64,000 nt of DNA from NCBI GenBank assembly GCA_000002445.1, contig CP000069.1:1344001-1408000 (forward strand), in the 5' to 3' direction. Shown here one piece after another: positions 1 to 64,000 of the stretch. The position numbers and the translations under genes were made by a program. Origin of the DNA: Trypanosoma brucei (Eukaryota). The notes beneath the pieces were generated by a model. The model searched no databases. It was not told the DNA's origin and worked only from the letters and a program-made list of their open reading frames with translations. The first letter of the stretch is position 1, and the number at the start of each line of letters is the position of its first letter.

Positions 1-593
1 CGCATGGACCCAATGGGGTCCCAACATTGGTATTAAAACCACTGTCAAACGACTATGTTGTCACCATCCGCTCCATGAAAGTAAAGCACTATTTACTTGT
101 TCGTAAGAAAAAGTCAGTTATAAGGAAAAAACTAATCCACATGCAAATCTGTGGCGCACCGCGACATTATAACATTCGCAAAAAACACGATATGGAAAAA
201 AACAATTAAGCAACAATATGAAACGGAGATATTATCGCAACATAACAGGAATCAAGTTTCTATCCGTCTCAAACCACTTCCACTCGCTTAAAAAAAGGTA
301 GAAAACCAAAAAGGATATGGGTAAAGAAAAGAAATGAAATAAAATTAACACACAACAACGAAAACAAATAATAATAAATAAAATTAATGAAACAACAACA
401 GCAAAAATGTAATGAAAAAAAAAAAATAAAAGTTTTCACCTTACTTTGCTCTTTTCCTCTCAATTCCTCTCCCTGTCGGATGTACCATTAGTTTAAAGCT
501 ACTTCGCGTATACACCTCAGTGTACCCCTATTTCGTTTGCTCTACTCCGCAAGGTTCTACATCAATCCTACCGCCCTTGTTTCGTGAAAGGTG

Positions 594-1787
594 ATGTCCG
601 TGCGCCAGATATTCTTCACGTCGGAGCATGTGAGTGAAGGTCACCCCGATAAACTATGCGATCAGGTGTCGGATGCCGTACTGGATGCATGCCTTGAGCA
701 GGACCCGCTCTCTAAGGTTGCATGCGAGACGTGCTCAAAGACGGGGATGGTGCTTGTGTTTGGTGAGATCACAACGAAGGCTGTGATTGACTACCAGAAG
801 GTCGTACGTGACACGGTTAAGGAGATCGGCTTCGATAACACTGAGAAGGGGTTGGACTACCGTTCACTGAACCTGCTTGTGGCCGTTGAGCAACAATCAC
901 CCGATATTTACCAGGGCCTCGGTGACTTTGGCGGGGAGAACCTCGGTGCTGGAGACCAGGGCATGATGTTTGGTTATGCGACGAATGAGACGGAGACACT
1001 AATGCCACTCTCTTACGAACTTGCGCGCGGTCTTGCAATGACATACAGCGAGTTGCGACGCAATGGTGGTCTTCCGTGGGCGCGCCCCGACGCTAAGACG
1101 CAAGTGACAGTGCAGTACGAATATGACACCCGCGGTGGCAAGCAGTTGCTGACACCTAAGCGAGTGGCTGTGATTCTTGTTTCTGCCCAGCATGACGACG
1201 GTGTGTCAAATGAAACCATCCGCGAGGACCTGGTGAAGAAGGTAATCAGCACCACCATTCCCGCGAAGTTCCTCGATGAGAACACCAAATATCACTTGAA
1301 CCCATCTGGGCGTTTCGTCATCGGTGGCCCACATGGTGACGCTGGGTTAACTGGTCGCAAGATAATTGTTGACACGTATGGCGGTTGGGGTGCCCATGGT
1401 GGTGGCGCGTTTTCTGGCAAGGATCCCTCGAAGGTGGACCGGTCGGCAGCGTATGCTGCTCGCTGGATTGCGAAGTCTCTGGTGGCCGCAGGTCTTGCAG
1501 ATCGGTGCCTTGTACAACTTTCGTACGCCATTGGAGTTGCGGAACCGCTCAATATCCATGTCGACACATATGGCACTGGTAAGCGCGATGACGAGTATAT
1601 ATTGGGTATTGTGCAGAAAAACTTCCGACTGCGCCCGTACGACATAATCAAGGAACTTGATCTTCGTCGGCCGATATACCGCCAGACTGCCTGTTTCGGG
1701 CACTTTGGGCGTGTGGACACGAACGGGAAGGGAGGATTCACGTGGGAGGTGCCCAAAACACTAGAGGGTCTTAGTGACGTGCAGTAG
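594..1787 (+). CDS. METK1: S-adenosylmethionine synthetase (methionine adenosyltransferase), array copy 1.
   Basis: 397-aa product carrying the MAT signatures GHPDK, GAGDQG and GGGAFSGKD(P/Y)[13 protein letters not shown], collinear with E. coli MetK and human MAT2A. The track ORF starts at GTG 591; the first ATG is 594. Confidence 0.93.
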
Positions 1788-2035
1788 TGTGTACTGCGCA
1801 CGAATAATCAGGCACACCTCCTTGCCCATCCTCACTGTTTGCGAGTAACTGCTCGCTTCCCGCCGAGTGGGTTCCTGTTGGTAACAACACCCGCCTTCGC
1901 TTATTTTTCGTTGTTACGTGATGTCATGTACTTGGCGATGTTGTGCATAAGGGAGTGGAGTAAGTAATAACAGTAGACAGGAGGTGGACGTTGCAATTAA
2001 ATTGTTTGACAAGTGTGAGGGTAGAGGGGGAAAGA

Positions 2036-2058
2036 ATATATATATATATATATATATA
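2036..2058. repeat. (AT)n microsatellite in the METK 3' spacer. Representative; it is present in every unit and its length varies between units by roughly 9-12 repeats.
   Basis: The atatatatat... run lies ~250 nt after each METK stop. Its length visibly differs between units, as does that of the poly(T) run. Confidence 0.85.
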
Positions 2059-2504
2059 ACATATACCTATTTATTATTTTTAGGTATGCTATTTCGTACA
2101 CTAACGCTGTACTTTAATTCCTGGTATTTCCCACATATTGTTTCTCGGATGCGGTTTGCTCCTCATTCTTTACCTTTTTTGTTTTCTTTCGTTTTTACTC
2201 CATCATATGTTACCTTGACTGTAAACGTGTTGTTGTAAGTACTGTGACCTGTTAGCGTTACGTTTCAACTTTTTTCCCCTGCCTTACTGGGAGGTAAGTG
2301 TGATAACGACAGCAAGTGGGTACCATTATGATTGTAATTGTAAGAAATATTATTTCTGTTACATCAACCTTTGTCATTTAACTGTCACTCACGTATGGTA
2401 AGTCCTACGGTCTGTCGCCGGGGCTTTGCTTACCGTTCGTTGCTCTATCCGCTGCTGCGCACATGTAGTGAAGTACCTCGTTGTAACTGTAGTAAATAGC
2501 TAAT

Positions 2505-2604
2505 CTCCTATGTCTCCTTATTATTGTCCTTCTTTCTTCTCTTCTCTTTTGTTTTTTTTTTACCCTCAATTCCTCTCCCTGTCGGATGTACCATTAGTTT
2601 AAAG
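2505..2604 (+). promoter_or_regulatory. Polypyrimidine tract plus AG dinucleotides: the putative SL trans-splice acceptor region for the downstream METK copy, and probably also the element that directs polyadenylation of the upstream copy. This is a representative; the same element recurs once per unit at ~4611, 6715, 8821, 10925, 13030, 15134 and 17238, with a shorter version at 435-476 before copy 1.
   Basis: A ~78-nt C/T tract (ctccttattattgtccttctttcttctcttctcttttg, a T10-13 run, accctcaattcctctccct) is followed by AG at 2596-2597 and 2603-2604, about 100 nt upstream of the ATG. Confidence 0.6.
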
Positions 2605-2699
2605 CTACTTCGCGTATACACCTCAGTGTACCCCTATTTCGTTTGCTCTACTCCGCAAGGTTCTACATCAATCCTACCGCCCTTGTTTCGTGAAAGGTG

Positions 2700-3893
2700 A
2701 TGTCCGTGCGCCAGATATTCTTCACGTCGGAGCATGTGAGTGAAGGTCACCCCGATAAACTATGCGATCAGGTGTCGGATGCCGTACTGGATGCATGCCT
2801 TGAGCAGGACCCGCTCTCTAAGGTTGCATGCGAGACGTGCTCAAAGACGGGGATGGTGCTTGTGTTTGGTGAGATCACAACGAAGGCTGTGATTGACTAC
2901 CAGAAGGTCGTACGTGACACGGTTAAGGAGATCGGCTTCGATAACACTGAGAAGGGGTTGGACTACCGTTCACTGAACCTGCTTGTGGCCGTTGAGCAAC
3001 AATCACCCGATATTTACCAGGGCCTCGGTGACTTTGGCGGGGAGAACCTCGGTGCTGGAGACCAGGGCATGATGTTTGGTTATGCGACGAATGAGACGGA
3101 GACACTAATGCCACTCTCTTACGAACTTGCGCGCGGTCTTGCAATGACATACAGCGAGTTGCGACGCAATGGTGGTCTTCCGTGGGCGCGCCCCGACGCT
3201 AAGACGCAAGTGACAGTGCAGTACGAATATGACACCCGCGGTGGCAAGCAGTTGCTGACACCTAAGCGAGTGGCTGTGATTCTTGTTTCTGCCCAGCATG
3301 ACGACGGTGTGTCAAATGAAACCATCCGCGAGGACCTGGTGAAGAAGGTAATCAGCACCACCATTCCCGCGAAGTTCCTCGATGAGAACACCAAATATCA
3401 CTTGAACCCATCTGGGCGTTTTGTCATCGGTGGCCCACATGGTGACGCTGGGTTAACTGGTCGCAAGATAATTGTTGACACGTATGGCGGTTGGGGTGCC
3501 CATGGTGGTGGCGCGTTTTCTGGCAAGGATCCCTCGAAGGTGGACCGGTCGGCAGCGTATGCTGCTCGCTGGATTGCAAAGTCTCTGGTGGCCGCAGGTC
3601 TTGCAGATCGGTGCCTTGTACAACTTTCGTACGCCATTGGAGTTGCGGAACCGCTCAATATCCATGTCGACACATATGGCACTGGTAAGCGCGATGACGA
3701 GTATATATTGGGTATTGTGCAGAAAAACTTCCGACTGCGCCCGTACGACATAATCAAGGAACTTGATCTTCGTCGGCCGATATACCGCCAGACTGCCTGT
3801 TTCGGGCACTTTGGGCGTGTGGACACGAACGGGAAGGGAGGATTCACGTGGGAGGTGCCCAAAACACTAGAGGGTCTTAGTGACGTGCAGTAG
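2700..3893 (+). CDS. METK1: S-adenosylmethionine synthetase, array copy 2. It carries two synonymous SNPs (TTT at ~3420, GCA at ~3577).
   Basis: Protein identical to copy 1. The nucleotide differences show up only as changes in the overlapping alternative-frame ORFs. Confidence 0.93.
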
Positions 3894-4805
3894 TGTGTAC
3901 TGCGCACGAATAATCAGGCACACCTCCTTGCCCATCCTCACTGTTTGCGAGTAACTGCTCGCTTCCCGCCGAGTGGGTTCCTGTTGGTAACAACACCCGC
4001 CTTCGCTTATTTTTCGTTGTTACGTGATGTCATGTACTTGGCGATGTTGTGCATAAGGGAGTGGAGTAAGTAATAACAGTAGACAGGAGGTGGACGTTGC
4101 AATTAAATTGTTTGACAAGTGTGAGGGTAGAGGGGGAAAGAATATATATATATATATATATAACATATACCTATTTATTATTTTTAGGTATGCTATTTCG
4201 TACACTAACGCTGTACTTTAATTCCTGGTATTTCCCACATATTGTTTCTCGGATGCGGTTTGCTCCTCATTCTTTACCTTTTTTGTTTTCTTTCGTTTTT
4301 ACTCCATCATATGTTACCTTGACTGTAAACGTGTTGTTGTAAGTACTGTGACCTGTTAGCGTTACGTTTCAACTTTTTTCCCCTGCCTTACTGGGAGGTA
4401 AGTGTGATAACGACAGCAAGTGGGTACCATTATGATTGTAATTGTAAGAAATATTATTTCTGTTACATCAACCTTTGTCATTTAACTGTCACTCACGTAT
4501 GGTAAGTCCTACGGTCTGTCGCCGGGGCTTTGCTTACCGTTCGTTGCTCTATCCGCTGCTGCGCACATGTGGTGAAGTACCTCGTTGTAACTGTAGTAAA
4601 TAGCTAATCTCCTATGTCTCCTTATTATTGTCCTTCTTTCTTCTCTTCTCTTTTGTTTTTTTTTTTTACCCTCAATTCCTCTCCCTGTCGGATGTACCAT
4701 TAGTTTAAAGCTACTTCGCGTATACACCTCAGTGTACCCCTATTTCGTTTGCTCTACTCCGCAAGGTTCTACATCAATCCTACCGCCCTTGTTTCGTGAA
4801 AGGTG

Positions 4806-5999
4806 ATGTCCGTGCGCCAGATATTCTTCACGTCGGAGCATGTGAGTGAAGGTCACCCCGATAAACTATGCGATCAGGTGTCGGATGCCGTACTGGATGC
4901 ATGCCTTGAGCAGGACCCGCTCTCTAAGGTTGCATGCGAGACGTGCTCAAAGACGGGGATGGTGCTTGTGTTTGGTGAGATCACAACGAAGGCTGTGATT
5001 GACTACCAGAAGGTCGTACGTGACACGGTTAAGGAGATCGGCTTCGATAACACTGAGAAGGGGTTGGACTACCGTTCACTGAACCTGCTTGTGGCCGTTG
5101 AGCAACAATCACCCGATATTTACCAGGGCCTCGGTGACTTTGGCGGGGAGAACCTCGGTGCTGGAGACCAGGGCATGATGTTTGGTTATGCGACGAATGA
5201 GACGGAGACACTAATGCCACTCTCTTACGAACTTGCGCGCGGTCTTGCAATGACATACAGCGAGTTGCGACGCAATGGTGGTCTTCCGTGGGCGCGCCCC
5301 GACGCTAAGACGCAAGTGACAGTGCAGTACGAATATGACACCCGCGGTGGCAAGCAGTTGCTGACACCTAAGCGAGTGGCTGTGATTCTTGTTTCTGCCC
5401 AGCATGACGACGGTGTGTCAAATGAAACCATCCGCGAGGACCTGGTGAAGAAGGTAATCAGCACCACCATTCCCGCGAAGTTCCTCGATGAGAACACCAA
5501 ATATCACTTGAACCCATCTGGGCGTTTCGTCATCGGTGGCCCACATGGTGACGCTGGGTTAACTGGTCGCAAGATAATTGTCGACACGTATGGCGGTTGG
5601 GGTGCCCATGGTGGTGGCGCGTTTTCTGGCAAGGATCCCTCGAAGGTGGACCGGTCGGCAGCGTATGCTGCTCGCTGGATTGCGAAGTCTCTGGTGGCCG
5701 CAGGTCTTGCAGATCGGTGCCTTGTACAACTTTCGTACGCCATTGGAGTTGCGGAACCGCTCAATATCCATGTCGACACATATGGCACTGGTAAGCGCGA
5801 TGACGAGTATATATTGGGTATTGTGCAGAAAAACTTCCGACTGCGCCCGTACGACATAATCAAGGAACTTGATCTTCGTCGGCCGATATACCGCCAGACT
5901 GCCTGTTTCGGGCACTTTGGGCGTGTGGACACGAACGGGAAGGGAGGATTCACGTGGGAGGTGCCCAAAACACTAGAGGGTCTTAGTGACGTGCAGTAG
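4806..5999 (+). CDS. METK1: S-adenosylmethionine synthetase, array copy 3. Synonymous GTT to GTC change at ~5583.
   Basis: Protein identical to the consensus. The same SNP is present in copy 5. Confidence 0.93.
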
Positions 6000-6909
6000 T
6001 GTGTACTGCGCACGAATAATCAGGCACACCTCCTTGCCCATCCTCACTGTTTGCGAGTAACTGCTCGCTTCCCGCCGAGTGGGTTCCTGTTGGTAACAAC
6101 ACCCGCCTTCGCTTATTTTTCGTTGTTACGTGATGTCATGTACTTGGCGATGTTGTGCATAAGGGAGTGGAGTAAGTAATAACAGTAGACAGGAGGTGGA
6201 CGTTGCAATTAAATTGTTTGACAAGTGTGAGGGTAGAGGGGGAAAGAATATATATATATATATATAACATATACCTATTTATTATTTTTAGGTATGCTAT
6301 TTCGTACACTAACGCTGTACTTTAATTCCTGGTATTTCCCACATATTGTTTCTCGGATGCGGTTTGCTCCTCATTCTTTACCTTTTTTGTTTTCTTTCGT
6401 TTTTACTCCATCATATGTTACCTTGACTGTAAACGTGTTGTTGTAAGTACTGTGACCTGTTAGCGTTACGTTTCAACTTTTTTCCCCTGCCTTACTGGGA
6501 GGTAAGTGTGATAACGACAGCAAGTGGGTACCATTATGATTGTAATTGTAAGAAATATTATTTCTGTTACATCAACCTTTGTCATTTAACTGTCACTCAC
6601 GTATGGTAAGTCCTACGGTCTGTCGCCGGGGCTTTGCTTACCGTTCGTTGCTCTATCCGCTGCTGCGCACATGTAGTGAAGTACCTCGTTGTAACTGTAG
6701 TAAATAGCTAATCTCCTATGTCTCCTTATTATTGTCCTTCTTTCTTCTCTTCTCTTTTGTTTTTTTTTTTTACCCTCAATTCCTCTCCCTGTCGGATGTA
6801 CCATTAGTTTAAAGCTACTTCGCGTATACACCTCAGTGTACCCCTATTTCGTTTGCTCTACTCCGCAAGGTTCTACATCAATCCTACCGCCCTTGTTTCG
6901 TGAAAGGTG

Positions 6910-8103
6910 ATGTCCGTGCGCCAGATATTCTTCACGTCGGAGCATGTGAGTGAAGGTCACCCCGATAAACTATGCGATCAGGTGTCGGATGCCGTACTGG
7001 ATGCATGCCTTGAGCAGGACCCGCTCTCTAAGGTTGCATGCGAGACGTGCTCAAAGACGGGGATGGTGCTTGTGTTTGGTGAGATCACAACGAAGGCTGT
7101 GATTGACTACCAGAAGGTCGTACGTGACACGGTTAAGGAGATCGGCTTCGATAACACTGAGAAGGGGTTGGACTACCGTTCACTGAACCTGCTTGTGGCC
7201 GTTGAGCAACAATCACCCGATATTTACCAGGGCCTCGGTGACTTTGGCGGGGAGAACCTCGGTGCTGGAGACCAGGGCATGATGTTTGGTTATGCGACGA
7301 ATGAGACGGAGACACTAATGCCACTCTCTTACGAACTTGCGCGCGGTCTTGCAATGACATACAGCGAGTTGCGACGCAATGGTGGTCTTCCGTGGGCGCG
7401 CCCCGACGCTAAGACGCAAGTGACAGTGCAGTACGAATATGACACCCGCGGTGGCAAGCAGTTGCTGACACCTAAGCGAGTGGCTGTGATTCTTGTTTCT
7501 GCCCAGCTTGACGACGGTGTGTCAAATGAAACCATCCGCGAGGACCTGGTGAAGAAGGTAATCAGCACCACCATTCCCGCGAAGTTCCTCGATGAGAACA
7601 CCAAATATCACTTGAACCCATCTGGGCGTTTCGTCATCGGTGGCCCACATGGTGACGCTGGGTTAACTGGTCGCAAGATAATTGTTGACACGTATGGCGG
7701 TTGGGGTGCCCATGGTGGTGGCGCGTTTTCTGGCAAGGATCCCTCGAAGGTGGACCGGTCGGCAGCGTATGCTGCTCGCTGGATTGCGAAGTCTCTGGTG
7801 GCCGCAGGTCTTGCAGATCGGTGCCTTGTACAACTTTCGTACGCCATTGGAGTTGCGGAACCGCTCAATATCCATGTCGACACATATGGCACTGGTAAGC
7901 GCGATGACGAGTATATATTGGGTATTGTGCAGAAAAACTTCCGACTGCGCCCGTACGACATAATCAAGGAACTTGATCTTCGTCGGCCGATATACCGCCA
8001 GACTGCCTGTTTCGGGCACTTTGGGCGTGTGGACACGAACGGGAAGGGAGGATTCACGTGGGAGGTGCCCAAAACACTAGAGGGTCTTAGTGACGTGCAG
8101 TAG
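6910..8103 (+). CDS. METK1: S-adenosylmethionine synthetase, array copy 4. Nonsynonymous variant His200 to Leu (CAT to CTT at 7507-7509).
   Basis: The ORF-track protein reads VSAQLDDGV where the other copies read VSAQHDDGV. Confidence 0.9.
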
Positions 8104-9015
8104 TGTGTACTGCGCACGAATAATCAGGCACACCTCCTTGCCCATCCTCACTGTTTGCGAGTAACTGCTCGCTTCCCGCCGAGTGGGTTCCTGTTGGTAA
8201 CAACACCCGCCTTCGCTTATTTTTCGTTGTTACGTGATGTCATGTACTTGGCGATGTTGTGCATAAGGGAGTGGAGTAAGTAATAACAGTAGACAGGAGG
8301 TGGACGTTGCAATTAAATTGTTTGACAAGTGTGAGGGTAGAGGGGGAAAGAATATATATATATATATATATAACATATACCTATTTATTATTTTTAGGTA
8401 TGCTATTTCGTACACTAACGCTGTACTTTAATTCCTGGTATTTCCCACATATTGTTTCTCGGATGCGGTTTGCTCCTCATTCTTTACCTTTTTTGTTTTC
8501 TTTCGTTTTTACTCCATCATATGTTACCTTGACTGTAAACGTGTTGTTGTAAGTACTGTGACCTGTTAGCGTTACGTTTCAACTTTTTTCCCCTGCCTTA
8601 CTGGGAGGTAAGTGTGATAACGACAGCAAGTGGGTACCATTATGATTGTAATTGTAAGAAATATTATTTCTGTTACATCAACCTTTGTCATTTAACTGTC
8701 ACTCACGTATGGTAAGTCCTACGGTCTGTCGCCGGGGCTTTGCTTACCGTTCGTTGCTCTATCCGCTGCTGCGCACATGTGGTGAAGTACCTCGTTGTAA
8801 CTGTAGTAAATAGCTAATCTCCTATGTCTCCTTATTATTGTCCTTCTTTCTTCTCTTCTCTTTTGTTTTTTTTTTTTACCCTCAATTCCTCTCCCTGTCG
8901 GATGTACCATTAGTTTAAAGCTACTTCGCGTATACACCTCAGTGTACCCCTATTTCGTTTGCTCTACTCCGCAAGGTTCTACATCAATCCTACCGCCCTT
9001 GTTTCGTGAAAGGTG

Positions 9016-10209
9016 ATGTCCGTGCGCCAGATATTCTTCACGTCGGAGCATGTGAGTGAAGGTCACCCCGATAAACTATGCGATCAGGTGTCGGATGCCG
9101 TACTGGATGCATGCCTTGAGCAGGACCCGCTCTCTAAGGTTGCATGCGAGACGTGCTCAAAGACGGGGATGGTGCTTGTGTTTGGTGAGATCACAACGAA
9201 GGCTGTGATTGACTACCAGAAGGTCGTACGTGACACGGTTAAGGAGATCGGCTTCGATAACACTGAGAAGGGGTTGGACTACCGTTCACTGAACCTGCTT
9301 GTGGCCGTTGAGCAGCAATCACCCGATATTTACCAGGGCCTCGGTGACTTTGGCGGGGAGAACCTCGGTGCTGGAGACCAGGGCATGATGTTTGGTTATG
9401 CGACGAATGAGACGGAGACACTAATGCCACTCTCTTACGAACTTGCGCGCGGTCTTGCAATGACATACAGCGAGTTGCGACGCAATGGTGGTCTTCCGTG
9501 GGCGCGCCCCGACGCTAAGACGCAAGTGACAGTGCAGTACGAATATGACACCCGCGGTGGCAAGCAGTTGCTGACACCTAAGCGAGTGGCTGTGATTCTT
9601 GTTTCTGCCCAGCATGACGACGGTGTGTCAAATGAAACCATCCGCGAGGACCTGGTGAAGAAGGTAATCAGCACCACCATTCCCGCGAAGTTCCTCGATG
9701 AGAACACCAAATATCACTTGAACCCATCTGGGCGTTTCGTCATCGGTGGCCCACATGGTGACGCTGGGTTAACTGGTCGCAAGATAATTGTCGACACGTA
9801 TGGCGGTTGGGGTGCCCATGGTGGTGGCGCGTTTTCTGGCAAGGATCCCTCGAAGGTGGACCGGTCGGCAGCGTATGCTGCTCGCTGGATTGCGAAGTCT
9901 CTGGTGGCCGCAGGTCTTGCAGATCGGTGCCTTGTACAACTTTCGTACGCCATTGGAGTTGCGGAACCGCTCAATATCCATGTCGACACATATGGCACTG
10001 GTAAGCGCGATGACGAGTATATATTGGGTATTGTGCAGAAAAACTTCCGACTGCGCCCGTACGACATAATCAAGGAACTTGATCTTCGTCGGCCGATATA
10101 CCGCCAGACTGCCTGTTTCGGGCACTTTGGGCGTGTGGACACGAACGGGAAGGGAGGATTCACGTGGGAGGTGCCCAAAACACTAGAGGGTCTTAGTGAC
10201 GTGCAGTAG
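9016..10209 (+). CDS. METK1: S-adenosylmethionine synthetase, array copy 5. Two synonymous SNPs (CAG at ~9313, GTC at ~9783).
   Basis: Protein identical to the consensus. Confidence 0.93.
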
Positions 10210-11121
10210 TGTGTACTGCGCACGAATAATCAGGCACACCTCCTTGCCCATCCTCACTGTTTGCGAGTAACTGCTCGCTTCCCGCCGAGTGGGTTCCTGT
10301 TGGTAACAACACCCGCCTTCGCTTATTTTTCGTTGTTACGTGATGTCATGTACTTGGCGATGTTGTGCATAAGGGAGTGGAGTAAGTAATAACAGTAGAC
10401 AGGAGGTGGACGTTGCAATTAAATTGTTTGACAAGTGTGAGGGTAGAGGGGGAAAGAATATATATATATATATATATAACATATACCTATTTATTATTTT
10501 TAGGTATGCTATTTCGTACACTAACGCTGTACTTTAATTCCTGGTATTTCCCACATATTGTTTCTCGGATGCGGTTTGCTCCTCATTCTTTACCTTTTTT
10601 GTTTTCTTTCGTTTTTACTCCATCATATGTTACCTTGACTGTAAACGTGTTGTTGTAAGTACTGTGACCTGTTAGCGTTACGTTTCAACTTTTTTCCCCT
10701 GCCTTACTGGGAGGTAAGTGTGATAACGACAGCAAGTGGGTACCATTATGATTGTAATTGTAAGAAATATTATTTCTGTTACATCAACCTTTGTCATTTA
10801 ACTGTCACTCACGTATGGTAAGTCCTACGGTCTGTCGCCGGGGCTTTGCTTACCGTTCGTTGCTCTATCCGCTGCTGCGCACATGTAGTGAAGTACCTCG
10901 TTGTAACTGTAGTAAATAGCTAATCTCCTATGTCTCCTTATTATTGTCCTTCTTTCTTCTCTTCTCTTTTGTTTTTTTTTTTTACCCTCAATTCCTCTCC
11001 CTGTCGGATGTACCATTAGTTTAAAGCTACTTCGCGTATACACCTCAGTGTACCCCTATTTCGTTTGCTCTACTCCGCAAGGTTCTACATCAATCCTACC
11101 GCCCTTGTTTCGTGAAAGGTG

Positions 11122-12315
11122 ATGTCCGTGCGCCAGATATTCTTCACGTCGGAGCATGTGAGTGAAGGTCACCCCGATAAACTATGCGATCAGGTGTCGG
11201 ATGCCGTACTGGATGCATGCCTTGAGCAGGACCCGCTCTCTAAGGTTGCATGCGAGACGTGCTCAAAGACGGGGATGGTGCTTGTGTTTGGTGAGATCAC
11301 AACGAAGGCTGTGATTGACTACCAGAAGGTCGTACGTGACACGGTTAAGGAGATCGGCTTCGATAACACTGAGAAGGGGTTGGACTACCGTTCACTGAAC
11401 CTGCTTGTGGCCGTTGAGCAACAATCACCCGATATTTACCAGGGCCTCGGTGACTTTGGCGGGGAGAACCTCGGTGCTGGAGACCAGGGCATGATGTTTG
11501 GTTATGCGACGAATGAGACGGAGACACTAATGCCACTCTCTTACGAACTTGCGCGCGGTCTTGCAATGACATACAGCGAGTTGCGACGCAATGGTGGTCT
11601 TCCGTGGGCGCGCCCCGACGCTAAGACGCAAGTGACAGTGCAGTACGAATATGACACCCGCGGTGGCAAGCAGTTGCTGACACCTAAGCGAGTGGCTGTG
11701 ATTCTTGTTTCTGCCCAGCATGACGACGGTGTGTCAAATGGAACCATCCGCGAGGACCTGGTGAAGAAGGTAATCAGCACCACCATTCCCGCGAAGTTCC
11801 TCGATGAGAACACCAAATATCACTTGAACCCATCTGGGCGTTTCGTCATCGGTGGCCCACATGGTGACGCTGGGTTAACTGGTCGCAAGATAATTGTTGA
11901 CACGTATGGCGGTTGGGGTGCCCATGGTGGTGGCGCGTTTTCTGGCAAGGATCCCTCGAAGGTGGACCGGTCGGCAGCGTATGCTGCTCGCTGGATTGCG
12001 AAGTCTCTGGTGGCCGCAGGTCTTGCAGATCGGTGCCTTGTACAACTTTCGTACGCCATTGGAGTTGCGGAACCGCTCAATATCCATGTCGACACATATG
12101 GCACTGGTAAGCGCGATGACGAGTATATATTGGGTATTGTGCAGAAAAACTTCCGACTGCGCCCGTACGACATAATCAAGGAACTTGATCTTCGTCGGCC
12201 GATATACCGCCAGACTGCCTGTTTCGGGCACTTTGGGCGTGTGGACACGAACGGGAAGGGAGGATTCACGTGGGAGGTGCCCAAAACACTAGAGGGTCTT
12301 AGTGACGTGCAGTAG
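11122..12315 (+). CDS. METK1: S-adenosylmethionine synthetase, array copy 6. Nonsynonymous variant Glu207 to Gly (GAA to GGA at 11740-11742).
   Basis: The ORF-track protein reads VSNGTIRED where the other copies read VSNETIRED. Confidence 0.9.
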
Positions 12316-13226
12316 TGTGTACTGCGCACGAATAATCAGGCACACCTCCTTGCCCATCCTCACTGTTTGCGAGTAACTGCTCGCTTCCCGCCGAGTGGGT
12401 TCCTGTTGGTAACAACACCCGCCTTCGCTTATTTTTCGTTGTTACGTGATGTCATGTACTTGGCGATGTTGTGCATAAGGGAGTGGAGTAAGTAATAACA
12501 GTAGACAGGAGGTGGACGTTGCAATTAAATTGTTTGACAAGTGTGAGGGTAGAGGGGGAAAGAATATATATATATATATATATAACATATACCTATTTAT
12601 TATTTTTAGGTATGCTATTTCGTACACTAACGCTGTACTTTAATTCCTGGTATTTCCCACATATTGTTTCTCGGATGCGGTTTGCTCCTCATTCTTTACC
12701 TTTTTTGTTTTCTTTCGTTTTTACTCCATCATATGTTACCTTGACTGTAAACGTGTTGTTGTAAGTACTGTGACCTGTTAGCGTTACGTTTCAACTTTTT
12801 TCCCCTGCCTTACTGGGAGGTAAGTGTGATAACGACAGCAAGTGGGTACCATTATGATTGTAATTGTAAGAAATATTATTTCTGTTACATCAACCTTTGT
12901 CATTTAACTGTCACTCACGTATGGTAAGTCCTACGGTCTGTCGCCGGGGCTTTGCTTACCGTTCGTTGCTCTATCCGCTGCTGCGCACATGTGGTGAAGT
13001 ACCTCGTTGTAACTGTAGTAAATAGCTAATCTCCTATGTCTCCTTATTATTGTCCTTCTTTCTTCTCTTCTCTTTTGTTTTTTTTTTTACCCTCAATTCC
13101 TCTCCCTGTCGGATGTACCATTAGTTTAAAGCTACTTCGCGTATACACCTCAGTGTACCCCTATTTCGTTTGCTCTACTCCGCAAGGTTCTACATCAATC
13201 CTACCGCCCTTGTTTCGTGAAAGGTG

Positions 13227-14420
13227 ATGTCCGTGCGCCAGATATTCTTCACGTCGGAGCATGTGAGTGAAGGTCACCCCGATAAACTATGCGATCAGGT
13301 GTCGGATGCCGTACTGGATGCATGCCTTGAGCAGGACCCGCTCTCTAAGGTTGCATGCGAGACGTGCTCAAAGACGGGGATGGTGCTTGTGTTTGGTGAG
13401 ATCACAACGAAGGCTGTGATTGACTACCAGAAGGTCGTACGTGACACGGTTAAGGAGATCGGCTTCGATAACACTGAGAAGGGGTTGGACTACCGTTCAC
13501 TGAACCTGCTTGTGGCCGTTGAGCAACAATCACCCGATATTTACCAGGGCCTCGGTGACTTTGGCGGGGAGAACCTCGGTGCTGGAGACCAGGGCATGAT
13601 GTTTGGTTATGCGACGAATGAGACGGAGACACTAATGCCACTCTCTTACGAACTTGCGCGCGGTCTTGCAATGACATACAGCGAGTTGCGACGCAATGGT
13701 GGTCTTCCGTGGGCGCGCCCCGACGCTAAGACGCAAGTGACAGTGCAGTACGAATATGACACCCGCGGTGGCAAGCAGTTGCTGACACCTAAGCGAGTGG
13801 CTGTGATTCTTGTTTCTGCCCAGCATGACGACGGTGTGTCAAATGAAACCATCCGCGAGGACCTGGTGAAGAAGGTAATCAGCACCACCATTCCCGCGAA
13901 GTTCCTCGATGAGAACACCAAATATCACTTGAACCCATCTGGGCGTTTCGTCATCGGTGGCCCACATGGTGACGCTGGGTTAACTGGTCGCAAGATAATT
14001 GTTGACACGTATGGCGGTTGGGGTGCCCATGGTGGTGGCGCGTTTTCTGGCAAGGATCCCTCGAAGGTGGACCGGTCGGCAGCGTATGCTGCTCGCTGGA
14101 TTGCGAAGTCTCTGGTGGCCGCAGGTCTTGCAGATCGGTGCCTTGTACAACTTTCGTACGCCATTGGAGTTGCGGAACCGCTCAATATCCATGTCGACAC
14201 ATATGGCACTGGTAAGCGCGATGACGAGTATATATTGGGTATTGTGCAGAAAAACTTCCGACTGCGCCCGTACGACATAATCAAGGAACTTGATCTTCGT
14301 CGGCCGATATACCGCCAGACTGCCTGTTTCGGGCACTTTGGGCGTGTGGACACGAACGGGAAGGGAGGATTCACGTGGGAGGTGCCCAAAACACTAGAGG
14401 GTCTTAGTGACGTGCAGTAG
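13227..14420 (+). CDS. METK1: S-adenosylmethionine synthetase, array copy 7.
   Basis: Protein identical to the consensus. Confidence 0.93.
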
Positions 14421-15330
14421 TGTGTACTGCGCACGAATAATCAGGCACACCTCCTTGCCCATCCTCACTGTTTGCGAGTAACTGCTCGCTTCCCGCCGAG
14501 TGGGTTCCTGTTGGTAACAACACCCGCCTTCGCTTATTTTTCGTTGTTACGTGATGTCATGTACTTGGCGATGTTGTGCATAAGGGAGTGGAGTAAGTAA
14601 TAACAGTAGACAGGAGGTGGACGTTGCAATTAAATTGTTTGACAAGTGTGAGGGTAGAGGGGGAAAGAATATATATATATATATATAACATATACCTATT
14701 TATTATTTTTAGGTATGCTATTTCGTACACTAACGCTGTACTTTAATTCCTGGTATTTCCCACATATTGTTTCTCGGATGCGGTTTGCTCCTCATTCTTT
14801 ACCTTTTTTGTTTTCTTTCGTTTTTACTCCATCATATGTTACCTTGACTGTAAACGTGTTGTTGTAAGTACTGTGACCTGTTAGCGTTACGTTTCAACTT
14901 TTTTCCCCTGCCTTACTGGGAGGTAAGTGTGATAACGACAGCAAGTGGGTACCATTATGATTGTAATTGTAAGAAATATTATTTCTGTTACATCAACCTT
15001 TGTCATTTAACTGTCACTCACGTATGGTAAGTCCTACGGTCTGTCGCCGGGGCTTTGCTTACCGTTCGTTGCTCTATCCGCTGCTGCGCACATGTGGTGA
15101 AGTACCTCGTTGTAACTGTAGTAAATAGCTAATCTCCTATGTCTCCTTATTATTGTCCTTCTTTCTTCTCTTCTCTTTTGTTTTTTTTTTTTACCCTCAA
15201 TTCCTCTCCCTGTCGGATGTACCATTAGTTTAAAGCTACTTCGCGTATACACCTCAGTGTACCCCTATTTCGTTTGCTCTACTCCGCAAGGTTCTACATC
15301 AATCCTACCGCCCTTGTTTCGTGAAAGGTG

Positions 15331-16524
15331 ATGTCCGTGCGCCAGATATTCTTCACGTCGGAGCATGTGAGTGAAGGTCACCCCGATAAACTATGCGATC
15401 AGGTGTCGGATGCCGTACTGGATGCATGCCTTGAGCAGGACCCGCTCTCTAAGGTTGCATGCGAGACGTGCTCAAAGACGGGGATGGTGCTTGTGTTTGG
15501 TGAGATCACAACGAAGGCTGTGATTGACTACCAGAAGGTCGTACGTGACACGGTTAAGGAGATCGGCTTCGATAACACTGAGAAGGGGTTGGACTACCGT
15601 TCACTGAACCTGCTTGTGGCCGTTGAGCAACAATCACCCGATATTTACCAGGGCCTCGGTGACTTTGGCGGGGAGAACCTCGGTGCTGGAGACCAGGGCA
15701 TGATGTTTGGTTATGCGACGAATGAGACGGAGACACTAATGCCACTCTCTTACGAACTTGCGCGCGGTCTTGCAATGACATACAGCGAGTTGCGACGCAA
15801 TGGTGGTCTTCCGTGGGCGCGCCCCGACGCTAAGACGCAAGTGACAGTGCAGTACGAATATGACACCCGCGGTGGCAAGCAGTTGCTGACACCTAAGCGA
15901 GTGGCTGTGATTCTTGTTTCTGCCCAGCATGACGACGGTGTGTCAAATGAAACCATCCGCGAGGACCTGGTGAAGAAGGTAATCAGCACCACCATTCCCG
16001 CGAAGTTCCTCGATGAGAACACCAAATATCACTTGAACCCATCTGGGCGTTTCGTCATCGGTGGCCCACATGGTGACGCTGGGTTAACTGGTCGCAAGAT
16101 AATTGTTGACACGTATGGCGGTTGGGGTGCCCATGGTGGTGGCGCGTTTTCTGGCAAGGATCCCTCGAAGGTGGACCGGTCGGCAGCGTATGCTGCTCGC
16201 TGGATTGCGAAGTCTCTGGTGGCCGCAGGTCTTGCAGATCGGTGCCTTGTACAACTTTCGTACGCCATTGGAGTTGCGGAACCGCTCAATATCCATGTCG
16301 ACACATATGGCACTGGTAAGCGCGATGACGAGTATATATTGGGTATTGTGCAGAAAAACTTCCGACTGCGCCCGTACGACATAATCAAGGAACTTGATCT
16401 TCGTCGGCCGATATACCGCCAGACTGCCTGTTTCGGGCACTTTGGGCGTGTGGACACGAACGGGAAGGGAGGATTCACGTGGGAGGTGCCCAAAACACTA
16501 GAGGGTCTTAGTGACGTGCAGTAG
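15331..16524 (+). CDS. METK1: S-adenosylmethionine synthetase, array copy 8.
   Basis: Protein identical to the consensus. Confidence 0.93.
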
Positions 16525-17434
16525 TGTGTACTGCGCACGAATAATCAGGCACACCTCCTTGCCCATCCTCACTGTTTGCGAGTAACTGCTCGCTTCCCGC
16601 CGAGTGGGTTCCTGTTGGTAACAACACCCGCCTTCGCTTATTTTTCGTTGTTACGTGATGTCATGTACTTGGCGATGTTGTGCATAAGGGAGTGGAGTAA
16701 GTAATAACAGTAGACAGGAGGTGGACGTTGCAATTAAATTGTTTGACAAGTGTGAGGGTAGAGGGGGAAAGAATATATATATATATATATAACATATACC
16801 TATTTATTATTTTTAGGTATGCTATTTCGTACACTAACGCTGTACTTTAATTCCTGGTATTTCCCACATATTGTTTCTCGGATGCGGTTTGCTCCTCATT
16901 CTTTACCTTTTTTGTTTTCTTTCGTTTTTACTCCATCATATGTTACCTTGACTGTAAACGTGTTGTTGTAAGTACTGTGACCTGTTAGCGTTACGTTTCA
17001 ACTTTTTTCCCCTGCCTTACTGGGAGGTAAGTGTGATAACGACAGCAAGTGGGTACCATTATGATTGTAATTGTAAGAAATATTATTTCTGTTACATCAA
17101 CCTTTGTCATTTAACTGTCACTCACGTATGGTAAGTCCTACGGTCTGTCGCCGGGGCTTTGCTTACCGTTCGTTGCTCTATCCGCTGCTGCGCACATGTA
17201 GTGAAGTACCTCGTTGTAACTGTAGTAAATAGCTAATCTCCTATGTCTCCTTATTATTGTCCTTCTTTCTTCTCATCTCTTTTGTTTTTTTTTTTTACCC
17301 TCAATTCCTCTCCCTGTCGGATGTACCATTAGTTTAAAGCTACTTCGCGTATACACCTCAGTGTACCCCTATTTCGTTTGCTCTACTCCGCAAGGTTCTA
17401 CATCAATCCTACCGCCCTTGTTTCGTGAAAGGTG

Positions 17435-18628
17435 ATGTCCGTGCGCCAGATATTCTTCACGTCGGAGCATGTGAGTGAAGGTCACCCCGATAAACTATGC
17501 GATCAGGTGTCGGATGCCGTACTGGATGCATGCCTTGAGCAGGACCCGCTCTCTAAGGTTGCATGCGAGACGTGCTCAAAGACGGGGATGGTGCTTGTGT
17601 TTGGTGAGATCACAACGAAGGCTGTGATTGACTACCAGAAGGTCGTACGTGACACGGTTAAGGAGATCGGCTTCGATAACACTGAGAAGGGGTTGGACTA
17701 CCGTTCACTGAACCTGCTTGTGGCCGTTGAGCAACAATCACCCGATATTTACCAGGGCCTCGGTGACTTTGGCGGGGAGAACCTCGGTGCTGGAGACCAG
17801 GGCATGATGTTTGGTTATGCGACGAATGAGACGGAGACACTAATGCCACTCTCTTACGAACTTGCGCGCGGTCTTGCAATGACATACAGCGAGTTGCGAC
17901 GCAATGGTGGTCTTCCGTGGGCGCGCCCCGACGCTAAGACGCAAGTGACAGTGCAGTACGAATATGACACCCGCGGTGGCAAGCAGTTGCTGACACCTAA
18001 GCGAGTGGCTGTGATTCTTGTTTCTGCCCAGCATGACGACGGTGTGTCAAATGAAACCATCCGCGAGGACCTGGTGAAGAAGGTAATCAGCACCACCATT
18101 CCCGCGAAGTTCCTCGATGAGAACACCAAATATCACTTGAACCCATCTGGGCGTTTCGTCATCGGTGGCCCACATGGTGACGCTGGGTTAACTGGTCGCA
18201 AGATAATTGTTGACACGTATGGCGGTTGGGGTGCCCATGGTGGTGGCGCGTTTTCTGGCAAGGATCCCTCGAAGGTGGACCGGTCGGCAGCGTATGCTGC
18301 TCGCTGGATTGCGAAGTCTCTGGTGGCCGCAGGTCTTGCAGATCGGTGCCTTGTACAACTTTCGTACGCCATTGGAGTTGCGGAACCGCTCAATATCCAT
18401 GTCGACACATATGGCACTGGTAAGCGCGATGACGAGTATATATTGGGTATTGTGCAGAAAAACTTCCGACTGCGCCCGTACGACATAATCAAGGAACTTG
18501 ATCTTCGTCGGCCGATATACCGCCAGACTGCCTGTTTCGGGCACTTTGGGCGTGTGGACACGAACGGGAAGGGAGGATTCACGTGGGAGGTGCCCAAAAC
18601 ACTAGAGGGTCTTAGTGACGTGCAGTAG
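17435..18628 (+). CDS. METK1: S-adenosylmethionine synthetase, array copy 9 (the last).
   Basis: Protein identical to the consensus. The spacer after it is truncated at 18727, where unique sequence begins. Confidence 0.93.
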
Positions 18629-18780
18629 TGTGTACTGCGCACGAATAATCAGGCACACCTCCTTGCCCATCCTCACTGTTTGCGAGTAACTGCTCGCTTC
18701 CCGCCGAGTGGGTTCCTGTTGGTAACAACTTTATTTGTTATATAGGAGAGGGCATTGTTTTTTAAATTAATATTTTTTTT

Positions 18781-18880
18781 GTTAATATATATATATATAT
18801 ATATATATATTTTAAATTTTTTGTCTCTATGTTTTTTTTTCTGCTGTTATAATATATATATATATATATATGTATAATTT
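18781..18880. repeat. Two (AT)n microsatellites and T-rich low complexity immediately flanking the 3' end of the array.
   Basis: tatatatatatatatatatatat at ~18785-18810 and again at ~18853-18878. Confidence 0.8.
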
Positions 18881-18920
18881 TTTTCTTTAAAAATTTTAGG
18901 GTTTTCGTTCTGCTGTTTTT

Positions 18921-19664
18921 ATGCTGGTTTCGTACTTGCGTCTGCAGGCAGACAGGCGCACAAGGCATCATATGATGGTTGATGGGCAAATAAATCCTCG
19001 CGAGTGGTTTAATTGGCATCCGAAAGAGTATCAGCCATGGTACTTTGATCGGCACAAATTTCTTTATGAGCAGCGGCAGTATGCACAGTTTCATCATTTA
19101 CTGTGTCACCAGGTGTATTTGAAAGATATGCTTCATCTCATGCGTTACCCAGAGCCTTATACTCATATTATCGACTGTCGTACGTCTACGCAAAAGATGC
19201 ATCGATGGGTTCCTCACAGTCTATGGTTACCTCGCGATGAGGTTGAATATGCTTTGCAGTTGAGTGCTGATGAATTTCTTGATATGTATGGGTTCAGGAA
19301 ACCAGACAAGTCAGATGATGTTATACTTTTGTCTCATAATGGAATTTACTCGGAGCAAGCCGGGTGGGAGTGGAAAAAGCAGTTTTTCCAACATGTGTAT
19401 AACTATCGTGGGGGGACTAACGAGTTGTTTGGTGAGTCTTATAGTGATATGAACGTTAGTGACGTGTTGTCTCCGTGGAAGGGCCCTTTTCCTCAGAGTG
19501 GAGTGTTTGTTGACAAGTGGAGCAAGAGGAAAGTGTTGACACGGACGGGACCGTTTGATCGTCAGTACGAGATGCAGGACTTTGCGTTGCCGGACCTTGA
19601 ACTGGAGAAGGCAAGGCATCCTGAAGAAGGTCCGCGGCAGAACATGCCTTTCGGTCTTCAGTGA
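18921..19664 (+). CDS. Rhodanese-like domain protein, probably non-catalytic because the active-site Cys is replaced by Ser.
   Basis: The segment IIDCRTSTQKMHRWVPHSLWLP...DDVILLSHNGIYSEQAGWEW...YNYRGG matches the rhodanese fold. The loop LLSHNG sits where the catalytic C-R-x-G-x-R loop is expected. The start could instead be the internal Met-Met at ~18972. Confidence 0.5.
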   Translation: MLVSYLRLQADRRTRHHMMVDGQINPREWFNWHPKEYQPWYFDRHKFLYEQRQYAQFHHLLCHQVYLKDMLHLMRYPEPYTHIIDCRTSTQKMHRWVPHSLWLPRDEVEYALQLSADEFLDMYGFRKPDKSDDVILLSHNGIYSEQAGWEWKKQFFQHVYNYRGGTNELFGESYSDMNVSDVLSPWKGPFPQSGVFVDKWSKRKVLTRTGPFDRQYEMQDFALPDLELEKARHPEEGPRQNMPFGLQ

Positions 19665-19772
19665 GCTCTTTTACTTGTTGATAACGAGGTGGGGTTTCGT
19701 GGTTGCTATGTTTCTCTACAGTCTGCAATGTGTTTTACCGAGTCCTACTGTTTCCACTCTCTGTGGTAGGTG

Positions 19773-21182
19773 ATGAGGCCACGATGTGGCTACGCAAACG
19801 CCGTGGTCACTTTTTCGTCGTTGCCATGTTTGTTGACAACGTTCTGCTTCGGTGCGGAGACTTGTGGCGCATTTACTGCGGCGATAGTGTGCCCACAGCG
19901 ATGGTGCGCGGCGTTAGGTGAAAGGAGGTTGAGCCGAAGGCGTTACTCCGCGGCAAACACAAAAGGACGGTGCAAACACGTTTATAACATCATTAATTCA
20001 TTGAAACTGGTTCCCAAAGCGGTGCTCGCTTCAGAATTTGATAAATTGCATCCACGGGATAAGTTGGACGTGAAACGGGCGCTCGTACGAAGACGTAGCC
20101 GTCGGAGTAGTTGTTTGCCTGTTTTTAAAAGTGCGTTGTTCAATAGAAAGTACTTTTTCAGGGAGGCAGATCTAACGGAAGATAGTACGCTCGGTCGTGG
20201 TCCTGGGGGGCAGGCAACGAACAGGCGGAAACAGACGGCTATTGTGAAGCATGTGCCAACTGGAATTACCGTGAAGTTCAGCAAGTTTCCCTCTTACTGG
20301 CTTAACAGGAGGGCTGCACGGGATGTCCTCAACCTGCAGCTGGAGGAACGTATGCTCGGGTCGAAATCGGAGCTCGGCCGTATACGGGATCTGCGAGAGA
20401 GGCGGCGTTTGTGGCGGCTCAGAACAACGTGTAAATTAGTAGAAAGGGCAAGTAAAATCGCTGCAAAACGTAGTCAGAGACATGAGTTCCATTCCGTACT
20501 TACCAACCAACAACCCCTTTCCCGCGTGGCGGTTCTGCAGTTGGACCTTGACCAAAGTAAACAGCCGATGTACTTGTCTGACCTCTTCGATAGGGAGTGC
20601 GGGCAGTGGTGGCCGTTGCTTTCGAAAGCCTTCGTGAGAATAAATGCTGAATCATCGAATGAAAAAAGCGCTAAAGTACCGGATATATTGTTCTACACGT
20701 TCCCTTCAGTTCGCAGGCACGGCGAAAGTGTAACTTCCGTCGAGCAGTATGAGATGAACCAGGTTAAAAAATGTGCCGCCGATGAAGTATGCCTCGCGAA
20801 TGTGAAACGTGCGTTGAAGTGCTTTGTTGAACTGTTTGGTCTTCGGTTGTACGAGAAGCCAACGACAACCGCAAAAAACTGTAGTGTTTTGGTGCTCGGA
20901 CGTGACGGTCTCAACTGGATGGAGTTCCGGGGGAGGATGGTGGATTCAAGTGGTTTGATGACCCCATTAGCACTTGCTTGCTTTGCTCATGTGACATTGA
21001 GTCTTGCACAGCTTCGGTGTGCGCGTGAGGTGAATGCAATCCGGTCCTTCTTTCGTCGCGAAGCAAAAGCAGGGGTGCCGGGGAAATGGGCAGTACAGGG
21101 TCAAGAGGGGATTACTGAGGTGTTAAGGTGCTGTGAGCTCCATGAAGAGCATCACCCGACTGGCGTGGACGGTGTTGTGTAA
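19773..21182 (+). CDS. RF1-domain (GGQ) peptidyl-tRNA hydrolase family protein of the ICT1/C12orf65 type, with no codon-recognition domains. Probably mitochondrial.
   Basis: ADLTEDSTLGRGPGGQATNRRKQTAIVKHVPTGITVKF carries the class-I release factor GGQ catalytic motif and context. The remainder is basic and Arg-rich. The N-terminus is uncertain: the track ORF starts at GTG 19770 and the first ATG is 19773. Confidence 0.55.
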   Translation: MRPRCGYANAVVTFSSLPCLLTTFCFGAETCGAFTAAIVCPQRWCAALGERRLSRRRYSAANTKGRCKHVYNIINSLKLVPKAVLASEFDKLHPRDKLDVKRALVRRRSRRSSCLPVFKSALFNRKYFFREADLTEDSTLGRGPGGQATNRRKQTAIVKHVPTGITVKFSKFPSYWLNRRAARDVLNLQLEERMLGSKSELGRIRDLRERRRLWRLRTTCKLVERASKIAAKRSQRHEFHSVLTNQQPLSRVAVLQLDLDQSKQPMYLSDLFDRECGQWWPLLSKAFVRINAESSNEKSAKVPDILFYTFPSVRRHGESVTSVEQYEMNQVKKCAADEVCLANVKRALKCFVELFGLRLYEKPTTTAKNCSVLVLGRDGLNWMEFRGRMVDSSGLMTPLALACFAHVTLSLAQLRCAREVNAIRSFFRREAKAGVPGKWAVQGQEGITEVLRCCELHEEHHPTGVDGVV

Positions 21183-21427
21183 CCACACGGCTTGCAGTTG
21201 TGGTGGTTGTTTTCTTATCAATTGTCGTGAGTTTCTTGAGTGCGTTTCCCCTCTCCCTCTCCCTCTCCCTTTTCTTCTCTCTGTCTGCTTCGAGCCTGCT
21301 ACCGCTCTCCGTCCTATCCTCTCCAAAGCATATGCTTCCTTGCTCGATTTTGATGGTCTAGCAATTCTGTGGTTTTGAAGAACCAGGTTGTATATTTTTT
21401 TGCCCTTTTCTTACCATCAAGACGGTG

Positions 21428-21931
21428 ATGCAAGCGGAAGAGACCACAGCCGTAGAGGTTCTTCAAGACGCCCCAGTACAAGAGACCATGCAGTCTTGTC
21501 TTCACTATGTCCGATACTTTGCTGGCCACACGGGTCGTTATGGAAACGAGTTTCTGGAGTTTGACATACGAGATGACGGCACGTTGAAGTATGGAAATAA
21601 CAGCCGTTACCGAAACGAGAATATCATCAAGAAGCAAGCGCGTATCTCACCTGCCGTTTTGGAGGAGATCAAACGTCTCATTATCCTCTCTGGAATTCTA
21701 GAACGCGACGATGAATGTTGGCCACAACCGGACCGGAACGGGCGACAAGAGCTCGAGATACACCTTGGAGACACCCACATTTCATTTGTAACCAACAAAA
21801 TAACTTCTTTAAGTGAAGTTGAGAGCCCTGACAAACCCAAGGGACTGGACACCTTCTACTATTTTGTGCGAGATATTAAAGCACTGGTACTTGCGCTTGT
21901 TTCGCTGCATTTTAAAATCAAGGCGTGGTAG
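21428..21931 (+). CDS. MAGOH: Mago nashi homologue, a core subunit of the exon-junction complex.
   Basis: [60 protein letters not shown]...[32 protein letters not shown]...[27 protein letters not shown] is collinear with metazoan Mago nashi (compare [22 protein letters not shown]...GRQELEI...HISF...HFKIKPI). Length is 167 aa. Confidence 0.85.
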
Positions 21932-22187
21932 TCTGATGAGACGGAGTCTGATAACAGGTGTGGCTGTGAGTCTGAATCACTCGCTGATTCTTTGCCTTTT
22001 TTTCCAGGGCCGGAGGAACGAAAAGGGGTGAATGCGACTTGTTGCGGATCTGAAATTGGATACGACCCGCGTCATACCATCACACTATGTGTTTGCTACC
22101 ATCACGGCTTTGGACTCCACTGTTCTTCATTTCGCCTCTTTGTTTTTTCTGTTGCTGTTATTGTCTTTTTGCAGCTTAGCGATAGCG

Positions 22188-22973
22188 ATGTCATTTACGG
22201 CTAACTCTGGCAACTCGCCAATGTCGCAGATGAGTCCCCTCTCGCAGCCGTACACTTCACCTCAGATGCTCCCCCAGTCGTCGCTCCGTCCTACCGCACC
22301 ACCATTTACACTCTCCGGCACGGAGGACCAACCCACTGCTGGCGCTCCCATTCGGAAGGGAGGCACAGACCCTACGAGGTACAAAACAACGATATGCCGC
22401 AATTGGGAAATGGGTTCGTGTTCGTTTAAAGGTTGTACATTTGCTCACGGTGAGGAGGAGCTGCGAATGCCACCTCGGGTGGAACGCTACAAGAGCTCAG
22501 GTTTTGATACGCGGCGTTCCTTGACCGCAGAAACTCCGCCGCTGTATCCATTGAATCCCTTGCCACACAGCGGCGTGGGCCGGATCGAGCATTTACTCAA
22601 CATGTTGTACTCAGAGGTACTTCGGGAGCGAAACCGCTTTGTTGCACACGAGGAAGCGAATCAGGCGCTCGAGGCCCTGCTCAAGAAGGAGCAAATGCAG
22701 CGTGAAGAAACCGAAGTTCAGTTGGAAGCTGCAAGATGGAAGCTGGAGCAACTGAGGACTACGGTGCACGAAGCTAGTGTCGAAATCAACACCCTTCTTG
22801 CCTCCTCCCCTGCCAATGAGGAATTGCGCGACCGAGTTGCTATGGTGACGCAGAAGATTGCCAGCGTTTTCTCTTCTGAAGACACTGCTGTAGGTGGAGG
22901 TCGTGAGGATGAAGAAAGAGTTATGAAACTGCTTAGTTCATTGCAAAACTGTCAGAGCACGGAAGACATGTGA
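22188..22973 (+). CDS. Protein with a single TIS11/TTP-like CCCH zinc finger and a C-terminal coiled-coil.
   Basis: RYKTTICRNWEMGSCSFKGCTFAHGEEEL is a C-x7-C-x4-C-x3-H finger with the YKT-x-C lead-in typical of TIS11 fingers. The C-terminal region is heptad-like and rich in E, Q and L. The track ORF (22032) begins with a hydrophobic extension that is unlikely to be real, so I place the start at the first ATG after the splice-signal-like tract, 22188. Confidence 0.55.
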   Translation: MSFTANSGNSPMSQMSPLSQPYTSPQMLPQSSLRPTAPPFTLSGTEDQPTAGAPIRKGGTDPTRYKTTICRNWEMGSCSFKGCTFAHGEEELRMPPRVERYKSSGFDTRRSLTAETPPLYPLNPLPHSGVGRIEHLLNMLYSEVLRERNRFVAHEEANQALEALLKKEQMQREETEVQLEAARWKLEQLRTTVHEASVEINTLLASSPANEELRDRVAMVTQKIASVFSSEDTAVGGGREDEERVMKLLSSLQNCQSTEDM

Positions 22974-23565
22974 GCATACCCAACGTGCAATATATCTGGC
23001 TGTACGCACTGGGTTGAAACTGTTTTCGGCGAGAAGAGTTCTTATTTGAGTCAGTGGTTCGCACTTTACTAACTAATATATTCCCCCCCCTTTCGTAATA
23101 CAACACATATATATATAGACATATGTTTATATATATATACACATATCTATTTATTTATTTATTCATGTACTTATCGCGCGCTGAGCGTTACATTGTAAAG
23201 TAGGCGTGGGATACTGCATAAACATGTAGCCCTGCCAAAAAAGTAATCAGTAATAATAGGCGAGAGGAATGGAATATAACACGTTTATTTAATATTTTGA
23301 ATCAGCTGATGAATAATACCGCATTTTGAATACCCTCGCATTTATTTATTTTTTTTTTCACCTATTTATCTTACAAATGGCAAAAGCATATTGGCTAGTG
23401 ACGGCGAAGGGAGCAGCGCGCATTGACCCGTCGACCTTTCCTCAAGTTCATACACATAAATAAATAAACATATTCATCTATATCTGTATAGGCATATAGA
23501 TATTCTACATTTATTATATATAGAGTAGCGTCGACAAGGCGTGTAAAGGGGCCGTACCTAGTCTA

Positions 23566-25737
23566 ATGCCCCGACCCGACAGAAGAGCAAAATATGGGAG
23601 GAGAGCGCAAAATAAAATAACAACGGGGGGTGGCGGTGCAAAGAGAAAGTCGAAACCCATAGCGCCACACGTTGAAAAAGATGGTATTGACATTAATGCA
23701 CTGTTGGAGGAAATCGAGCGTAACGACTCGCCGGCCGAGGAGAAGGTGCCCAAAGAGACCACGAAAAAATCGCGGAGGAGGCGCAAAGCCGAAAAAGTAG
23801 AAGGTCTTGCGGTAAAACCCGGAACCACAGTCGCGCAAGCCCGAATGCTAGCAAGTAAAATGCAGCAAAGGCACTCCGCTTCCACGAATGGGCCCAGTCA
23901 GCCTGCCCATCAGAGATCAGAAGAGGACGAAGATGAGGACGACGATGATGAGGAACAGGACGGTAGCGGTGAGGACTACAGCGATATAGCAAATGAGCGA
24001 CCGAGTGAATATCGTAAGGGAGGCTACCACCCAGTCGTGGTGGGCGAAGTTTACAATCAACGCTATCGAGTTGTGCGTAAACTCGGATGGGGTTACTTCT
24101 CCACTGTGTGGCTCGTTTGGGATTATGTGGAGAAAGTGTTTCAAGCTATGAAGGTGCAGAAGTCGGCCAAGCACTACACAGAAGCGGCGTATGACGAGAT
24201 CAAACTACTCGGAGAGATCATGACTGCAGATCCAGAAAAAGTCCGTCGGTGTGCGCGGTTAAATGATCACTTTGAGCAGCAGGGGCCGAACGGAAAGCAC
24301 GTTTGCATGGTGTTCGACGTCTATGGGGAGGATCTACTTTCATTGATCGAACGCTATAAGTACCATGGTGTCCCGCTGCCGATAGTTAAGTGTATTTCCA
24401 GACAAATCCTCATAGGGTTGGAACATGTGCATTCTTTGGATATCATTCATACGGATCTAAAACCAGAGAACGTGCTACTCTCGGCACCAAAACACGCCAT
24501 CGTATCCCAAATGAAACGTTTTAAGCCTCCTCCGCTCCACGACCGACCGTCTTTGGTGAAACGCGACCCCAAAACAATGACCAAGTCTCAACGCCGTCGC
24601 TACTACAAAAAACTTCGCGCTGCGGGAAAGGGTAAGGACAGTGCCGAGGGGAATGAAGAGCAGAATGATGATGAGGACATTGCAAGGGAGGTCCACGTCG
24701 ACCCTAACGAGGCTGCACCGCAACAAAGTGAGAAAGAACCGTTGAGCGAAACGGATTCTGAGTGGGAAGTTGAACGCCTTCATCATGTAGTGCTGGCGGA
24801 TTTTGGTAATAGCTGCTGGACGTACAGACAGTTTACGGATGAAGTTCAAACTCGTCAATACCGTTCCCCAGAAGTCATATTGGGTTATCCTTACTCCACC
24901 TCAATTGATTTGTGGTCTGCCGCCTGTATGATCTTCGAGCTGATCACGGGTGAGTTTCTGTTTGACCCACGAAAGGGATCTGACTATTCCCGTGATGAAG
25001 ATCATTTAGCTTTGATCTCTGAGTTACTTGGAGTACTACCGGTAAGTATGCGGCTAGGTGATGGGAAGTACCGCGCTCAGTACTACAACTCACGGGGTGA
25101 ACTTCGTAGCATAAAGGATCTTAATTTCTGGGGCTTGGAGGATGTTCTCTACCGAAAACACAAGTTCACACGCAAAAAAGCGAAAGAAATAGCGGAGTTC
25201 CTTTTACCAATGCTCGAATTGGAACCTCATAATCGAGCAACAGCCACCGATATGCTTAATAATTTTCAGCACTTTTTTGAGGTACAAGAGGATGATTACG
25301 CACCACTTTGCTTCGTACCTTCTTCGGATGATCACCGTGGTGGGGAGCGGAGCTCAGGAAATATGGAGGAGTCAGAGTTCAGCGATACCTTTGAAGAAAC
25401 CGATGACTACGATCGCTCCCGAAGACTCGACAGAACGTATGATGCAATGGAAGATTCTCTGAGCAGGCAGGACGAGGAGACTGCACGGTATTTGGCTGGT
25501 CATTCCCTGCTCAACGAGGCATCCTTGGCAAAACGTGGGTTAACAATTTTAGATATTCAAGCCGTTCTATCCGGGCAACAACTGGAGGATGAGGAAAGGC
25601 AAGCTGCTGCCACTGAAATTATTCGTCTTCTCTCAGAGGAAGCGGATGACAGCAGCGATGGACACTGCGCAGACAGGGAAGACGGGGATTCAAACTCATC
25701 TGTAGATGAATCTGACAGCAGCTGCACTAATGACTAA
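23566..25737 (+). CDS. Serine/arginine-rich protein-specific kinase (SRPK) family protein kinase.
   Basis: YHPVVVGEVYNQRYRVVRKLGWGYFSTVWL (the SRPK-type glycine loop), HTDLKPENVLL and DFGNSCW, with the kinase core split by a ~150-aa acidic/basic spacer between subdomains VIb and VII. A bipartite core of this kind is characteristic of SRPKs. The N- and C-termini are acidic and low-complexity. Confidence 0.8.
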   Translation: MPRPDRRAKYGRRAQNKITTGGGGAKRKSKPIAPHVEKDGIDINALLEEIERNDSPAEEKVPKETTKKSRRRRKAEKVEGLAVKPGTTVAQARMLASKMQQRHSASTNGPSQPAHQRSEEDEDEDDDDEEQDGSGEDYSDIANERPSEYRKGGYHPVVVGEVYNQRYRVVRKLGWGYFSTVWLVWDYVEKVFQAMKVQKSAKHYTEAAYDEIKLLGEIMTADPEKVRRCARLNDHFEQQGPNGKHVCMVFDVYGEDLLSLIERYKYHGVPLPIVKCISRQILIGLEHVHSLDIIHTDLKPENVLLSAPKHAIVSQMKRFKPPPLHDRPSLVKRDPKTMTKSQRRRYYKKLRAAGKGKDSAEGNEEQNDDEDIAREVHVDPNEAAPQQSEKEPLSETDSEWEVERLHHVVLADFGNSCWTYRQFTDEVQTRQYRSPEVILGYPYSTSIDLWSAACMIFELITGEFLFDPRKGSDYSRDEDHLALISELLGVLPVSMRLGDGKYRAQYYNSRGELRSIKDLNFWGLEDVLYRKHKFTRKKAKEIAEFLLPMLELEPHNRATATDMLNNFQHFFEVQEDDYAPLCFVPSSDDHRGGERSSGNMEESEFSDTFEETDDYDRSRRLDRTYDAMEDSLSRQDEETARYLAGHSLLNEASLAKRGLTILDIQAVLSGQQLEDEERQAAATEIIRLLSEEADDSSDGHCADREDGDSNSSVDESDSSCTND

Positions 25738-26238
25738 AATAAGGATCGGCAACAAAAAACATACACACGTACATATATATATATATATACTTTTCCAACA
25801 TACGTTATTGGGCTGCGGATCGTGAATAACAGTGAGGGAGATAGCATGAAGGTGTTATGAGGTGTGAAACAAATTTTATGTTGGAGCGCAACACGGCGCT
25901 TCTCAGGATTTGTCCACATTAATATTATTGACGATGTTGTTATTCCCCTTCCAGAGGTTTTCTCGTTTTTAACTTGTGGCCAGTCACAAATTAATCTTCC
26001 AAGGCGCTTTACGGTACCCTGTAGGGGGACCGAATGTGACATCCATATCCCGCAAAATAAGTTCTTTGTTGTCTTGCATGGATGCGCATGCCTCTAAATT
26101 TGTTACTCGTCCGATTAAGAGAGGGAGAGAGGGTGGTATACCATTGGTGTCGGGCGTTTTGACATTGCTTCTTTTTTTTTTTTTTTAAGATTCTTTCCCT
26201 TTCCCTTTTTTTTATTAACGGTTCAGTGTTTCAAAGGT

Positions 26239-26673
26239 ATGTCCAAGAAACAAGAGGTGAAGTACTACGGCTCCAGCGCGGGGAAGGACCAGCTGGTTTA
26301 TGGCGTTGTGCACATCTATGCATCCTTCAACGACACCTTCGTTCATGTCACTGACATGTCTGGTCGTGAAACATTCTGCAAGGTGACAGGAGGTATGAAG
26401 GTAAAAGCAGATCGCGATGAAAGCTCACCATACGCTGCGATGATGGCTGCTCAGGATGTTGTTGCCCGTTGCAAGGAGTGCGGCATTAACGCTCTGCACG
26501 TGAAGATGCGCGCCACTGGTGGTGTTGGCACTAAAAGCCCCGGGCCTGGCGCTCAGGCCGCCCTCCGTGCACTCGCCCGTGCAGGCATGAAGATTGGCCG
26601 CATTGAAGACGTCACACCGGTGCCAACGGACTCCACTCGCCGCAAAGGTTCCCGTCGTGGCCGCCGCTTGTAG
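26239..26673 (+). CDS. RPS14: 40S ribosomal protein S14 (uS11).
   Basis: The 144-aa product is nearly collinear with human RPS14 ([15 protein letters not shown]...[18 protein letters not shown]...[38 protein letters not shown]). Confidence 0.95.
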
Positions 26674-26981
26674 ACATACGGAACACAAAACCACACCAGT
26701 GGCTATTTTTGTTTTGTTTTAGTGGTAATTTGCCGCGAACTGATAATTTTATAGTGAGAATTTTCTTTCCGTGTCGTTATTCACGGTGTTGGCGCGACAC
26801 ATTTTGAACCTGGAGCTGGTGAAGAAGAAGGAGCAGTACTCCCCTGCTCTTCACCAGCTCTTGCAGTGTGACTTGTTTTGTTTTACACCGAAATCGCTTC
26901 TTCTCTTTCTTTCTTTCTTGCCCAACGCCCTTTCTCCTCGTCGATCCGATAACAAAAAGGAAAGGAAAGGGTTCGTCATTC

Positions 26982-27530
26982 ATGTTTCGCACGTTCGGTC
27001 GGCGGCTTGTATCCTGCACGCTTCCCCTACTTCAATCGGCACCTCATGATCTGCCAGAGGGATTTGAGTTTATGGAGCACAAGGTTGTAAACAAGGACAT
27101 TCATGCTCCGCATGAAAATCTTGAAACCCTCCGGTTAACTCTTACCCGCCAGGACGAATTCCTTTTGCGTGAAGAGCCCGTCAAGTGCGTAACTGTAACG
27201 GGAACCAACGGCGAATACGGTATCTATCCCGGGCACGCGTATAAAATTGTTCAGCTTAACCCCTCTCCTCTCACAGTGGAGTACACGGATGGGACCACAA
27301 AGAAGTACTTTGTTAGCGGTGGATTTGCGCACATAAACAATGAGGGATCGTGTGATGTCAACACTGTGGAATGCACTCTGCTGGATGATTTGGACCTTGC
27401 CATCGCTGAAAAGGAGCTTGCGGCACAACAGGCAGCGTTAGGGTCGGCGAAAGATGACAAGGCGAAGTCTGTTGTTGAAATTCGCATATCTGTCATTGAG
27501 GCTGTTATTGCTGCCCTAAAACACCACTAG
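26982..27530 (+). CDS. Mitochondrial F1 ATP synthase delta subunit (homologue of bacterial epsilon), with an N-terminal presequence.
   Basis: VKCVTVTGTNGEYGIYPGHAYKIVQLNPSPLTVEYTDG...YFVSGGFAHIN contains the G-x-x-G-I-x-P-G-H motif and the beta-sandwich plus C-terminal helix layout of ATP synthase epsilon/delta. The track ORF starts at 26868 in low-complexity pyrimidine sequence; the first plausible ATG is 26982 (MFRTFGRRLVSC, presequence-like). Confidence 0.7.
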   Translation: MFRTFGRRLVSCTLPLLQSAPHDLPEGFEFMEHKVVNKDIHAPHENLETLRLTLTRQDEFLLREEPVKCVTVTGTNGEYGIYPGHAYKIVQLNPSPLTVEYTDGTTKKYFVSGGFAHINNEGSCDVNTVECTLLDDLDLAIAEKELAAQQAALGSAKDDKAKSVVEIRISVIEAVIAALKHH

Positions 27531-28089
27531 TAAAAGGCTGCAAACAGGAGGAGTGGGACAAGAAAAAGAAATGAGGGACTGACCGTAGTTTGCGAGCTTT
27601 AGTTTATTGCATGTCTCTTGTTGTAGCGTTTCAGTAGCGGAGGAATTGGAGATAGCGGTATGGGGTAAAGTACCACTTATCACTATCGTGAATTGTTTAT
27701 ATCTCTATCTGCCTCCTCCTTTCTCTCTCTCTCTCTCTTTGTGGGCGCGGTGTCCTTTTCTGTGCTGCTCGACATGTATTGATACACTTAAGCTTAGGTT
27801 TCGTTCTTACTCTTCTCCCATTTTTTCTTTTTTCTTTTTTCCTTTTCCTTTTTTTTTTGCCTTCCCTTCAAACTCTTTTCTTTCGTCGTCTTTTCCCCCG
27901 CCCCCTCCTTACAAATTCCCATATTATTATGCACCACCTTTTGCCAGAACACTGTGAGGGATTCTGAGTAGGGAGGCACAGTAAAGAGGCAAAGTCTGAG
28001 TGCAAAAAAAAAAAAGAGGGGCGTGGGGCTGGTGGGCGAAATTATTGTTGTTGTTTCTTGAGGACCGTTTTTGTCTATTTTTTTTCATA

Positions 28090-29274
28090 ATGGAACAACA
28101 AACCATATCATTGCACTACCAGCGTATGGAGGAATGGTTGATTGACAGAAGGGCTGTGCTTGGCAAAAAGTACAAGAAGGAGTATGCTCGGTTGTTAGAG
28201 TTGGCACCTACATTAGTTCAATTAGTCAAATATGATATACCCGCTCAGCAGCGACGGCAGCAAAAAATTTCCTCCGCAGTTGATGATACCCACAGAGCCA
28301 TTGAGGAGGCTACCAAAAGTGCCCTGAAGTTTGAGGAAAAACGGACGAGGATGATTGAGGAGTACGATCTCCACAGAGGCGGCGATGTGAATGTGGAGAC
28401 GAACCTTGAAGGGGCCGTGGACGCAAGAATTGCCTCTAGCATAACTGCTTTAAGTGGTGTACTGAGAGAATTGGGAAGTAGCCATTATCTTGCAATGTTC
28501 CGCGGTGTTTATGACGATTTTCTATCAAAGTATTCTTCAGGGATGTATGGGGGAGGTGCGTTTTCGCAGCACTTTCCGTGGTTGGAACGTGTGTTTGAGG
28601 AGCGGTTCCATGCGATTGATGAGGTAACCAACCGGAGTCAAGAGGGGGTTGCAGCTGCAACGGAACAACAAAGTAACGAAGTTGGGTGTGTTATTGATTG
28701 GGGTGATGTGGGAACCTCTGAACCAATTGATGTTGGCGCAGTAGTGGAGATAAAATGGGAAAACGATGTCGTTGCGAACTGCACTAATGACGATGAGGAG
28801 TGTTTGCCACCTGCAGTAGCGGAGGGAGTAGCAACTGTTTCGGTAGCTAACGCAGTGCATAGGAAGAATATATTGGCAGAACTCCAGGCAATGCGGTGCT
28901 TTGCATCCGAAAGGGCGAATGCAGGTGACAACTCTCTTGATGAGTGTCACGAGCCAGTACTTGCTGTTGAAAAACAACTGACGACTTCTACGGAAGCCTT
29001 TTTTGTCCGTATGCACACAAGCCAAACGGCTCGAGTAGCGTTTATTGACGAAATACAGAGATTTCGTCGGGCTGCAACAGCGGCTGTGACACGTAAGGCT
29101 AGTAGTGAAGCGCGGCTGCAGCAGGTGCTGGAGGAATTACAAGAAATGGAGCCCCATTTGGAAGTATTACTGCAATCTGCACGGGCCTGCCGTGATGAAT
29201 GCCTTGTGGAACTTTCAAAGATGTTTCCCGGCCAGCGCGTCGTAATGGTGGGCGATATCAACAAATTTTTGTGA
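28090..29274 (+). CDS. Hypothetical protein of 394 aa; no domain recognised.
   Basis: A long ORF with coding-like composition and an upstream pyrimidine tract. The track ORF begins at 28000 in low complexity; the first ATG preceded by a splice-signal-like tract is 28090 (MEQQTISLHYQ). Confidence 0.5.
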   Translation: MEQQTISLHYQRMEEWLIDRRAVLGKKYKKEYARLLELAPTLVQLVKYDIPAQQRRQQKISSAVDDTHRAIEEATKSALKFEEKRTRMIEEYDLHRGGDVNVETNLEGAVDARIASSITALSGVLRELGSSHYLAMFRGVYDDFLSKYSSGMYGGGAFSQHFPWLERVFEERFHAIDEVTNRSQEGVAAATEQQSNEVGCVIDWGDVGTSEPIDVGAVVEIKWENDVVANCTNDDEECLPPAVAEGVATVSVANAVHRKNILAELQAMRCFASERANAGDNSLDECHEPVLAVEKQLTTSTEAFFVRMHTSQTARVAFIDEIQRFRRAATAAVTRKASSEARLQQVLEELQEMEPHLEVLLQSARACRDECLVELSKMFPGQRVVMVGDINKFL

Positions 29275-29761
29275 AGCGTTTGTGGTTGTGGCCGAACTCC
29301 AAATTTCAGGGAATCGTTTGATGAGTGATGTCCATAAAGATGTGTCCGCATTTTGGGGGTTTGGGGCTAGGGTTATCGTGGCCAGTTTTTTTTTCCTTTT
29401 TTGCTCTTTTCCGTGTATTTTTCCTATTTTTAATTTTTTTTTTGGAAAAATAGGAGATGTGCGAAGAACTGAAGGAAAAGAAACAGCGATGGTCAATGGA
29501 AAGAAGGAGAGTTAACGCCCCTCCTCCCCAATATGTCTTTGCTCACGCTGGCCGGTTTCGTTGTAATTTCTTGTTAAATAAACAAAAAATTTTTTTCCTT
29601 CACTTCCGCATGTGTTAAGTAATCCAACCATCCATCCATCCATATATATATATATACCTGTACACATTTTTTTTCTTCATTCTTGCTGTTATTGTTGTTC
29701 TTTATTTTAAATTTTGTATGCGTGATCAGCTAGCTTGAGTGGAAGTCAAGAGTGCTGAAAG

Positions 29762-30916
29762 ATGGAACATTCGCGTCGGAAGGAGGAATCGCCTGTTTGG
29801 CTGAACTCTAGCATTCATGTGTGGAAGACAAAAAATGACATAAATGTCGTTAACCTTCGCGATGCGTCTGAGCATCTTCCAGCGCTCCCTTCAGCTCGTG
29901 CGGAGGAGAGGCCTCCAGGCAACGGTGGTCACCGAACCAGCATGGAGCGCACTGGTGAAAACAACGAAAGAACAACGGAACCAACGAAGCAGGAAACTTT
30001 AAATGAGATTCTCGCCCTCATGCACCGTGCTTCTGATCAGACTCGCGGGTCATCCAAAGGTACAACTGCAGACTCAAATCTTTCCACAAATGCTGGTGGA
30101 AAAGGTCCCGTGACCGATTCAGAGGGGAAGGCATCACTTTTCCCAGAACCCAAAACATCAGGTATTGTGGACGTTGAATTTGTTCAGGGCGTTAATTTAC
30201 CAGGGGGTAAAAATGTGTCCCCTCCACTTCATACGCAGCCACCTCGCGACAGTATGCAAACGGTTGCTCTGTTTCATGATCCTGTTTGGGGAGCAGCTGC
30301 CGTGTCGAGTGGCGCGGATGTTTTTGACACCGGGAGTGAGAGTCAGGGGAGCGCGGTTACGAGTTTGCAAGTGGAAAATGTGTCGGGACGATACAGCAAA
30401 GGCGATGTGAACCCCCCATTGATGCCCGCACCGGCGGCGCCCGTAACAATGATAGCGCCATCGGCACCCCTTTCATATAAGGTTCCGGGGAATGTAAACG
30501 AGACGATGTTTACACCGCAGGCGCAACCGGTTGCGATGACATCATCACCGTCACAATTAGGTTACCCGCAAAACATCGGTTTGAGTACTGCAGGATGGGC
30601 GGGTGCTGCACCTCATCCCACAGGTGTTGCGATGCGTCCGGTTCAGTTTGTTAGTGTGCCTGTTCCTGTAATGGCGCACAATGCAGTGATGGCTGTACCG
30701 CAACCTTACCGCATGCCTTATTCTGTTTATCAAATGCAACCCCAAGCACCGCATCCTGCCCAGTTGCAGCATCAACCTGTCGTGTATCATACGTCCCCTG
30801 GCCAGGAGCTACATCATATTCATCAACAGAAAGTTTTAGCTCCTCAGGATGCCACGCCGCGTCCGGGAACCAACATTGGGGCAACGCCATTTGTTCCAGG
30901 AGGGAAGAGTGTTTAA
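29762..30916 (+). CDS. Hypothetical Pro/Gln/Ala-rich low-complexity protein of 384 aa, with a possible PAM2-like motif at its extreme C-terminus.
   Basis: The ATG at 29762 is preceded by a T-rich tract. The C-terminal half is P/Q/A/V-rich (PQPYRMPYSVYQMQPQAPHPAQLQHQP). The last 15 residues, TNIGATPFVPGGKSV, fit x-N-x-x-A-x-x-F-x-P. Confidence 0.5.
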   Translation: MEHSRRKEESPVWLNSSIHVWKTKNDINVVNLRDASEHLPALPSARAEERPPGNGGHRTSMERTGENNERTTEPTKQETLNEILALMHRASDQTRGSSKGTTADSNLSTNAGGKGPVTDSEGKASLFPEPKTSGIVDVEFVQGVNLPGGKNVSPPLHTQPPRDSMQTVALFHDPVWGAAAVSSGADVFDTGSESQGSAVTSLQVENVSGRYSKGDVNPPLMPAPAAPVTMIAPSAPLSYKVPGNVNETMFTPQAQPVAMTSSPSQLGYPQNIGLSTAGWAGAAPHPTGVAMRPVQFVSVPVPVMAHNAVMAVPQPYRMPYSVYQMQPQAPHPAQLQHQPVVYHTSPGQELHHIHQQKVLAPQDATPRPGTNIGATPFVPGGKSV

Positions 30917-30918
30917 GT

Positions 30919-32700
30919 GTGGAACTGCGCGCCATAGTTTGTTGTTCGTTATCAAATGAAGCTCTATATGATGTTTTGTTCTTCGTTTCTTTTACTTTTT
31001 TTCGTTTTTTTTTCTTGTTGTTTTTATGTTTTATGTTTTATGTTTTTTTTCTTCTTTTTTTTATTTTTATTGTTTTTTTTGTTTATTGTGTTTTTTTTTT
31101 ACGTTTTGGTTCTCGCTAGCTTCTTTTTTTTTTTCGTTTTTGCTACCTCCCTTTTTTCTCGCGTTATTGATTTGCTCTCTCTCTCTTTTTTTTTTTTTTG
31201 CAAAGCTATTTATTTTGTTTATTAAACTCTACGGGGGAGAACAGTTTTTTTTTGTTTTATTTTTGTGTGTAACACGGGGTCGTGGGAGAGTTAGGGGGGT
31301 GGGAGGGGACAAAAAAAAAAAGAAAAATGAAATAGAAAAAACCCAAACAAAAAAAAGAACAAAAAGAAGGATAATAATTATAAAAGAAACGCACATACAA
31401 CAACTGTCTTTTGTAGCACGAACAGTGTTACGGCGGCAGTAACAACAACAGCAAAAAAAAAAAAAGCAAATATGCCGCAGGTTTGATGAGGGATTTATGT
31501 TTTGCATGCGGAAGTAATTTGTGTTATGGCGAAGGGCACACCACAACAAAAATACAAAAGCAAAAAACAAAAAACAAAAAACAAAAAACACAAAAACACA
31601 AAAAAAACACGAGCCACGAAACAACAACAACAATAACAACAACAACAACAACGCAGTAAAACAATAAAACAAAACAAAACGAAAAGGAAAGAACACACAT
31701 GCACACATATACATGCAAATACAACAACAAGGAATTTAAAAAAAAAACAAATATTTGAAAAAGAAAAAAGCAAAGTGAAAGTATAAAAAAAAAAGAAAAG
31801 AGACGGAAAGAAGAAGGGGGACACTTGTGTTTGTGTTTGTGTATGTTTATGTTGATGTGTGTGGGAAGGGGAGGGGGAAGTGGCAATGTGAAGTGAAGTG
31901 AAGTGAAGCAATAAATTTTTAAAAGAAAAAGAAAAAAAAAGAAGCAAAAGAAAAAGAAGCAAAAGAAAAGAAAAGAGAAAGCTCGAACCCAATGAATCCA
32001 AAAGAAAGTTCTTTTTTAAAGTTAAACTTAAAGTTAAATATAATAACACCACTAAAACAAACAAACAAACGAATAAACAACAACAACAACAAAAAGAAAG
32101 CAACCGGATGGGGAAATATATATATATATATATACGAAAATGTTCGACAAAAAGAAAAAGAAATAACATTGTTTAATTGTTTGCGTGTGTTTGGTGTACG
32201 TGTGTTCGTTTGTGTGTATGTGTATGCACTGGAGAGTTCGAAAGTGTGTGTTAGGTGTGATAGGGGAATTTCGTTTTCAAAACAAAAACGAACAAACAAA
32301 CAAACTTCTTTTTAATTCCTCAAGGTAGGCAAAACAAAACTAATTTTTTTTAAAAAAAATTAAAAACAATATTCACTACCACTGCACGATAGTGAATATT
32401 GTCTGTCTGTCTGTTTGTTTGTTTGTTTGTGTGTTTTTTTGTGTGTTTGTGCTTGTTTGTACTACCCATTGCTGCTTTACATATATATGTTTGGAGACTC
32501 GCTCTTCCATGTTATCTCGTTTCTTTCCCTTGAATTTGTTGGAGTGGAGTGGGAGGGGGAGAGGAAAAAAAAAAATAAAATAAAAATAAAAACTGTTTGT
32601 TTTTGTTTTTGTTGTTTGTATTTCCGTTTCACTTTTTTCTTCTTTTGTCTGTCTGTGTTCTTATATTTTTAATATTGTTTCATATTGATTTTCATTTTAT
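30919..32700. repeat. ~1.8-kb low-complexity region. The + strand is T-rich at 30950-31260 and A-rich with (AAAAC)n, (AAC)n, (GTGAA)4 and (CAAA)n microsatellites at 31300-32350; an inverted (TTTG/TCTG)n block follows at 32392-32470.
   Basis: Read directly from the sequence. All ORFs the track reports here on both strands are poly-F, poly-L or poly-K translation artefacts. Confidence 0.85.
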
Positions 32701-32973
32701 TGCTCCCGCTCTCCCTACTCTTTTACTCTGTTAGCTCCCATATTCTCCTCAGAACCTGCGTCAAAACTTCACTTTTTTTTTCTTTGCAACTTCTTCTTTT
32801 TTAAAAAAAAATCTCTTTATCTAATGTTCGTTTCATCCACACTAGTAAATATAAGAAAGGAGAGAAAAAACACATATTTGCTTATAATATAAGAAGCATA
32901 CGCACATACATATATATTTATCTATCACAAAAATAGCAATAATAATAATAGCATATATTATTATACATTATAT

Positions 32974-32978
<5 letters not shown>

Positions 32979-33004
<26 letters not shown>
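32979..33004. repeat. (GT)13 microsatellite immediately upstream of the cyclin start codon.
   Basis: ttttgtgtgtgtgtgtgtgtgtgtgtgtgtta. Confidence 0.9.
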
Positions 33005-33008
<4 letters not shown>

Positions 33009-33033
33009 CGTAAAAAAGGATTTCACAAGTTAC

Positions 33034-33675
33034 ATGTCGGAAAGGGACAAGCAGCGAAGGTCGCTGGAGCGGGAGCGCATGGCGACTGTCATTTTTTCGT
33101 ATATTTCCCATTTGATGAGGACACATGAAGAAGAAACGACAGTTGCTGATGAGTTCATTCCATCAACGAAGTTTTTTCGTACAGAAACTCTACCAAACAT
33201 ATCACTTATTCACTACGTCCGACGCGTTGTGGAACATATGAACTGCTCTCCAGAGGCGTACATATTTGCACTCGCGTACATTCGAAGGTTATTCGTTGCA
33301 GGTTTCCCGTTACACACTCATTCCATTTATCGCCTTCTTCTCACCGCCGTTGTCGTTGCGACGCGAGTTCGGGATGATTTTTTATTCTCCAAAAAATATT
33401 ATTCAAAAGTGGGAGGCGTAACCGCTTGCGACCTCAACATGATGGAAATTCATTTTCTCGCTGATCTTCTTGAGTATCGAGTGGAGGTATCACCTGATGA
33501 GTATCGGGTTCTTTGCAATGAAATCACGGCGCTGCTGTCATCTGAAGTCTCAAAGTTTGACGGCAATTCATCAAACCCAAATAATGACACCGCTGCTGAG
33601 GGAGTTGCATCAATTCAAGAGCCGGTGGGAAACTCAAAGCCCCGTTGGATGTCGGAGTGTTGTTTATATTGGTAA
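33034..33675 (+). CDS. PHO80-like cyclin (cyclin N-terminal domain). Tentatively the T. brucei CYC7 orthologue, from memory only.
   Basis: PEAYIFALAYIRRLFVAGFPLHTHSIYRLLLTAVVVATRVRDDFLFSKKYYSKVGGVTACDLNMMEIHFLADLLEYRVEVSPDEY matches the PHO80/PCL cyclin box. The track ORF starts at TTG inside the (GT)n tract; the first ATG is 33034. Confidence 0.7.
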   Translation: MSERDKQRRSLERERMATVIFSYISHLMRTHEEETTVADEFIPSTKFFRTETLPNISLIHYVRRVVEHMNCSPEAYIFALAYIRRLFVAGFPLHTHSIYRLLLTAVVVATRVRDDFLFSKKYYSKVGGVTACDLNMMEIHFLADLLEYRVEVSPDEYRVLCNEITALLSSEVSKFDGNSSNPNNDTAAEGVASIQEPVGNSKPRWMSECCLYW

Positions 33676-34649
33676 CAATGTAATCATTTCAGCATATGAA
33701 CCCATACATGATGGTAGTGTAAATAAATATGTAGGCAAATTTATGCAAATGTTTGTGTGCCTTTATGTATGGGTGTAATTCTCATTGTGTGTCTCCAGTC
33801 CCTTTCAATTTGTTTTTTATTTTTAGTTTATTTTTGTTCTGTGATTTTATTCCTTCCTTTTCCCTTCCCGTATTGTTCGCGCTATTAGTGTTGCACGTCT
33901 TCAAGTATTGGTAAATAAATAAATAAATATATATATATTTCTTTGTTATCATTATCATTGTTGTTATTATCATTTACTCACTGAGTTTATGTTTACTTTA
34001 TTGTAGTGTTACCATTCATTAATTGTTCTCTCTAACATTTATTTACTTTCACTATTTTCATTATTTTAATTTTATCTTCCCAGGAGGTGGAGATCGGGGG
34101 TTGAATAGGAGGAGGAAAGTTCTGCAATAAACCTGAACTTTCTTTGTTGTTTCTCTTTTTTATTTAAGAAAAAAAAACTTTCCCCTCCCGTTCACAAACA
34201 CTGTAGGGAGCGATGAAACCACTTTTGGCATTTAACAGAAATAGATTTATATATATATATATTTATATTTTTTAAAAATTTTGACCACCCTCCCTTACAC
34301 TTATTTATCATCATCGGGGTTTTAATATATATTTTTTATTATCACAATGTAATTGTACCGTGAGGGGACTTACTATTATTTTTGAAATGCAGCTACTAAG
34401 ATCGGATGCTGTGTAGAATATATATATTTTTTGGTTTTTTTTTTGAGAGTTACTCAGCCACCGCGTAGCATTGGTTTCCTTTTGTCTCTTTTTATTGTAC
34501 CTCATATATATATATATATATATGTATTCGTGTATGTCCAAAATTAACAAACGAAATAAATGCATAAACAAATATGTGATGCATATATTTATTTCTTGTT
34601 TCTCTAAAAAAAGTAGGAAGTGTATTGGAGAGGAGTTAGGGTTATAGAG

Positions 34650-36308
34650 ATGTCCAAAGGTTACACGGTATATTCCCTCATGCATCAACCGCAAGAGACG
34701 GTTATTAATGAATCGTTAATCAGGGAATGCATTTACCTTCCAACTGCTCGTGTTACAGATGAGGAGCGTATGCGTTTTGTATGTGCCCGTGAGGAAGTTC
34801 AGCGAAAAAAGCGGGCAAAGGCCGCGATGGAGACCATGGAGTTGCGTAATGTAACAACACTGTTGGCATCATACCGGCGTATCGGAAGAATTGAAAACCT
34901 TGTTGGACTGGGCAACTTGACGAAGTTGGCACTAGACAATAATCTTATCACGACAATCAACAACTTAGGGCATCTGAAGAAGTTACAGTGGTTAGATCTA
35001 AGCTTTAATCAAATTACAGAGATAAGTGGTTTAGAGGAACTTACAGAACTCGACACACTTTCTCTCTTTGCAAACAAAATTTCAGTCCTACAAGGCATGG
35101 ACACGTTGACTAAACTAACATCGCTGAGCATCGGGAATAATAATATTGAGGCACTTGAAGACGCGGCCCGTTACTTACATCGAATCACAAGCCTTCGTGT
35201 TCTTACCTTAAAGGGAAACCGCGTGGAGAGGCAACCGCTTTACCGAACCCGTCTTTTGGCTTTTGTTCCTTCATTGCAGTTTTTGGATGGTCTCATTGTG
35301 CGACGAAGTGAAGTTGTGAAGGCTCGTGAAGAGCAACGTGAGCATTTGATGCCCATAGACGAGGAGGATCAACGTATAGCAAGTGAACTAAAGGCCCAAC
35401 AGGATGCTGAGGATATACGAAAAGATTATCAGAGATTTAACTGCCCTGACGAAACGAAGTTCTACGACGAATTGTTCCACCTGGAGGTGGATGGACGCAG
35501 CCTGTCTGAGATATTGCGGTTAGATGTTTTCGCCATGTTGTCGAAGGATTTAATTGAAAAATTCCAGGTGGAGTTCACTGAAAAGGCAAAGGATCTCGCG
35601 GAAACCATGAAGGCTATCCGTGCAAAGCGTGATGCCGATGAGCGAGTCTTCCAATCCACGGCCGACCGATACAAACATAACAATGCAGAGGCTTCCAAAA
35701 AAATTATAAAAGAATTCGAGAAGGAACTTAAGGTGCACATCCCGCGCACCTCTGGGAAGCACGACTCCAATGGAAAGGAGTTGCCTCAGGAAGTAATTGT
35801 GAGATTTGAGAAGCGTTTGCAGGAAGTACGGCACCAACTCATGGAGAAGGAAGCTGATCAATACGACGCTCTGGAATCTTTGAATGCTGGTACCATTGCG
35901 AAGTGGAAGGGGGACGCTGTCGATGTTATACTCCAAACCGCGTTTGAGAATTTTCTCAAGATGGAAGTTGATTTTCATGCTGGGCTCCGGAAGCTGTTCG
36001 ATACCGTGTTTGAAATGCGGCAGAAGCAGGAACATCAGTCCGATACTTACCATCAGCTGAAGCAGGAAGAGAGCTTGTTAACTGTTGTTGACAACAAAGA
36101 GGAATATTTGAAATTTCTTGGTGACTGGTTTGAGGCACGGAGGAAGCGCTTAGAAGAACTGGAACAGTTTTATGTTAAGAACGAGGAAAACCTGCTTAAC
36201 GAGCGGTCAGCCCGTATATTGAAAGATGAGCAGTGCCGACACAGAAACCGTATGAATGAAATACACGAGTTCGTGGAACAGATGTCCCTGTGGGTCCACA
36301 GTTGTTAG
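34650..36308 (+). CDS. Leucine-rich-repeat (SDS22-like) plus coiled-coil protein. It may be an axonemal LRR protein such as DRC3/LRRC48, but that is unverified.
   Basis: There are at least 6 consecutive 22-aa LRRs (LGNLTKLALDNNLITTINNLGHLKKLQWLDLSFNQITEISGLEELTELDTLSLFANKISVLQG...), followed by a 300-aa K/E-rich helical region. The track ORF starts at GTG 34620; the first ATG is 34650. Confidence 0.6.
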   Translation: MSKGYTVYSLMHQPQETVINESLIRECIYLPTARVTDEERMRFVCAREEVQRKKRAKAAMETMELRNVTTLLASYRRIGRIENLVGLGNLTKLALDNNLITTINNLGHLKKLQWLDLSFNQITEISGLEELTELDTLSLFANKISVLQGMDTLTKLTSLSIGNNNIEALEDAARYLHRITSLRVLTLKGNRVERQPLYRTRLLAFVPSLQFLDGLIVRRSEVVKAREEQREHLMPIDEEDQRIASELKAQQDAEDIRKDYQRFNCPDETKFYDELFHLEVDGRSLSEILRLDVFAMLSKDLIEKFQVEFTEKAKDLAETMKAIRAKRDADERVFQSTADRYKHNNAEASKKIIKEFEKELKVHIPRTSGKHDSNGKELPQEVIVRFEKRLQEVRHQLMEKEADQYDALESLNAGTIAKWKGDAVDVILQTAFENFLKMEVDFHAGLRKLFDTVFEMRQKQEHQSDTYHQLKQEESLLTVVDNKEEYLKFLGDWFEARRKRLEELEQFYVKNEENLLNERSARILKDEQCRHRNRMNEIHEFVEQMSLWVHSC

Positions 36309-36385
36309 ATGTGTCATGTAAAAACAGTGCATGAAGACGAGGAACATGCGTGCGTGTGTACAATTATTTGCCAGAAACTTGGGAC

Positions 36386-36388
<3 letters not shown>

Positions 36389-36419
<31 letters not shown>
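36389..36419. repeat. (AT)15 microsatellite.
   Basis: acatatatatatatatatatatatatatatac. Confidence 0.9.
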
Positions 36420-36420
<1 letters not shown>

Positions 36421-36713
36421 GGCTCCTCAATGGCCTTTTCACCCTTCAACCACCTGTCAGCTTTTTGCGGGGAAGAAGGGTGATTTTTTACATATGTTAT
36501 TTTATCACTTTCTTCCCCCCCCCTTCGTTCCTGCGGAAACCTATTCGGTGGTTCTCTTCTGTCCATGTGACTAATCACTGAGTTGTCCTTAGCTGCAGCC
36601 AAGTAGTTTCAGCACTTTATTTATGTATTTTCTTTTTTTTCTTTTACTTTCTCTTCCGCTAATTATCTTTGGTTGCGTGTCTGTGACGGCTCAGTCGTAG
36701 GAAGCTAGAAGCC

Positions 36714-37328
36714 ATGGGGGCGTTCATGTACATGAATGAGCTATGGAAGAAGAAGTCTTCCGATGTGATGCGCTTCATCCAGCGTGTTCGTGCGTGGGAA
36801 TTCCGTCACCAGCACACCATCGTACGTCTGCGTCGCCCCACACGTCCTGAAAAGGCCCGTATGGTTGGCTACAAAACCAAACAGGGTTATGTTGTGTTCC
36901 GCGTGCGTGTGCGACGTGGTGGACGCAAGCGCCCCGTACACAAGGGTATCACATACGGTAAACCCAACACTGCTGGTGTGCTCGGCAGGAAATTGAACAA
37001 GAACAACCGCGTTGTGGCCGAACAGCGTCTTGGAAAGAAGTACGGAAACCTGCGCGTGCTCAACTCCTATTGGGTAAATGCGGACTCGACATTCCTGTGG
37101 TATGAAGTGGTGGCGGTGGACCCGATGCACCGCACCATTCGCCGTGACCCGCGCATCAATTGGATCGTCAACGCTGTTCACAAGCACCGTGAGCAACGTG
37201 GTCTTACATCTGCGGGTCGCAAGCACCGTGGGCTACGGCAGAAGGGCCACAAGGCCTCCAAACTCCGCCCATCTCGCCGTGCAGCGTGGCGCCGCAACAA
37301 CCGTATGGTGTTCCTCCGCAAGCGTTAG
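36714..37328 (+). CDS. RPL15: 60S ribosomal protein L15 (eL15).
   Basis: [33 protein letters not shown]...[27 protein letters not shown] is the canonical eL15 sequence; length is 204 aa. Confidence 0.93.
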
Positions 37329-37836
37329 TCGTACATGCATTCGCAAAGCAAGTTGTTGGGGATATTCCGTGTCACAATTCCTTGGTTGTTTTCCTTTTTA
37401 CGACACCGTCCCTTTTTATTTTTACTTTTTTATTTGGTGAGTGGGATGAGAGGTGGGTATGGACATGGGAGAGATGGTGGCGAAACCGACCCTCTTTCTT
37501 CGGTACTCGATTCCTGTTGTATCCCTTGCCCCTTCTCACTTCTGTTTCAAACTCTTCACTTTATATTTGGCTTTGGGCAACGTGTTTTGCTTCCTCTAGT
37601 GGGCCGTTTCTCCCTGGAGTTGCGGATTCTGTGATTTGGATACTTTCAAACATATATGCTTCCTCCATTTTTTTTTTTTTGCTCCTTCTTCAATTCTTTT
37701 CCTTGATTGCTTCTCTGCCGGTACATATATGTATATGTATATACCTGCCTTGAGTGTGGATTATATAACGTTTCGTAGTACTGCATCGTAGTTTCGGTTC
37801 ACTCTTGTAAGACAGCATTGTGGAAGTGTTGAACTG

Positions 37837-38511
37837 ATGGCGGTTGAATCCGATGTGTTGCCTCCGCTAACGCGCCTCCCTCCTGATGAGGCCCTCAGTT
37901 TTATCTGGAAGATAACCCGATCAATTTTAATACTTGTTTTTGTCATTTTCGCAGTGATCCCTGCATTATGTGGCACCGTGTACCCTCCTTTTTCAGCTTT
38001 GTGGGATGTCATAGCTGCGATATCTCCATACACGTGGGGTTCCGTGGGAATAGGTATCGGTATTTCCCTTTCCATCGGTGGTGCGGCATGGGGAATATTG
38101 ACAACTGCTTCGTCTCTTAGCGGAGCGGCAATCCGTGCACCTCAGATACGGAGCAAGAATCTTATATCCATAATTTTTTGTGAAGCTGTTGCCATCTATG
38201 GTGTTATCTTATCCATTATTATGATGGGTAAGATGGAAGCAGATGGAAAAGCAGTGGACAGCAGTGGGATCTTCACTTATCGTGCAGCTGCAGCTGGTTT
38301 TACGCTTTTTGCAGCTGGTTTGGCAGTTGGTCTTGGGAATATGTGCTGCGGAATTGCTGTTGGTGTTGTCGGGAGCAGTTGCGCCATTGCTGACGCTCAT
38401 AGCAGCTCACTATTCGTGAAGATACTTGTAATTGAAATTTTTGCTTCAGCACTTGGTATATTCTCCGTTATTGTTGGTATTCTCATGGCCCAAAAGGCGG
38501 TGATGGTATAA
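37837..38511 (+). CDS. V-type H+-ATPase proteolipid subunit c double-prime (VMA16-like).
   Basis: Five predicted TM helices, the glycine-rich proteolipid helices (GSVGIGIGISLSIGGAAWGI, GLAVGLGNMCCGIAVGVVGSS), the conserved Glu in FCEAVAIYGVILSII, and a length of 224 aa typical of c double-prime. Confidence 0.8.
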   Translation: MAVESDVLPPLTRLPPDEALSFIWKITRSILILVFVIFAVIPALCGTVYPPFSALWDVIAAISPYTWGSVGIGIGISLSIGGAAWGILTTASSLSGAAIRAPQIRSKNLISIIFCEAVAIYGVILSIIMMGKMEADGKAVDSSGIFTYRAAAAGFTLFAAGLAVGLGNMCCGIAVGVVGSSCAIADAHSSSLFVKILVIEIFASALGIFSVIVGILMAQKAVMV

Positions 38512-39093
38512 AGCGTGGAGGGGGAAAAAAAAAGAAAAAGGGAGGGAGCGAAGAAGAGGGAAAGAAAAGGGTTTGATGGGAGGGATAAAAAATTAGAGAA
38601 AAGTTCAAAAAGGACAAAATAAAGAGGAAGAGGAACCCCCTCACGGTATTGGAAAATGCCGTCCATACGGGTTTTCCCACCCCCGGTTTTGGATGCCTTT
38701 CACAAATAACGTCAGAATACTTGAGTTCTTTTTTATTATATTTTACAACCCCTGCTGTTTATCTTCCTTTCCTAACCCCGTCAATCACCTTTCTTTTTTT
38801 TTCTTCTTCTGTTTTTTAAATCCACAATACACTCTGAATCTTACATTTTCTCCTCTTCTCTTTTCCAGGTTCTTTTGCCTTCTGAGCCCTCCGTAGGGCT
38901 CCGCTGCAACAGGTACTCGACTACAACATTAAGCCTGCCGCGTTACTACGTTCTACGTAGTATCGGTTGTAATCTCTTCTTTTCTTTTTTTCCCCCTCTC
39001 TGTTTAGTTGAAGTTCTTACCTTTTTTTTAAAAATTATTTTTTCTCCCTTCTCCATTTTAATGCTTCCCAAAGGAAGGTTGGTGAGAGAGCTT

Positions 39094-39114
39094 TGTGTGT
39101 GTGTGTGTGTGTGT
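39094..39114. repeat. (TG)10 microsatellite in the 5' flank or UTR of the next gene.
   Basis: ctttgtgtgtgtgtgtgtgtgtgtcttatg. Confidence 0.9.
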
Positions 39115-39131
39115 CTTATGCTGGTGTAGGA

Positions 39132-39587
39132 ATGGCTGCCTCACAGCTTATCGCGACCCGCTTTACAGATTTGCTCGCTGAAGGGAATATTGAAAGTGCC
39201 CTCAAGTACATAGCTAATGATGTGGTTTACAACACATGGTTGGGTGTTGTGTACGGAAAGGATAATGTGGAAGTATTTCTGCGCGATAACGTCCGATTTG
39301 TTCACCACGGGAGGAATTACAATCGATGGAAACAAGTTCAACACAGTTTGGATGCCTCACTCAAACAGTTCACTGTGAATGATGTTAGCGGCTACGACGA
39401 GAGCGCGCTTGACGTTCGCTCGTATTATGATTCAGAGGGATATGACTCGCAGGGATATGCCACATTTGAGCGTGACGGGACAATTGCATCACATGCTAAA
39501 TTCGCTGTGTTTCATGTAAAGGTGAAGGAGACAGTTGTTTTACGTAACAACAAGGTGGTATTGGTTAATGTGTCGAAGCGAGCATGA
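39132..39587 (+). CDS. Hypothetical small protein of 151 aa, possibly with an NTF2/SnoaL-like fold.
   Basis: The ORF has an upstream pyrimidine tract and an AG. The track start lies inside the (TG)n tract; the first ATG is 39132 (MAASQLIATRF). The fold assignment is a weak impression from the alternating beta-strand pattern, not a motif match. Confidence 0.4.
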   Translation: MAASQLIATRFTDLLAEGNIESALKYIANDVVYNTWLGVVYGKDNVEVFLRDNVRFVHHGRNYNRWKQVQHSLDASLKQFTVNDVSGYDESALDVRSYYDSEGYDSQGYATFERDGTIASHAKFAVFHVKVKETVVLRNNKVVLVNVSKRA

Positions 39588-39938
39588 AGGTTGTGCGCCC
39601 GTTCGTATCTTTTTTCTTTAGCCGTCTCCTTCTACCTTCCTGAGCCGTTTTAAGCGGCATAATTCGCATGTTCTTGTGTGACATATTCGTAAGTGTAAAT
39701 CTAGTGACTTGGTTTTATTTTACTTCGCTGCTTCTTTCCACTATAACAAAGCTTTATTAATTTCTCTCTTCTTATTTCCTCTTCCTATCCGTTTTGTAAA
39801 CGCCCTTTACACACATGTAAACGCGCTTCCATTTTTAATTTTTTTTAATTTTTTGAAAAAAATATAAACATACCTGTGTTTATATTGCTGTTTATATTTT
39901 ATATTTTGATACAGTTAAAGATACAAACGACATTGGCA

Positions 39939-41303
39939 ATGCGAGCAAACCCAATTGAGCGAAGAAAAGAAAGGGAGACTGCGCTCTCCGTGCGACAGAG
40001 GGAGTTGGAAGAGTTGCGTCAACGGAAAGCACAGCTGGGGGAGGAATTAGGCATGGAACTCAGTGCGTTAGAAGGTGACAATCTTGCAGCGGCCTTTCCT
40101 GTTATTCAATATTGTGGTTCGAGGCCAAAAAAGGATGCAAAAAAGATTCCAGTGGAGAGCCTGGGAAGTGTGATGAACCAATTCGAGATTGCCATCAAGG
40201 CAATTTCACAGAATAACCGAGATATTGAACAACAGATTACTGACCTCAATCGCACCATTGGCGTGGAAGCTCAACGCTTTACCAAGTTAAAGCGGCATTC
40301 AAAGGAACTTGCAGATGCCACAGGTGTCAGCCTGGACCCCAATGCTGTGCAACACCTCGCTGGTAAATCCCGAGATGGAGAGGACTGCAGTGGTGGTTTA
40401 AAGGAACTTGAGGAAACAACTGTGGTGTTGGAGGAACGTAAGGCTCTCGTTGAGAAAGAAATCAGGGCTGCACGCCAGCTTGTAAAAAAGAAGGAGGAGG
40501 CTGTTCTTGCAATGAGCAGTGCGCTGGAGTCACGCCAAGAAGAAATTGATCAGTTGAACAGATTGTACAACGATATCCGCGTTGTAGATCGTGATATCAA
40601 ATGTGAAAAGGAGACACTTCGAGAGATAATCAGTGAGCATGACATTGTGGATACCAAACTTAATGAAGCCATTGAAAGAAATGTATCACGAACTCGTTTA
40701 CTTATTGAGCAAGGTATTAATGAGATCAAGACAGAAATTGCTGATTCTGTGAGTGTATCGAGGCGTGGACAAGAACGGGTAATGAAGGCTCAAGAGTTCC
40801 GCATTGACCAGCTTGAGAAGCGACTTGATTGTATTAATAAGGCTCTGAAAAACAACCACCTCACGCGAGATGTGGAGGCCATTGTTTCTCACAAGTGGGC
40901 TGCGGCAGGTGATGCTCTTGTTGCTGCAACACCTGATGAAAGTATGTATGATATTGAGGCAATTATACCACCACAGGAAAGGTGCCATCCTGCTATATAT
41001 AACCTTCTTCTAACTGAGAAGGAAAGGCTGGCGCGACGCATCAGTTTACTGGGTATCATTGCGAAAGAAAAGAAAGAAGTAATTGACGCTCTTGCGTGTA
41101 AAGCCGAAGCATTGGCACGTGAGTGCCAACAAGCCATTCAGGAGCTTGACCACGTGGCCTCTGCTGCTGCATATGAGGAGGAAATGCAGCGTGTTGAGGC
41201 TATGGAATACATTCAGAAACAGCGCCTTCACTACAGTGATCTATTCAAGGAAATGTGGAAGCTTAAGACAAAGAATCAGGGTCCACTGTGGAGGGCGTAT
41301 TAG
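39939..41303 (+). CDS. Hypothetical coiled-coil protein of ~454 aa.
   Basis: Continuous heptad-like E/K/Q/L-rich sequence (RELEELRQRKAQLGEELGMELSALEG...) with no recognisable enzymatic motif. The track ORF starts at GTG 39876; the first ATG is 39939. Confidence 0.5.
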   Translation: MRANPIERRKERETALSVRQRELEELRQRKAQLGEELGMELSALEGDNLAAAFPVIQYCGSRPKKDAKKIPVESLGSVMNQFEIAIKAISQNNRDIEQQITDLNRTIGVEAQRFTKLKRHSKELADATGVSLDPNAVQHLAGKSRDGEDCSGGLKELEETTVVLEERKALVEKEIRAARQLVKKKEEAVLAMSSALESRQEEIDQLNRLYNDIRVVDRDIKCEKETLREIISEHDIVDTKLNEAIERNVSRTRLLIEQGINEIKTEIADSVSVSRRGQERVMKAQEFRIDQLEKRLDCINKALKNNHLTRDVEAIVSHKWAAAGDALVAATPDESMYDIEAIIPPQERCHPAIYNLLLTEKERLARRISLLGIIAKEKKEVIDALACKAEALARECQQAIQELDHVASAAAYEEEMQRVEAMEYIQKQRLHYSDLFKEMWKLKTKNQGPLWRAY

Positions 41304-42634
41304 CAATGAGGAAGAAAAAAACAACAACAAAAGACAACAGTGGCGAAGAAAAGAAGAAAAAAAGAGGGGAAGTAAACAACTTCTGATAGCAGCAATTTGA
41401 GCACGTTTTGTAAAAAATGAAAAAAAAAGTGGAGGCTTTGTGGTCCCTTCTTTCTCCTCCTCCTCCTCCTCCCAATTTCATTCCACCGTATTGTTGAAGG
41501 GGACAAACGCTTCCGTTCGTGTGTCTTACTACCGTTCTCTTTTAATATCTTCTTCTATGATTTCTACGCATGCGTGCATTTGTTGGTGTGCTTGCGAGTA
41601 TGAAGATGAAAAAAAAATAAAAGAGGGGAATCTCGTTCCGTCGTTTCTTGCCTGTAATTTGTAATCATCGCTCTTCGGGGCCACCGCTCGCCGATGAAAA
41701 GAGGAGGGTAGGAGGTAAATTCCGTAAAAAAAAAACAGAGCAGCAGCAGTGAACTAACAAAAGTCAAAGAAGAATTTAAAAAAGAAAACACACAAGCGCG
41801 CACACACACAGAGAGAGAGAGAGAAACTGAAAAAAATTGAATTGAATTGAATTGAAGGATACGATGTTTAGAAGTGGAGAAGGATTGCGATGCGGTGTAA
41901 AAAAAAAAAATGGATGTTTCTTGTTTTTATCTTCTCTCTGTCCTTTTTTTTTGTTTTTGTAATCCCCTTCCCCACATTCTCTTTGACACCATCCCACTCT
42001 TAGCGGGAGTTGCAAAACTATAGCAAATTAATGCTAATCCAACCCACTTTGGCTTATGTCTTTCGTTTTTGTGACCGGTGCTCTATTTTTCCTTTTGTTT
42101 GTAAATCTCTTTTTCAACTTTTGCCCAATTGCCGTCATTTTTTTTTCCCTGTTGTGTACGCAACCGTGTGACACAGATTCGTGGTGTTTGGATTTTTCCA
42201 AAGATATCACGCAAGGAGAGGGAAGGACGAAGTGAGTCACGCACAAACGTAAAAAGGGTGGAGTAAAAAAAAAAAAGAAGACAAGAGGAATAATAGGAGA
42301 AACACACTTAATTGTGGGGTATAAGTCATTCAGCACCCCACAAGGTAACAGTAATTGACAGTTGACAAAAGAAATAATATTAAAAATAGTAACAATAATA
42401 AAAGGCTGTAGGTAAAGTACAAAGGTAGAGGGTGGCAGAAGGAATATTGGTGAGGGGGGACGCAGTTTTCGTGAGTGGGTGTATTGCCGTTTTTGCAGTG
42501 ATACGCGGTGGGAGGTAACTCATCTTTTTTTTTCTTTGTTTGTTTGGTTATTACCGTAACTTCCTTCTGCTTAGTTGAGAAAGTCGTGAGCGCGTACTGC
42601 CACGCGGGTGAAGGCGGCCCAAAGGTTACTGGGA

Positions 42635-44335
42635 ATGCATTGTAGGACAGCATCTGATGAAGAGGAGCATCTGAGTCTCCACAATGCCGTTGAGGAGGCG
42701 GTGCATTTAACGTGGAACAATAACTATGAGAGGGCAAAGGAGATACTTTCTCGTCACAAGGCGAATCATCCTCGCTTTTCCCTAGAATTTGCGAATGTGT
42801 TTCTTGTTCAAACTCTCATGAACTCCACCAATGAAACTAGGGAGGTTTTGCTTGACCAACTCAAGGAGGCAGACGCGCTGGCCTCCCATGCCAAGCATGG
42901 TGATTCCATGTTTCGAGTTGGCGAGGTCGCTGGAAACAACGAAAATTTGAGGTTTATCAGCAAGTCCCAGCGACAAAAAAGGAAAAAGGAGTTTGAGCGG
43001 CGTCGGAAGGCCGCACAGAAAGCCGGTGAACCTTTCGACGACGCGTGGAAGTTAGAGTGTGACGTTATTTATGCGGAGGCGTTGTTCATGCGGGCTGTTG
43101 GACAGTTAATGATGAACGCCTACTTCCGGGGTGGGATTAACCTTCGAAAAGCGTGGGGTTTATATTATAAGTTGATTCAGCAAGTAGAGGCTGATACAGA
43201 CGATCGGATTCCAGAAGAATTGAAGATGTGCATCAAGTACGGCACCGGTACCTTCTACACGTTTCTTGCCTTTGTTCCGTCTACTGTGATGAAGGTACTC
43301 TCAGTCGTTGGTTTCGTGGTGGATAGGGAGTTGGGCGAGCGGTACCTTATGGAGGTATTCGAGAGTGATGGAATTCGATCGCCGTTTGCGGCACTTGTGC
43401 TATGCACATTTTACTTGTTTTTGCCAACAGGTCTCGGTAAGGTTGAGGAAACACTCGTGAAGGCGAAGCGCATACTTGACAAGATGAACGAGCGGTACGA
43501 TGCAAATACTTATTTTTATGGTTACTCCAACTTCTACCACAGAAAAAGGGGTGAGATTGAGCAAGCATTGGAAACAATTGAGAAAGCTGAAGCGAACGCA
43601 GAGCGTGTTGGGTTGGTTCCTACTTTGGTCCGTTACCTGCGCGCCGACACGCTTTTCATGGATCTGCGTTTTGAAGAAGCAAAGCAGCGTTACACCAGCG
43701 TCATTGAGCATCTCAGTGTAACAAAGCAAAGCTTCGCATACACAGGACAGGTGGTTCTCTCCCTTGCGGCTTGCTGTGTCATGCTCGGTGATGATAATAC
43801 TGCAGTGTCCTGGTTGAAAAAGGTTGGCTCAATGTACAACCCAAAGTCGAAAAATGACGCCAACTCCCCCAAGTTTGCCTCACGTGTGTTGAATAACAAC
43901 CAACTTCTGCCCCTCTGCGGGGTTTACATGCTATACATTAACCGTGACCTCGCCCACATGAACGTTAATCAGGCTGAACGCGTCCTGATGGAACTCCAAC
44001 GCGTTACCACTGGGAAAGATATGAGCAGCCCGGAGGCCATGTACATGCACACCCTTTTCGTGGCAGTTATTCAGAAGGGTTGCGGCCGCACTGACGAGGC
44101 AGAAGAAGGGATGAAGAAGATATTTGCCAACGAGAAGAGTATACCAAGGGATTCTATGGTTTTGCCTTACGCGTATTATGAAATGGGTGAGCTGGAGTTC
44201 CGACGGGGTCGAATTGAAGAAGCAAAGAGACTCTTTACGAAAGGTCAGTCAATTCCCGGTGATGGAAATGAAACATTGATGAATCGATATCGCATAGCAC
44301 TAAAACAACTTAAACAAAAGACTAATGATGGGTAA
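42635..44335 (+). CDS. TPR-like protein, possibly of the TTC39/Iml2 (DUF3808) family.
   Basis: All-helical, with TPR-like spacing of aromatic and small residues throughout (AEALFMRAVGQLMMNAYFRGGINLRKAWGLYYKLIQ; YYEMGELEFRRGRIEEAKRLFTKG). The family assignment comes from recalled overall resemblance, not a computed alignment. The track ORF starts at GTG 42608; the first ATG is 42635. Confidence 0.45.
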   Translation: MHCRTASDEEEHLSLHNAVEEAVHLTWNNNYERAKEILSRHKANHPRFSLEFANVFLVQTLMNSTNETREVLLDQLKEADALASHAKHGDSMFRVGEVAGNNENLRFISKSQRQKRKKEFERRRKAAQKAGEPFDDAWKLECDVIYAEALFMRAVGQLMMNAYFRGGINLRKAWGLYYKLIQQVEADTDDRIPEELKMCIKYGTGTFYTFLAFVPSTVMKVLSVVGFVVDRELGERYLMEVFESDGIRSPFAALVLCTFYLFLPTGLGKVEETLVKAKRILDKMNERYDANTYFYGYSNFYHRKRGEIEQALETIEKAEANAERVGLVPTLVRYLRADTLFMDLRFEEAKQRYTSVIEHLSVTKQSFAYTGQVVLSLAACCVMLGDDNTAVSWLKKVGSMYNPKSKNDANSPKFASRVLNNNQLLPLCGVYMLYINRDLAHMNVNQAERVLMELQRVTTGKDMSSPEAMYMHTLFVAVIQKGCGRTDEAEEGMKKIFANEKSIPRDSMVLPYAYYEMGELEFRRGRIEEAKRLFTKGQSIPGDGNETLMNRYRIALKQLKQKTNDG

Positions 44336-46184
44336 TAGCGGTAACCACATGACATCGGGGGATGCAGGGGGCACATTTGTGCCGCCATCGCGCCGGCAAG
44401 CCCCGCGTTGCCATAGTTAGCAGCAACATTTCATTTTCCGAGCACAATCTTTTCGTTTTGTGCTTAAGAGGCTTTTAATATTTATACGGAGCTCTCGCCA
44501 CCGCCAGACCATTCCTTTCCACGTGTTGCACACGCAGCGGGTATTGCGTTCTGTTGTGTTGTTGTGGTTTCGTGGAGCTTATGCAAGCGGGTTTACCGCC
44601 GGTGCGGCGGGCTAATGAAAAGGTGGAAGGCGGACGTGCACAATGAGGATGCGGAAGGTGGTAATTTTAAGGGACATACGTCAAATACCACGCCTCTGGA
44701 GATGGAAAAAATAATTTTCCCATCTCAATAACCATTTGGTTATATATAGTTATCTATCTATCTATATAAGTGTCGAAACTTTTTAAAATGATTTTTCTCT
44801 TTTATCTTTGACACCGCCACCGCCACCGCCACCCCTTCCTTTTTTTTCTATTTAGTGCTTTGTAACGGCCCCACTACTGTCACATGCTGAAGCTCTTGTA
44901 TGTTTTTGTGGTTCCTCTGTTTCCTACTGACATTCTTTTTTTTACATTTCTTTCATCGAGCAACTTGGAGGGGGAGAAGGAGCATGTGATAAGGCACCGG
45001 GTGGACTAAACGATATCCATGTGTAGTTGTGTGCTCACCCGCCTCGCACTGCAGTTTATTATTATTATTATTATTCAGCACTTCCTCATTTATTATTTTC
45101 CTTCATCAGCACTAGCGGTGTCAAGCCCACGTATTTCCAGCATTATCCCTTTGTTTTTTTTTAAACTGTCCCTCTTTTTTTGTTTTTTTTTCACTTTTCA
45201 CCCTTTTATCGCCCGCTGAGTTCTGTATGTCGGCGCAGTCAATAACTCAGCAGGTAATTTATTGCTGGAGGTGTGTGGTTACCTACTTTTGCTCATTTCC
45301 CTCCCGAATTCATTTTAATTCCATCTATTTGAATTGCTTTTCCGCTTACTTGTGTCTTTTCTTTAACCTTTTGTTATCATTTCTTTGTTGCCCCTCTCTA
45401 ACTTCTTTGCCTCTCTAATCCTCTAAAATTTGATTTGCAAACTACCCATCTGCTCGCGTTGCCACGGTTGGAAGATAACAGAAAGCAAATAGGAAAATAA
45501 AATAAAATATAGACACCAAGTAGGGAGAGGGAGGGGGAAAAGAAAAATTAGAAGAAAGCAAAAAAGGATATCTCGAAGAAACAACTTACTATATTGAGAG
45601 GGGTGGACCCCAACGAAATCCTTTTATTGATTAATTGGTAGGCAGTCTGTACAAAAGTCCAAGGGATAATACAATAGCAGAAAAATAACAACAATAATAA
45701 TAATTACAAAAGAACTGACAGTAAAGGTAAAATTTTCCCAGTAGTGTCCGCAGCGAACGGTTCTTCTCCACCCGTTGCCGATAGTTAAGTAGATCTTTTA
45801 GTTAAGTGATATATCTATATCTATATCTATATATATATTAAGTATAGAGAAGGAGAGCGTTAATAGGGAGAGCAAAGCGCATTACCAAAGACATTGAATT
45901 TTTACTCGACATTTAGGGGCAATTGCATTTTTGTTGTTTAACCACTGGTGTTGTTTTATAGTTGTGGTTCTCGCTGTTTTTTGCTTGGAGTCAACAGTCG
46001 CGGAGATATCCCCGTGGCGTTTGAAAATATTTGGCGGCGGGAGGACAAACAGGAACTTGACACGTGATATAAGTACATATAGAAACCTCCATTAGCATAC
46101 CAATCTATAAATTTATCCGTTGACGGCAGTGAAACGTGCCTCGGTATTATTTTAAATAGAGTGTGATCGTTTATTGGTAAGTAC

Positions 46185-48644
46185 ATGGACCATGAGGAAG
46201 TTCACGCTGGGGCAAGGACGGGGGCTGGAGGGGGTGAAGAGGATGAAATAACGGAGAATATGGAGTCGGGAACTTATGATGGGACGCAGCAGCAAGCGAA
46301 TTACGATCCCAATGAGCAACTGCAGTATTATTATGATCCCGTTGATGGGAACTACTATTACTATGCACCCCAATATGCAAATGAAGCTGATCCGGCTGGA
46401 GACGTAAATGAAAATGTTGGTAGGTCTGACAAGCGTGTCACTGCGCAAGAATTGGAGAATTGGGAACCAGTGCGCTACAACTGGTTTTCAGACACTGTTT
46501 TGAGCATATTTATGTCACTTGGGTATAAGTTATACCTGTGCATGTTGCTCTATTGTGCCATCATCCTACAATTGATGCTGTCACTCAACTGGACATTGCA
46601 GGTTCTCTATAGGTTTTACGCACCGCAGAGTGAGGGGGATCCGAGCACGTGGTCACCCGTGTGCTTCTTCACTGTTTTTATCCTTCTTAGTTTTTTCGTC
46701 GTCACTGCCCTTTGCACCTCCTGCGATATGCTGCACGGGGCTTGGCGTGCAAAACGCGAGGACATTTACTTTTGGGGAGCTACAACGTGGGCAGGCAAGT
46801 CACCCCCTGTCTGGTTACATTTCTTTGTCATCCTCCTCACCACTGGCTTTCCATTTCTTTGGGCTACTGTTGAGGCGGCGGTGGCAAAAGGCAGCTTTAC
46901 CTACTTTCTATGCATTTATGCTTTCATTGCCGTTGTAACCGTGGAGTTTATGATCGTTGGTTGTTACGTGTGGTTTTACTTCTTGGGGATTCGAGGAAAA
47001 ATAACGGCAATGAGATTGTACAGGGGCCGCGATGATTTCGAAACATGGGAAAGGGCGTCAAAGTACAGTTACAACAAACAACTGAAAAAGCGATGGTACC
47101 ATGCTTCAACTCTATTGGAAGAGTACGGCCTAGACGAAAAGACGCTGCGCAGCAATGCGCTTTCATTTACAATCGGCTATGTTCCGCTTTTTGCGGTGTA
47201 CACGGCGCAGGCGTTTAGCACCAACGTGGACTATCCAGAGATGACCTGGGCCGCAATTTGCACCGTCGCGCTATGTTGCGTGTACTTTTTAGCATGGTTC
47301 ACTGTGTTCCGTAAAAGGTCACACTGGTCTGTGTACTTTGCTATATTTCTAATTGTAACTTTAGTACTAACCGGTATTATTGCCGCCATTACGTGTAACC
47401 TCCCCGGTGCACTCGGGCTTATTATTGTGCTGTTTGTTCTGTCTCAATGTATGCTTGCACGTAAGAGGGAACACACACTCACGCGGGTTGAGCAGCGCAC
47501 GTTGTTTGGGATGACTGATACAACTGAGCAGGAAGACCCCATTCCCAACCGCCGTGTTGACATGCATTTGTGTTGCTGTGGGGATGTGTTGGCAAACTGT
47601 TTCCGCTGTTTAGGGGCAAGAGAGGCTATTGGTTACCGTCACCCGGATGTTGTACGTGTGGAGGAGCAGTACAACCGGGAAAATGTTTCCCTCAGAACTG
47701 ATCAACGATTACTTATGTGGTGGTGGATATTTGTGATGGCTGTCGTTGCTTCTATTATTGGCATTGGGAATCATATGGCGTATGATTACCGAACAGAGAT
47801 AGCGGCAGCAAACGGTGCTCCCATTGAAGGGAACAACACTGGGCTGTTTCTATGCCAGATCAGGTACAACAAAAATGGTTCGGCACCTTTGGGTTTGTAC
47901 GACTTGTCGCTTTTGAGTGCTCTTGCGTACACAGTAGGAGAACCAGGAGAGAGGGATTTCGCTACATGGTTTTCTTTCTTTCCCAACTTTGTGCGCATGT
48001 ACCCGCGTCAGTTGCCACCAAATTCTACATATGCCACTGATGGAATTGAGATACCCTTTTCGCATTATGTGGACATGACAAGCGACTATCACGTCTTTAC
48101 TCTCAATTCTAACTCTCGCGGGCTTTCTTTCATGCGAGACGTTGATGAGTGGGGCATCTCCATCACCTTGCAGTTGGCGAAGGTTTTCTCCCCCTTTGTT
48201 GGTATGTGGCCGGAAGGTTTCCAGCGTTCTTTTGTGCAGCGGGCCGCATTTTTGCAGAGTTGGTTTCCAGGTGTTGATGTTCTCGGTAGCATCTCCAAAT
48301 CCATCAGTCAACTGATCGACGATGGCAAGAAGGAGCGTATTCTTCTTGTTGGTGATGGTTTCAACGGTGGCTACGTGAAGTTATTGTCGACCATTCATGG
48401 AGTGCCGTTTGTTGCATTAAATGCTCCAGGTATAGGTCAAAAGGCTGCTTTGGGAACGGAGGGTACACAGGTGTTGTCACCCCGTTCACTTCTGTCTTAC
48501 GTGGATTCAATTGAGGACACCACACACACCATTTATATTCCTTGTGACTCCCGTCTTTCTTTGGTCCGGTGCAGTAAAATTGAAGCCACTGTTAACACCT
48601 TACGGGGACTGTGCGGTGATGTTCACGGAAGGATGCTGCACTAA
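46185..48644 (+). CDS. Polytopic membrane protein of 819 aa, at least 8 TM helices, with a C-terminal globular domain carrying a degenerate lipase-like G-x-x-x-G-G motif.
   Basis: The acidic N-terminus is followed by multiple 20-aa hydrophobic segments (LSIFMSLGYKLYLCMLLYCAIILQLML, VCFFTVFILLSFFVVTALC, VWLHFFVILLTTGFPFLWATV, FLCIYAFIAVVTVEFMIVGCYVWFYFLGI, and others). The C-terminal 350 aa include ERILLVGDGFNGGYVKLLSTIHGVPFVAL. Confidence 0.5.
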   Translation: MDHEEVHAGARTGAGGGEEDEITENMESGTYDGTQQQANYDPNEQLQYYYDPVDGNYYYYAPQYANEADPAGDVNENVGRSDKRVTAQELENWEPVRYNWFSDTVLSIFMSLGYKLYLCMLLYCAIILQLMLSLNWTLQVLYRFYAPQSEGDPSTWSPVCFFTVFILLSFFVVTALCTSCDMLHGAWRAKREDIYFWGATTWAGKSPPVWLHFFVILLTTGFPFLWATVEAAVAKGSFTYFLCIYAFIAVVTVEFMIVGCYVWFYFLGIRGKITAMRLYRGRDDFETWERASKYSYNKQLKKRWYHASTLLEEYGLDEKTLRSNALSFTIGYVPLFAVYTAQAFSTNVDYPEMTWAAICTVALCCVYFLAWFTVFRKRSHWSVYFAIFLIVTLVLTGIIAAITCNLPGALGLIIVLFVLSQCMLARKREHTLTRVEQRTLFGMTDTTEQEDPIPNRRVDMHLCCCGDVLANCFRCLGAREAIGYRHPDVVRVEEQYNRENVSLRTDQRLLMWWWIFVMAVVASIIGIGNHMAYDYRTEIAAANGAPIEGNNTGLFLCQIRYNKNGSAPLGLYDLSLLSALAYTVGEPGERDFATWFSFFPNFVRMYPRQLPPNSTYATDGIEIPFSHYVDMTSDYHVFTLNSNSRGLSFMRDVDEWGISITLQLAKVFSPFVGMWPEGFQRSFVQRAAFLQSWFPGVDVLGSISKSISQLIDDGKKERILLVGDGFNGGYVKLLSTIHGVPFVALNAPGIGQKAALGTEGTQVLSPRSLLSYVDSIEDTTHTIYIPCDSRLSLVRCSKIEATVNTLRGLCGDVHGRMLH

Positions 48645-49472
48645 GGACCCGCATGCGGCCGTATCGTTTACGTCTCGTTTGTTCTTTCTCACGTTTTTGT
48701 TTTTTAGGTTCTCCCTATTGTCTACCCATCGCTTTTGTTTTTTTTTTCCTTATCGTTTCTCTCTTCTCTGTAATTACAGATTTACGCTCCACTTTCGTAT
48801 TTTTGTTATTTATTTCTACTATTTATTGTTATCATTATTGACATTATTATTAATTTATATTTACTTAGTATGTCTGTGAAGAGAAGAGTTAGCCCATTTT
48901 TTGTGCATTTTTTTTTTACTGACTGTTCGCTACCGTGGTGTCATCAGGGATTCCGCAGCGCCTTTCTTTGTTCATTCATTCATCCCTTTGATGATGTTCG
49001 TATCGGTTTCGTTCTTTATAGACAAGAATTCGGAAATTTAGGGCTCCTTATGCTCTCTCGTTATAGAAGACCTCATTATTTGTGCGAGTTCGCTGTTTTT
49101 TTTTTTCTTTCCCCCTAGTTGGGCACCCTCAGTTTCATGCTCACTGTGCAGCTATCCATTTTTTTTTTTTAAATCAAGCTTAGGGATATGTGTGTATGTG
49201 TATGTAGGCACATGAAACTGTGGTTACCCTCCCACGCTCATCTCTCCCTCTTTTAGTTTCTTTACCAAATAAATCAGTTTCTCATGTATCGCGGTAATAG
49301 ATGTTTTATATTTGTTTCTGTGTTTTGTGTTTTTTCATAATTTTCTATATATATATATATTGTCCCGTCGTTCCGTCTCTACCCTTTCATCTGCTTTTTT
49401 TTTAAATTCTCTCCACCTTTCTTTGCACTTTAGAGTGATTTGTAATTGGAGGCAAAGCTGAAGAAAGGGGCA

Positions 49473-49691
49473 ATGATTCGACGGACAGTAGTGACGTCAG
49501 TACGGTACACACGAAAGTTTGCAGCGGCTGCTACTCGACCGAGCGCCAACATCGCGCAGAAAGTTTCCAAAGTTAATGGCGCAACAGGTGCTGACGGCGA
49601 CTCGATTGTCGACAAGTTGTTTGTGTTGGGTTGCGTGAGTGCCGTTTCAGCATGGGCCGTTTTTGGACCCGCTGTCCAATCACACCACTAA
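49473..49691 (+). CDS. Candidate small protein of 72 aa with an N-terminal presequence-like region and a C-terminal TM helix. Speculative.
   Basis: MIRRTVVTSVRYTRKFAAAATRPS is basic, hydroxylated and lacks acidic residues; LFVLGCVSAVSAWAVFGPAV is hydrophobic. A 50-nt pyrimidine tract at 49380-49430 ends in AG at 49431-49432, 41 nt upstream of the ATG, inside an otherwise 1.6-kb ORF-free gap. The track ORF starts at TTG 49446. Confidence 0.3.
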   Translation: MIRRTVVTSVRYTRKFAAAATRPSANIAQKVSKVNGATGADGDSIVDKLFVLGCVSAVSAWAVFGPAVQSHH

Positions 49692-50257
49692 ACTTATGGT
49701 GGAATGTAGGAATGTAATTAATTAGCACAGCTTCCCCTGGCTTGTTACTGCTATCAATGATTTACGATTTATATGTCTGCCTTTTTGTGGCTGTTATCGT
49801 TTTATCACAACTTCTTCTTAGGAAATCTTCTCTTTATACATGCCAGATGCGTGCATGTGACATGTGGAACGGGTAGAGGAGAAATGGGAGTATGGATTAT
49901 AGGTTTTTTCCCGTTTCTACAACTTTCTAGGTTGGTGGGAATTCCTTCCACCAAGTTTCAAACCGTCTCATAACTCTCTCCCCTTCCTTTGCCTATGGTT
50001 AAGTCACATTAACTACTTACACGGCAATGCTGTGCCTACAGTTTAACCCATTATCGTTGATGTTATCGTGGGTTCGATACAGGAGAAACCCCATGTAAAT
50101 ATATTTATATATCCTTCTCTGTCCACTCGTTTCCTTTTCTGTTTTTTTTTGCTCCGCGCATGCGTGTGTTTGGTGGTGGAAAACAAAACAAAAAAACACA
50201 AAAAGTATTGATTCTCCTGTTGCAGGTGGGATAGACAACTGTAGGAACGCGGCACCT

Positions 50258-52783
50258 ATGTTTAACGTAAGAACGCCGATGTCGCGCGATGGGCGAGTTC
50301 ATGGAAGATGCTCGCCTGTGCTTGAGCTTTCATCTCCCCACGGGTATACTCCTTCGCTTCAGGAACGGGTATCACCAACGGTTGCTCCAACCCCGTGTTT
50401 CCGCAGCGAGGGGTGCCGATCCCCAGCAGTTCAGGGATTCAGACCACCTCCTCCGATTATTAGTGTGGGGCAACTAATTTATCCGACAGACCGCGACTCG
50501 CCCGCGACTCCTGGACTAAACACTGCCATTCCCTCCTCTCCATCACCATTGGCTGAAGCACGTTTTGGGATTGCGAGCGCAGGGCACATCCACCGGCCCT
50601 CCGGTATCGCTCCCGTGGCGCGTAAACTATCGACACCGTGTGCAAACCCTGTTGCCGAGGCAAAGCCAGTGGCGCGGCCCTCGTTTAGTAGTGATTGTGG
50701 TCGCATCGTGGAGCACCGCGACCCAACAACACATGAGGTTATCTCAAGTTATCGCTGTCGCATGCTGCTGGGCGCAGGTGGTTTCGCACAGGTGTTTGAA
50801 TTTGAAGAGGTGTCTACAGGTATCAGTTACGCTTGCAAGGTGGTGGAAAGGAAGAACCTAGCGCGTGGCGGGTCTTCGGCGAGATTTCGCATGGAGGTCG
50901 ATATACACAGCAGGATGAATCACCCTAATATACTTCGCTTCATAAAGTCATTTCAAGATGAATTTTACCATTATATAATACTTGAACAATGCAGCCAGGA
51001 GAGTTTAATGGATCTTTCAAAGAAGCGCGGTGCTTTCAACTGTCAGGAGATACAGTACATCATGCGACAGATTGTGTCTGCGGTAGAGTATATGCACAAC
51101 AGCATGATTATTCACAGGGACCTGAAGTTGGGGAACGTCTTGATTGACTTCGAAGGGAATATGAAGCTCGGGGACTTTGGCTTTGCTAGCGAGTTCACTT
51201 CGCCGTTTGAAAAGAAAACAACGGTGTGTGGAACGCCAAACTATTTGGCTCCGGAAGTTCTTGCATGCAAATCAACTGGTGTGGGATATGGGTTGGAAGC
51301 GGATATCTGGAGCTTAGGGGTGCTTCTTTATGCCCTTGCCGTTGGGAAGCCGCCGTTTGAAGCAAAAGATATCAGCGCCACGTATCACAGAATTCGAAAA
51401 GTGGATTACTCTTTTCCGGAAGGTATATCGATTCCGGAACCTTGCAAAGACCTTATTCAGTGGATGCTCCAGGGCGACCCGCAGAAGCGACCGGTTCCGG
51501 TGCAAATATTGGCGCACAGTTTTCTGTGTTTGCCTCTTCCGCCACGCACAGCGCCAAAGTCTCTTGTGCCTGTTGACGGACAGGTGGGGGGGTCCCGAAG
51601 TGAAAGGTGTGGATCTCGTCGGATCTCGCCTCCACCCGTGCAGGCACCTGCAACCCGCTGCAGTAGTGGGGTCGACGGGCGTGCGGACCGCTTCGCCTTG
51701 ACGCAAAACCGTATGGGTCCAACCGACTGCGAGGATCGGGCAGTGCTCCAAGAGGCTGCGGGAGTAGAGAGGTGTGGGGACGAAGCTGCGTCTGCAACTG
51801 CAGGTGGCACATTGACCACTGAGAAAAGGAACACAATTAAGCCTCCACCGCCTACTGCAATGCTTCAGAGTTGCGTGTCTTGTAGCAAGTACGGGTTTGG
51901 GTTTCTTACCCTTCAGAATGGCTGCCGGTATCCGGAGGCTTTCCTGAATGATAAAACCAAATTGGTTTTCGATCGCAACACGGATACTGTACTCTATTAC
52001 GACCGGTCGCGGCTTCAGGCAGTGACGAGAGAGTCCAGGAACCATAGTCCACTCCTCAGCGAAGATTTGGCCAAAAGGGGGTTCTGTGACGAATTGGTTG
52101 TTTTTCGCAACGCTTCCCGCACTCTGGTGCGTCGGAGTGAAAACAAGGACGACGGCGACCGCATGGAGGCTGCAGCAGCAAAGAAACTTGCCATAATAAA
52201 GTTTTTTCTACCATGTCTAGAGTGCGGCACAAGGGACAAGCGAATGACGGTCCTAACGTGTGCCCTTAGGGGCTGGTCCCCTTCTTGGGGGACGGAACTG
52301 TTTGCTCCTTGTCGAACGGGTGGCGAGCGACCTGACGTCGTTTACGTAAAGGACGCAGTTGCTGGGACCCTACATGAGCTAACTAATGAGCATCAGGATG
52401 TTGACATGACACTTCTCGCTGCTCGCATGTCCGACTACTCCTTTCACGTTTCCATGCGTTGTGATGCGGCCCAACAATCCCTACACCGTCCTATATATGA
52501 TGGCGGGGAAGCTAATGTCACGGAGCAACAATGGAGTTTTGATGTTTTGGTGTACTCCGGTTTCCATGCGCTTATGGCATTCGAGGATAGAGGTACACGC
52601 TTCGCTATGTCCTTTGAGGATCTACGAAATCACACAGAGGCAACGATGGGTGGGAAGGTGTACTTTGCCGCTGGGTCTACAGTTTGCAGCAAGCACATAA
52701 CGATACCAACACCAACACTACAGGCAATAGGTGTGCTACTCCGAAGAGTTCGCTGCTGTGCAAATATTGTGGAGTGCTTTTAA
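50258..52783 (+). CDS. Polo-like kinase family protein with a ~155-aa N-terminal extension and a proline-rich linker before the polo-box domain.
   Basis: The kinase domain (aa ~160-420) has YRCRMLLGAGGFAQVFE, IHRDLKLGNVLI, GDFGFA, TVCGTPNYLAPEVL and GKPPFE with TYHRIRKVDYSFP, all diagnostic PLK-type features by comparison with human PLK1. The polo-box is SCVSCSKYGFGFLTLQNGCRYPEAFLNDKTKLVFDRNTDTVLYYDRS (compare PLK1 [39 protein letters not shown]), followed by a second polo-box-like repeat. Confidence 0.75.
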   Translation: MFNVRTPMSRDGRVHGRCSPVLELSSPHGYTPSLQERVSPTVAPTPCFRSEGCRSPAVQGFRPPPPIISVGQLIYPTDRDSPATPGLNTAIPSSPSPLAEARFGIASAGHIHRPSGIAPVARKLSTPCANPVAEAKPVARPSFSSDCGRIVEHRDPTTHEVISSYRCRMLLGAGGFAQVFEFEEVSTGISYACKVVERKNLARGGSSARFRMEVDIHSRMNHPNILRFIKSFQDEFYHYIILEQCSQESLMDLSKKRGAFNCQEIQYIMRQIVSAVEYMHNSMIIHRDLKLGNVLIDFEGNMKLGDFGFASEFTSPFEKKTTVCGTPNYLAPEVLACKSTGVGYGLEADIWSLGVLLYALAVGKPPFEAKDISATYHRIRKVDYSFPEGISIPEPCKDLIQWMLQGDPQKRPVPVQILAHSFLCLPLPPRTAPKSLVPVDGQVGGSRSERCGSRRISPPPVQAPATRCSSGVDGRADRFALTQNRMGPTDCEDRAVLQEAAGVERCGDEAASATAGGTLTTEKRNTIKPPPPTAMLQSCVSCSKYGFGFLTLQNGCRYPEAFLNDKTKLVFDRNTDTVLYYDRSRLQAVTRESRNHSPLLSEDLAKRGFCDELVVFRNASRTLVRRSENKDDGDRMEAAAAKKLAIIKFFLPCLECGTRDKRMTVLTCALRGWSPSWGTELFAPCRTGGERPDVVYVKDAVAGTLHELTNEHQDVDMTLLAARMSDYSFHVSMRCDAAQQSLHRPIYDGGEANVTEQQWSFDVLVYSGFHALMAFEDRGTRFAMSFEDLRNHTEATMGGKVYFAAGSTVCSKHITIPTPTLQAIGVLLRRVRCCANIVECF

Positions 52784-53731
52784 CGTATGTGTTTGTAATT
52801 ACACTTGTCCCCAAAAAGAATAGGTTTCAGCACAAGTCTGTTGGTTTGCCTGTGCACGTGTGTTGGGGAGGGAGGGGGGAGAGGGTGATAACTTAATGTG
52901 AAGGAGAGAGGATCGGAAAATAGGAGGAAAAACAAGTTTAGGTGTGTGGAAAAGCACCGAAGGGAGTGCCGTTATATATAGAGAGAGGAATGGCGTGCGG
53001 ACTTACTTTCGAATGCCGATTCTTCAGTAATTTGTTCAGAGCCAACACCCAAGTTTCAGATGTGTTACCATTGCAATGCATGGAGACACCTCTCATCCCC
53101 TCTCATTCTCTCTCTCTCACATCCCCCGTTTGTTATCATATTATTTTTGTCAGGATTCTGGCCTTCACTTTCCTTTTTGTTATTATTTTTTGTCTTTTAT
53201 TTTTCTGTTTTTAATCATTACGTGATTCATAGAACACCATATTATGCCTTGCAGATAGAGATCGACTGACACTCCCTCGTGGGCTTGTGAAGCATTTGAT
53301 ACGGTTTTTACTTTCCTTGTTTATAAATGTTGACCAACACTTCCTGCAGCGGTGGGTGGTGGCAGGCAGTGTGCAACCCCTGTTCGTGTGTATGACGGCG
53401 GTCTGCTGTCGAAATAAATACATTAATACTCTTATGCAACGTTAAAACCATTTGTGTTTCGGCTGTTTGTTCAATTTCAGGCACCTGCGATATTTTGGTT
53501 TTTGGAGTTAGTCATTTTCTTTCTCTCCTCTTTCTTTTTCGGATATATTGTATCGTGTTTGTGTATGTGTGTGTGTGCCTGCACCTGGTAACTTACATTC
53601 GCCATGACCAAGAAGAGTATTAAGAAAAGGCTGGGAAAAGAGATAAAAAGAAAAAAAAGTATAATACCAGCAGTGGAAGAGGAGGAGGAGTTCCACATTT
53701 AGCCAGCAGAGGTACCAATTCAGTAACTCCT

Positions 53732-53748
53732 TGTGTGTGTGTGTGTGT
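53732..53748. repeat. (TG)8 microsatellite in the 5' flank of the DDB1-like gene.
   Basis: ccttgtgtgtgtgtgtgtgtctgtttggg. Confidence 0.9.
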
Positions 53749-53763
53749 CTGTTTGGGAGGGGT

Positions 53764-56700
53764 ATGCCGTTTTTGGCGTCGACGACTAAACCCCCGACAG
53801 CAGTCAGTGGTGCGGTGACAGGAAATTTCTTGGGGGATGGGGAGAAACTTGTTCTCCTTAGTCGGTTAAACATTGTTTCGCTATTCAGGGCAGATGATCA
53901 CTCTTTTGAGCACGTAGCCGATTTTAGCTTGTTCGCTTCTCTAAGATTTGTCGAGAGCCTTCCGCTTTTCGACAATAGAGGCTGTGGTCGGCATGTTGTG
54001 TTTTTCCTCTCCGTCAAGCAGGAGGTGTCAGTCGTAGCGTTCGAGCGGCGCAACAATGGGCTCATTGGTATGGTGACTCTATTCCACGGTGATGTGGAGA
54101 CGTACTTCCATCAGGGGAAGATTAACGACGCTTCTCTGTGTTGCTCCGGAGTCTATCGATCGACCACTGGTAATTTACTGCCAATTGTGATCTTCTCCAT
54201 TTACCGTGGCGGAGTGATTGGATTTGACGTTGCTGCCGCCATATCTGGTTACAGCCGAGACTCGAAGACGGCGGCCGCGGCACTCAACGCCCTTTTCCCA
54301 TCAGATTACGTACAGGGCGTGTTGAAGAAGACGAAACGACGCTCCAATTTTGCCCATGGAAATTTTGCTGCTGCCGAAATAGATGTTAGGAGTATTGCGT
54401 TAGACCACAGGGATGGTATTGATGGCGCGGTGTCTCTGCTCGTGCTCTATGCGGACTTGACCGGAAAGACACACGTCAGCGAGTACTTGGTTAACTTTTG
54501 GAGAAATGCTGATCAGCGTCGGGTACCTAAAACACAGGGCCGATCGCGGATCCCAGAGGCCTTGAATATACTTCCTGGAGGTGACATAATTCAGAGGAAA
54601 GGGCTTCTATCAACAAGTGTGGAGACAAATGCATGCCTACTGCATGTGGTTCCCGATGGTTTTTTCATTCTTGGACCACAGCTTCTGAACTTTTGCTCTT
54701 GGAAGTCATCTGGTGTTCAATCCGGCTCTTCGAAGAATGTGACGACGCTTGAGGTTCCCCGTCTTGGCGCATATGTTGAACCGGTGTGTTGTGCTACCCT
54801 TCCTGGTCAGGAGTTACTTATTTTGTTCGAAGATGGGAGTTATCTTAAGGTCTCGGTAAGGGATGATTGTGAGGGATTAAATTCAGGGAAAAGTATGTTA
54901 AGTCAATCTTCGGGGGCGCCTTTACGTACCATACCGAAGTGTGTAGCGGTTGTGGGAGAGTGCTGCGTTGTTGGTTCGCACATGGACCACACTCTCTGGA
55001 TGCGTTGGCTCACGGGTGAGAGCGGGGTTTTGGTCTACAACTGTGGGCCTGTATTTGATGTCACAGTGGCTGCGGATGGGTCTCGCACCAGTGTGATTGC
55101 GGGCACTGGTGTTGGGTTGAACGGTGGTTTGAGTTTCGTGCGCTCTGCAGTAAGCGTGCGACAAGACATACGTGTTACCGGTTTGCAGAATGTGAGGCAA
55201 ATTAGCGTCTCTGAAGATACTATTATTTTTTCACTTCCCGGATATAGCCGAGTTTGTCGCTACTGTGTGGGGGAGACGATGGTGCTGGAAGAAATCCACA
55301 ATACGTTTTTTGGGACAGAAGAGACGTTACTTCTCGAATACAACAATGAACGAAATGTTTTCCTCCAGGTGACCACTGCCGGTCTTCGGAATGTGTGGCC
55401 TGATCGTGGCGAATATGTCATTAGGGTAATTAATAATGATATTGGTCACGCCCATGCAAGCGAAGGGCTGCTTGTTTTCTCGAACCCTGCGAACTTATAC
55501 GTGTTTTGTATGAAAACACTGACTCCGGTAGCTACTCTCTGCCTTGCAGATGCGATCTCATGTCTTTTGGTTTTTTCGTCAAGCAGTCTTTTGGTCGGTA
55601 CGTGGGGTTCATGCGCCGTACATCTTTACGAGTTGCATGACGGGATGATTCAGTCGAAGGTCATTTTGCAGTGTTCTGCCACGCCGTGCTCCATGTGTGT
55701 AGTATTTCACAGCGGAGGACACCGCCTTCTTGTGGGTTTGCATAACGGTTACGTTGCTGATGTTCCTATCAGTGGTGCAAACGTGTGTGGGGAAATGGTG
55801 GAGACGATGTTAACTACACAGCCCGTGCGACTATTTAATTTAGAGAGTCATGCCGCCGTTTTGTGCCTAGGAGAGATTCCACTTATTCTTATCGTTACCA
55901 ACACCGGCTTCCAGTTAACAGGAATTGATTTCCGTGACGTTTCTGCGTGCGCAATCATGCCGAAAATGCGGTCGCCGTCCAGGTACATATTCTTCTCCAA
56001 GAGTGAGTGTGCGCTCATTTTAGGAAGCATCACTAGTGTACAGAAACTAAACACGGATTACGTTGGTTTGAAGGCGACGGCAACATGTGTCAAGTACATG
56101 CCCTGGTGGAATGTCCTCGTTTTGTCCATACGCCGAATTGAAAAAGACCAGGTAGTGTCCACGATGGGGCATGAGGTTTCGAATCTGTCAGTTTTGCTTG
56201 ATGAGCCTAACTCATTTGAGCTGCTCGAAAATGAACGGTGTGCGTTTATCGATTGTGTCGCACTTGGGCAGGCGAATGAATGGGGTTCTTGCGGTGAGGT
56301 GGCAAGTGATGCGGGTGTTGTGCTTATTGGTACGACATTTGTTTTTCCAGACGAGCAACTCTCTCGGTCGAGCAGGTTCATGTGGTGCACTGTCGAAGTA
56401 GCTAAGTTAAGAACAGAGAAAACGCTTCTGCGACTGCAAGGGAGCAAAGATGTAGAAGGGGCGCTGCAGTGTTGTTGTATCGTGCCCAACTATGCGGGTC
56501 GGGTTGCATTAGGCATAGGTGGTTGTGTGGTGCTCTACAGCTGGAATGCGGCGGATGCCACGTTTGTGGCTGAGGAGACGATTCAAATTGGAACGCTCAT
56601 AGTCCGTCTTATACCAGTGATGCAGAAGGAAGTGTCGTACATTGTCGCGTCAGACGCACGGCATAGCTGTTTTTTTGTCCGGATAGATACCATACAGGGG

Positions 56701-57576
56701 AGCCTCAACATTGTAGCCAGGGATCCTGAATTGCGCGGTGTTATGGACTGCGCCATACTCCAGTACGAATCTCGCCACGATGTGTGCCTTGGGGATGATT
56801 TATTCAATTTTTTTTGTGTCTCTCACGTTGAGCCACTTGCAAATTCCTCAGGAGTGTCAGCACCTGCGATGCCCACCAAAAAGCTTCAGACAACTGCACA
56901 GTATCACATGGGCGACTTGATAACTGTAATGCACCAGGGTAGTTTTGCCCCTTGTTCAGTTCTAAATGATGTTGTGCCTATACCTGCAACCCTCGTGCGA
57001 GGCGTGTGTGGGCCTCAAATTGTGTATGGAACCTCTCATGGGGCTTTCGGTGCAATAACGCCCATTTCCAGTGAAACATTTATCCTTCTGAAAGGACTCG
57101 AGGTTTCTGTCGCCAGCGTCGTTCCTCCGCTTGGTGGGTTCACTCATGCCTCTTTCCGCGAGGTGCTCCGCGTTGGACAGGAACGTGGCGCCAGCAGGAA
57201 CGCTTCCTTTCAGGTGACCAACCCTCAGGCCACCGAACTGTTTAATCGGCGCCGCCGCCGTTGTGTTCCGCGCGGTGTGTGCTGCGGCGATGTGGTGGAA
57301 ATGTTTCTGACGCTAAGCGGTGGGGATCAGCTGCGGGTTGTTCAGGAGGCTAACCAACATGTTAGGCGGTGGTTTGCATATGCTTGGCCGACTCTAGAAG
57401 AGTATGCCATGTCAGATTTAGACGATTTTTCGTCTAACCAGGGGGATGAGCTTGCGCCAGACCGCATTGTTGATGCCGAGATAAATTCCCTTCTATTGAG
57501 GCAGGCCCTGCCTACGCTGTCACTCACAGTTGAGGCCGTGACTGCGTTTATACAAACCATCCAAAGAATTCACTAG
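53764..57576 (+). CDS. DDB1: DDB1 orthologue: damage-specific DNA-binding protein 1 / CUL4 adaptor, of the CPSF160/SF3b130 triple beta-propeller family.
   Basis: The N-terminus TKPPTAVSGAVTGNFLGDGEKLVLLSRLNIVSLFR matches the DDB1 N-terminus [35 protein letters not shown]. The C-terminus ...AVTAFIQTIQRIH matches the DDB1 C-terminus ...VVEELTRIH. The ~1270-aa length fits the three-propeller architecture. The track ORF starts at TTG in the (TG)n tract; the first ATG is 53764. Confidence 0.6.
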   Translation: MPFLASTTKPPTAVSGAVTGNFLGDGEKLVLLSRLNIVSLFRADDHSFEHVADFSLFASLRFVESLPLFDNRGCGRHVVFFLSVKQEVSVVAFERRNNGLIGMVTLFHGDVETYFHQGKINDASLCCSGVYRSTTGNLLPIVIFSIYRGGVIGFDVAAAISGYSRDSKTAAAALNALFPSDYVQGVLKKTKRRSNFAHGNFAAAEIDVRSIALDHRDGIDGAVSLLVLYADLTGKTHVSEYLVNFWRNADQRRVPKTQGRSRIPEALNILPGGDIIQRKGLLSTSVETNACLLHVVPDGFFILGPQLLNFCSWKSSGVQSGSSKNVTTLEVPRLGAYVEPVCCATLPGQELLILFEDGSYLKVSVRDDCEGLNSGKSMLSQSSGAPLRTIPKCVAVVGECCVVGSHMDHTLWMRWLTGESGVLVYNCGPVFDVTVAADGSRTSVIAGTGVGLNGGLSFVRSAVSVRQDIRVTGLQNVRQISVSEDTIIFSLPGYSRVCRYCVGETMVLEEIHNTFFGTEETLLLEYNNERNVFLQVTTAGLRNVWPDRGEYVIRVINNDIGHAHASEGLLVFSNPANLYVFCMKTLTPVATLCLADAISCLLVFSSSSLLVGTWGSCAVHLYELHDGMIQSKVILQCSATPCSMCVVFHSGGHRLLVGLHNGYVADVPISGANVCGEMVETMLTTQPVRLFNLESHAAVLCLGEIPLILIVTNTGFQLTGIDFRDVSACAIMPKMRSPSRYIFFSKSECALILGSITSVQKLNTDYVGLKATATCVKYMPWWNVLVLSIRRIEKDQVVSTMGHEVSNLSVLLDEPNSFELLENERCAFIDCVALGQANEWGSCGEVASDAGVVLIGTTFVFPDEQLSRSSRFMWCTVEVAKLRTEKTLLRLQGSKDVEGALQCCCIVPNYAGRVALGIGGCVVLYSWNAADATFVAEETIQIGTLIVRLIPVMQKEVSYIVASDARHSCFFVRIDTIQGSLNIVARDPELRGVMDCAILQYESRHDVCLGDDLFNFFCVSHVEPLANSSGVSAPAMPTKKLQTTAQYHMGDLITVMHQGSFAPCSVLNDVVPIPATLVRGVCGPQIVYGTSHGAFGAITPISSETFILLKGLEVSVASVVPPLGGFTHASFREVLRVGQERGASRNASFQVTNPQATELFNRRRRRCVPRGVCCGDVVEMFLTLSGGDQLRVVQEANQHVRRWFAYAWPTLEEYAMSDLDDFSSNQGDELAPDRIVDAEINSLLLRQALPTLSLTVEAVTAFIQTIQRIH

Positions 57577-57848
57577 TGGAGAGTTGTTTGACATTTCGAG
57601 TGTGCAGAGAACAAAAGTCTACTCGTGTGCCGATGTGTGCGGGTGTGGGTCACAGCGGTTGGATAGGTGCGTAATATGTGCTTACATACGAGTCGCACAA
57701 ATCGGCATTTGGATTCTGTTGTTTGTTGGAAATTCCTTACACCTTACAAAATGGATGATTGAGAGTTTTGGTTTTTCTCCCCCTTGTGAAGCAAATTTCC
57801 TTCCCCTTGGCTTTACTTCTCTACTTATAGTGCAAGGCCCCTCAGTTA

Positions 57849-58172
57849 ATGAAGTACCTGGCCGCTTACGCCCTAATCAGTCTCTCCGGGAAGACACCCT
57901 CGAAGGCTGATGTGGAAGCAGTCCTGAAAGCTGCTGGTGTCCCTGTCGACTCTTCTCGCGTTGAGGAGCTTCTTTCCGAAGTTGAAGGAAAAGACTTCGA
58001 TGCCCTCTGTGCTGAGGGTAAGGCAAAACTTGTTGGAGGAGTCACCGCCGGTGGAGCAGCCCCTTCAGGTGGTGCTGCCGCTCCCGCGGCTGCTGCTAGC
58101 GCCCCTGCTGCAGCTGCTGCCGAAGCTGAGGAAGAAGACGATGACGATATGGGTTTCGGGCTCTTTGACTAG
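57849..58172 (+). CDS. RPLP2: 60S acidic ribosomal protein P2, copy 1.
   Basis: [31 protein letters not shown]...[14 protein letters not shown] is the canonical P2, with an alanine-rich hinge and the acidic [10 protein letters not shown] tail. Confidence 0.93.
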
Positions 58173-58448
58173 GGATGTTTTGAACATATGTGTTTCTATG
58201 TTTTGTGTTGCTACAGTGCTTCTTTTAACTCCTCCGTTCATACCGTTTTTCTTTTCTTTGCACTGACTGCCAATGCACTGTTACGGAGGTCAAGTTCTCT
58301 GTTGCCGTGGCAGTTTCACCCTTGGCCACTTGACGACGGTGCTTGACTTTCCTCCTAATTTCCCGAGGTGAGGGAGAAAAGCGGTATGAAGCAAATTTCC
58401 TTCCCTTTGGCTTTACTTCTCTACTTATAGTGCAAGGCCCCTCAGTTA

Positions 58449-58772
58449 ATGAAGTACCTGGCCGCTTACGCCCTAATCAGTCTCTCCGGGAAGACACCCT
58501 CGAAGGCTGATGTGGAAGCAGTCCTGAAAGCTGCTGGTGTCCCTGTCGACTCTTCTCGCGTTGAGGAGCTTCTTTCCGAGGTTGAAGGAAAAGACTTCGA
58601 TGCCCTCTGCGCTGAGGGTAAGGCAAAACTTGTTGGAGGAGTCACCGCCGGTGGAGCAGCCCCTTCAGGTGGTGCTGCCGCTCCCGCGGCTGCTGCTAGC
58701 GCCCCTGCTGCAGCTGCTGCCGAAGCTGAGGAAGAAGACGATGACGATATGGGTTTCGGGCTCTTTGACTAG
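58449..58772 (+). CDS. RPLP2: 60S acidic ribosomal protein P2, copy 2 (identical protein, two synonymous differences).
   Basis: Protein identical to copy 1. The nucleotide differences are GAA/GAG at 57979/58579 and TGT/TGC at 58009/58609. Confidence 0.93.
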
Positions 58773-58883
58773 GGATGTTTCGATGCTGACCATTTTATTT
58801 TTGTGACGGTTTTCCACGTTTGGAACGATATATATTTTTTTTACTGCAATTATGCCAAAACATTCAACCACCATGTTTGCTGT

Positions 58884-58906
58884 TGTGTGTGTGTGTGTGT
58901 GTGTGT
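58884..58906. repeat. (GT)11 microsatellite about 130 nt upstream of the next gene.
   Basis: gctgttgtgtgtgtgtgtgtgtgtgtgtatgtatg. Confidence 0.9.
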
Positions 58907-59032
58907 ATGTATGCACGCGCAGCACTTTTGAAGAGGAATGGGCTCCTGAACCTTCTTTCTTTGTCTCTGCAACTCATTTTAATATTCCAATTTCTTGTCT
59001 TATGCTTTTCTCTTTGTTGCTGACAGTTTTCC

Positions 59033-59695
59033 ATGGCGCTGCAGTTGAATAAAGACAAATATAATACAAATGAACTTAGCATGGCTTCTCTAGTTGCACT
59101 TTGCTCAGATTGCAAGAGACTTTGCGTCGAGAAGACCGGCAGAATGGTAGAGAACATGAGTCGGGCCCCACGTGGTTGGGAAGAAGAATATACGTCGGCT
59201 GCTGAGAAGCGCCGGGGGGAAGACTACGAGTTGTGCCACAGTCGCTGTCTTCGTGTAACGTCGGTTTGTCCATCACCAACAGCTCTCGAGTGGTTTGAGT
59301 CTTTGGGATACAGAAGAGTGGCGGAGATGTCCCCAACGGATGGAATTCCCACAATTCAGCAGGTGTCGAGGTGCGAATACGCCCTCACAGATTTCACCAA
59401 TGTGCTGTTTTCTCTGGCCCATAAGCCGAGCAAGGTCATGTTTGACAAAGTTAATCCCAAAACAGGGGAGAGGTTGGATAGGGAGGTGGGAGGCGAATCT
59501 TCGGATATCAAGAAGCCAGTGCTTGGGGCTGGGTCAATTGATGAGGCAATTTTGAATCGCTGGAGCTCCCCCAAACGGGGGCGTAGGGATATGGAAGACT
59601 TAGGTCTTATTCGATCCCCGCATGATTCGACCCAATTTAAGCGTGAACTGGAAAGGCAGGACATGAAGGTGGGAGGTACAACACCAAGGTGGTGA
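59033..59695 (+). CDS. Hypothetical protein of 220 aa; no domain recognised.
   Basis: An ATG-initiated ORF on the same strand as all other genes, with coding-like composition. Confidence 0.4.
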   Translation: MALQLNKDKYNTNELSMASLVALCSDCKRLCVEKTGRMVENMSRAPRGWEEEYTSAAEKRRGEDYELCHSRCLRVTSVCPSPTALEWFESLGYRRVAEMSPTDGIPTIQQVSRCEYALTDFTNVLFSLAHKPSKVMFDKVNPKTGERLDREVGGESSDIKKPVLGAGSIDEAILNRWSSPKRGRRDMEDLGLIRSPHDSTQFKRELERQDMKVGGTTPRW

Positions 59696-60692
59696 CACCG
59701 TGTTCTCTTACACTTTTCACTCATTGTTGTGTTGTCATCCCCCTTTTCAAAGAGAAAAGAATGACATACTGAATTTGTGCCCAATGCGTGGTAATGGGTA
59801 CTGAATGGAGAGTGCCTGGCGTATTGCGCCGCAGTAATTGTGGCGTTGCCGTCAGTTCCATCTGTATTTTGCCTGCAGCTGCCGAAGTTTTGTGCGACGT
59901 CATCTGTGCTTCGTCATTCACTTACTTTTATTTTTAGTCTATTCAACTATACTCTCCTGTTCCTGAGAAAACTCTTTCATTATGATACCGCTGTTATTCT
60001 CCGGATTCTGTCGGAATCTACTCTCACACATACGCGGGCGCGGAAATATGTTTACGCATATTTTATTTTCCATATCAGCTAACAGACTAACGAACTGCAT
60101 GTTTCTTGCTGATATGATGTCTTGCACATGAGAGAGGTAGTGAGTTAACTCGAAACTTTGGGCGTAAAAAGTTCGGTTTCCGTTGTCAAACATTAGTCGA
60201 TAGCACTACTAATTATACAGTGTTTGAGTGGATACCTTTCCTTTTTTTTCTATCGTTTTCACCCCTTTCCACTTTCAGAAATGACACCAAAGGTGAGTCC
60301 TTATGCGATTGCACATTCGGTGACGAACTCAATGATGTGATGGTTATCATCTGGCACTAAGAAACCAATGAAAAGTGATTTACTTGCTTGGGTGCGGCTG
60401 CACCAGTGCAAGTTGGAGTTGCATGCGTTTGCTCCGGGTACAAGAATATATGACCAGGTGCATGGCGTAAAGGGAATAGAGGCCAGCGCGTATCTTGTTT
60501 TTTTTTAAAATATCGAGTAGCGTATAACCAATTTTGTCTCGGGCCAATGAGTGTAAATTACCGTGAAGACAACAGTTGGTTACGTATACACCGCCACTGT
60601 TGCTCCTCTTCATTTAATCTACATTGTTTTTTTTTTACTTTGTTGCTACATTTTGTTACAGTAACTCGTAGGTTTATGTATGTGACTACTCC

Positions 60693-63600
60693 ATGGATTC
60701 CTCACCTGTCTATCCATATTTGCTGTTTCCGAATGCTGACGAGTTTCACGCAGCAGATAAGGTGAAATACGCAATTCGTCATGCTGTTGGACAGAGAAGT
60801 CCGAACAGGCTGCTTACACCGCGAGAGTTGCGCGAACATCATCGCCTTGTTCGATCAATTGAGGACCTTGAGCTCACGTTATTACTGAAGGACACATCAC
60901 CGATGGCGGTGGAAAGCAGTGCACCATTCGATGGAAATCATCAAAGTTCCACTGGTTCACTTTCCCATAACTCTGGCGGGTTTCCATCTTCATCCACTGC
61001 TTCTTCCGCGAAAGGGATTTGTATGACTAGCGGGATGAGCGCAGGTGCGGAAGAGGAAATTTGGGATAACGGGCGAGTCAATGCTGATCTGTGGAATTGG
61101 CCCGTGGAAGCGTTACACCAACAGTACAGCCTTTTGATTGCCATCGATTTTGGGGCTTCTTCATTCTGCGTATCTGGAAGGGGAAGGGTATTGGTTGATT
61201 ACGTACCATGTGCTGTAAAAACCGTGCTTGATGTGATCAGCACCACCCTCAAAACCCGTCGAGATGAAATGTCCCAAATCAAGCGATGGGTCCAACTTCA
61301 CGTGGAGGAGTCCGAGTGGGAAAATGTACTAGGTCAGGTGTGGGATCCGGTGGTTGATGTTACGATTATCCTCATCAACGTGCCAGTTTTCGATATTTCG
61401 CCCACAACTGCTCACGATGAAATGCGGCACTTGGAATCTGTAAAAGTATCTGGCGGAGATGACAACATTATGGACTTGTTTCCAGAAACTGCCCAGTCCT
61501 TTAATCGGTTCGAGAGGGGATTTTCCGACGAAACCATAAACAATTGCACCTGGATTCCACTAGTTACGCGATGTGCCGCTGAAGCATTGCTTCGCGACTC
61601 TACGCTCATTTCAAGGCTAGGGAGAACCTTAAGTGCTTATGAAGAGGCATGTCGTGCGCAATCATGTGGTGGTTGGCCCGATGTCAGTTTGTTTACTTCC
61701 ATTGAGCATCTTGTCCGCCTAGTGCCTGAACGATCATCACGGTGCACGAGTGTTGTTCTTCTCACTAATGCAGGTGAAGAGGCCCTATTCGACAACTACT
61801 CTCTTTTAGAGAGTTGCGTGAGGAGGAAGAACATTATACTCTCTATCTTACTTCTTAGTGAAGCCGGCTTTCTCCAAGGATCTAATATAAGTTTGCTTTC
61901 TCGGTTTCTGTTGAGTGTCGGAGGTTTCGCCGTTCATTTAGACCAATGGTTGTCTTTGGGAGCGCATTGGTTAAATGTTGAGTGGTGCCGCCGTTTCGTC
62001 GGCTCACGTTGTCTAGCGCAACAACTGTTGGTACAGCTTGAAACCAAGTTTCCCATCAACGTGCTCCACCTGCCACAAAATGTGCCGTTGACTGTGACCA
62101 GTCGACCCGATAATCACTACGTCCTGTACGATGCAAGCCACGGACTAGAGGATTTTTCACTCCCAAATACAAGTGGTGTTGTCCAGCTATTGCGCTGTAT
62201 AGCAGAAGGAAAAGTGAACGAAGGTTGGAGTGTGGTCATGAATTACTCCAGCGATGCTTCACAGGTTGCCCACCTTTACGCCCGATGGCATTGCAACATG
62301 AAGCGCGGGAGGCTGATAGTTTCGTATGAGATGGATATTAGTTACCCCGTTGTACATCGTTGTGTCTGCGTGTCTGGCACGAGGCTGTTGGTAGATCAGT
62401 TTGTGAAGGCGAAGGGGGAAGACAGAGGAGTTAGTGCTGGAGTAGGTATGGCGAGGACTAGTTGGGCAACTTCCCTGGCAGTGATGCGAAGTCAATTTGA
62501 CGGCTGGATGCGCGCTGAGGAGGTGGCGGTACAATGTCTTCGAACCACTGAGAACCCACCAGACTTTCCCATATTAGACGAACTCCGGCGGCTTTCGTCT
62601 CGTGAGGGGGTGTCCTCGTGGTGGCTCTCTTACTGCAACGTGCGTTCAATTGGCATTTTTTTTCGTTGGGATGATGAAACACTGCGCTCCCACCATTCCT
62701 ACACCACCGCCGAGAGGATCTGTGTGCCCTCCGTTACGGGAGAGGCCATTCATGTTTTGCGAGCTGCGTTGAAGAAAAACCACCGTCTTTTGGGTGGAAG
62801 CGAGGGCAGTGATATATATATCTTTGGGAGTGACAAGGGAGACGTCCAGTACGTTGTACAGACGTTGCTATTGGATGAGCCAACCGCAAGTGAACGTGGG
62901 AGTTTGCTTGCCGTGGGATTTGAGCTGCGGTTCAGTTTTTTTCTGCGCGATGCTGAAGGTGTAGAAAGAACACTTGCGAAAGTTGCGGGGGATGTGAAGG
63001 CATGCTTGTCGTCTTCTAAGAGGGGTGATTCCCGCATTAGCGGTAGGCAAACACTTGTGGTAGAAGTGGAGGCCGACGAGAGAAACCGGCGGGAGGTTCA
63101 TTTTTATAATTCGGTAGTCTCGTGTCAGAGGTTTGAGCAACTTTGTGAATTCCACGGTTCAAGTGCTTCCTGTTCGGCCCTCTCGGATAGGGTAGCTTCA
63201 CGGAGGAGCCATGTGAATGAACTTAGGTCATCTTCTGGTTTGGTAGGGAAAGTAAAGGCGACGAGGACAGCACATAAGTTTGTCTATCAGGCCTCTTTGT
63301 CGCCGTACATTGTGAGCCCGTGGGTGCTTGCAGATGCCCTCGTGCTCCACTGGGTGGTTGAGACTGCGGGAGCGTGGGGAACGTTTGCGAACGCATCATT
63401 CAATCTCTTTGTGATGCGACGCATACGAGATGGGTTTCGGTTACTTTATTGCATGGCACAGTACAAGGCTGTTTTGCATGTCACACGCGCTTACGATGAG
63501 CACGACCCTGTCGATGTTTTTGATGTCGTCGTTGCTCCTCCAGGTACTGCCGACGGCCGCCGCGGTTCACAGATAATATTGTACCGGGTTGTCCGACCTT

Positions 63601-64000
63601 TCAAGTTTGGAGTTTCCCCGAGGTATCGTTCTCAGTTAATTAGCGACATTTTAAAGGATATTCAGGCCAACACTGTGCTTCATACTTTCGAGGCTCTCTC
63701 CGCTTCAGCAGTGCTTTCCACGGAAGGAAGCTCGCAGCAGCCAAAGGACCTGCCACGTGGGTGTCTCGGACAGCGACCGCAACCACAACTCCTCCTTCAA
63801 TTTTGTTCGCCTGACTGCGGGTATAGCATTTCTCTACCCATTCTTTCCAGCCGTAACGGCGAGGAAGCGGGTAACGACCTTCGGGTGGCTGTGCAGCGTC
63901 TGTTGTCCCTCCTATGCGATGACTACACTTTCGTCTCCGAAAGTTTAGTGCCTGAAAGTTTACAGCAGAGATTATACGGCACGGTATCACTGAAATGCGA
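60693..64000 (+). CDS. 5' part (at least 1102 codons) of a large hypothetical protein gene that runs off the 3' end of the window. It is absent from the supplied ORF track because no stop codon is reached.
   Basis: By manual translation from ATG 60693 (MDSSPVYPYLLFPNADEFHAADKVKYAIRHAVGQRSPNRLLTPRELREHHRLVRS...), the frame stays open for the entire 3.3 kb. The region has no reverse-strand ORF longer than ~95 aa. No domain recognised. Confidence 0.6.
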   Translation, partial: MDSSPVYPYLLFPNADEFHAADKVKYAIRHAVGQRSPNRLLTPRELREHHRLVRSIEDLELTLLLKDTSPMAVESSAPFDGNHQSSTGSLSHNSGGFPSSSTASSAKGICMTSGMSAGAEEEIWDNGRVNADLWNWPVEALHQQYSLLIAIDFGASSFCVSGRGRVLVDYVPCAVKTVLDVISTTLKTRRDEMSQIKRWVQLHVEESEWENVLGQVWDPVVDVTIILINVPVFDISPTTAHDEMRHLESVKVSGGDDNIMDLFPETAQSFNRFERGFSDETINNCTWIPLVTRCAAEALLRDSTLISRLGRTLSAYEEACRAQSCGGWPDVSLFTSIEHLVRLVPERSSRCTSVVLLTNAGEEALFDNYSLLESCVRRKNIILSILLLSEAGFLQGSNISLLSRFLLSVGGFAVHLDQWLSLGAHWLNVEWCRRFVGSRCLAQQLLVQLETKFPINVLHLPQNVPLTVTSRPDNHYVLYDASHGLEDFSLPNTSGVVQLLRCIAEGKVNEGWSVVMNYSSDASQVAHLYARWHCNMKRGRLIVSYEMDISYPVVHRCVCVSGTRLLVDQFVKAKGEDRGVSAGVGMARTSWATSLAVMRSQFDGWMRAEEVAVQCLRTTENPPDFPILDELRRLSSREGVSSWWLSYCNVRSIGIFFRWDDETLRSHHSYTTAERICVPSVTGEAIHVLRAALKKNHRLLGGSEGSDIYIFGSDKGDVQYVVQTLLLDEPTASERGSLLAVGFELRFSFFLRDAEGVERTLAKVAGDVKACLSSSKRGDSRISGRQTLVVEVEADERNRREVHFYNSVVSCQRFEQLCEFHGSSASCSALSDRVASRRSHVNELRSSSGLVGKVKATRTAHKFVYQASLSPYIVSPWVLADALVLHWVVETAGAWGTFANASFNLFVMRRIRDGFRLLYCMAQYKAVLHVTRAYDEHDPVDVFDVVVAPPGTADGRRGSQIILYRVVRPFKFGVSPRYRSQLISDILKDIQANTVLHTFEALSASAVLSTEGSSQQPKDLPRGCLGQRPQPQLLLQFCSPDCGYSISLPILSSRNGEEAGNDLRVAVQRLLSLLCDDYTFVSESLVPESLQQRLYGTVSLKC

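Follow-up and report, generated by a model that had tools for sequence, protein, structure and literature searches.

The window analyzed here, 64,000 nt of Trypanosoma brucei brucei TREU927 chromosome 6, contains a nine-copy S-adenosylmethionine synthetase gene array published earlier for this strain, and we interpret its variation as ordinary concerted evolution. An A/G alternation along its spacers is present in the sequence, but it concerns a single site, does not go significantly beyond chance and is no proof of a two-unit higher-order repeat. We put at roughly 75% the probability that this TbAdoMetSyn (METK1) dosage array has evolved in the ordinary concerted manner, with the near-alternation as a by-product and no structured two-unit repeat. 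The array and its coding sequences (CDSs) are laid out as follows.

452–18729, forward strand: head-to-tail array of nine S-adenosylmethionine synthetase genes, Tb927.6.4840–4920 (repeat spacing, blastn edges, PMC6221367, PMC1855330)
594–1787, forward strand: CDS copy 1, 397 aa, consensus (translation; exact match to P0123)
2700–3893, forward strand: CDS copy 2, private C>T at 3422 and G>A at 3578, both synonymous (alignment)
4806–5999, forward strand: CDS copy 3, GTT>GTC at 5582, in common with copy 5 (alignment)
6910–8103, forward strand: CDS copy 4, private A>T at 7508 (H200L) (alignment; identical to TREU927 protein P0121)
9016–10209, forward strand: CDS copy 5, private synonymous A>G at 9315, GTT>GTC at 9792 (alignment)
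11122–12315, forward strand: CDS copy 6, private A>G at 11741 (E207G) (alignment; identical to TREU927 protein P0125)
13227–14420, forward strand: CDS copy 7, consensus (translation, alignment)
15331–16524, forward strand: CDS copy 8, consensus (translation, alignment)
17435–18628, forward strand: CDS copy 9, consensus (translation, alignment)

Repeat spacing gives a unit length of 2,104–2,106 nt. By blastn, the match to the internal spacers extends over just 142 nt 5′ of copy 1 (452–593) and 101 nt 3′ of copy 9 (18629–18729). Tandem Repeats Finder, with a maximum period of 500, misses the array, and a repeat search and alignments were used instead. Against the deposited TREU927 proteins, the nine products give nine exact matches in agreeing order: the two variant proteins come fourth and sixth, and P0123 is the product of copies 1, 2, 3, 5, 7, 8 and 9. 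The MAT domains PF00438, PF02772 and PF02773 span the protein (Pfam; found in every homologue listed and in P0001, a protein one residue off the window consensus), and the order of the genes 3′ of the array (RF-1, Mago nashi and a protein kinase) agrees with that in DAL972. An exact look-up of TREU927 proteins (window copy 1, P0123, P0121 and P0125) returned no matching contig. The nine-copy array Tb927.6.4840–4920 is reported to have demonstrated enzyme activity, with catalysis (ATP + methionine to AdoMet) described for recombinant TbAdoMetSyn (PMC6221367).

In Jackson 2007 (BMC Evol Biol 7:54, PMC1855330), the same locus is array Tb47, S-adenosylmethionine synthetase, placed in an ‘invariant’ class homogenised by unequal crossing-over. 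The window array resembles that class, as described there, in several respects: its CDSs are identical save for rare, mostly silent changes; its spacers are identical save for repeat-tract length; its terminal flanks match the internal spacers over a curtailed stretch only; and differences between genomes occur in all copies of one genome. Nothing essential differs, and individual variants and their order are not tabulated in the portion of the paper used here.

Aligning the nine units, as the initial annotation had proposed, reveals, in ~19 kb, just eight SNP sites plus two tracts of variable length, (AT)n and poly-T. Two SNPs are informative and the other six are singletons, five of which (9315, 7508, 11741, 3422 and 3578), like both tracts, were unlisted in that annotation. 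The sixth singleton, reported earlier as private to the last spacer, is a T>A at 17275 within a motif starting at 17272. One singleton replaces a residue, H200, that is invariant across 122 aligned sequences (H200L in copy 4). The first informative SNP, GTT>GTC, is synonymous (codon 259, CDS position 777) and, as previously noted, confined to copies 3 and 5, each preceded by a G-type spacer; its coordinates are 5582 and 9792 rather than the 5583 and 9789 first given. Copies 7–9 do have consensus CDSs, as does copy 1. The second informative SNP is spacer site 680, the R of CACATGT[R]GTGAAG. Its states along S1–S8 are A,G,A,G,A,G,G,A, in agreement with the earlier annotation at all eight positions, and the alternation is indeed broken at copy 8, where S6 and S7 are both G.

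2467, forward strand: spacer S1, site 680, A (ancestral) (alignment; A in all other-strain units)
4571, forward strand: spacer S2, site 680, G (derived) (alignment)
6675, forward strand: spacer S3, site 680, A (alignment)
8781, forward strand: spacer S4, site 680, G (alignment)
10887, forward strand: spacer S5, site 680, A (alignment)
12993, forward strand: spacer S6, site 680, G (alignment)
15096, forward strand: spacer S7, site 680, G, alternation broken (alignment)
17200, forward strand: spacer S8, site 680, A (alignment)
17275, forward strand: spacer S8, private T>A in the polypyrimidine tract 5′ of the copy 9 trans-splice acceptor (alignment)
8352–8371, forward strand: (AT)n microsatellite, S4 example (n = 11,10,9,10,10,10,9,9 in S1–S8)
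8866–8877, forward strand: poly-T run of the polypyrimidine tract, S4 example (length 10,12,12,12,12,11,12,12 in S1–S8)

Several observations bear on the history of the array, the first and third of them being those expected of concerted evolution. First, divergence between copies is near zero, non-coding spacers included. Second, the site 680 G, the CDS777 C and each of the singletons are missing from every unit of four other T. brucei-group assemblies, namely IVM-t1 (4 copies), DAL972 (~6 copies with two 100-N gaps), T. equiperdum OVI (1 copy) and Logan ERR034315 (one collapsed unit), whose arrays are short or possibly collapsed. Both G and C are therefore derived and recent, on the TREU927 lineage. 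Third, CDS600 (T/C) and CDS656 (G/A, S219N) separate the nine TREU927 copies from the units of IVM-t1, DAL972 and ERR034315 and are uniform inside each genome. Finally, the two informative SNPs define three haplotypes (A-T, G-T and G-C) that are nested, with no four-gamete conflict, so gene conversion, although allowed, is not needed to explain them. The informative SNPs thus show neither the incompatible sites nor the conflicting tracts of a gene-conversion mosaic, and all four combinations occur only between a SNP and the fast-mutating (AT)n length.

The alternation itself is not significantly beyond chance. With four A and four G in eight spacers, at least 7 runs occur in 8 of 70 arrangements (runs test, exact P=0.114), and C follows a G spacer in 2 of 4 cases but an A spacer in 0 of 4 (Fisher P=0.21). 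Adjacent units differ by a mean of 2.71 SNPs and units two apart by 2.00, an excess of lag-2 similarity that is not significant in exact permutations of whole units (lag 1 minus lag 2, P=0.067 with SNPs alone and 0.17 with all characters included). In simulations conditioned on 4 G of 8, the probability of at least 7 runs is 0.04–0.24 for generic multi-unit exchange and 0.115 for conversion.

What processes could have placed the variants? An exhaustive search within a reduced state space finds that the shortest histories comprise two point mutations plus three events, and that two types tie. In one, two two-unit duplications and one single-unit duplication account for the pattern without any conversion; in the other, three conversions do so without any duplication. 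One-unit unequal crossing-over as the sole process never reaches the observed pattern in the exhaustive search and has probability 0 in simulation. Because the derived G occupies non-adjacent spacers, such crossing-over alone is insufficient, and, if the assembled order is right, either exchange in a register of at least two units or gene conversion between non-adjacent units did take place.

The initial annotation took a different view, in which a dimer was amplified, forming a two-unit higher-order repeat, and was later partly overwritten by conversion. In its strict form, an A-spacer plus G-spacer block of ~4.2 kb would have been amplified as a unit to give an incipient higher-order repeat, with a G mutation followed by a two-unit duplication, T>C, a second two-unit duplication and a single-unit duplication of a G-T unit. 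The amplification part retains some force: it is the sole shortest history without gene conversion, two-unit offsets alone yield alternation every time in simulation, and S2 matches S4 at every one of its 912 nt, with a C-bearing CDS after both (S6 has one T different). As the simplest explanation, however, it is not supported, since conversion alone also needs just three events. Moreover, the proposed conversion across copies 7–9 is superfluous in the duplication history, where copies 7 and 8, the G-T units, would represent the older G form that predates T>C. The age of the spacers also counts against the strict dimer account. Recent dimer amplification would make A-type and G-type units equally old and predicts like A-type spacers, yet S1, S3 and S5 (AT repeats of 11, 9 and 10, with a shorter poly-T in S1) are less alike than the G-type spacers, and across the array neither (AT)n nor poly-T length correlates with the A/G types. 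In addition, copies 2, 4 and 6, the supposed ‘a’ units, have no diagnostic change in common. Together with the non-significant periodicity, these features make strict dimer amplification a rather unlikely history.

More broadly, a two-unit repeat should carry several diagnostic differences between its monomers and keep its period throughout the array and in relatives. The ‘a’ and ‘b’ units differ consistently at site 680 alone and, in two of the four G units, also at CDS777, of ~2,105 nt; the period fails at S6 and S7; and, rather than alternating, every spacer reads A in IVM-t1, DAL972 and ERR034315, assemblies that may be collapsed. In higher-order repeats such as primate alpha satellite, or in alternating two-gene arrays such as T. 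brucei alpha/beta-tubulin, unequal exchange proceeds by multi-unit blocks, so every n-th unit is more alike than neighbors are; the monomers of a block diverge at many sites or represent distinct genes, and periodicity is statistically overwhelming. By contrast, the supposed monomers here differ at one or two nucleotides, and neither an intact period nor a significant lag-2 excess accompanies them. Another parallel is concerted evolution of the rDNA type, where multi-unit unequal sister-chromatid exchange and gene conversion, both textbook processes in tandem arrays, disperse variants, and where, as here, young variants at intermediate frequency can occupy non-adjacent units. Unlike rDNA, the window array is protein-coding, has nine units and offers far too few variants to estimate exchange register or tract lengths.

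We propose that concerted evolution keeps the nine units, spacers included, near-identical, and that the few variants would be young mutations on the TREU927 lineage, six of them still restricted to one unit. The spacer A>G presumably arose first, and T>C next, in the CDS ~1 kb downstream on a G-bearing unit. Both were then probably copied among units by about three homogenising events, whether out-of-register exchange across two or more units, gene conversion in short tracts or a combination of them, and near-alternating placement is probably a by-product of those few events. Two informative sites cannot single out any one duplication or conversion history. A counterpoint to this explanation is that the alternation is unbroken before S7 and that the two G-C units lie exactly two apart, a spacing that a preferred two-unit register predicts, whereas random conversion gives alternation ~11% of the time. 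A correct assembled order combined with a true preference for two-unit exchange, and thus a nascent higher-order repeat, seems unlikely. If real, a trypanosome housekeeping enzyme array would have been caught as a higher-order repeat begins, and the order of events could be reconstructed: the G mutation and a dimer duplication, then the C mutation and another dimer duplication, and finally a monomer duplication.

The argument from unit order presupposes that the units were assembled in their true positions, which we consider probable. An opposing possibility is that the variants are real but that some units of this ~99.9%-identical, 2.1-kb repeat were misplaced from short Sanger reads, making the alternation uninformative about history. 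In its favor, informative and unique markers lie 0.5–1.7 kb apart and are mostly common to several units, and the same locus has been assembled elsewhere with 1, 4 or ~6 copies, some with N gaps. Read checks were, in Jackson 2007, feasible for chromosomes 9–11 only and not for chromosome 6 (PMC1855330). Nearly every unit nevertheless contains a private marker (copies 2, 4, 5 and 6; spacers S1, S6 and S8), so paired reads from 2–4 kb clones could have ordered most of them. These read and clone sizes are our assumption, and the chromosome 6 record is treated as a finished chromosome. On balance, such misplacement strikes us as improbable. Unit order within near-identical repeats of early Sanger assemblies (~2005 here) needs spanning reads before it is interpreted; were its order confirmed, this array could serve as a modest illustration of variant movement within short gene arrays, including exchange beyond a one-unit offset.

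Alternatively, reads from an all-A and an all-G homologous chromosome might have been interleaved, making A/G an allelic difference. TREU927 is heterozygous, with ~2.2 variants per kb (PMC8445201), and the 4:4 ratio of A to G fits such mixing. Interleaving, however, predicts several co-phased differences per 2.1-kb unit; the single 4:4 site and the preponderance of singletons argue against a simple two-allele mixture, and the C variant is in only two of the four G units. Chromosomes 2–8 were presumably sequenced BAC by BAC, sampling one haplotype, which also counts against mixing. We regard allelic interleaving as highly improbable.

The position of site 680 relative to transcript-processing signals gives no indication of a functional role for the A/G variant: the mapped trans-splice acceptor is 131 nt downstream of it, and the polypyrimidine tract does not include it.

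8912–8913, forward strand: spliced-leader acceptor AG, S4 example (RNA-derived Logan contigs L006 and L008)

In both contigs, the 3′ part of the spliced leader is fused to TTTAAAGCTACTTCG. The acceptor AG has the same offset in every spacer and 5′ of copy 1, giving a mature 5′ UTR of 102 nt.

Within its first 18.7 kb, the window carries nine head-to-tail units of 2104–2106 nt, each with a 397-codon S-adenosylmethionine synthetase ORF. All nine predicted proteins exactly match deposited T. brucei brucei TREU927 proteins: seven of the nine copies correspond to AAZ12042 (and other identical entries), copy 4 to AAZ12045 and copy 6 to AAZ12047. This is a known array, TbAdoMetSyn (Tb927.6.4840–Tb927.6.4920, nine copies), whose recombinant product is enzymatically active (PMC6221367), and it behaves as previously described. 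Jackson 2007 (PMC1855330) classes it, as Tb47, among ‘invariant’ arrays, in which coding sequences are identical save occasional silent changes and spacers vary in repeat-tract length only, and attributes such arrays to homogenisation by unequal crossing-over. Variants among the units are as follows.

Variants along the array (copies 1–9 and, between successive copies, internal spacers S1–S8)
3422, copy 2, synonymous singleton
3578, copy 2, synonymous singleton
5582 and 9792, copies 3 and 5, shared synonymous GTT>GTC in codon 259 (CDS777)
7508, copy 4, singleton, H200L
9315, copy 5, synonymous singleton
11741, copy 6, singleton, E207G
Spacer site 680, S1–S8: A,G,A,G,A,G,G,A
Spacer site 755, T>A in S8 only
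(AT)n repeat number, S1–S8: 11,10,9,10,10,10,9,9
Poly-T length, S1–S8: 10,12,12,12,12,11,12,12

In this complete set, two of eight SNP sites are variant in more than one unit. The initial annotation read the A/G series at site 680 (CACATGT[R]GTGAAG) correctly at every coordinate, and it rightly confined GTT>GTC to copies 3 and 5, each preceded by a G-type spacer, but placed this change at 5583 and 9789, 1 and 3 nt from its actual positions. Copies 7, 8 and 9 do have consensus coding sequences, as does copy 1, and the private change noted ahead of copy 9 is the T>A at 17275. Transitions make up six of the eight SNPs, and none of the minority states occurs in the other strains compared, so these variants look like real, young mutation. 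Residue 200 is H in 122 of 122 aligned sequences and L in copy 4; at residue 207, 118 of the 122 have E or D, against G in copy 6. Either these two copies are functionally impaired and tolerated in a multicopy array, or the substitutions are reference sequencing errors.

The alternation had been explained most simply, it was proposed, by amplification of a dimer (spacer-A/unit-a plus spacer-G/unit-b) later partly overwritten by conversion tracts. As assembled, the array does not appear to form a higher-order repeat in any practical sense. At least seven runs occur in 8 of the 70 orders of four A and four G (P=0.114), and C follows two of four G-type spacers versus none of four others (Fisher P=0.21). 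When each whole unit is scored as one haplotype, adjacent units (lag 1) differ on average at 2.71 SNPs and units two apart (lag 2) at 2.00. Under exact permutation of the order of units, P=0.067 with SNPs alone and P=0.17 with both length characters added. The alternation was chosen after inspection of the data, which none of these P values survives, leaving the dimer interpretation statistically unsupported. Moreover, copies 2, 4 and 6, the supposed ‘a’ units, have no common diagnostic change, and the A-type spacers S1, S3 and S5, expected to be mutual copies, carry 11, 9 and 10 AT repeats, with a shorter poly-T in S1 as well. Among G-type spacers, by contrast, S2 matches S4 exactly, and a single T separates S6 from both. 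Dimer amplification would give both spacer kinds equal age, whereas this asymmetry would be expected of a young G allele entering older positions that had diversified beforehand, a weak indication because tract lengths are not dependable in Sanger assemblies (Jackson 2007, PMC1855330).

Shortest histories were sought by exhaustive breadth-first search over arrays, which could gain a single A>G and a single T>C mutation, duplicate in tandem or lose blocks of 1–4 units whatever the phase, and undergo conversion over 1–3 sites. For the two informative sites, the observed order takes a minimum of two mutations plus three further events. Duplication alone reaches this minimum by one event mix only (two two-unit and one single-unit duplication, zero conversion; four equally short orderings), and three gene conversions in an array fixed at nine copies tie with it. 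Dimer amplification is one among several equally short histories rather than the simplest. Nor need conversion have overwritten copies 7–9: the duplication history makes the G-T units (G at site 680, T at CDS777; copies 7 and 8) the older G form. Because haplotypes A-T, G-T and G-C are nested, recombination between both sites is unnecessary; all four combinations are seen only for the A/G site against (AT)n length, where recurrent microsatellite slippage can account for them. Gene conversion is not required for the observed pattern, and single-unit duplication plus deletion alone never reached it in the exhaustive search. Forward simulations conditioned on four G in eight spacers gave the following.

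Probability of at least seven runs under each exchange model
One-unit exchange only: P = 0
Mixed-size offsets, three settings: P = 0.04, 0.11, 0.24
Distance-independent conversion: P = 0.115
Two-unit exchange only: P = 1

These probabilities exclude a strictly one-unit process and do not discriminate among the remaining models.

Could the order itself be misleading? The units are ~99.9% identical, with markers spaced 0.5–1.7 kb apart, and Jackson 2007 could examine reads for chromosomes 9–11 only (PMC1855330). Exact look-ups with the array's proteins returned no independent TREU927 sequence. Misplacement of variants among units during assembly seems unlikely, as most units carry a private marker from which the end pairs of clones could have established their order. 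Mixing of two alleles as the source of the A/G series is far less credible still, because it predicts co-phased differences and singletons are seen instead.

Other T. brucei-group genomes
IVM-t1 (GCA_003543875.1): 4 copies; site 680 A in 3/3 internal spacers; CDS777 T in all copies
T. b. gambiense DAL972: ~6 copies, two 100-N gaps; site 680 A in 4/4 assembled spacers; CDS777 T in all copies
Logan ERR034315: one collapsed unit; site 680 A; CDS777 T
T. equiperdum OVI: 1 copy, no internal spacer; CDS777 T

The A/G alternation, proposed for comparison across strains, does not recur: every spacer recovered from IVM-t1, DAL972 and ERR034315 has A. With A and T at these sites wherever the other assemblies cover them, G and C arose on the TREU927 lineage. 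At CDS600 (T/C) and CDS656 (G/A, S219N), for example 1193 and 1249 in the window, TREU927 differs from IVM-t1, DAL972 and ERR034315 (residue 219 is S in the former and N in the latter three), and each genome is uniform over all its copies. Judged from these sequences, such between-genome difference with within-genome uniformity marks the array with the classical signature of concerted evolution. T. equiperdum OVI has the TREU927 state at both positions. The 2139-nt ERR034315 contig comprises one complete unit whose ends overlap by 30 nt, indicating that the array of this gambiense-like sample collapsed to one cycle and, by implication, that its units have no fixed differences between them. A shared variant of IVM-t1's own occurs at spacer position 413 (C,G,G over three successive spacers), in adjacent rather than alternating units. 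The fourth IVM-t1 copy (L001, 16307–17500), in which no gene was called, lacks 1 nt at CDS position 255, probably an assembly indel error rather than a real pseudogene.

Logan contigs derived from RNA (L006, L008) join the 3' portion of the spliced leader to spacer position 811, giving a 102-nt 5' UTR and an acceptor AG at, for example, 8912–8913. Relative to this acceptor, the A/G site is 131 nt upstream and falls outside the polypyrimidine tract; the S8 private change and poly-T length differences are inside that tract. There is no sign of a functional difference between spacer types.

Against the 912-nt internal spacers, the array edges match over just the 142 nt preceding copy 1 (452–593) and the 101 nt following copy 9 (from 18629), so a spacer core of ~669 nt lacks a counterpart in either flank. 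An (AT)13 run at 18785–18810, at nearly the offset of the spacer (AT)9–11, suggests a 3' flank that is homologous but diverged. Elsewhere in the window, 30974–33004 has long low-complexity tracts, T-rich, A-rich or of short period, G+C falls to 0.35 around 32–34 kb, and the only minus-strand ORFs of at least 200 aa outside larger plus-strand ORFs lie in this part too, at 31495–32169.

Follow-up and report, generated by a model that had tools for sequence, protein, structure and literature searches.

A histidine-to-leucine change at a nearly invariant position in one of nine tandem METK genes of Trypanosoma brucei TREU927

One of the nine tandem genes for S-adenosylmethionine synthetase (METK/TbAdoMetSyn) on chromosome 6 of Trypanosoma brucei brucei TREU927 encodes leucine in place of a histidine that is nearly invariant among methionine adenosyltransferases (MATs). 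The change is in the fourth gene of the array, whose coding sequence (6910..8103, + strand, 397 amino acids plus stop) lies within the 64,000-nucleotide stretch of DNA analyzed here (the window; CP000069.1, positions 1,344,001 to 1,408,000). The predicted H200L protein is identical to AAZ12045.1 / XP_845604.1 / UniProt Q586F9, and from its place in the array the gene is presumably Tb927.6.4870. On balance, we lean toward a true copy-specific mutation which, judged from sequence comparison, would be young and probably damaging.

The METK array of chromosome 6

The window originates from chromosome 6 of T. brucei brucei TREU927 and holds a nine-copy array. A 397-amino acid open reading frame (ORF) is repeated head-to-tail nine times on the + strand within the first 19 kb, with a period of 2104-2106 bp, and the ORF list, unit lengths, and repeat boundaries place the nine-unit METK/TbAdoMetSyn tandem array at 459..18729 (+ strand). 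The repeat begins ∼135 bp before the first ATG and ends ∼101 bp past the last stop codon. By exact-sequence look-up, the array proteins match the TREU927 records AAZ12042-50 / XP_845601-9, and the contig bearing these METK protein records is 1,618,915 bp long. This locus is the TbAdoMetSyn/METK1 array of Patel et al. 2018 (PMC6221367), comprising nine tandem copies on chromosome 6 that are designated there Tb927.6.4840-Tb927.6.4920. Its 3′ neighbors, which include RF-1, Mago nashi, and a protein kinase, are syntenic with those of other T. brucei-group assemblies.

The units are nearly identical, intergenic DNA included: across eight full ∼2.1 kb units and the ninth coding sequence there are 8 SNP sites and 2 sites of microsatellite-length variation. 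With the coding sequence of copy 1 (594..1787, + strand) taken as the array consensus, copies 7, 8, and 9 have the same coding DNA, and copies 2, 3, and 5 differ by synonymous changes only, at 3422, 3578, 5582, 9315, and 9792. Seven of the nine copies encode one and the same protein; H200L is the sole amino acid difference in copy 4 and E207G the sole one in copy 6. The latter results from an A-to-G change at 11741, which gives GGA (Gly) at codon 207 (11740..11742, + strand) in place of the GAA (Glu) found elsewhere, and the E207G protein corresponds to AAZ12047.1 / XP_845606.1 / Q586G1. An initial reading of this DNA made from the sequence alone (hereafter the sequence-only reading) had held that the array tolerates essentially no amino acid change; this is true of the seven identical proteins, but the E207G singleton of copy 6 had been missed. 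The catalytic and signature motifs of the family, GHPDK (residues 16-20), GAGDQG (118-123), PDAK (165-168), and GGGAFSGKD (269-277), are the same in all nine copies.

Codon 200 of copy 4

In copy 4, codon 200 (7507..7509, + strand) is CTT (Leu), whereas the eight other copies have CAT (His). The changed base is at 7508, where an A-to-T transversion gives H200L, and the 41-mer around codon 200 is the same in the eight other copies. The sequence-only reading had reported CTT at this codon of copy 4, and its numbering and motif were right. The base change abolishes the CATG tetranucleotide at codon 200 of copy 4, which is an NlaIII restriction site. The accompanying remark that an ATG is removed from the opposite strand was also accurate, and because CATG is palindromic, the ATG is in fact gone on both strands. 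The T-allele strings of copy 4 are ...GCCCAGCTTGACGAC... in the genomic/RNA form and ...CCCAGCTTGACG... in the RNA-seq form; if the variant is real, the loss of CATG and an altered tryptic peptide would together make a copy-specific marker with which to follow expression from the array or recombination in it. Copy 4 is flanked by the same sequences as the other units except in microsatellite length, and neither the UTRs nor the intergenic regions have diverged.

The copy 4 protein scores 140.1, 136.9, and 222.4 bits against the N-terminal, middle, and C-terminal Pfam domains of the family (cut-offs 33.1, 29, and 25) and 558.7 bits against TIGR01034 (cut-off 309.4). By homology (PF00438, PF02772, and PF02773, with TIGR01034), copy 4 thus remains a predicted member of the methionine adenosyltransferase family. 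Human MAT1A and MAT2A and E. coli MetK, for which solved structures include 2OBV, 2P02, 5A1I, 1RG9, and 7LL3, can be aligned over their full length with the T. brucei protein (phmmer E-values of ∼1e-159 to mammalian MATs and ∼1e-135 to E. coli MetK) and retain the S-x-Q-H motif. The counterpart of T. brucei His200 is His209 in MAT2A, His210 in rat MAT1A, and His190 in E. coli (His189 when the initiator Met is not counted). Where the human and E. coli enzymes have His at S-x-Q-H, T. brucei copy 4 has Leu, a replacement that calls the full activity predicted for this copy into question. Recombinant consensus TbAdoMetSyn from T. brucei is active in vitro (PMC6221367).

Conservation of His200

Conservation was assessed with two alignments, one of 119 close homologs (kinetoplastids and other euglenozoans) and one of 150 representatives of 50%-identity clusters, drawn from a library-wide HMMER search with 23,467 hits. 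Position 200 is His in 119 of 119 close homologs and in 141 of the 145 diverse representatives with a residue there (97%). The exceptions have Gln (P0151), Ser (P0174), or Thr (P0245), or are a frameshifted fragment (P0156). Leu was found in none of the 119 close homologs, and neither Leu nor any other hydrophobic residue in the 145 diverse representatives. In the ranking of positions by conservation His200 is 26th of 397, level with the catalytic Asp166 and Lys168 (Asp163 and Lys165 in the E. coli enzyme). The sequence-only reading had called this His universally conserved and had put forward a real multiple alignment as a check; its conservation is upheld by both alignments and Leu never occurs, but the residue is nearly invariant, not universal. 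The motif given there was likewise borne out, being ISVQHDEEV in MAT2A, ISVQHNEDI in rat MAT1A, and VLSTQHSEE in E. coli MetK.

The sequences that lack His are of uneven quality. P0151 is degenerate there and breaks 10 of 49 highly conserved positions. In two of the three non-His sequences, one of them the degenerate P0151, Asn236 is missing as well (Fisher p = 0.003). The other, P0174, is a full-length MAT homolog that combines His-to-Ser with Asn236-to-Lys; Asn236 is 96% conserved and lies in the N-P-S/T-G-R-F adenine-pocket loop. This single clean case gives a weak hint of an interaction between His200 and Asn236. Literature searches retrieved no role for the aligned His (MAT2A His209, MAT1A His210, E. 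coli His189/190); the residue goes unmentioned in a rat MAT I interface paper and in a human MAT1A/2A structure paper, and the gene identifier Tb927.6.4870 is absent from the searchable main text of the literature. Because it varies so rarely, this His would be a sensible residue to mutate in any MAT.

Predicted effect of the substitution

H200L costs 4.6 bits against PF02772 and 5.7 bits against TIGR01034, as compared with 2.2 and 2.0 bits, respectively, for E207G. When all 2,455 single-nucleotide missense changes were ranked with a profile from the diverse representatives, H200L fell in the worst 12% when entropy weighting was applied and in the worst 8% when it was not, and E207G was close to the median. 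In an AlphaFold2 model (pTM 0.84; pLDDT 90 or more over residues 131-230), strand 163-178, which includes Asp166 and Lys168, is followed by a six-residue turn and then by strand 185-200, which ends at His200; a short loop leads from there to helix 206-221, with Glu207 in its first turn. This predicted strand-turn-strand layout would place His200 near Asp166 and Lys168 and, if the hairpin register is regular, Ser197 would face Asp166 and His200 would face the W-A-R-P-D segment. The location proposed by the sequence-only reading, in the central domain near the substrate-binding region, holds as regards the domain, as His200 is within PF02772; proximity to the substrate is plausible from the modeled strand layout.

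Origin of the variant allele

His200 is encoded in GCA_003543875.1, in T. b. gambiense DAL972, in T. equiperdum GCA_001457755.2, and in the Logan assemblies of ERR034315 and ERR79291xx, and the H200L change was not present in any other T. brucei-group sequence retrieved (DAL972, GCA_003543875.1, T. equiperdum, and four Logan assemblies). Because His is found in all other T. brucei-group sequences examined, the T allele at 7508 is, by this comparison, the derived one. The same applies throughout the array: in comparison with four other T. brucei-group assemblies, it is the rarer allele that is derived at each polymorphic TREU927 site, 7508 included.

All nine TREU927 copies have T at nt 600 (CAT) and G at nt 656 (Ser219), whereas the copies read in DAL972, GCA_003543875.1, and the Logan assemblies have C at nt 600 (CAC) and A at nt 656 (Asn219); T. 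equiperdum is of the TREU927 type at both. Since strain-specific substitutions are common to all nine copies, the METK array evolves in concert and is homogenized. CTT is one step from CAT and two from CAC, so H200L would postdate the last homogenization and, by this argument, is young. The suggestion made in the sequence-only reading of a recent mutation that gene conversion has not yet erased is coherent with both the derived T allele and the homogenized array. Within codon 200, the base changed in H200L is immediately followed by the one that differs synonymously (CAC/CAT) between lineages.

The other assemblies differ in how they represent this locus. In GCA_003543875.1 (retrieved locus L001) there are four METK copies, the last of which (16307-17500) has a 1-bp deletion. 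In DAL972 (L002), METK is at 494-1688, with N runs at 2326 and 8275 and clipped copies, and a 414-amino acid ‘low quality’ METK model contains a spurious 17-amino acid insertion. In the T. equiperdum assembly the array is collapsed to a single copy. Copy number and per-copy variants taken from these three assemblies are not reliable.

Mutation or reference error

The T at 7508 could instead be absent from the parasite genome, the product of a base-calling or consensus error, a misassembly, or a mutation of the BAC or plasmid in E. coli. We regard this as a serious possibility, at clearly less than even probability. By exact protein look-up, the H200L record is confined to the TREU927 reference, a Sanger/BAC sequence of 2005, and no contig encoding the protein was returned; within the array the variant is a singleton. 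These facts are as expected of an error, as is the choice of a site that selection almost never allows to vary. Against an error, finished Sanger sequence normally has an error rate well below one in 10 kb, and the surrounding bases, GCCCAGCATGACGAC, form neither a homopolymer nor a simple repeat. The change at 7508 is one of two transversions among the eight array SNP changes, the other six being transitions, which again leans toward an error; however, the remaining singletons in the array are synonymous transitions and resemble real mutations. Misassembly would be conceivable within a 19-kb array whose units are ∼99.95% identical, and the frameshifts, N gaps, and 17-amino acid insertion in other assemblies attest that it is hard to assemble. 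Patel et al. (PMC6221367) describe ‘18 identical copies’, though for strain 427, whereas among the nine proteins predicted from the TREU927 reference, two (those of copies 4 and 6) are not identical to the rest.

The position of E207G bears on both explanations. Like H200L it is a singleton, there is no third amino acid change in the array, and the two are 21 nt apart in unit coordinates, although in separate copies; the chance of two random sites lying so near is ∼3.5%, and the pair could mark an error-prone read stretch. Across the T. brucei group the variable sites of the METK coding sequence are nt 300, 599, 600, 603, 620, 656, 723, 777, and 879, with four of the nine in 22 nt and five of the nine in 58 nt (permutation p ∼0.002, a post hoc value), and the amino acid differences in the protein body are at positions 200, 207, and 219, that is, at the strand end and in helix 206-221. 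The variation at nt 600, 603, and 656 is certainly real, being fixed in nine copies or present in independent Illumina-based assemblies. Because these sites fall in the same stretch, the codon 200-219 cluster may reflect a mutation-prone stretch or a tolerant surface rather than a region of error-prone reads, and the clustering may equally be explained without sequencing error.

Taken together, the variants in the array look like products of biology and not like random noise, because the coding sites comprise four synonymous and two non-synonymous changes, two sites are shared between copies, and six of the eight changes are transitions. By chance, ∼70-76% of coding changes would be expected to be non-synonymous, and the probability of two or fewer of six being so is 0.03-0.07. 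If the T at 7508 does prove to be an error, the gene model XP_845604.1 / Q586F9 needs a one-base fix.

With regard to the shared alleles, a derived synonymous C at nt 777 (5582 and 9792) is common to copies 3 and 5, and units 2, 4, 6, and 7 have a derived intergenic G (4571, 8781, 12993, and 15096), so that this site reads A G A G A G G A along the units. This alternation suggests expansion in blocks of two units or patchy gene conversion.

A distinct isoform

A true change might also have been maintained because copy 4 encodes a functionally distinct MAT subunit, a regulatory or kinetically different isoform and nascent ‘prozyme’-like pseudoenzyme, that co-assembles with the products of the other copies; it might then bear on the two kinetic forms of AdoMet synthetase reported from bloodstream T. 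brucei. We consider this very improbable. Several aspects of MAT and trypanosomatid biology lend it some appeal. In MAT, a dimer of dimers, both subunits contribute residues to active sites located at the dimer interface (PMC3793261), and a variant subunit could therefore influence the subunits with which it pairs; inactive paralogs serve as regulators in trypanosomatids, the AdoMetDC prozyme being one (PMC6221367); two activity isoforms were described by Yarlett et al. 1993, as cited in a review (PMC6027508); and the amino acid differences at 200, 207, and 219 lie within 20 residues. However, a single base in 2.1 kb sets copy 4 apart, its UTRs and intergenic regions have not diverged, and Leu occurs at position 200 in no MAT sampled. 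A maintained isoform should, moreover, be common to strains and resist homogenization, yet DAL972, GCA_003543875.1, T. equiperdum, and the four Logan assemblies all lack the change. The functionally distinct isoform offered in the sequence-only reading thus found no backing, given the one-base difference, the ordinary flanks, and the lack of the change in any other T. brucei-group sequence.

The AdoMetDC prozyme (Tb927.6.4470) belongs to the same pathway neighborhood and is an impaired paralog that serves as a partner subunit (PMC6221367). It is, however, old, strongly diverged, and conserved across species, whereas METK copy 4 is one base from its sisters, is strain-specific, and has its known catalytic motifs intact, and so does not qualify as prozyme-like. 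Least probable of all, in our estimation, is that copy 4 genuinely carries H200L, is expressed, has been retained, and tunes AdoMet synthesis through mixed dimers or tetramers, for example by way of kinetics or product inhibition. Were that so, a pseudoenzyme-type regulator would have been caught at birth in a tandem array, and the cluster of variation over codons 200-219 would reflect selection on that surface.

Proposed history and significance

Returning to a young, probably damaging mutation, we propose that H200L arose in copy 4 after the last homogenization of the array and persists since enzyme is supplied by the eight wild-type copies (seventeen in the diploid genome). Because its flanking sequences are the same, copy 4 would be expressed like its neighbors, that is, transcribed, trans-spliced, and translated within the polycistron. 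Its product is expected to be a destabilized or catalytically weakened subunit, because a hydrophobic residue would occupy a nearly invariant polar site in a strand hairpinned to the strand with Asp166 and Lys168. With a dosage of 1/9 and random assembly, ∼11% of subunits would be mutant and ∼21% of dimers would include at least one of them; with a dosage of 1/18, ∼11% of dimers would carry a defective subunit. An 80% RNAi knock-down of TbAdoMetSyn leads to growth arrest (PMC6221367), and because so large a reduction was required, the cost of H200L is likely to be small. The allele would then be effectively nearly neutral and drift, to be lost or, less likely, to spread through gene conversion or unequal crossing-over.

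The dominant hypermethioninemia caused by MAT1A Arg264His (PMC7271947) is a precedent for a single missense subunit impairing an oligomeric MAT in which subunits share active sites. Arg264 is a known dimer-interface, triphosphate-binding residue and the mutant is present at 1/2 dosage, whereas H200L of copy 4 is present at 1/9 at most.

Both the locus and the variant protein can already be found in public databases, and the biology is nothing out of the ordinary: polymorphism among the copies of an array that evolves in concert. If the mutation is real, the nine METK genes of TREU927 are not all identical, contrary to the usual assumption, and the array is a small textbook case of tandem copies protecting a probably damaging change at a near-invariant residue until gene conversion erases or spreads it.

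Other features of the array

Upstream of copy 1 the window is unique sequence (1-458), and from 18730 onward the distal 3′ flank of copy 9 is unique as well, probably providing a different 3′ UTR; regulation of copy 9 could therefore differ from that of copies 1-8. An intergenic (AT)n microsatellite and a poly-T tract (∼2036-2060 and 2552-2565, with equivalents in each unit) vary in length among units, which accounts for the unit lengths of 2104-2106 bp, and a separate (AT)13 run lies beyond the last copy at 18785-18810. Each METK copy also contains a 169-amino acid antisense ORF (1292-1801, 3398-3907, and so on, − strand), which recurs as a mechanical by-product of the repetition of the same coding sequence.

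What the first reader, a model, noticed from the sequence alone, without database searches (positions are those of the whole stretch)
49380..49691. Possible unannotated small mitochondrial membrane protein gene in a 1.6-kb gap
Inside the otherwise ORF-free interval 48645-50257 there is a 72-codon ATG ORF (49473-49691). Its product has a basic, hydroxylated N-terminus free of acidic residues (MIRRTVVTSVRYTRKFAAAATRPS) and a single C-terminal hydrophobic helix. A 50-nt polypyrimidine tract and AG (49431-49432) lie immediately upstream, the same arrangement seen before every confident gene in this window. Trypanosome respiratory complexes and ATP synthase contain many such sub-10-kDa single-TM subunits. 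These are commonly missed by ORF-length cut-offs.
Basis: inference. Interest (0 to 1): 0.5.

Follow-up and report, generated by a model that had tools for sequence, protein, structure and literature searches.

The report
Known small trypanosome mitochondrial-type protein gene
The 72-codon ORF is a real, expressed and conserved Trypanosoma brucei gene for a tiny single-helix, probably mitochondrial membrane protein, but it was already catalogued in 2010-2014 as transcript Tb6.NT.77 and its function is still unknown.

Summary
The ORF at 49473-49691 (+) exists as described and is a genuine protein-coding gene. A syntenic ORF lies after the same upstream gene in T. theileri, T. grayi, T. vivax, T. 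cruzi, Leishmania tarentolae, Novymonas and Bodo saltans. dN/dS is 0.11-0.26 among Trypanosoma species, and it is the only one of seven ATG ORFs in the gap with cross-species matches.

The find is not new. The exact peptide is listed as Tb6.NT.77_1 in Ericson et al. 2014. That paper reports one peptide in each of three mass-spectrometry sets, including a mitochondrial proteome, and an RNAi test that was not lethal in procyclic cells. Vasquez et al. 2014 report ribosome footprints at 132 (bloodstream) and 342 (procyclic) rpkm.

The product has a conserved M-[LIF]-R-R-[TS] basic start, a G-A-[TS]...D...D-K motif, one confident transmembrane helix, an invariant Trp and an invariant C-terminal His. 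It has no Pfam family and no match to any solved structure, so it is not a modelled T. brucei ATP synthase subunit. It is also not among the 2026 complexome candidates for complexes II-V. An inner-membrane location is likely but only inferred.

The parts
49380..49431 (+). Pyrimidine-rich tract upstream of the trans-splice acceptor (83% C/T)
   Evidence: Read directly from the sequence; composition.
49432..49433 (+). AG spliced-leader acceptor dinucleotide
   Evidence: Sequence. The published transcript starts at Tb927_06_v4:1393434, and the ORF begins at nt 40 of that transcript. This puts transcript nt 1 at window 49434, immediately after this AG.
49434..50059 (+). Mature mRNA Tb6.NT.77 (625 nt; Tb927_06_v4:1393434-1394059)
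   Evidence: Vasquez et al. 2014 suppl. file 8: 14.95 RNA/cell, RNA 154/404 rpkm and footprints 132/342 rpkm (bloodstream/procyclic). Ericson et al. 2014 Additional file 3.
49434..49472 (+). 5' UTR, 39 nt, with no upstream ATG
   Evidence: The ORF is at position 40-255 of the transcript.
49473..49691 (+). Coding sequence, 72 codons plus stop
   Evidence: dN/dS 0.11-0.26 and codon-position differences of 0.32/0.23/0.63 among Trypanosoma species. It is the only conserved ORF in the gap. Identical to Tb6.NT.77_1.
49473..49544 (+). Residues 1-24: basic, acid-free, presequence-like N-terminus. The M-[LIF]-R-R-[TS] start is conserved in the family.
   Evidence: Alignments A1 and A2; charge count; low-confidence helix at residues 2-20 in AlphaFold2. 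A targeting function is inferred.
49575..49616 (+). Residues 35-48: conserved hydrophilic motif N-G-A-T-G-x-D-G-D-S-x-x-D-K. D43 and D47 are invariant; G36, A37 and K48 are nearly invariant.
49617..49667 (+). Residues 49-65: single transmembrane helix rich in small residues, with invariant Trp61
   Evidence: Hydropathy; AlphaFold2 helix 45-64 with 10-residue block mean pLDDT of 77-94; conservation.
49668..49688 (+). Residues 66-72: short polar tail P-A-V-Q-S-H-H ending in an invariant C-terminal His
49692..50059 (+). 3' UTR, about 368 nt. It ends about 50 nt before the pyrimidine tract that serves the downstream kinase gene.
   Evidence: Transcript end coordinate; sequence context.

Best explanation
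This is a bona fide nuclear gene of Trypanosoma brucei, located at Tb927_06_v4:1393473-1393691. It lies inside a plus-strand polycistron, between an 819-aa multi-pass membrane protein gene and the Polo-like kinase paralogue Tb927.6.5100.

Shown: the pre-mRNA is trans-spliced at the AG at 49432-49433 and polyadenylated near 50059, giving the 625-nt mRNA Tb6.NT.77. The first AUG opens a 72-codon ORF. It is translated in both life-cycle stages, about 2.6-fold more in procyclic forms.

Inferred: the M-[LIF]-R-R-[TS] basic N-terminus acts as a mitochondrial presequence. The single helix (about residues 45-65) stops transfer in the inner membrane. The conserved G-A-T-G-x-D-G-D-S-x-x-D-K segment would then face the matrix, and the seven-residue tail ending in His would face the intermembrane space.

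More speculative: the mature protein of roughly 5 kDa packs through its small-residue helix against a larger inner-membrane complex as an accessory or assembly subunit, most likely one present in both life stages. It is neither a modelled ATP synthase subunit nor a nominated complex II-V component.
For: Gene reality
- The ORF sequence is present as described.
- A syntenic ORF follows the same upstream gene in T. theileri, T. grayi, T. vivax, T. cruzi, L. tarentolae, Novymonas and Bodo saltans.
- Purifying selection: dN/dS 0.11-0.26, and third codon positions vary about twice as much as first and second positions.
- It is the only conserved ORF of seven in the gap.
- A profile search finds 17 family members, all kinetoplastid or unnamed environmental sequences.

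Expression
- The exact peptide is listed as Tb6.NT.77_1 [40-255].
- Transcript coordinates, RNA levels and footprint levels are published.
- One peptide was found in each of three MS sets, including the Panigrahi mitochondrial proteome.

Targeting and topology
- The N-terminus has no acidic residue before position 41 and carries 8 K/R residues.
- The M-x-R-R-[TS] start is conserved across the family.
- There is one confident helix at residues 45-64.
- No signal peptide was predicted by Ericson et al..
Against: - No direct localisation, import or topology experiment exists for this protein in the papers found. Tb6.NT.77 was not among the seven proteins that Ericson et al. localised.
- Each MS data set has only a single peptide.
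- A hydrophobic helix seven residues from the C-terminus is also the layout of a tail-anchored protein.
- RNAi in procyclic cells was not lethal.
- No partner complex is identified. There is no solved-structure match and no Pfam match, and it is absent from the complex II-V candidate list of the 2026 complexome study.
- Conservation is not significantly confined to one face of the helix (shuffle p = 0.07).
Confidence: 0.75

Rival explanations
1. The protein is real but tail-anchored. The C-terminal helix inserts post-translationally into the mitochondrial outer membrane or the ER, leaving the N-terminus in the cytosol. Alternatively the hydrophobic end is a GPI-attachment signal for a surface protein.
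For: - The helix ends seven residues from the C-terminus.
- The Bodo saltans orthologue is labelled 'GPI-anchored surface protein, putative' by its source.
- A peptide in a mitochondrial fraction would also fit an outer-membrane protein.
Against: - A GPI anchor requires an N-terminal signal peptide, and none was predicted. The N-terminus is basic and hydroxylated, not hydrophobic.
- The M-[LIF]-R-R-[TS] start is among the best conserved parts of the protein. From my own knowledge, this is typical of trypanosomatid matrix-targeting presequences and would be unexpected for a cytosolic tail.
- The invariant C-terminal His argues against removal of this end by GPI transamidase.
Confidence: 0.13
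2. It is a stoichiometric small subunit of ATP synthase or of cytochrome complexes III/IV.
For: - Its size, presequence-like start and single helix resemble many sub-10-kDa OXPHOS subunits.
- RNA and footprints are 2.6-fold higher in procyclic forms.
- Small unannotated subunits are missed in practice: ATPEG4 of L. tarentolae had to be found by re-examining the genome.
Against: - The identical T. brucei sequence matches no chain in the solved-structure library, which should hold the complete T. brucei ATP synthase 8AP6. The family profile, which includes the L. tarentolae sequence, gives no significant match either.
- None of the 19 complexome-nominated complex II-V candidates, nor the subunits built into the L. 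tarentolae CIII2/CIV2/CV maps, lies on T. brucei chromosome 6 or at this Leishmania locus.
- Translation is substantial in bloodstream forms, which lack complexes III and IV.
Confidence: 0.08
3. It is a chance ORF in a non-coding or UTR-derived transcript, with no functional protein.
For: - The ORF is short, and the pyrimidine tract plus AG is common on this strand.
- RNAi gave no lethal phenotype.
Against: - The frame is conserved across kinetoplastids with dN/dS well below 1.
- Length differences between species keep the frame.
- Ribosome footprints are high, and peptides were found in three MS sets.
Confidence: 0.01

Closest known systems
Tb6.NT.77 / Tb6.NT.77_1 (Kolev et al. 2010 novel transcript; Ericson et al. 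2014, BMC Biol 12:14, PMC3942054)
   Same: Identical 72-aa sequence. The ORF is at nt 40-255 of a 625-nt transcript, and the coordinates Tb927_06_v4:1393434-1394059 coincide with window 49434-50059.
   Different: Nothing; it is the same object. The papers give no localisation or function for it.
DPX39_060054700, hypothetical protein of T. brucei equiperdum, and orthologues annotated as hypothetical proteins in T. cruzi, T. grayi, T. melophagium, Novymonas, Porcisia, Leishmania spp., Leptomonas pyrrhocoris and Bodo saltans
   Same: Same family and same genomic position. The T. b. equiperdum protein is 97% identical (V6L, A60G).
   Different: All are uncharacterised. The spacer between the N-terminal start and the conserved motif varies in length. 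Leishmaniinae end in H-Q-H rather than S-H-H and lack the helix cysteine.
Other kinetoplastid small mitochondrial proteins from the same screen (Tb11.NT.28, inner membrane; Tb10.NT.87, matrix)
   Same: Sub-10-kDa kinetoplastid-restricted products of previously unannotated transcripts, detected by MS.
   Different: Those two are essential in procyclic cells and were localised experimentally. Tb6.NT.77 was not lethal on RNAi and was not localised. No sequence relationship was tested.
Lineage-specific single-helix OXPHOS subunits, e.g. ATPEG4 of kinetoplastid ATP synthase
   Same: Similar size, and easily missed by annotation.
   Different: No sequence match to any modelled chain, and not nominated as co-migrating with complexes II-V.

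Membership tests
Tb6.NT.77 small-protein family (kinetoplastid-conserved ORF) | Sequence identity to the published Tb6.NT.77_1 peptide, with matching transcript coordinates | tested here: met
   Exact 72-aa string found in Additional file 1 of PMC3942054. Transcript coordinates map onto window 49434-50059.
Tb6.NT.77 small-protein family (kinetoplastid-conserved ORF) | Syntenic, frame-conserved orthologues under purifying selection | tested here: met
Presequence-targeted single-pass inner mitochondrial membrane proteins | Basic, acid-free N-terminal segment able to form an amphipathic helix | tested here: met
   First acidic residue at position 41, preceded by 8 K/R. Helix at residues 2-20 predicted at low confidence. 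M-x-R-R-[TS] start conserved.
Presequence-targeted single-pass inner mitochondrial membrane proteins | One hydrophobic transmembrane helix | tested here: met
   Ericson et al. also list one predicted TM.
Presequence-targeted single-pass inner mitochondrial membrane proteins | Experimental mitochondrial location, presequence cleavage and N-in/C-out topology | not testable with these tools
   The only evidence is one peptide in the Panigrahi 2009 mitochondrial proteome, as reported. No localisation data were found.
Trypanosoma brucei F1Fo-ATP synthase subunits | Sequence present among chains of the solved T. brucei enzyme (PDB 8AP6 series) | tested here: not met
   phmmer with the T. brucei sequence against all PDB chains found no hits at E <= 10.
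Kinetoplastid respiratory complexes II-V (accessory subunits) | Co-migration with the complex in BN-PAGE, or presence in the cryo-EM model | tested here: inconclusive
   Not among the candidate or modelled subunit identifiers named in PMC13631411. I could not check whether this small ORF was in their search database, or whether PDB 9Z9K/9ZAK/9ZB4 are in the PDB copy searched.
Named small mitochondrial membrane protein families in Pfam (such as EMRE or Mic10) | Match to any Pfam family profile | tested here: not met
   No Pfam-A family matched at E <= 0.01 for the T. brucei protein. Scanning ten family members found only two stray hits at E = 0.26.
GPI-anchored surface proteins (label on the Bodo saltans orthologue) | N-terminal signal peptide plus a cleavable C-terminal hydrophobic signal | tested here: not met
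   The N-terminus is basic and hydrophilic. The SignalP column is empty in Ericson's table. The C-terminal His is invariant.

The most novel reading that the evidence does not exclude
The protein is an unrecognised pan-kinetoplastid subunit or assembly factor, conserved from Bodo to Trypanosoma and Leishmania. It would belong to an inner-membrane machine active in both life-cycle stages, for example the fragmented complex I, a carrier or translocase module, or an ion-handling complex. The invariant D-x3-D-K motif on the matrix side and the Trp and C-terminal His on the intermembrane-space side would serve as contact or ligand-binding residues.
Probability: 0.3. Interest if true: 0.4.

Novelty: already known. 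Interest (0 to 1): 0.2.

Why it matters
For biology the gain is modest, because the transcript, translation, peptide evidence and conservation were already published.

What this analysis adds:
- A family alignment reaching Bodo saltans.
- A defined set of invariant residues.
- Exclusion from the modelled ATP synthase.

Function is still open. A roughly 5-kDa, kinetoplastid-restricted, probably mitochondrial membrane protein that is well translated in both stages is a reasonable candidate for targeted follow-up.

Tried and rejected
- Single-sequence and profile searches of all PDB chains found nothing significant. The best profile hit was mS58 at E = 1.6, a low-complexity Ala/Ser stretch.
- Pfam scans of the protein and of ten family members found nothing.
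- An exact-sequence look-up in the assembly collection found no gene called with this product.
- Literature searches found no characterisation. I searched Tb6.NT.77, peptide strings and plausible gene identifiers (Tb927.6.509x, 5085, 5080). The only hit concerned the neighbouring kinase Tb927.6.5100.
- Parsons et al. 2015 could not be retrieved.
- ORF genomic coordinates were not found in the stored supplements of Vasquez et al., so no ribosome-release score or RIT-seq fitness value was obtained.
- The images of Ericson Figure S2 are not held. I therefore cannot say whether Tb6.NT.77 was one of the two unnamed slow-growth knock-downs.
- Comparison with T. b. equiperdum is too close to be informative: 2 substitutions in the CDS (0.9%) against 1.3% in the flanks.
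- The test for a conserved helix face was not significant (p = 0.07).
- The antisense ORF 49430-49615 also appears opposite the T. grayi orthologue. I rejected it as a by-product of the conserved sense frame. Its ATG-initiated part, 49430-49552, gives no significant cross-species match, and the codon-position pattern fits the plus frame.
- No fold search was run, because a single helix gives meaningless matches.

Full report
**Observation**

The window carries an ATG at 49473 and a stop codon ending at 49691. The product is the 72-aa peptide MIRRTVVTSVRYTRKFAAAATRPSANIAQKVSKVNGATGADGDSIVDKLFVLGCVSAVSAWAVFGPAVQSHH.

The first acidic residue is at position 41, after 8 K/R and 8 S/T residues. The only strongly hydrophobic stretch is residues 49-65.

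The segment 49380-49431 is 83% pyrimidine. The 39 nt between that AG and the ATG contain no other ATG.

Two details in the finding are inaccurate:
- The gap 48645-50257 is not ORF-free. It holds six other ATG ORFs of at least 30 aa, one of them longer at 82 aa (48870-49118).
- A pyrimidine tract plus AG does not discriminate on this strand. 24% of random 400-nt stretches reach the same best 40-nt pyrimidine content.

**Organism and locus**

The upstream 819-aa ORF is 100% identical to a T. brucei gambiense protein. The downstream 841-aa ORF is a kinase with a weak Polo box. It is probably Tb927.6.5100: that identifier appears in a review of trypanosome Polo-like kinases, but I did not read the passage, so the link rests on chromosome position.

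Published coordinates for transcript Tb6.NT.77 are Tb927_06_v4:1393434-1394059. The ORF sits at nt 40-255 of that transcript. Transcript nt 1 therefore falls at window 49434. I infer that the window is Tb927_06_v4:1344001-1408000.

All large ORFs in the window are on the plus strand, consistent with a single polycistronic unit.

**Is it a gene?**

I fetched the syntenic regions through homologues of the upstream gene. An ORF of 65-84 aa on the same strand follows that gene in:
- T. theileri (L001 8814-9044)
- T. grayi (L002 8775-9029)
- T. vivax (L003 9061-9288)
- T. cruzi (L007 4001-4255)
- L. tarentolae (L004, about 9394-9639)
- Novymonas (L005 9444-9698)
- Bodo saltans (L008 5001-5198)

On a codon alignment, Trypanosoma species differ at 32%, 23% and 63% of first, second and third codon positions. 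Where dS could be estimated, dN/dS is 0.11-0.26 among Trypanosoma species. Most of the more distant pairs are saturated at synonymous sites. Length differences between species keep the frame.

As a control, I ran tblastn with all seven ATG ORFs of the gap against the seven syntenic intergenic regions. The 72-aa ORF gave E-values from 6e-25 to 2.5e-4 in all seven. No other ORF did better than E = 0.3.

Searches of the large protein collections recover only kinetoplastid or unnamed environmental sequences. Named members are almost all labelled hypothetical or uncharacterised.

**Already published evidence**

The exact peptide is listed as Tb6.NT.77_1 [40-255] in Additional file 1 of Ericson et al. 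2014 (PMC3942054). Additional file 3 of that paper records:
- a 625-nt transcript;
- one predicted TM helix and no signal peptide;
- tblastn hits in T. congolense, T. vivax and Leishmania;
- one matching peptide in each of three sets: the Panigrahi 2009 mitochondrial proteome, the authors' own MS, and Butter 2013.

It was one of 42 ORFs knocked down in procyclic cells. It is not among the seven lethal ones or the two named faster growers. Whether it was one of the two unnamed slow growers could not be read.

Vasquez et al. 2014 (PMC3973304, suppl. file 8) report for this transcript:

| Measure | Bloodstream | Procyclic |
|---|---|---|
| RNA (rpkm) | 154 | 404 |
| Ribosome footprints (rpkm) | 132 | 342 |

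The same table quotes 14.95 RNA copies per cell from Kolev et al. Both values are well above most of the other rows of that table that I read.

The ORF is missing from the gene calls on record for this exact sequence, but it is annotated in T. b. equiperdum (97% identity).

**Anatomy of the protein**

Alignment of 15 family members and per-column conservation show five regions:
1. A conserved M-[LIF]-R-R-[TS] start.
2. A variable Ala/Pro/Lys-rich spacer of very different length between species.
3. A conserved hydrophilic block G-A-[TS]-x-x-(G)-D-[ST]-x-x-D-K. D43 and D47 are invariant; G36, A37 and K48 are nearly invariant.
4. A helix rich in Gly/Ala/Ser with an invariant Trp61.
5. A short tail ending in an invariant His: S-H-H in Trypanosoma, A/P-H-H in bodonid-like sequences, H-Q-H in Leishmaniinae.

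AlphaFold2 run on this alignment gives a low-confidence helix at residues 2-20, disorder at 22-36, and a confident helix at 45-64 with 10-residue block mean pLDDT up to 94.

**Mechanism**

Shown:
- Trans-splicing at 49432/33.
- Translation from the first AUG in both life stages.
- Purifying selection on the frame.
- A peptide in a mitochondrial fraction.

Inferred:
- The N-terminus is a matrix-targeting presequence. From my own knowledge, M-L/F-R-R starts are typical of trypanosomatid presequences.
- The helix arrests in the inner membrane.
- The acidic D-x3-D-K block faces the matrix and the His tail faces the intermembrane space.

More speculative:
- The mature peptide of about 5 kDa is an accessory or assembly subunit of a larger complex.
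- The complex would be one present in both stages. Translation differs only 2.6-fold between stages, whereas complexes III and IV are absent from bloodstream forms.

**What it is not**

- phmmer with the identical T. brucei sequence finds nothing among all PDB chains. This excludes the modelled T. brucei ATP synthase and mitoribosome chains.
- The family profile, which includes the L. tarentolae sequence, finds only insignificant low-complexity matches.
- There is no Pfam family.
- The 2026 complexome and cryo-EM study of L. tarentolae and T. brucei (PMC13631411) names its nominated and modelled complex II-V subunits. None is on T. brucei chromosome 6 or at this Leishmania chromosome 30 locus.
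- That negative is soft. The study itself had to rescue an unannotated 62-aa subunit, ATPEG4, by hand. I also could not verify that their PDB entries are in the copy searched.

**Rivals**

The main alternative is a tail-anchored outer-membrane or ER protein. It fits the helix ending seven residues from the C-terminus and the 'GPI-anchored surface protein' label on the Bodo orthologue. It is disfavoured by the conserved basic N-terminus, the lack of a signal peptide and the invariant C-terminal His.

A chance ORF is excluded.

**Verdict**

The gene is real but already known. Its function and exact location remain untested. Interest is low to moderate (0.2).

Noticed in passing
window 594-18628 (+): Nine tandem copies of a 397-aa ORF at a spacing of about 2.1 kb. 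The first copy matches all three S-adenosylmethionine synthetase Pfam domains. The upstream pyrimidine tract and AG spacing are identical for the eight copies from 2700 onward.
   Followed up: partly
window 50258-52783 (+): An 841-aa protein kinase with only a sub-threshold Polo-box match (17.4 bits against a cut-off of 23). It is probably the Polo-like kinase paralogue Tb927.6.5100. The gene is present in all Trypanosoma loci examined. It is absent from the syntenic position in L. tarentolae and Novymonas, where the small ORF is followed directly by the CPSF-A/RSE1-like gene.
   Followed up: partly
window 46185-48644 (+): An 819-aa multi-pass membrane protein with no Pfam domain, conserved from Bodo to Leishmania and always immediately upstream of the small ORF. 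One source names the T. vivax homologue 'UPF0227 family'. Its function is unknown.
   Followed up: no
window 49430-49615 (-); L002 8684-8953 (-): An antisense ORF overlaps the small gene in both T. brucei (61 aa) and T. grayi (89 aa), with a shared ESPS-x-PVAPLTL stretch. It is most simply a mirror of the conserved sense frame. Its ATG-initiated part, 49430-49552, has no significant cross-species hit.
   Followed up: partly
L001 8814-9044; L003 9061-9288; L004 9394-9639: The orthologous small ORF is not among the called genes in the T. theileri, T. vivax and L. tarentolae assemblies. It is called in T. grayi, T. cruzi, Novymonas and Bodo saltans. The Bodo copy carries what is probably a wrong name, 'GPI-anchored surface protein'.
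   Followed up: yes
window 19773-21182 (+): A 469-aa ORF with an RF-1 (peptide chain release factor) domain match just below the Pfam cut-off (33.2 against 35 bits).
   Followed up: no
window 49190-49210 and 49345-49362: Short (TG)n-like and (TA)n microsatellites in the intergenic region upstream of the small gene. The T. theileri and T. grayi syntenic spacers also carry TA or TG/CA repeats.
   Followed up: no
window 30917-34649 and 36309-39938: These gaps, each over 3 kb, lie between the ORFs of at least 250 aa that I listed. By synteny with T. grayi and T. theileri they should hold shorter genes: ribosomal protein L15e, the V-ATPase proteolipid subunit and a 157-aa protein. I did not examine them for further small ORFs.
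   Followed up: no
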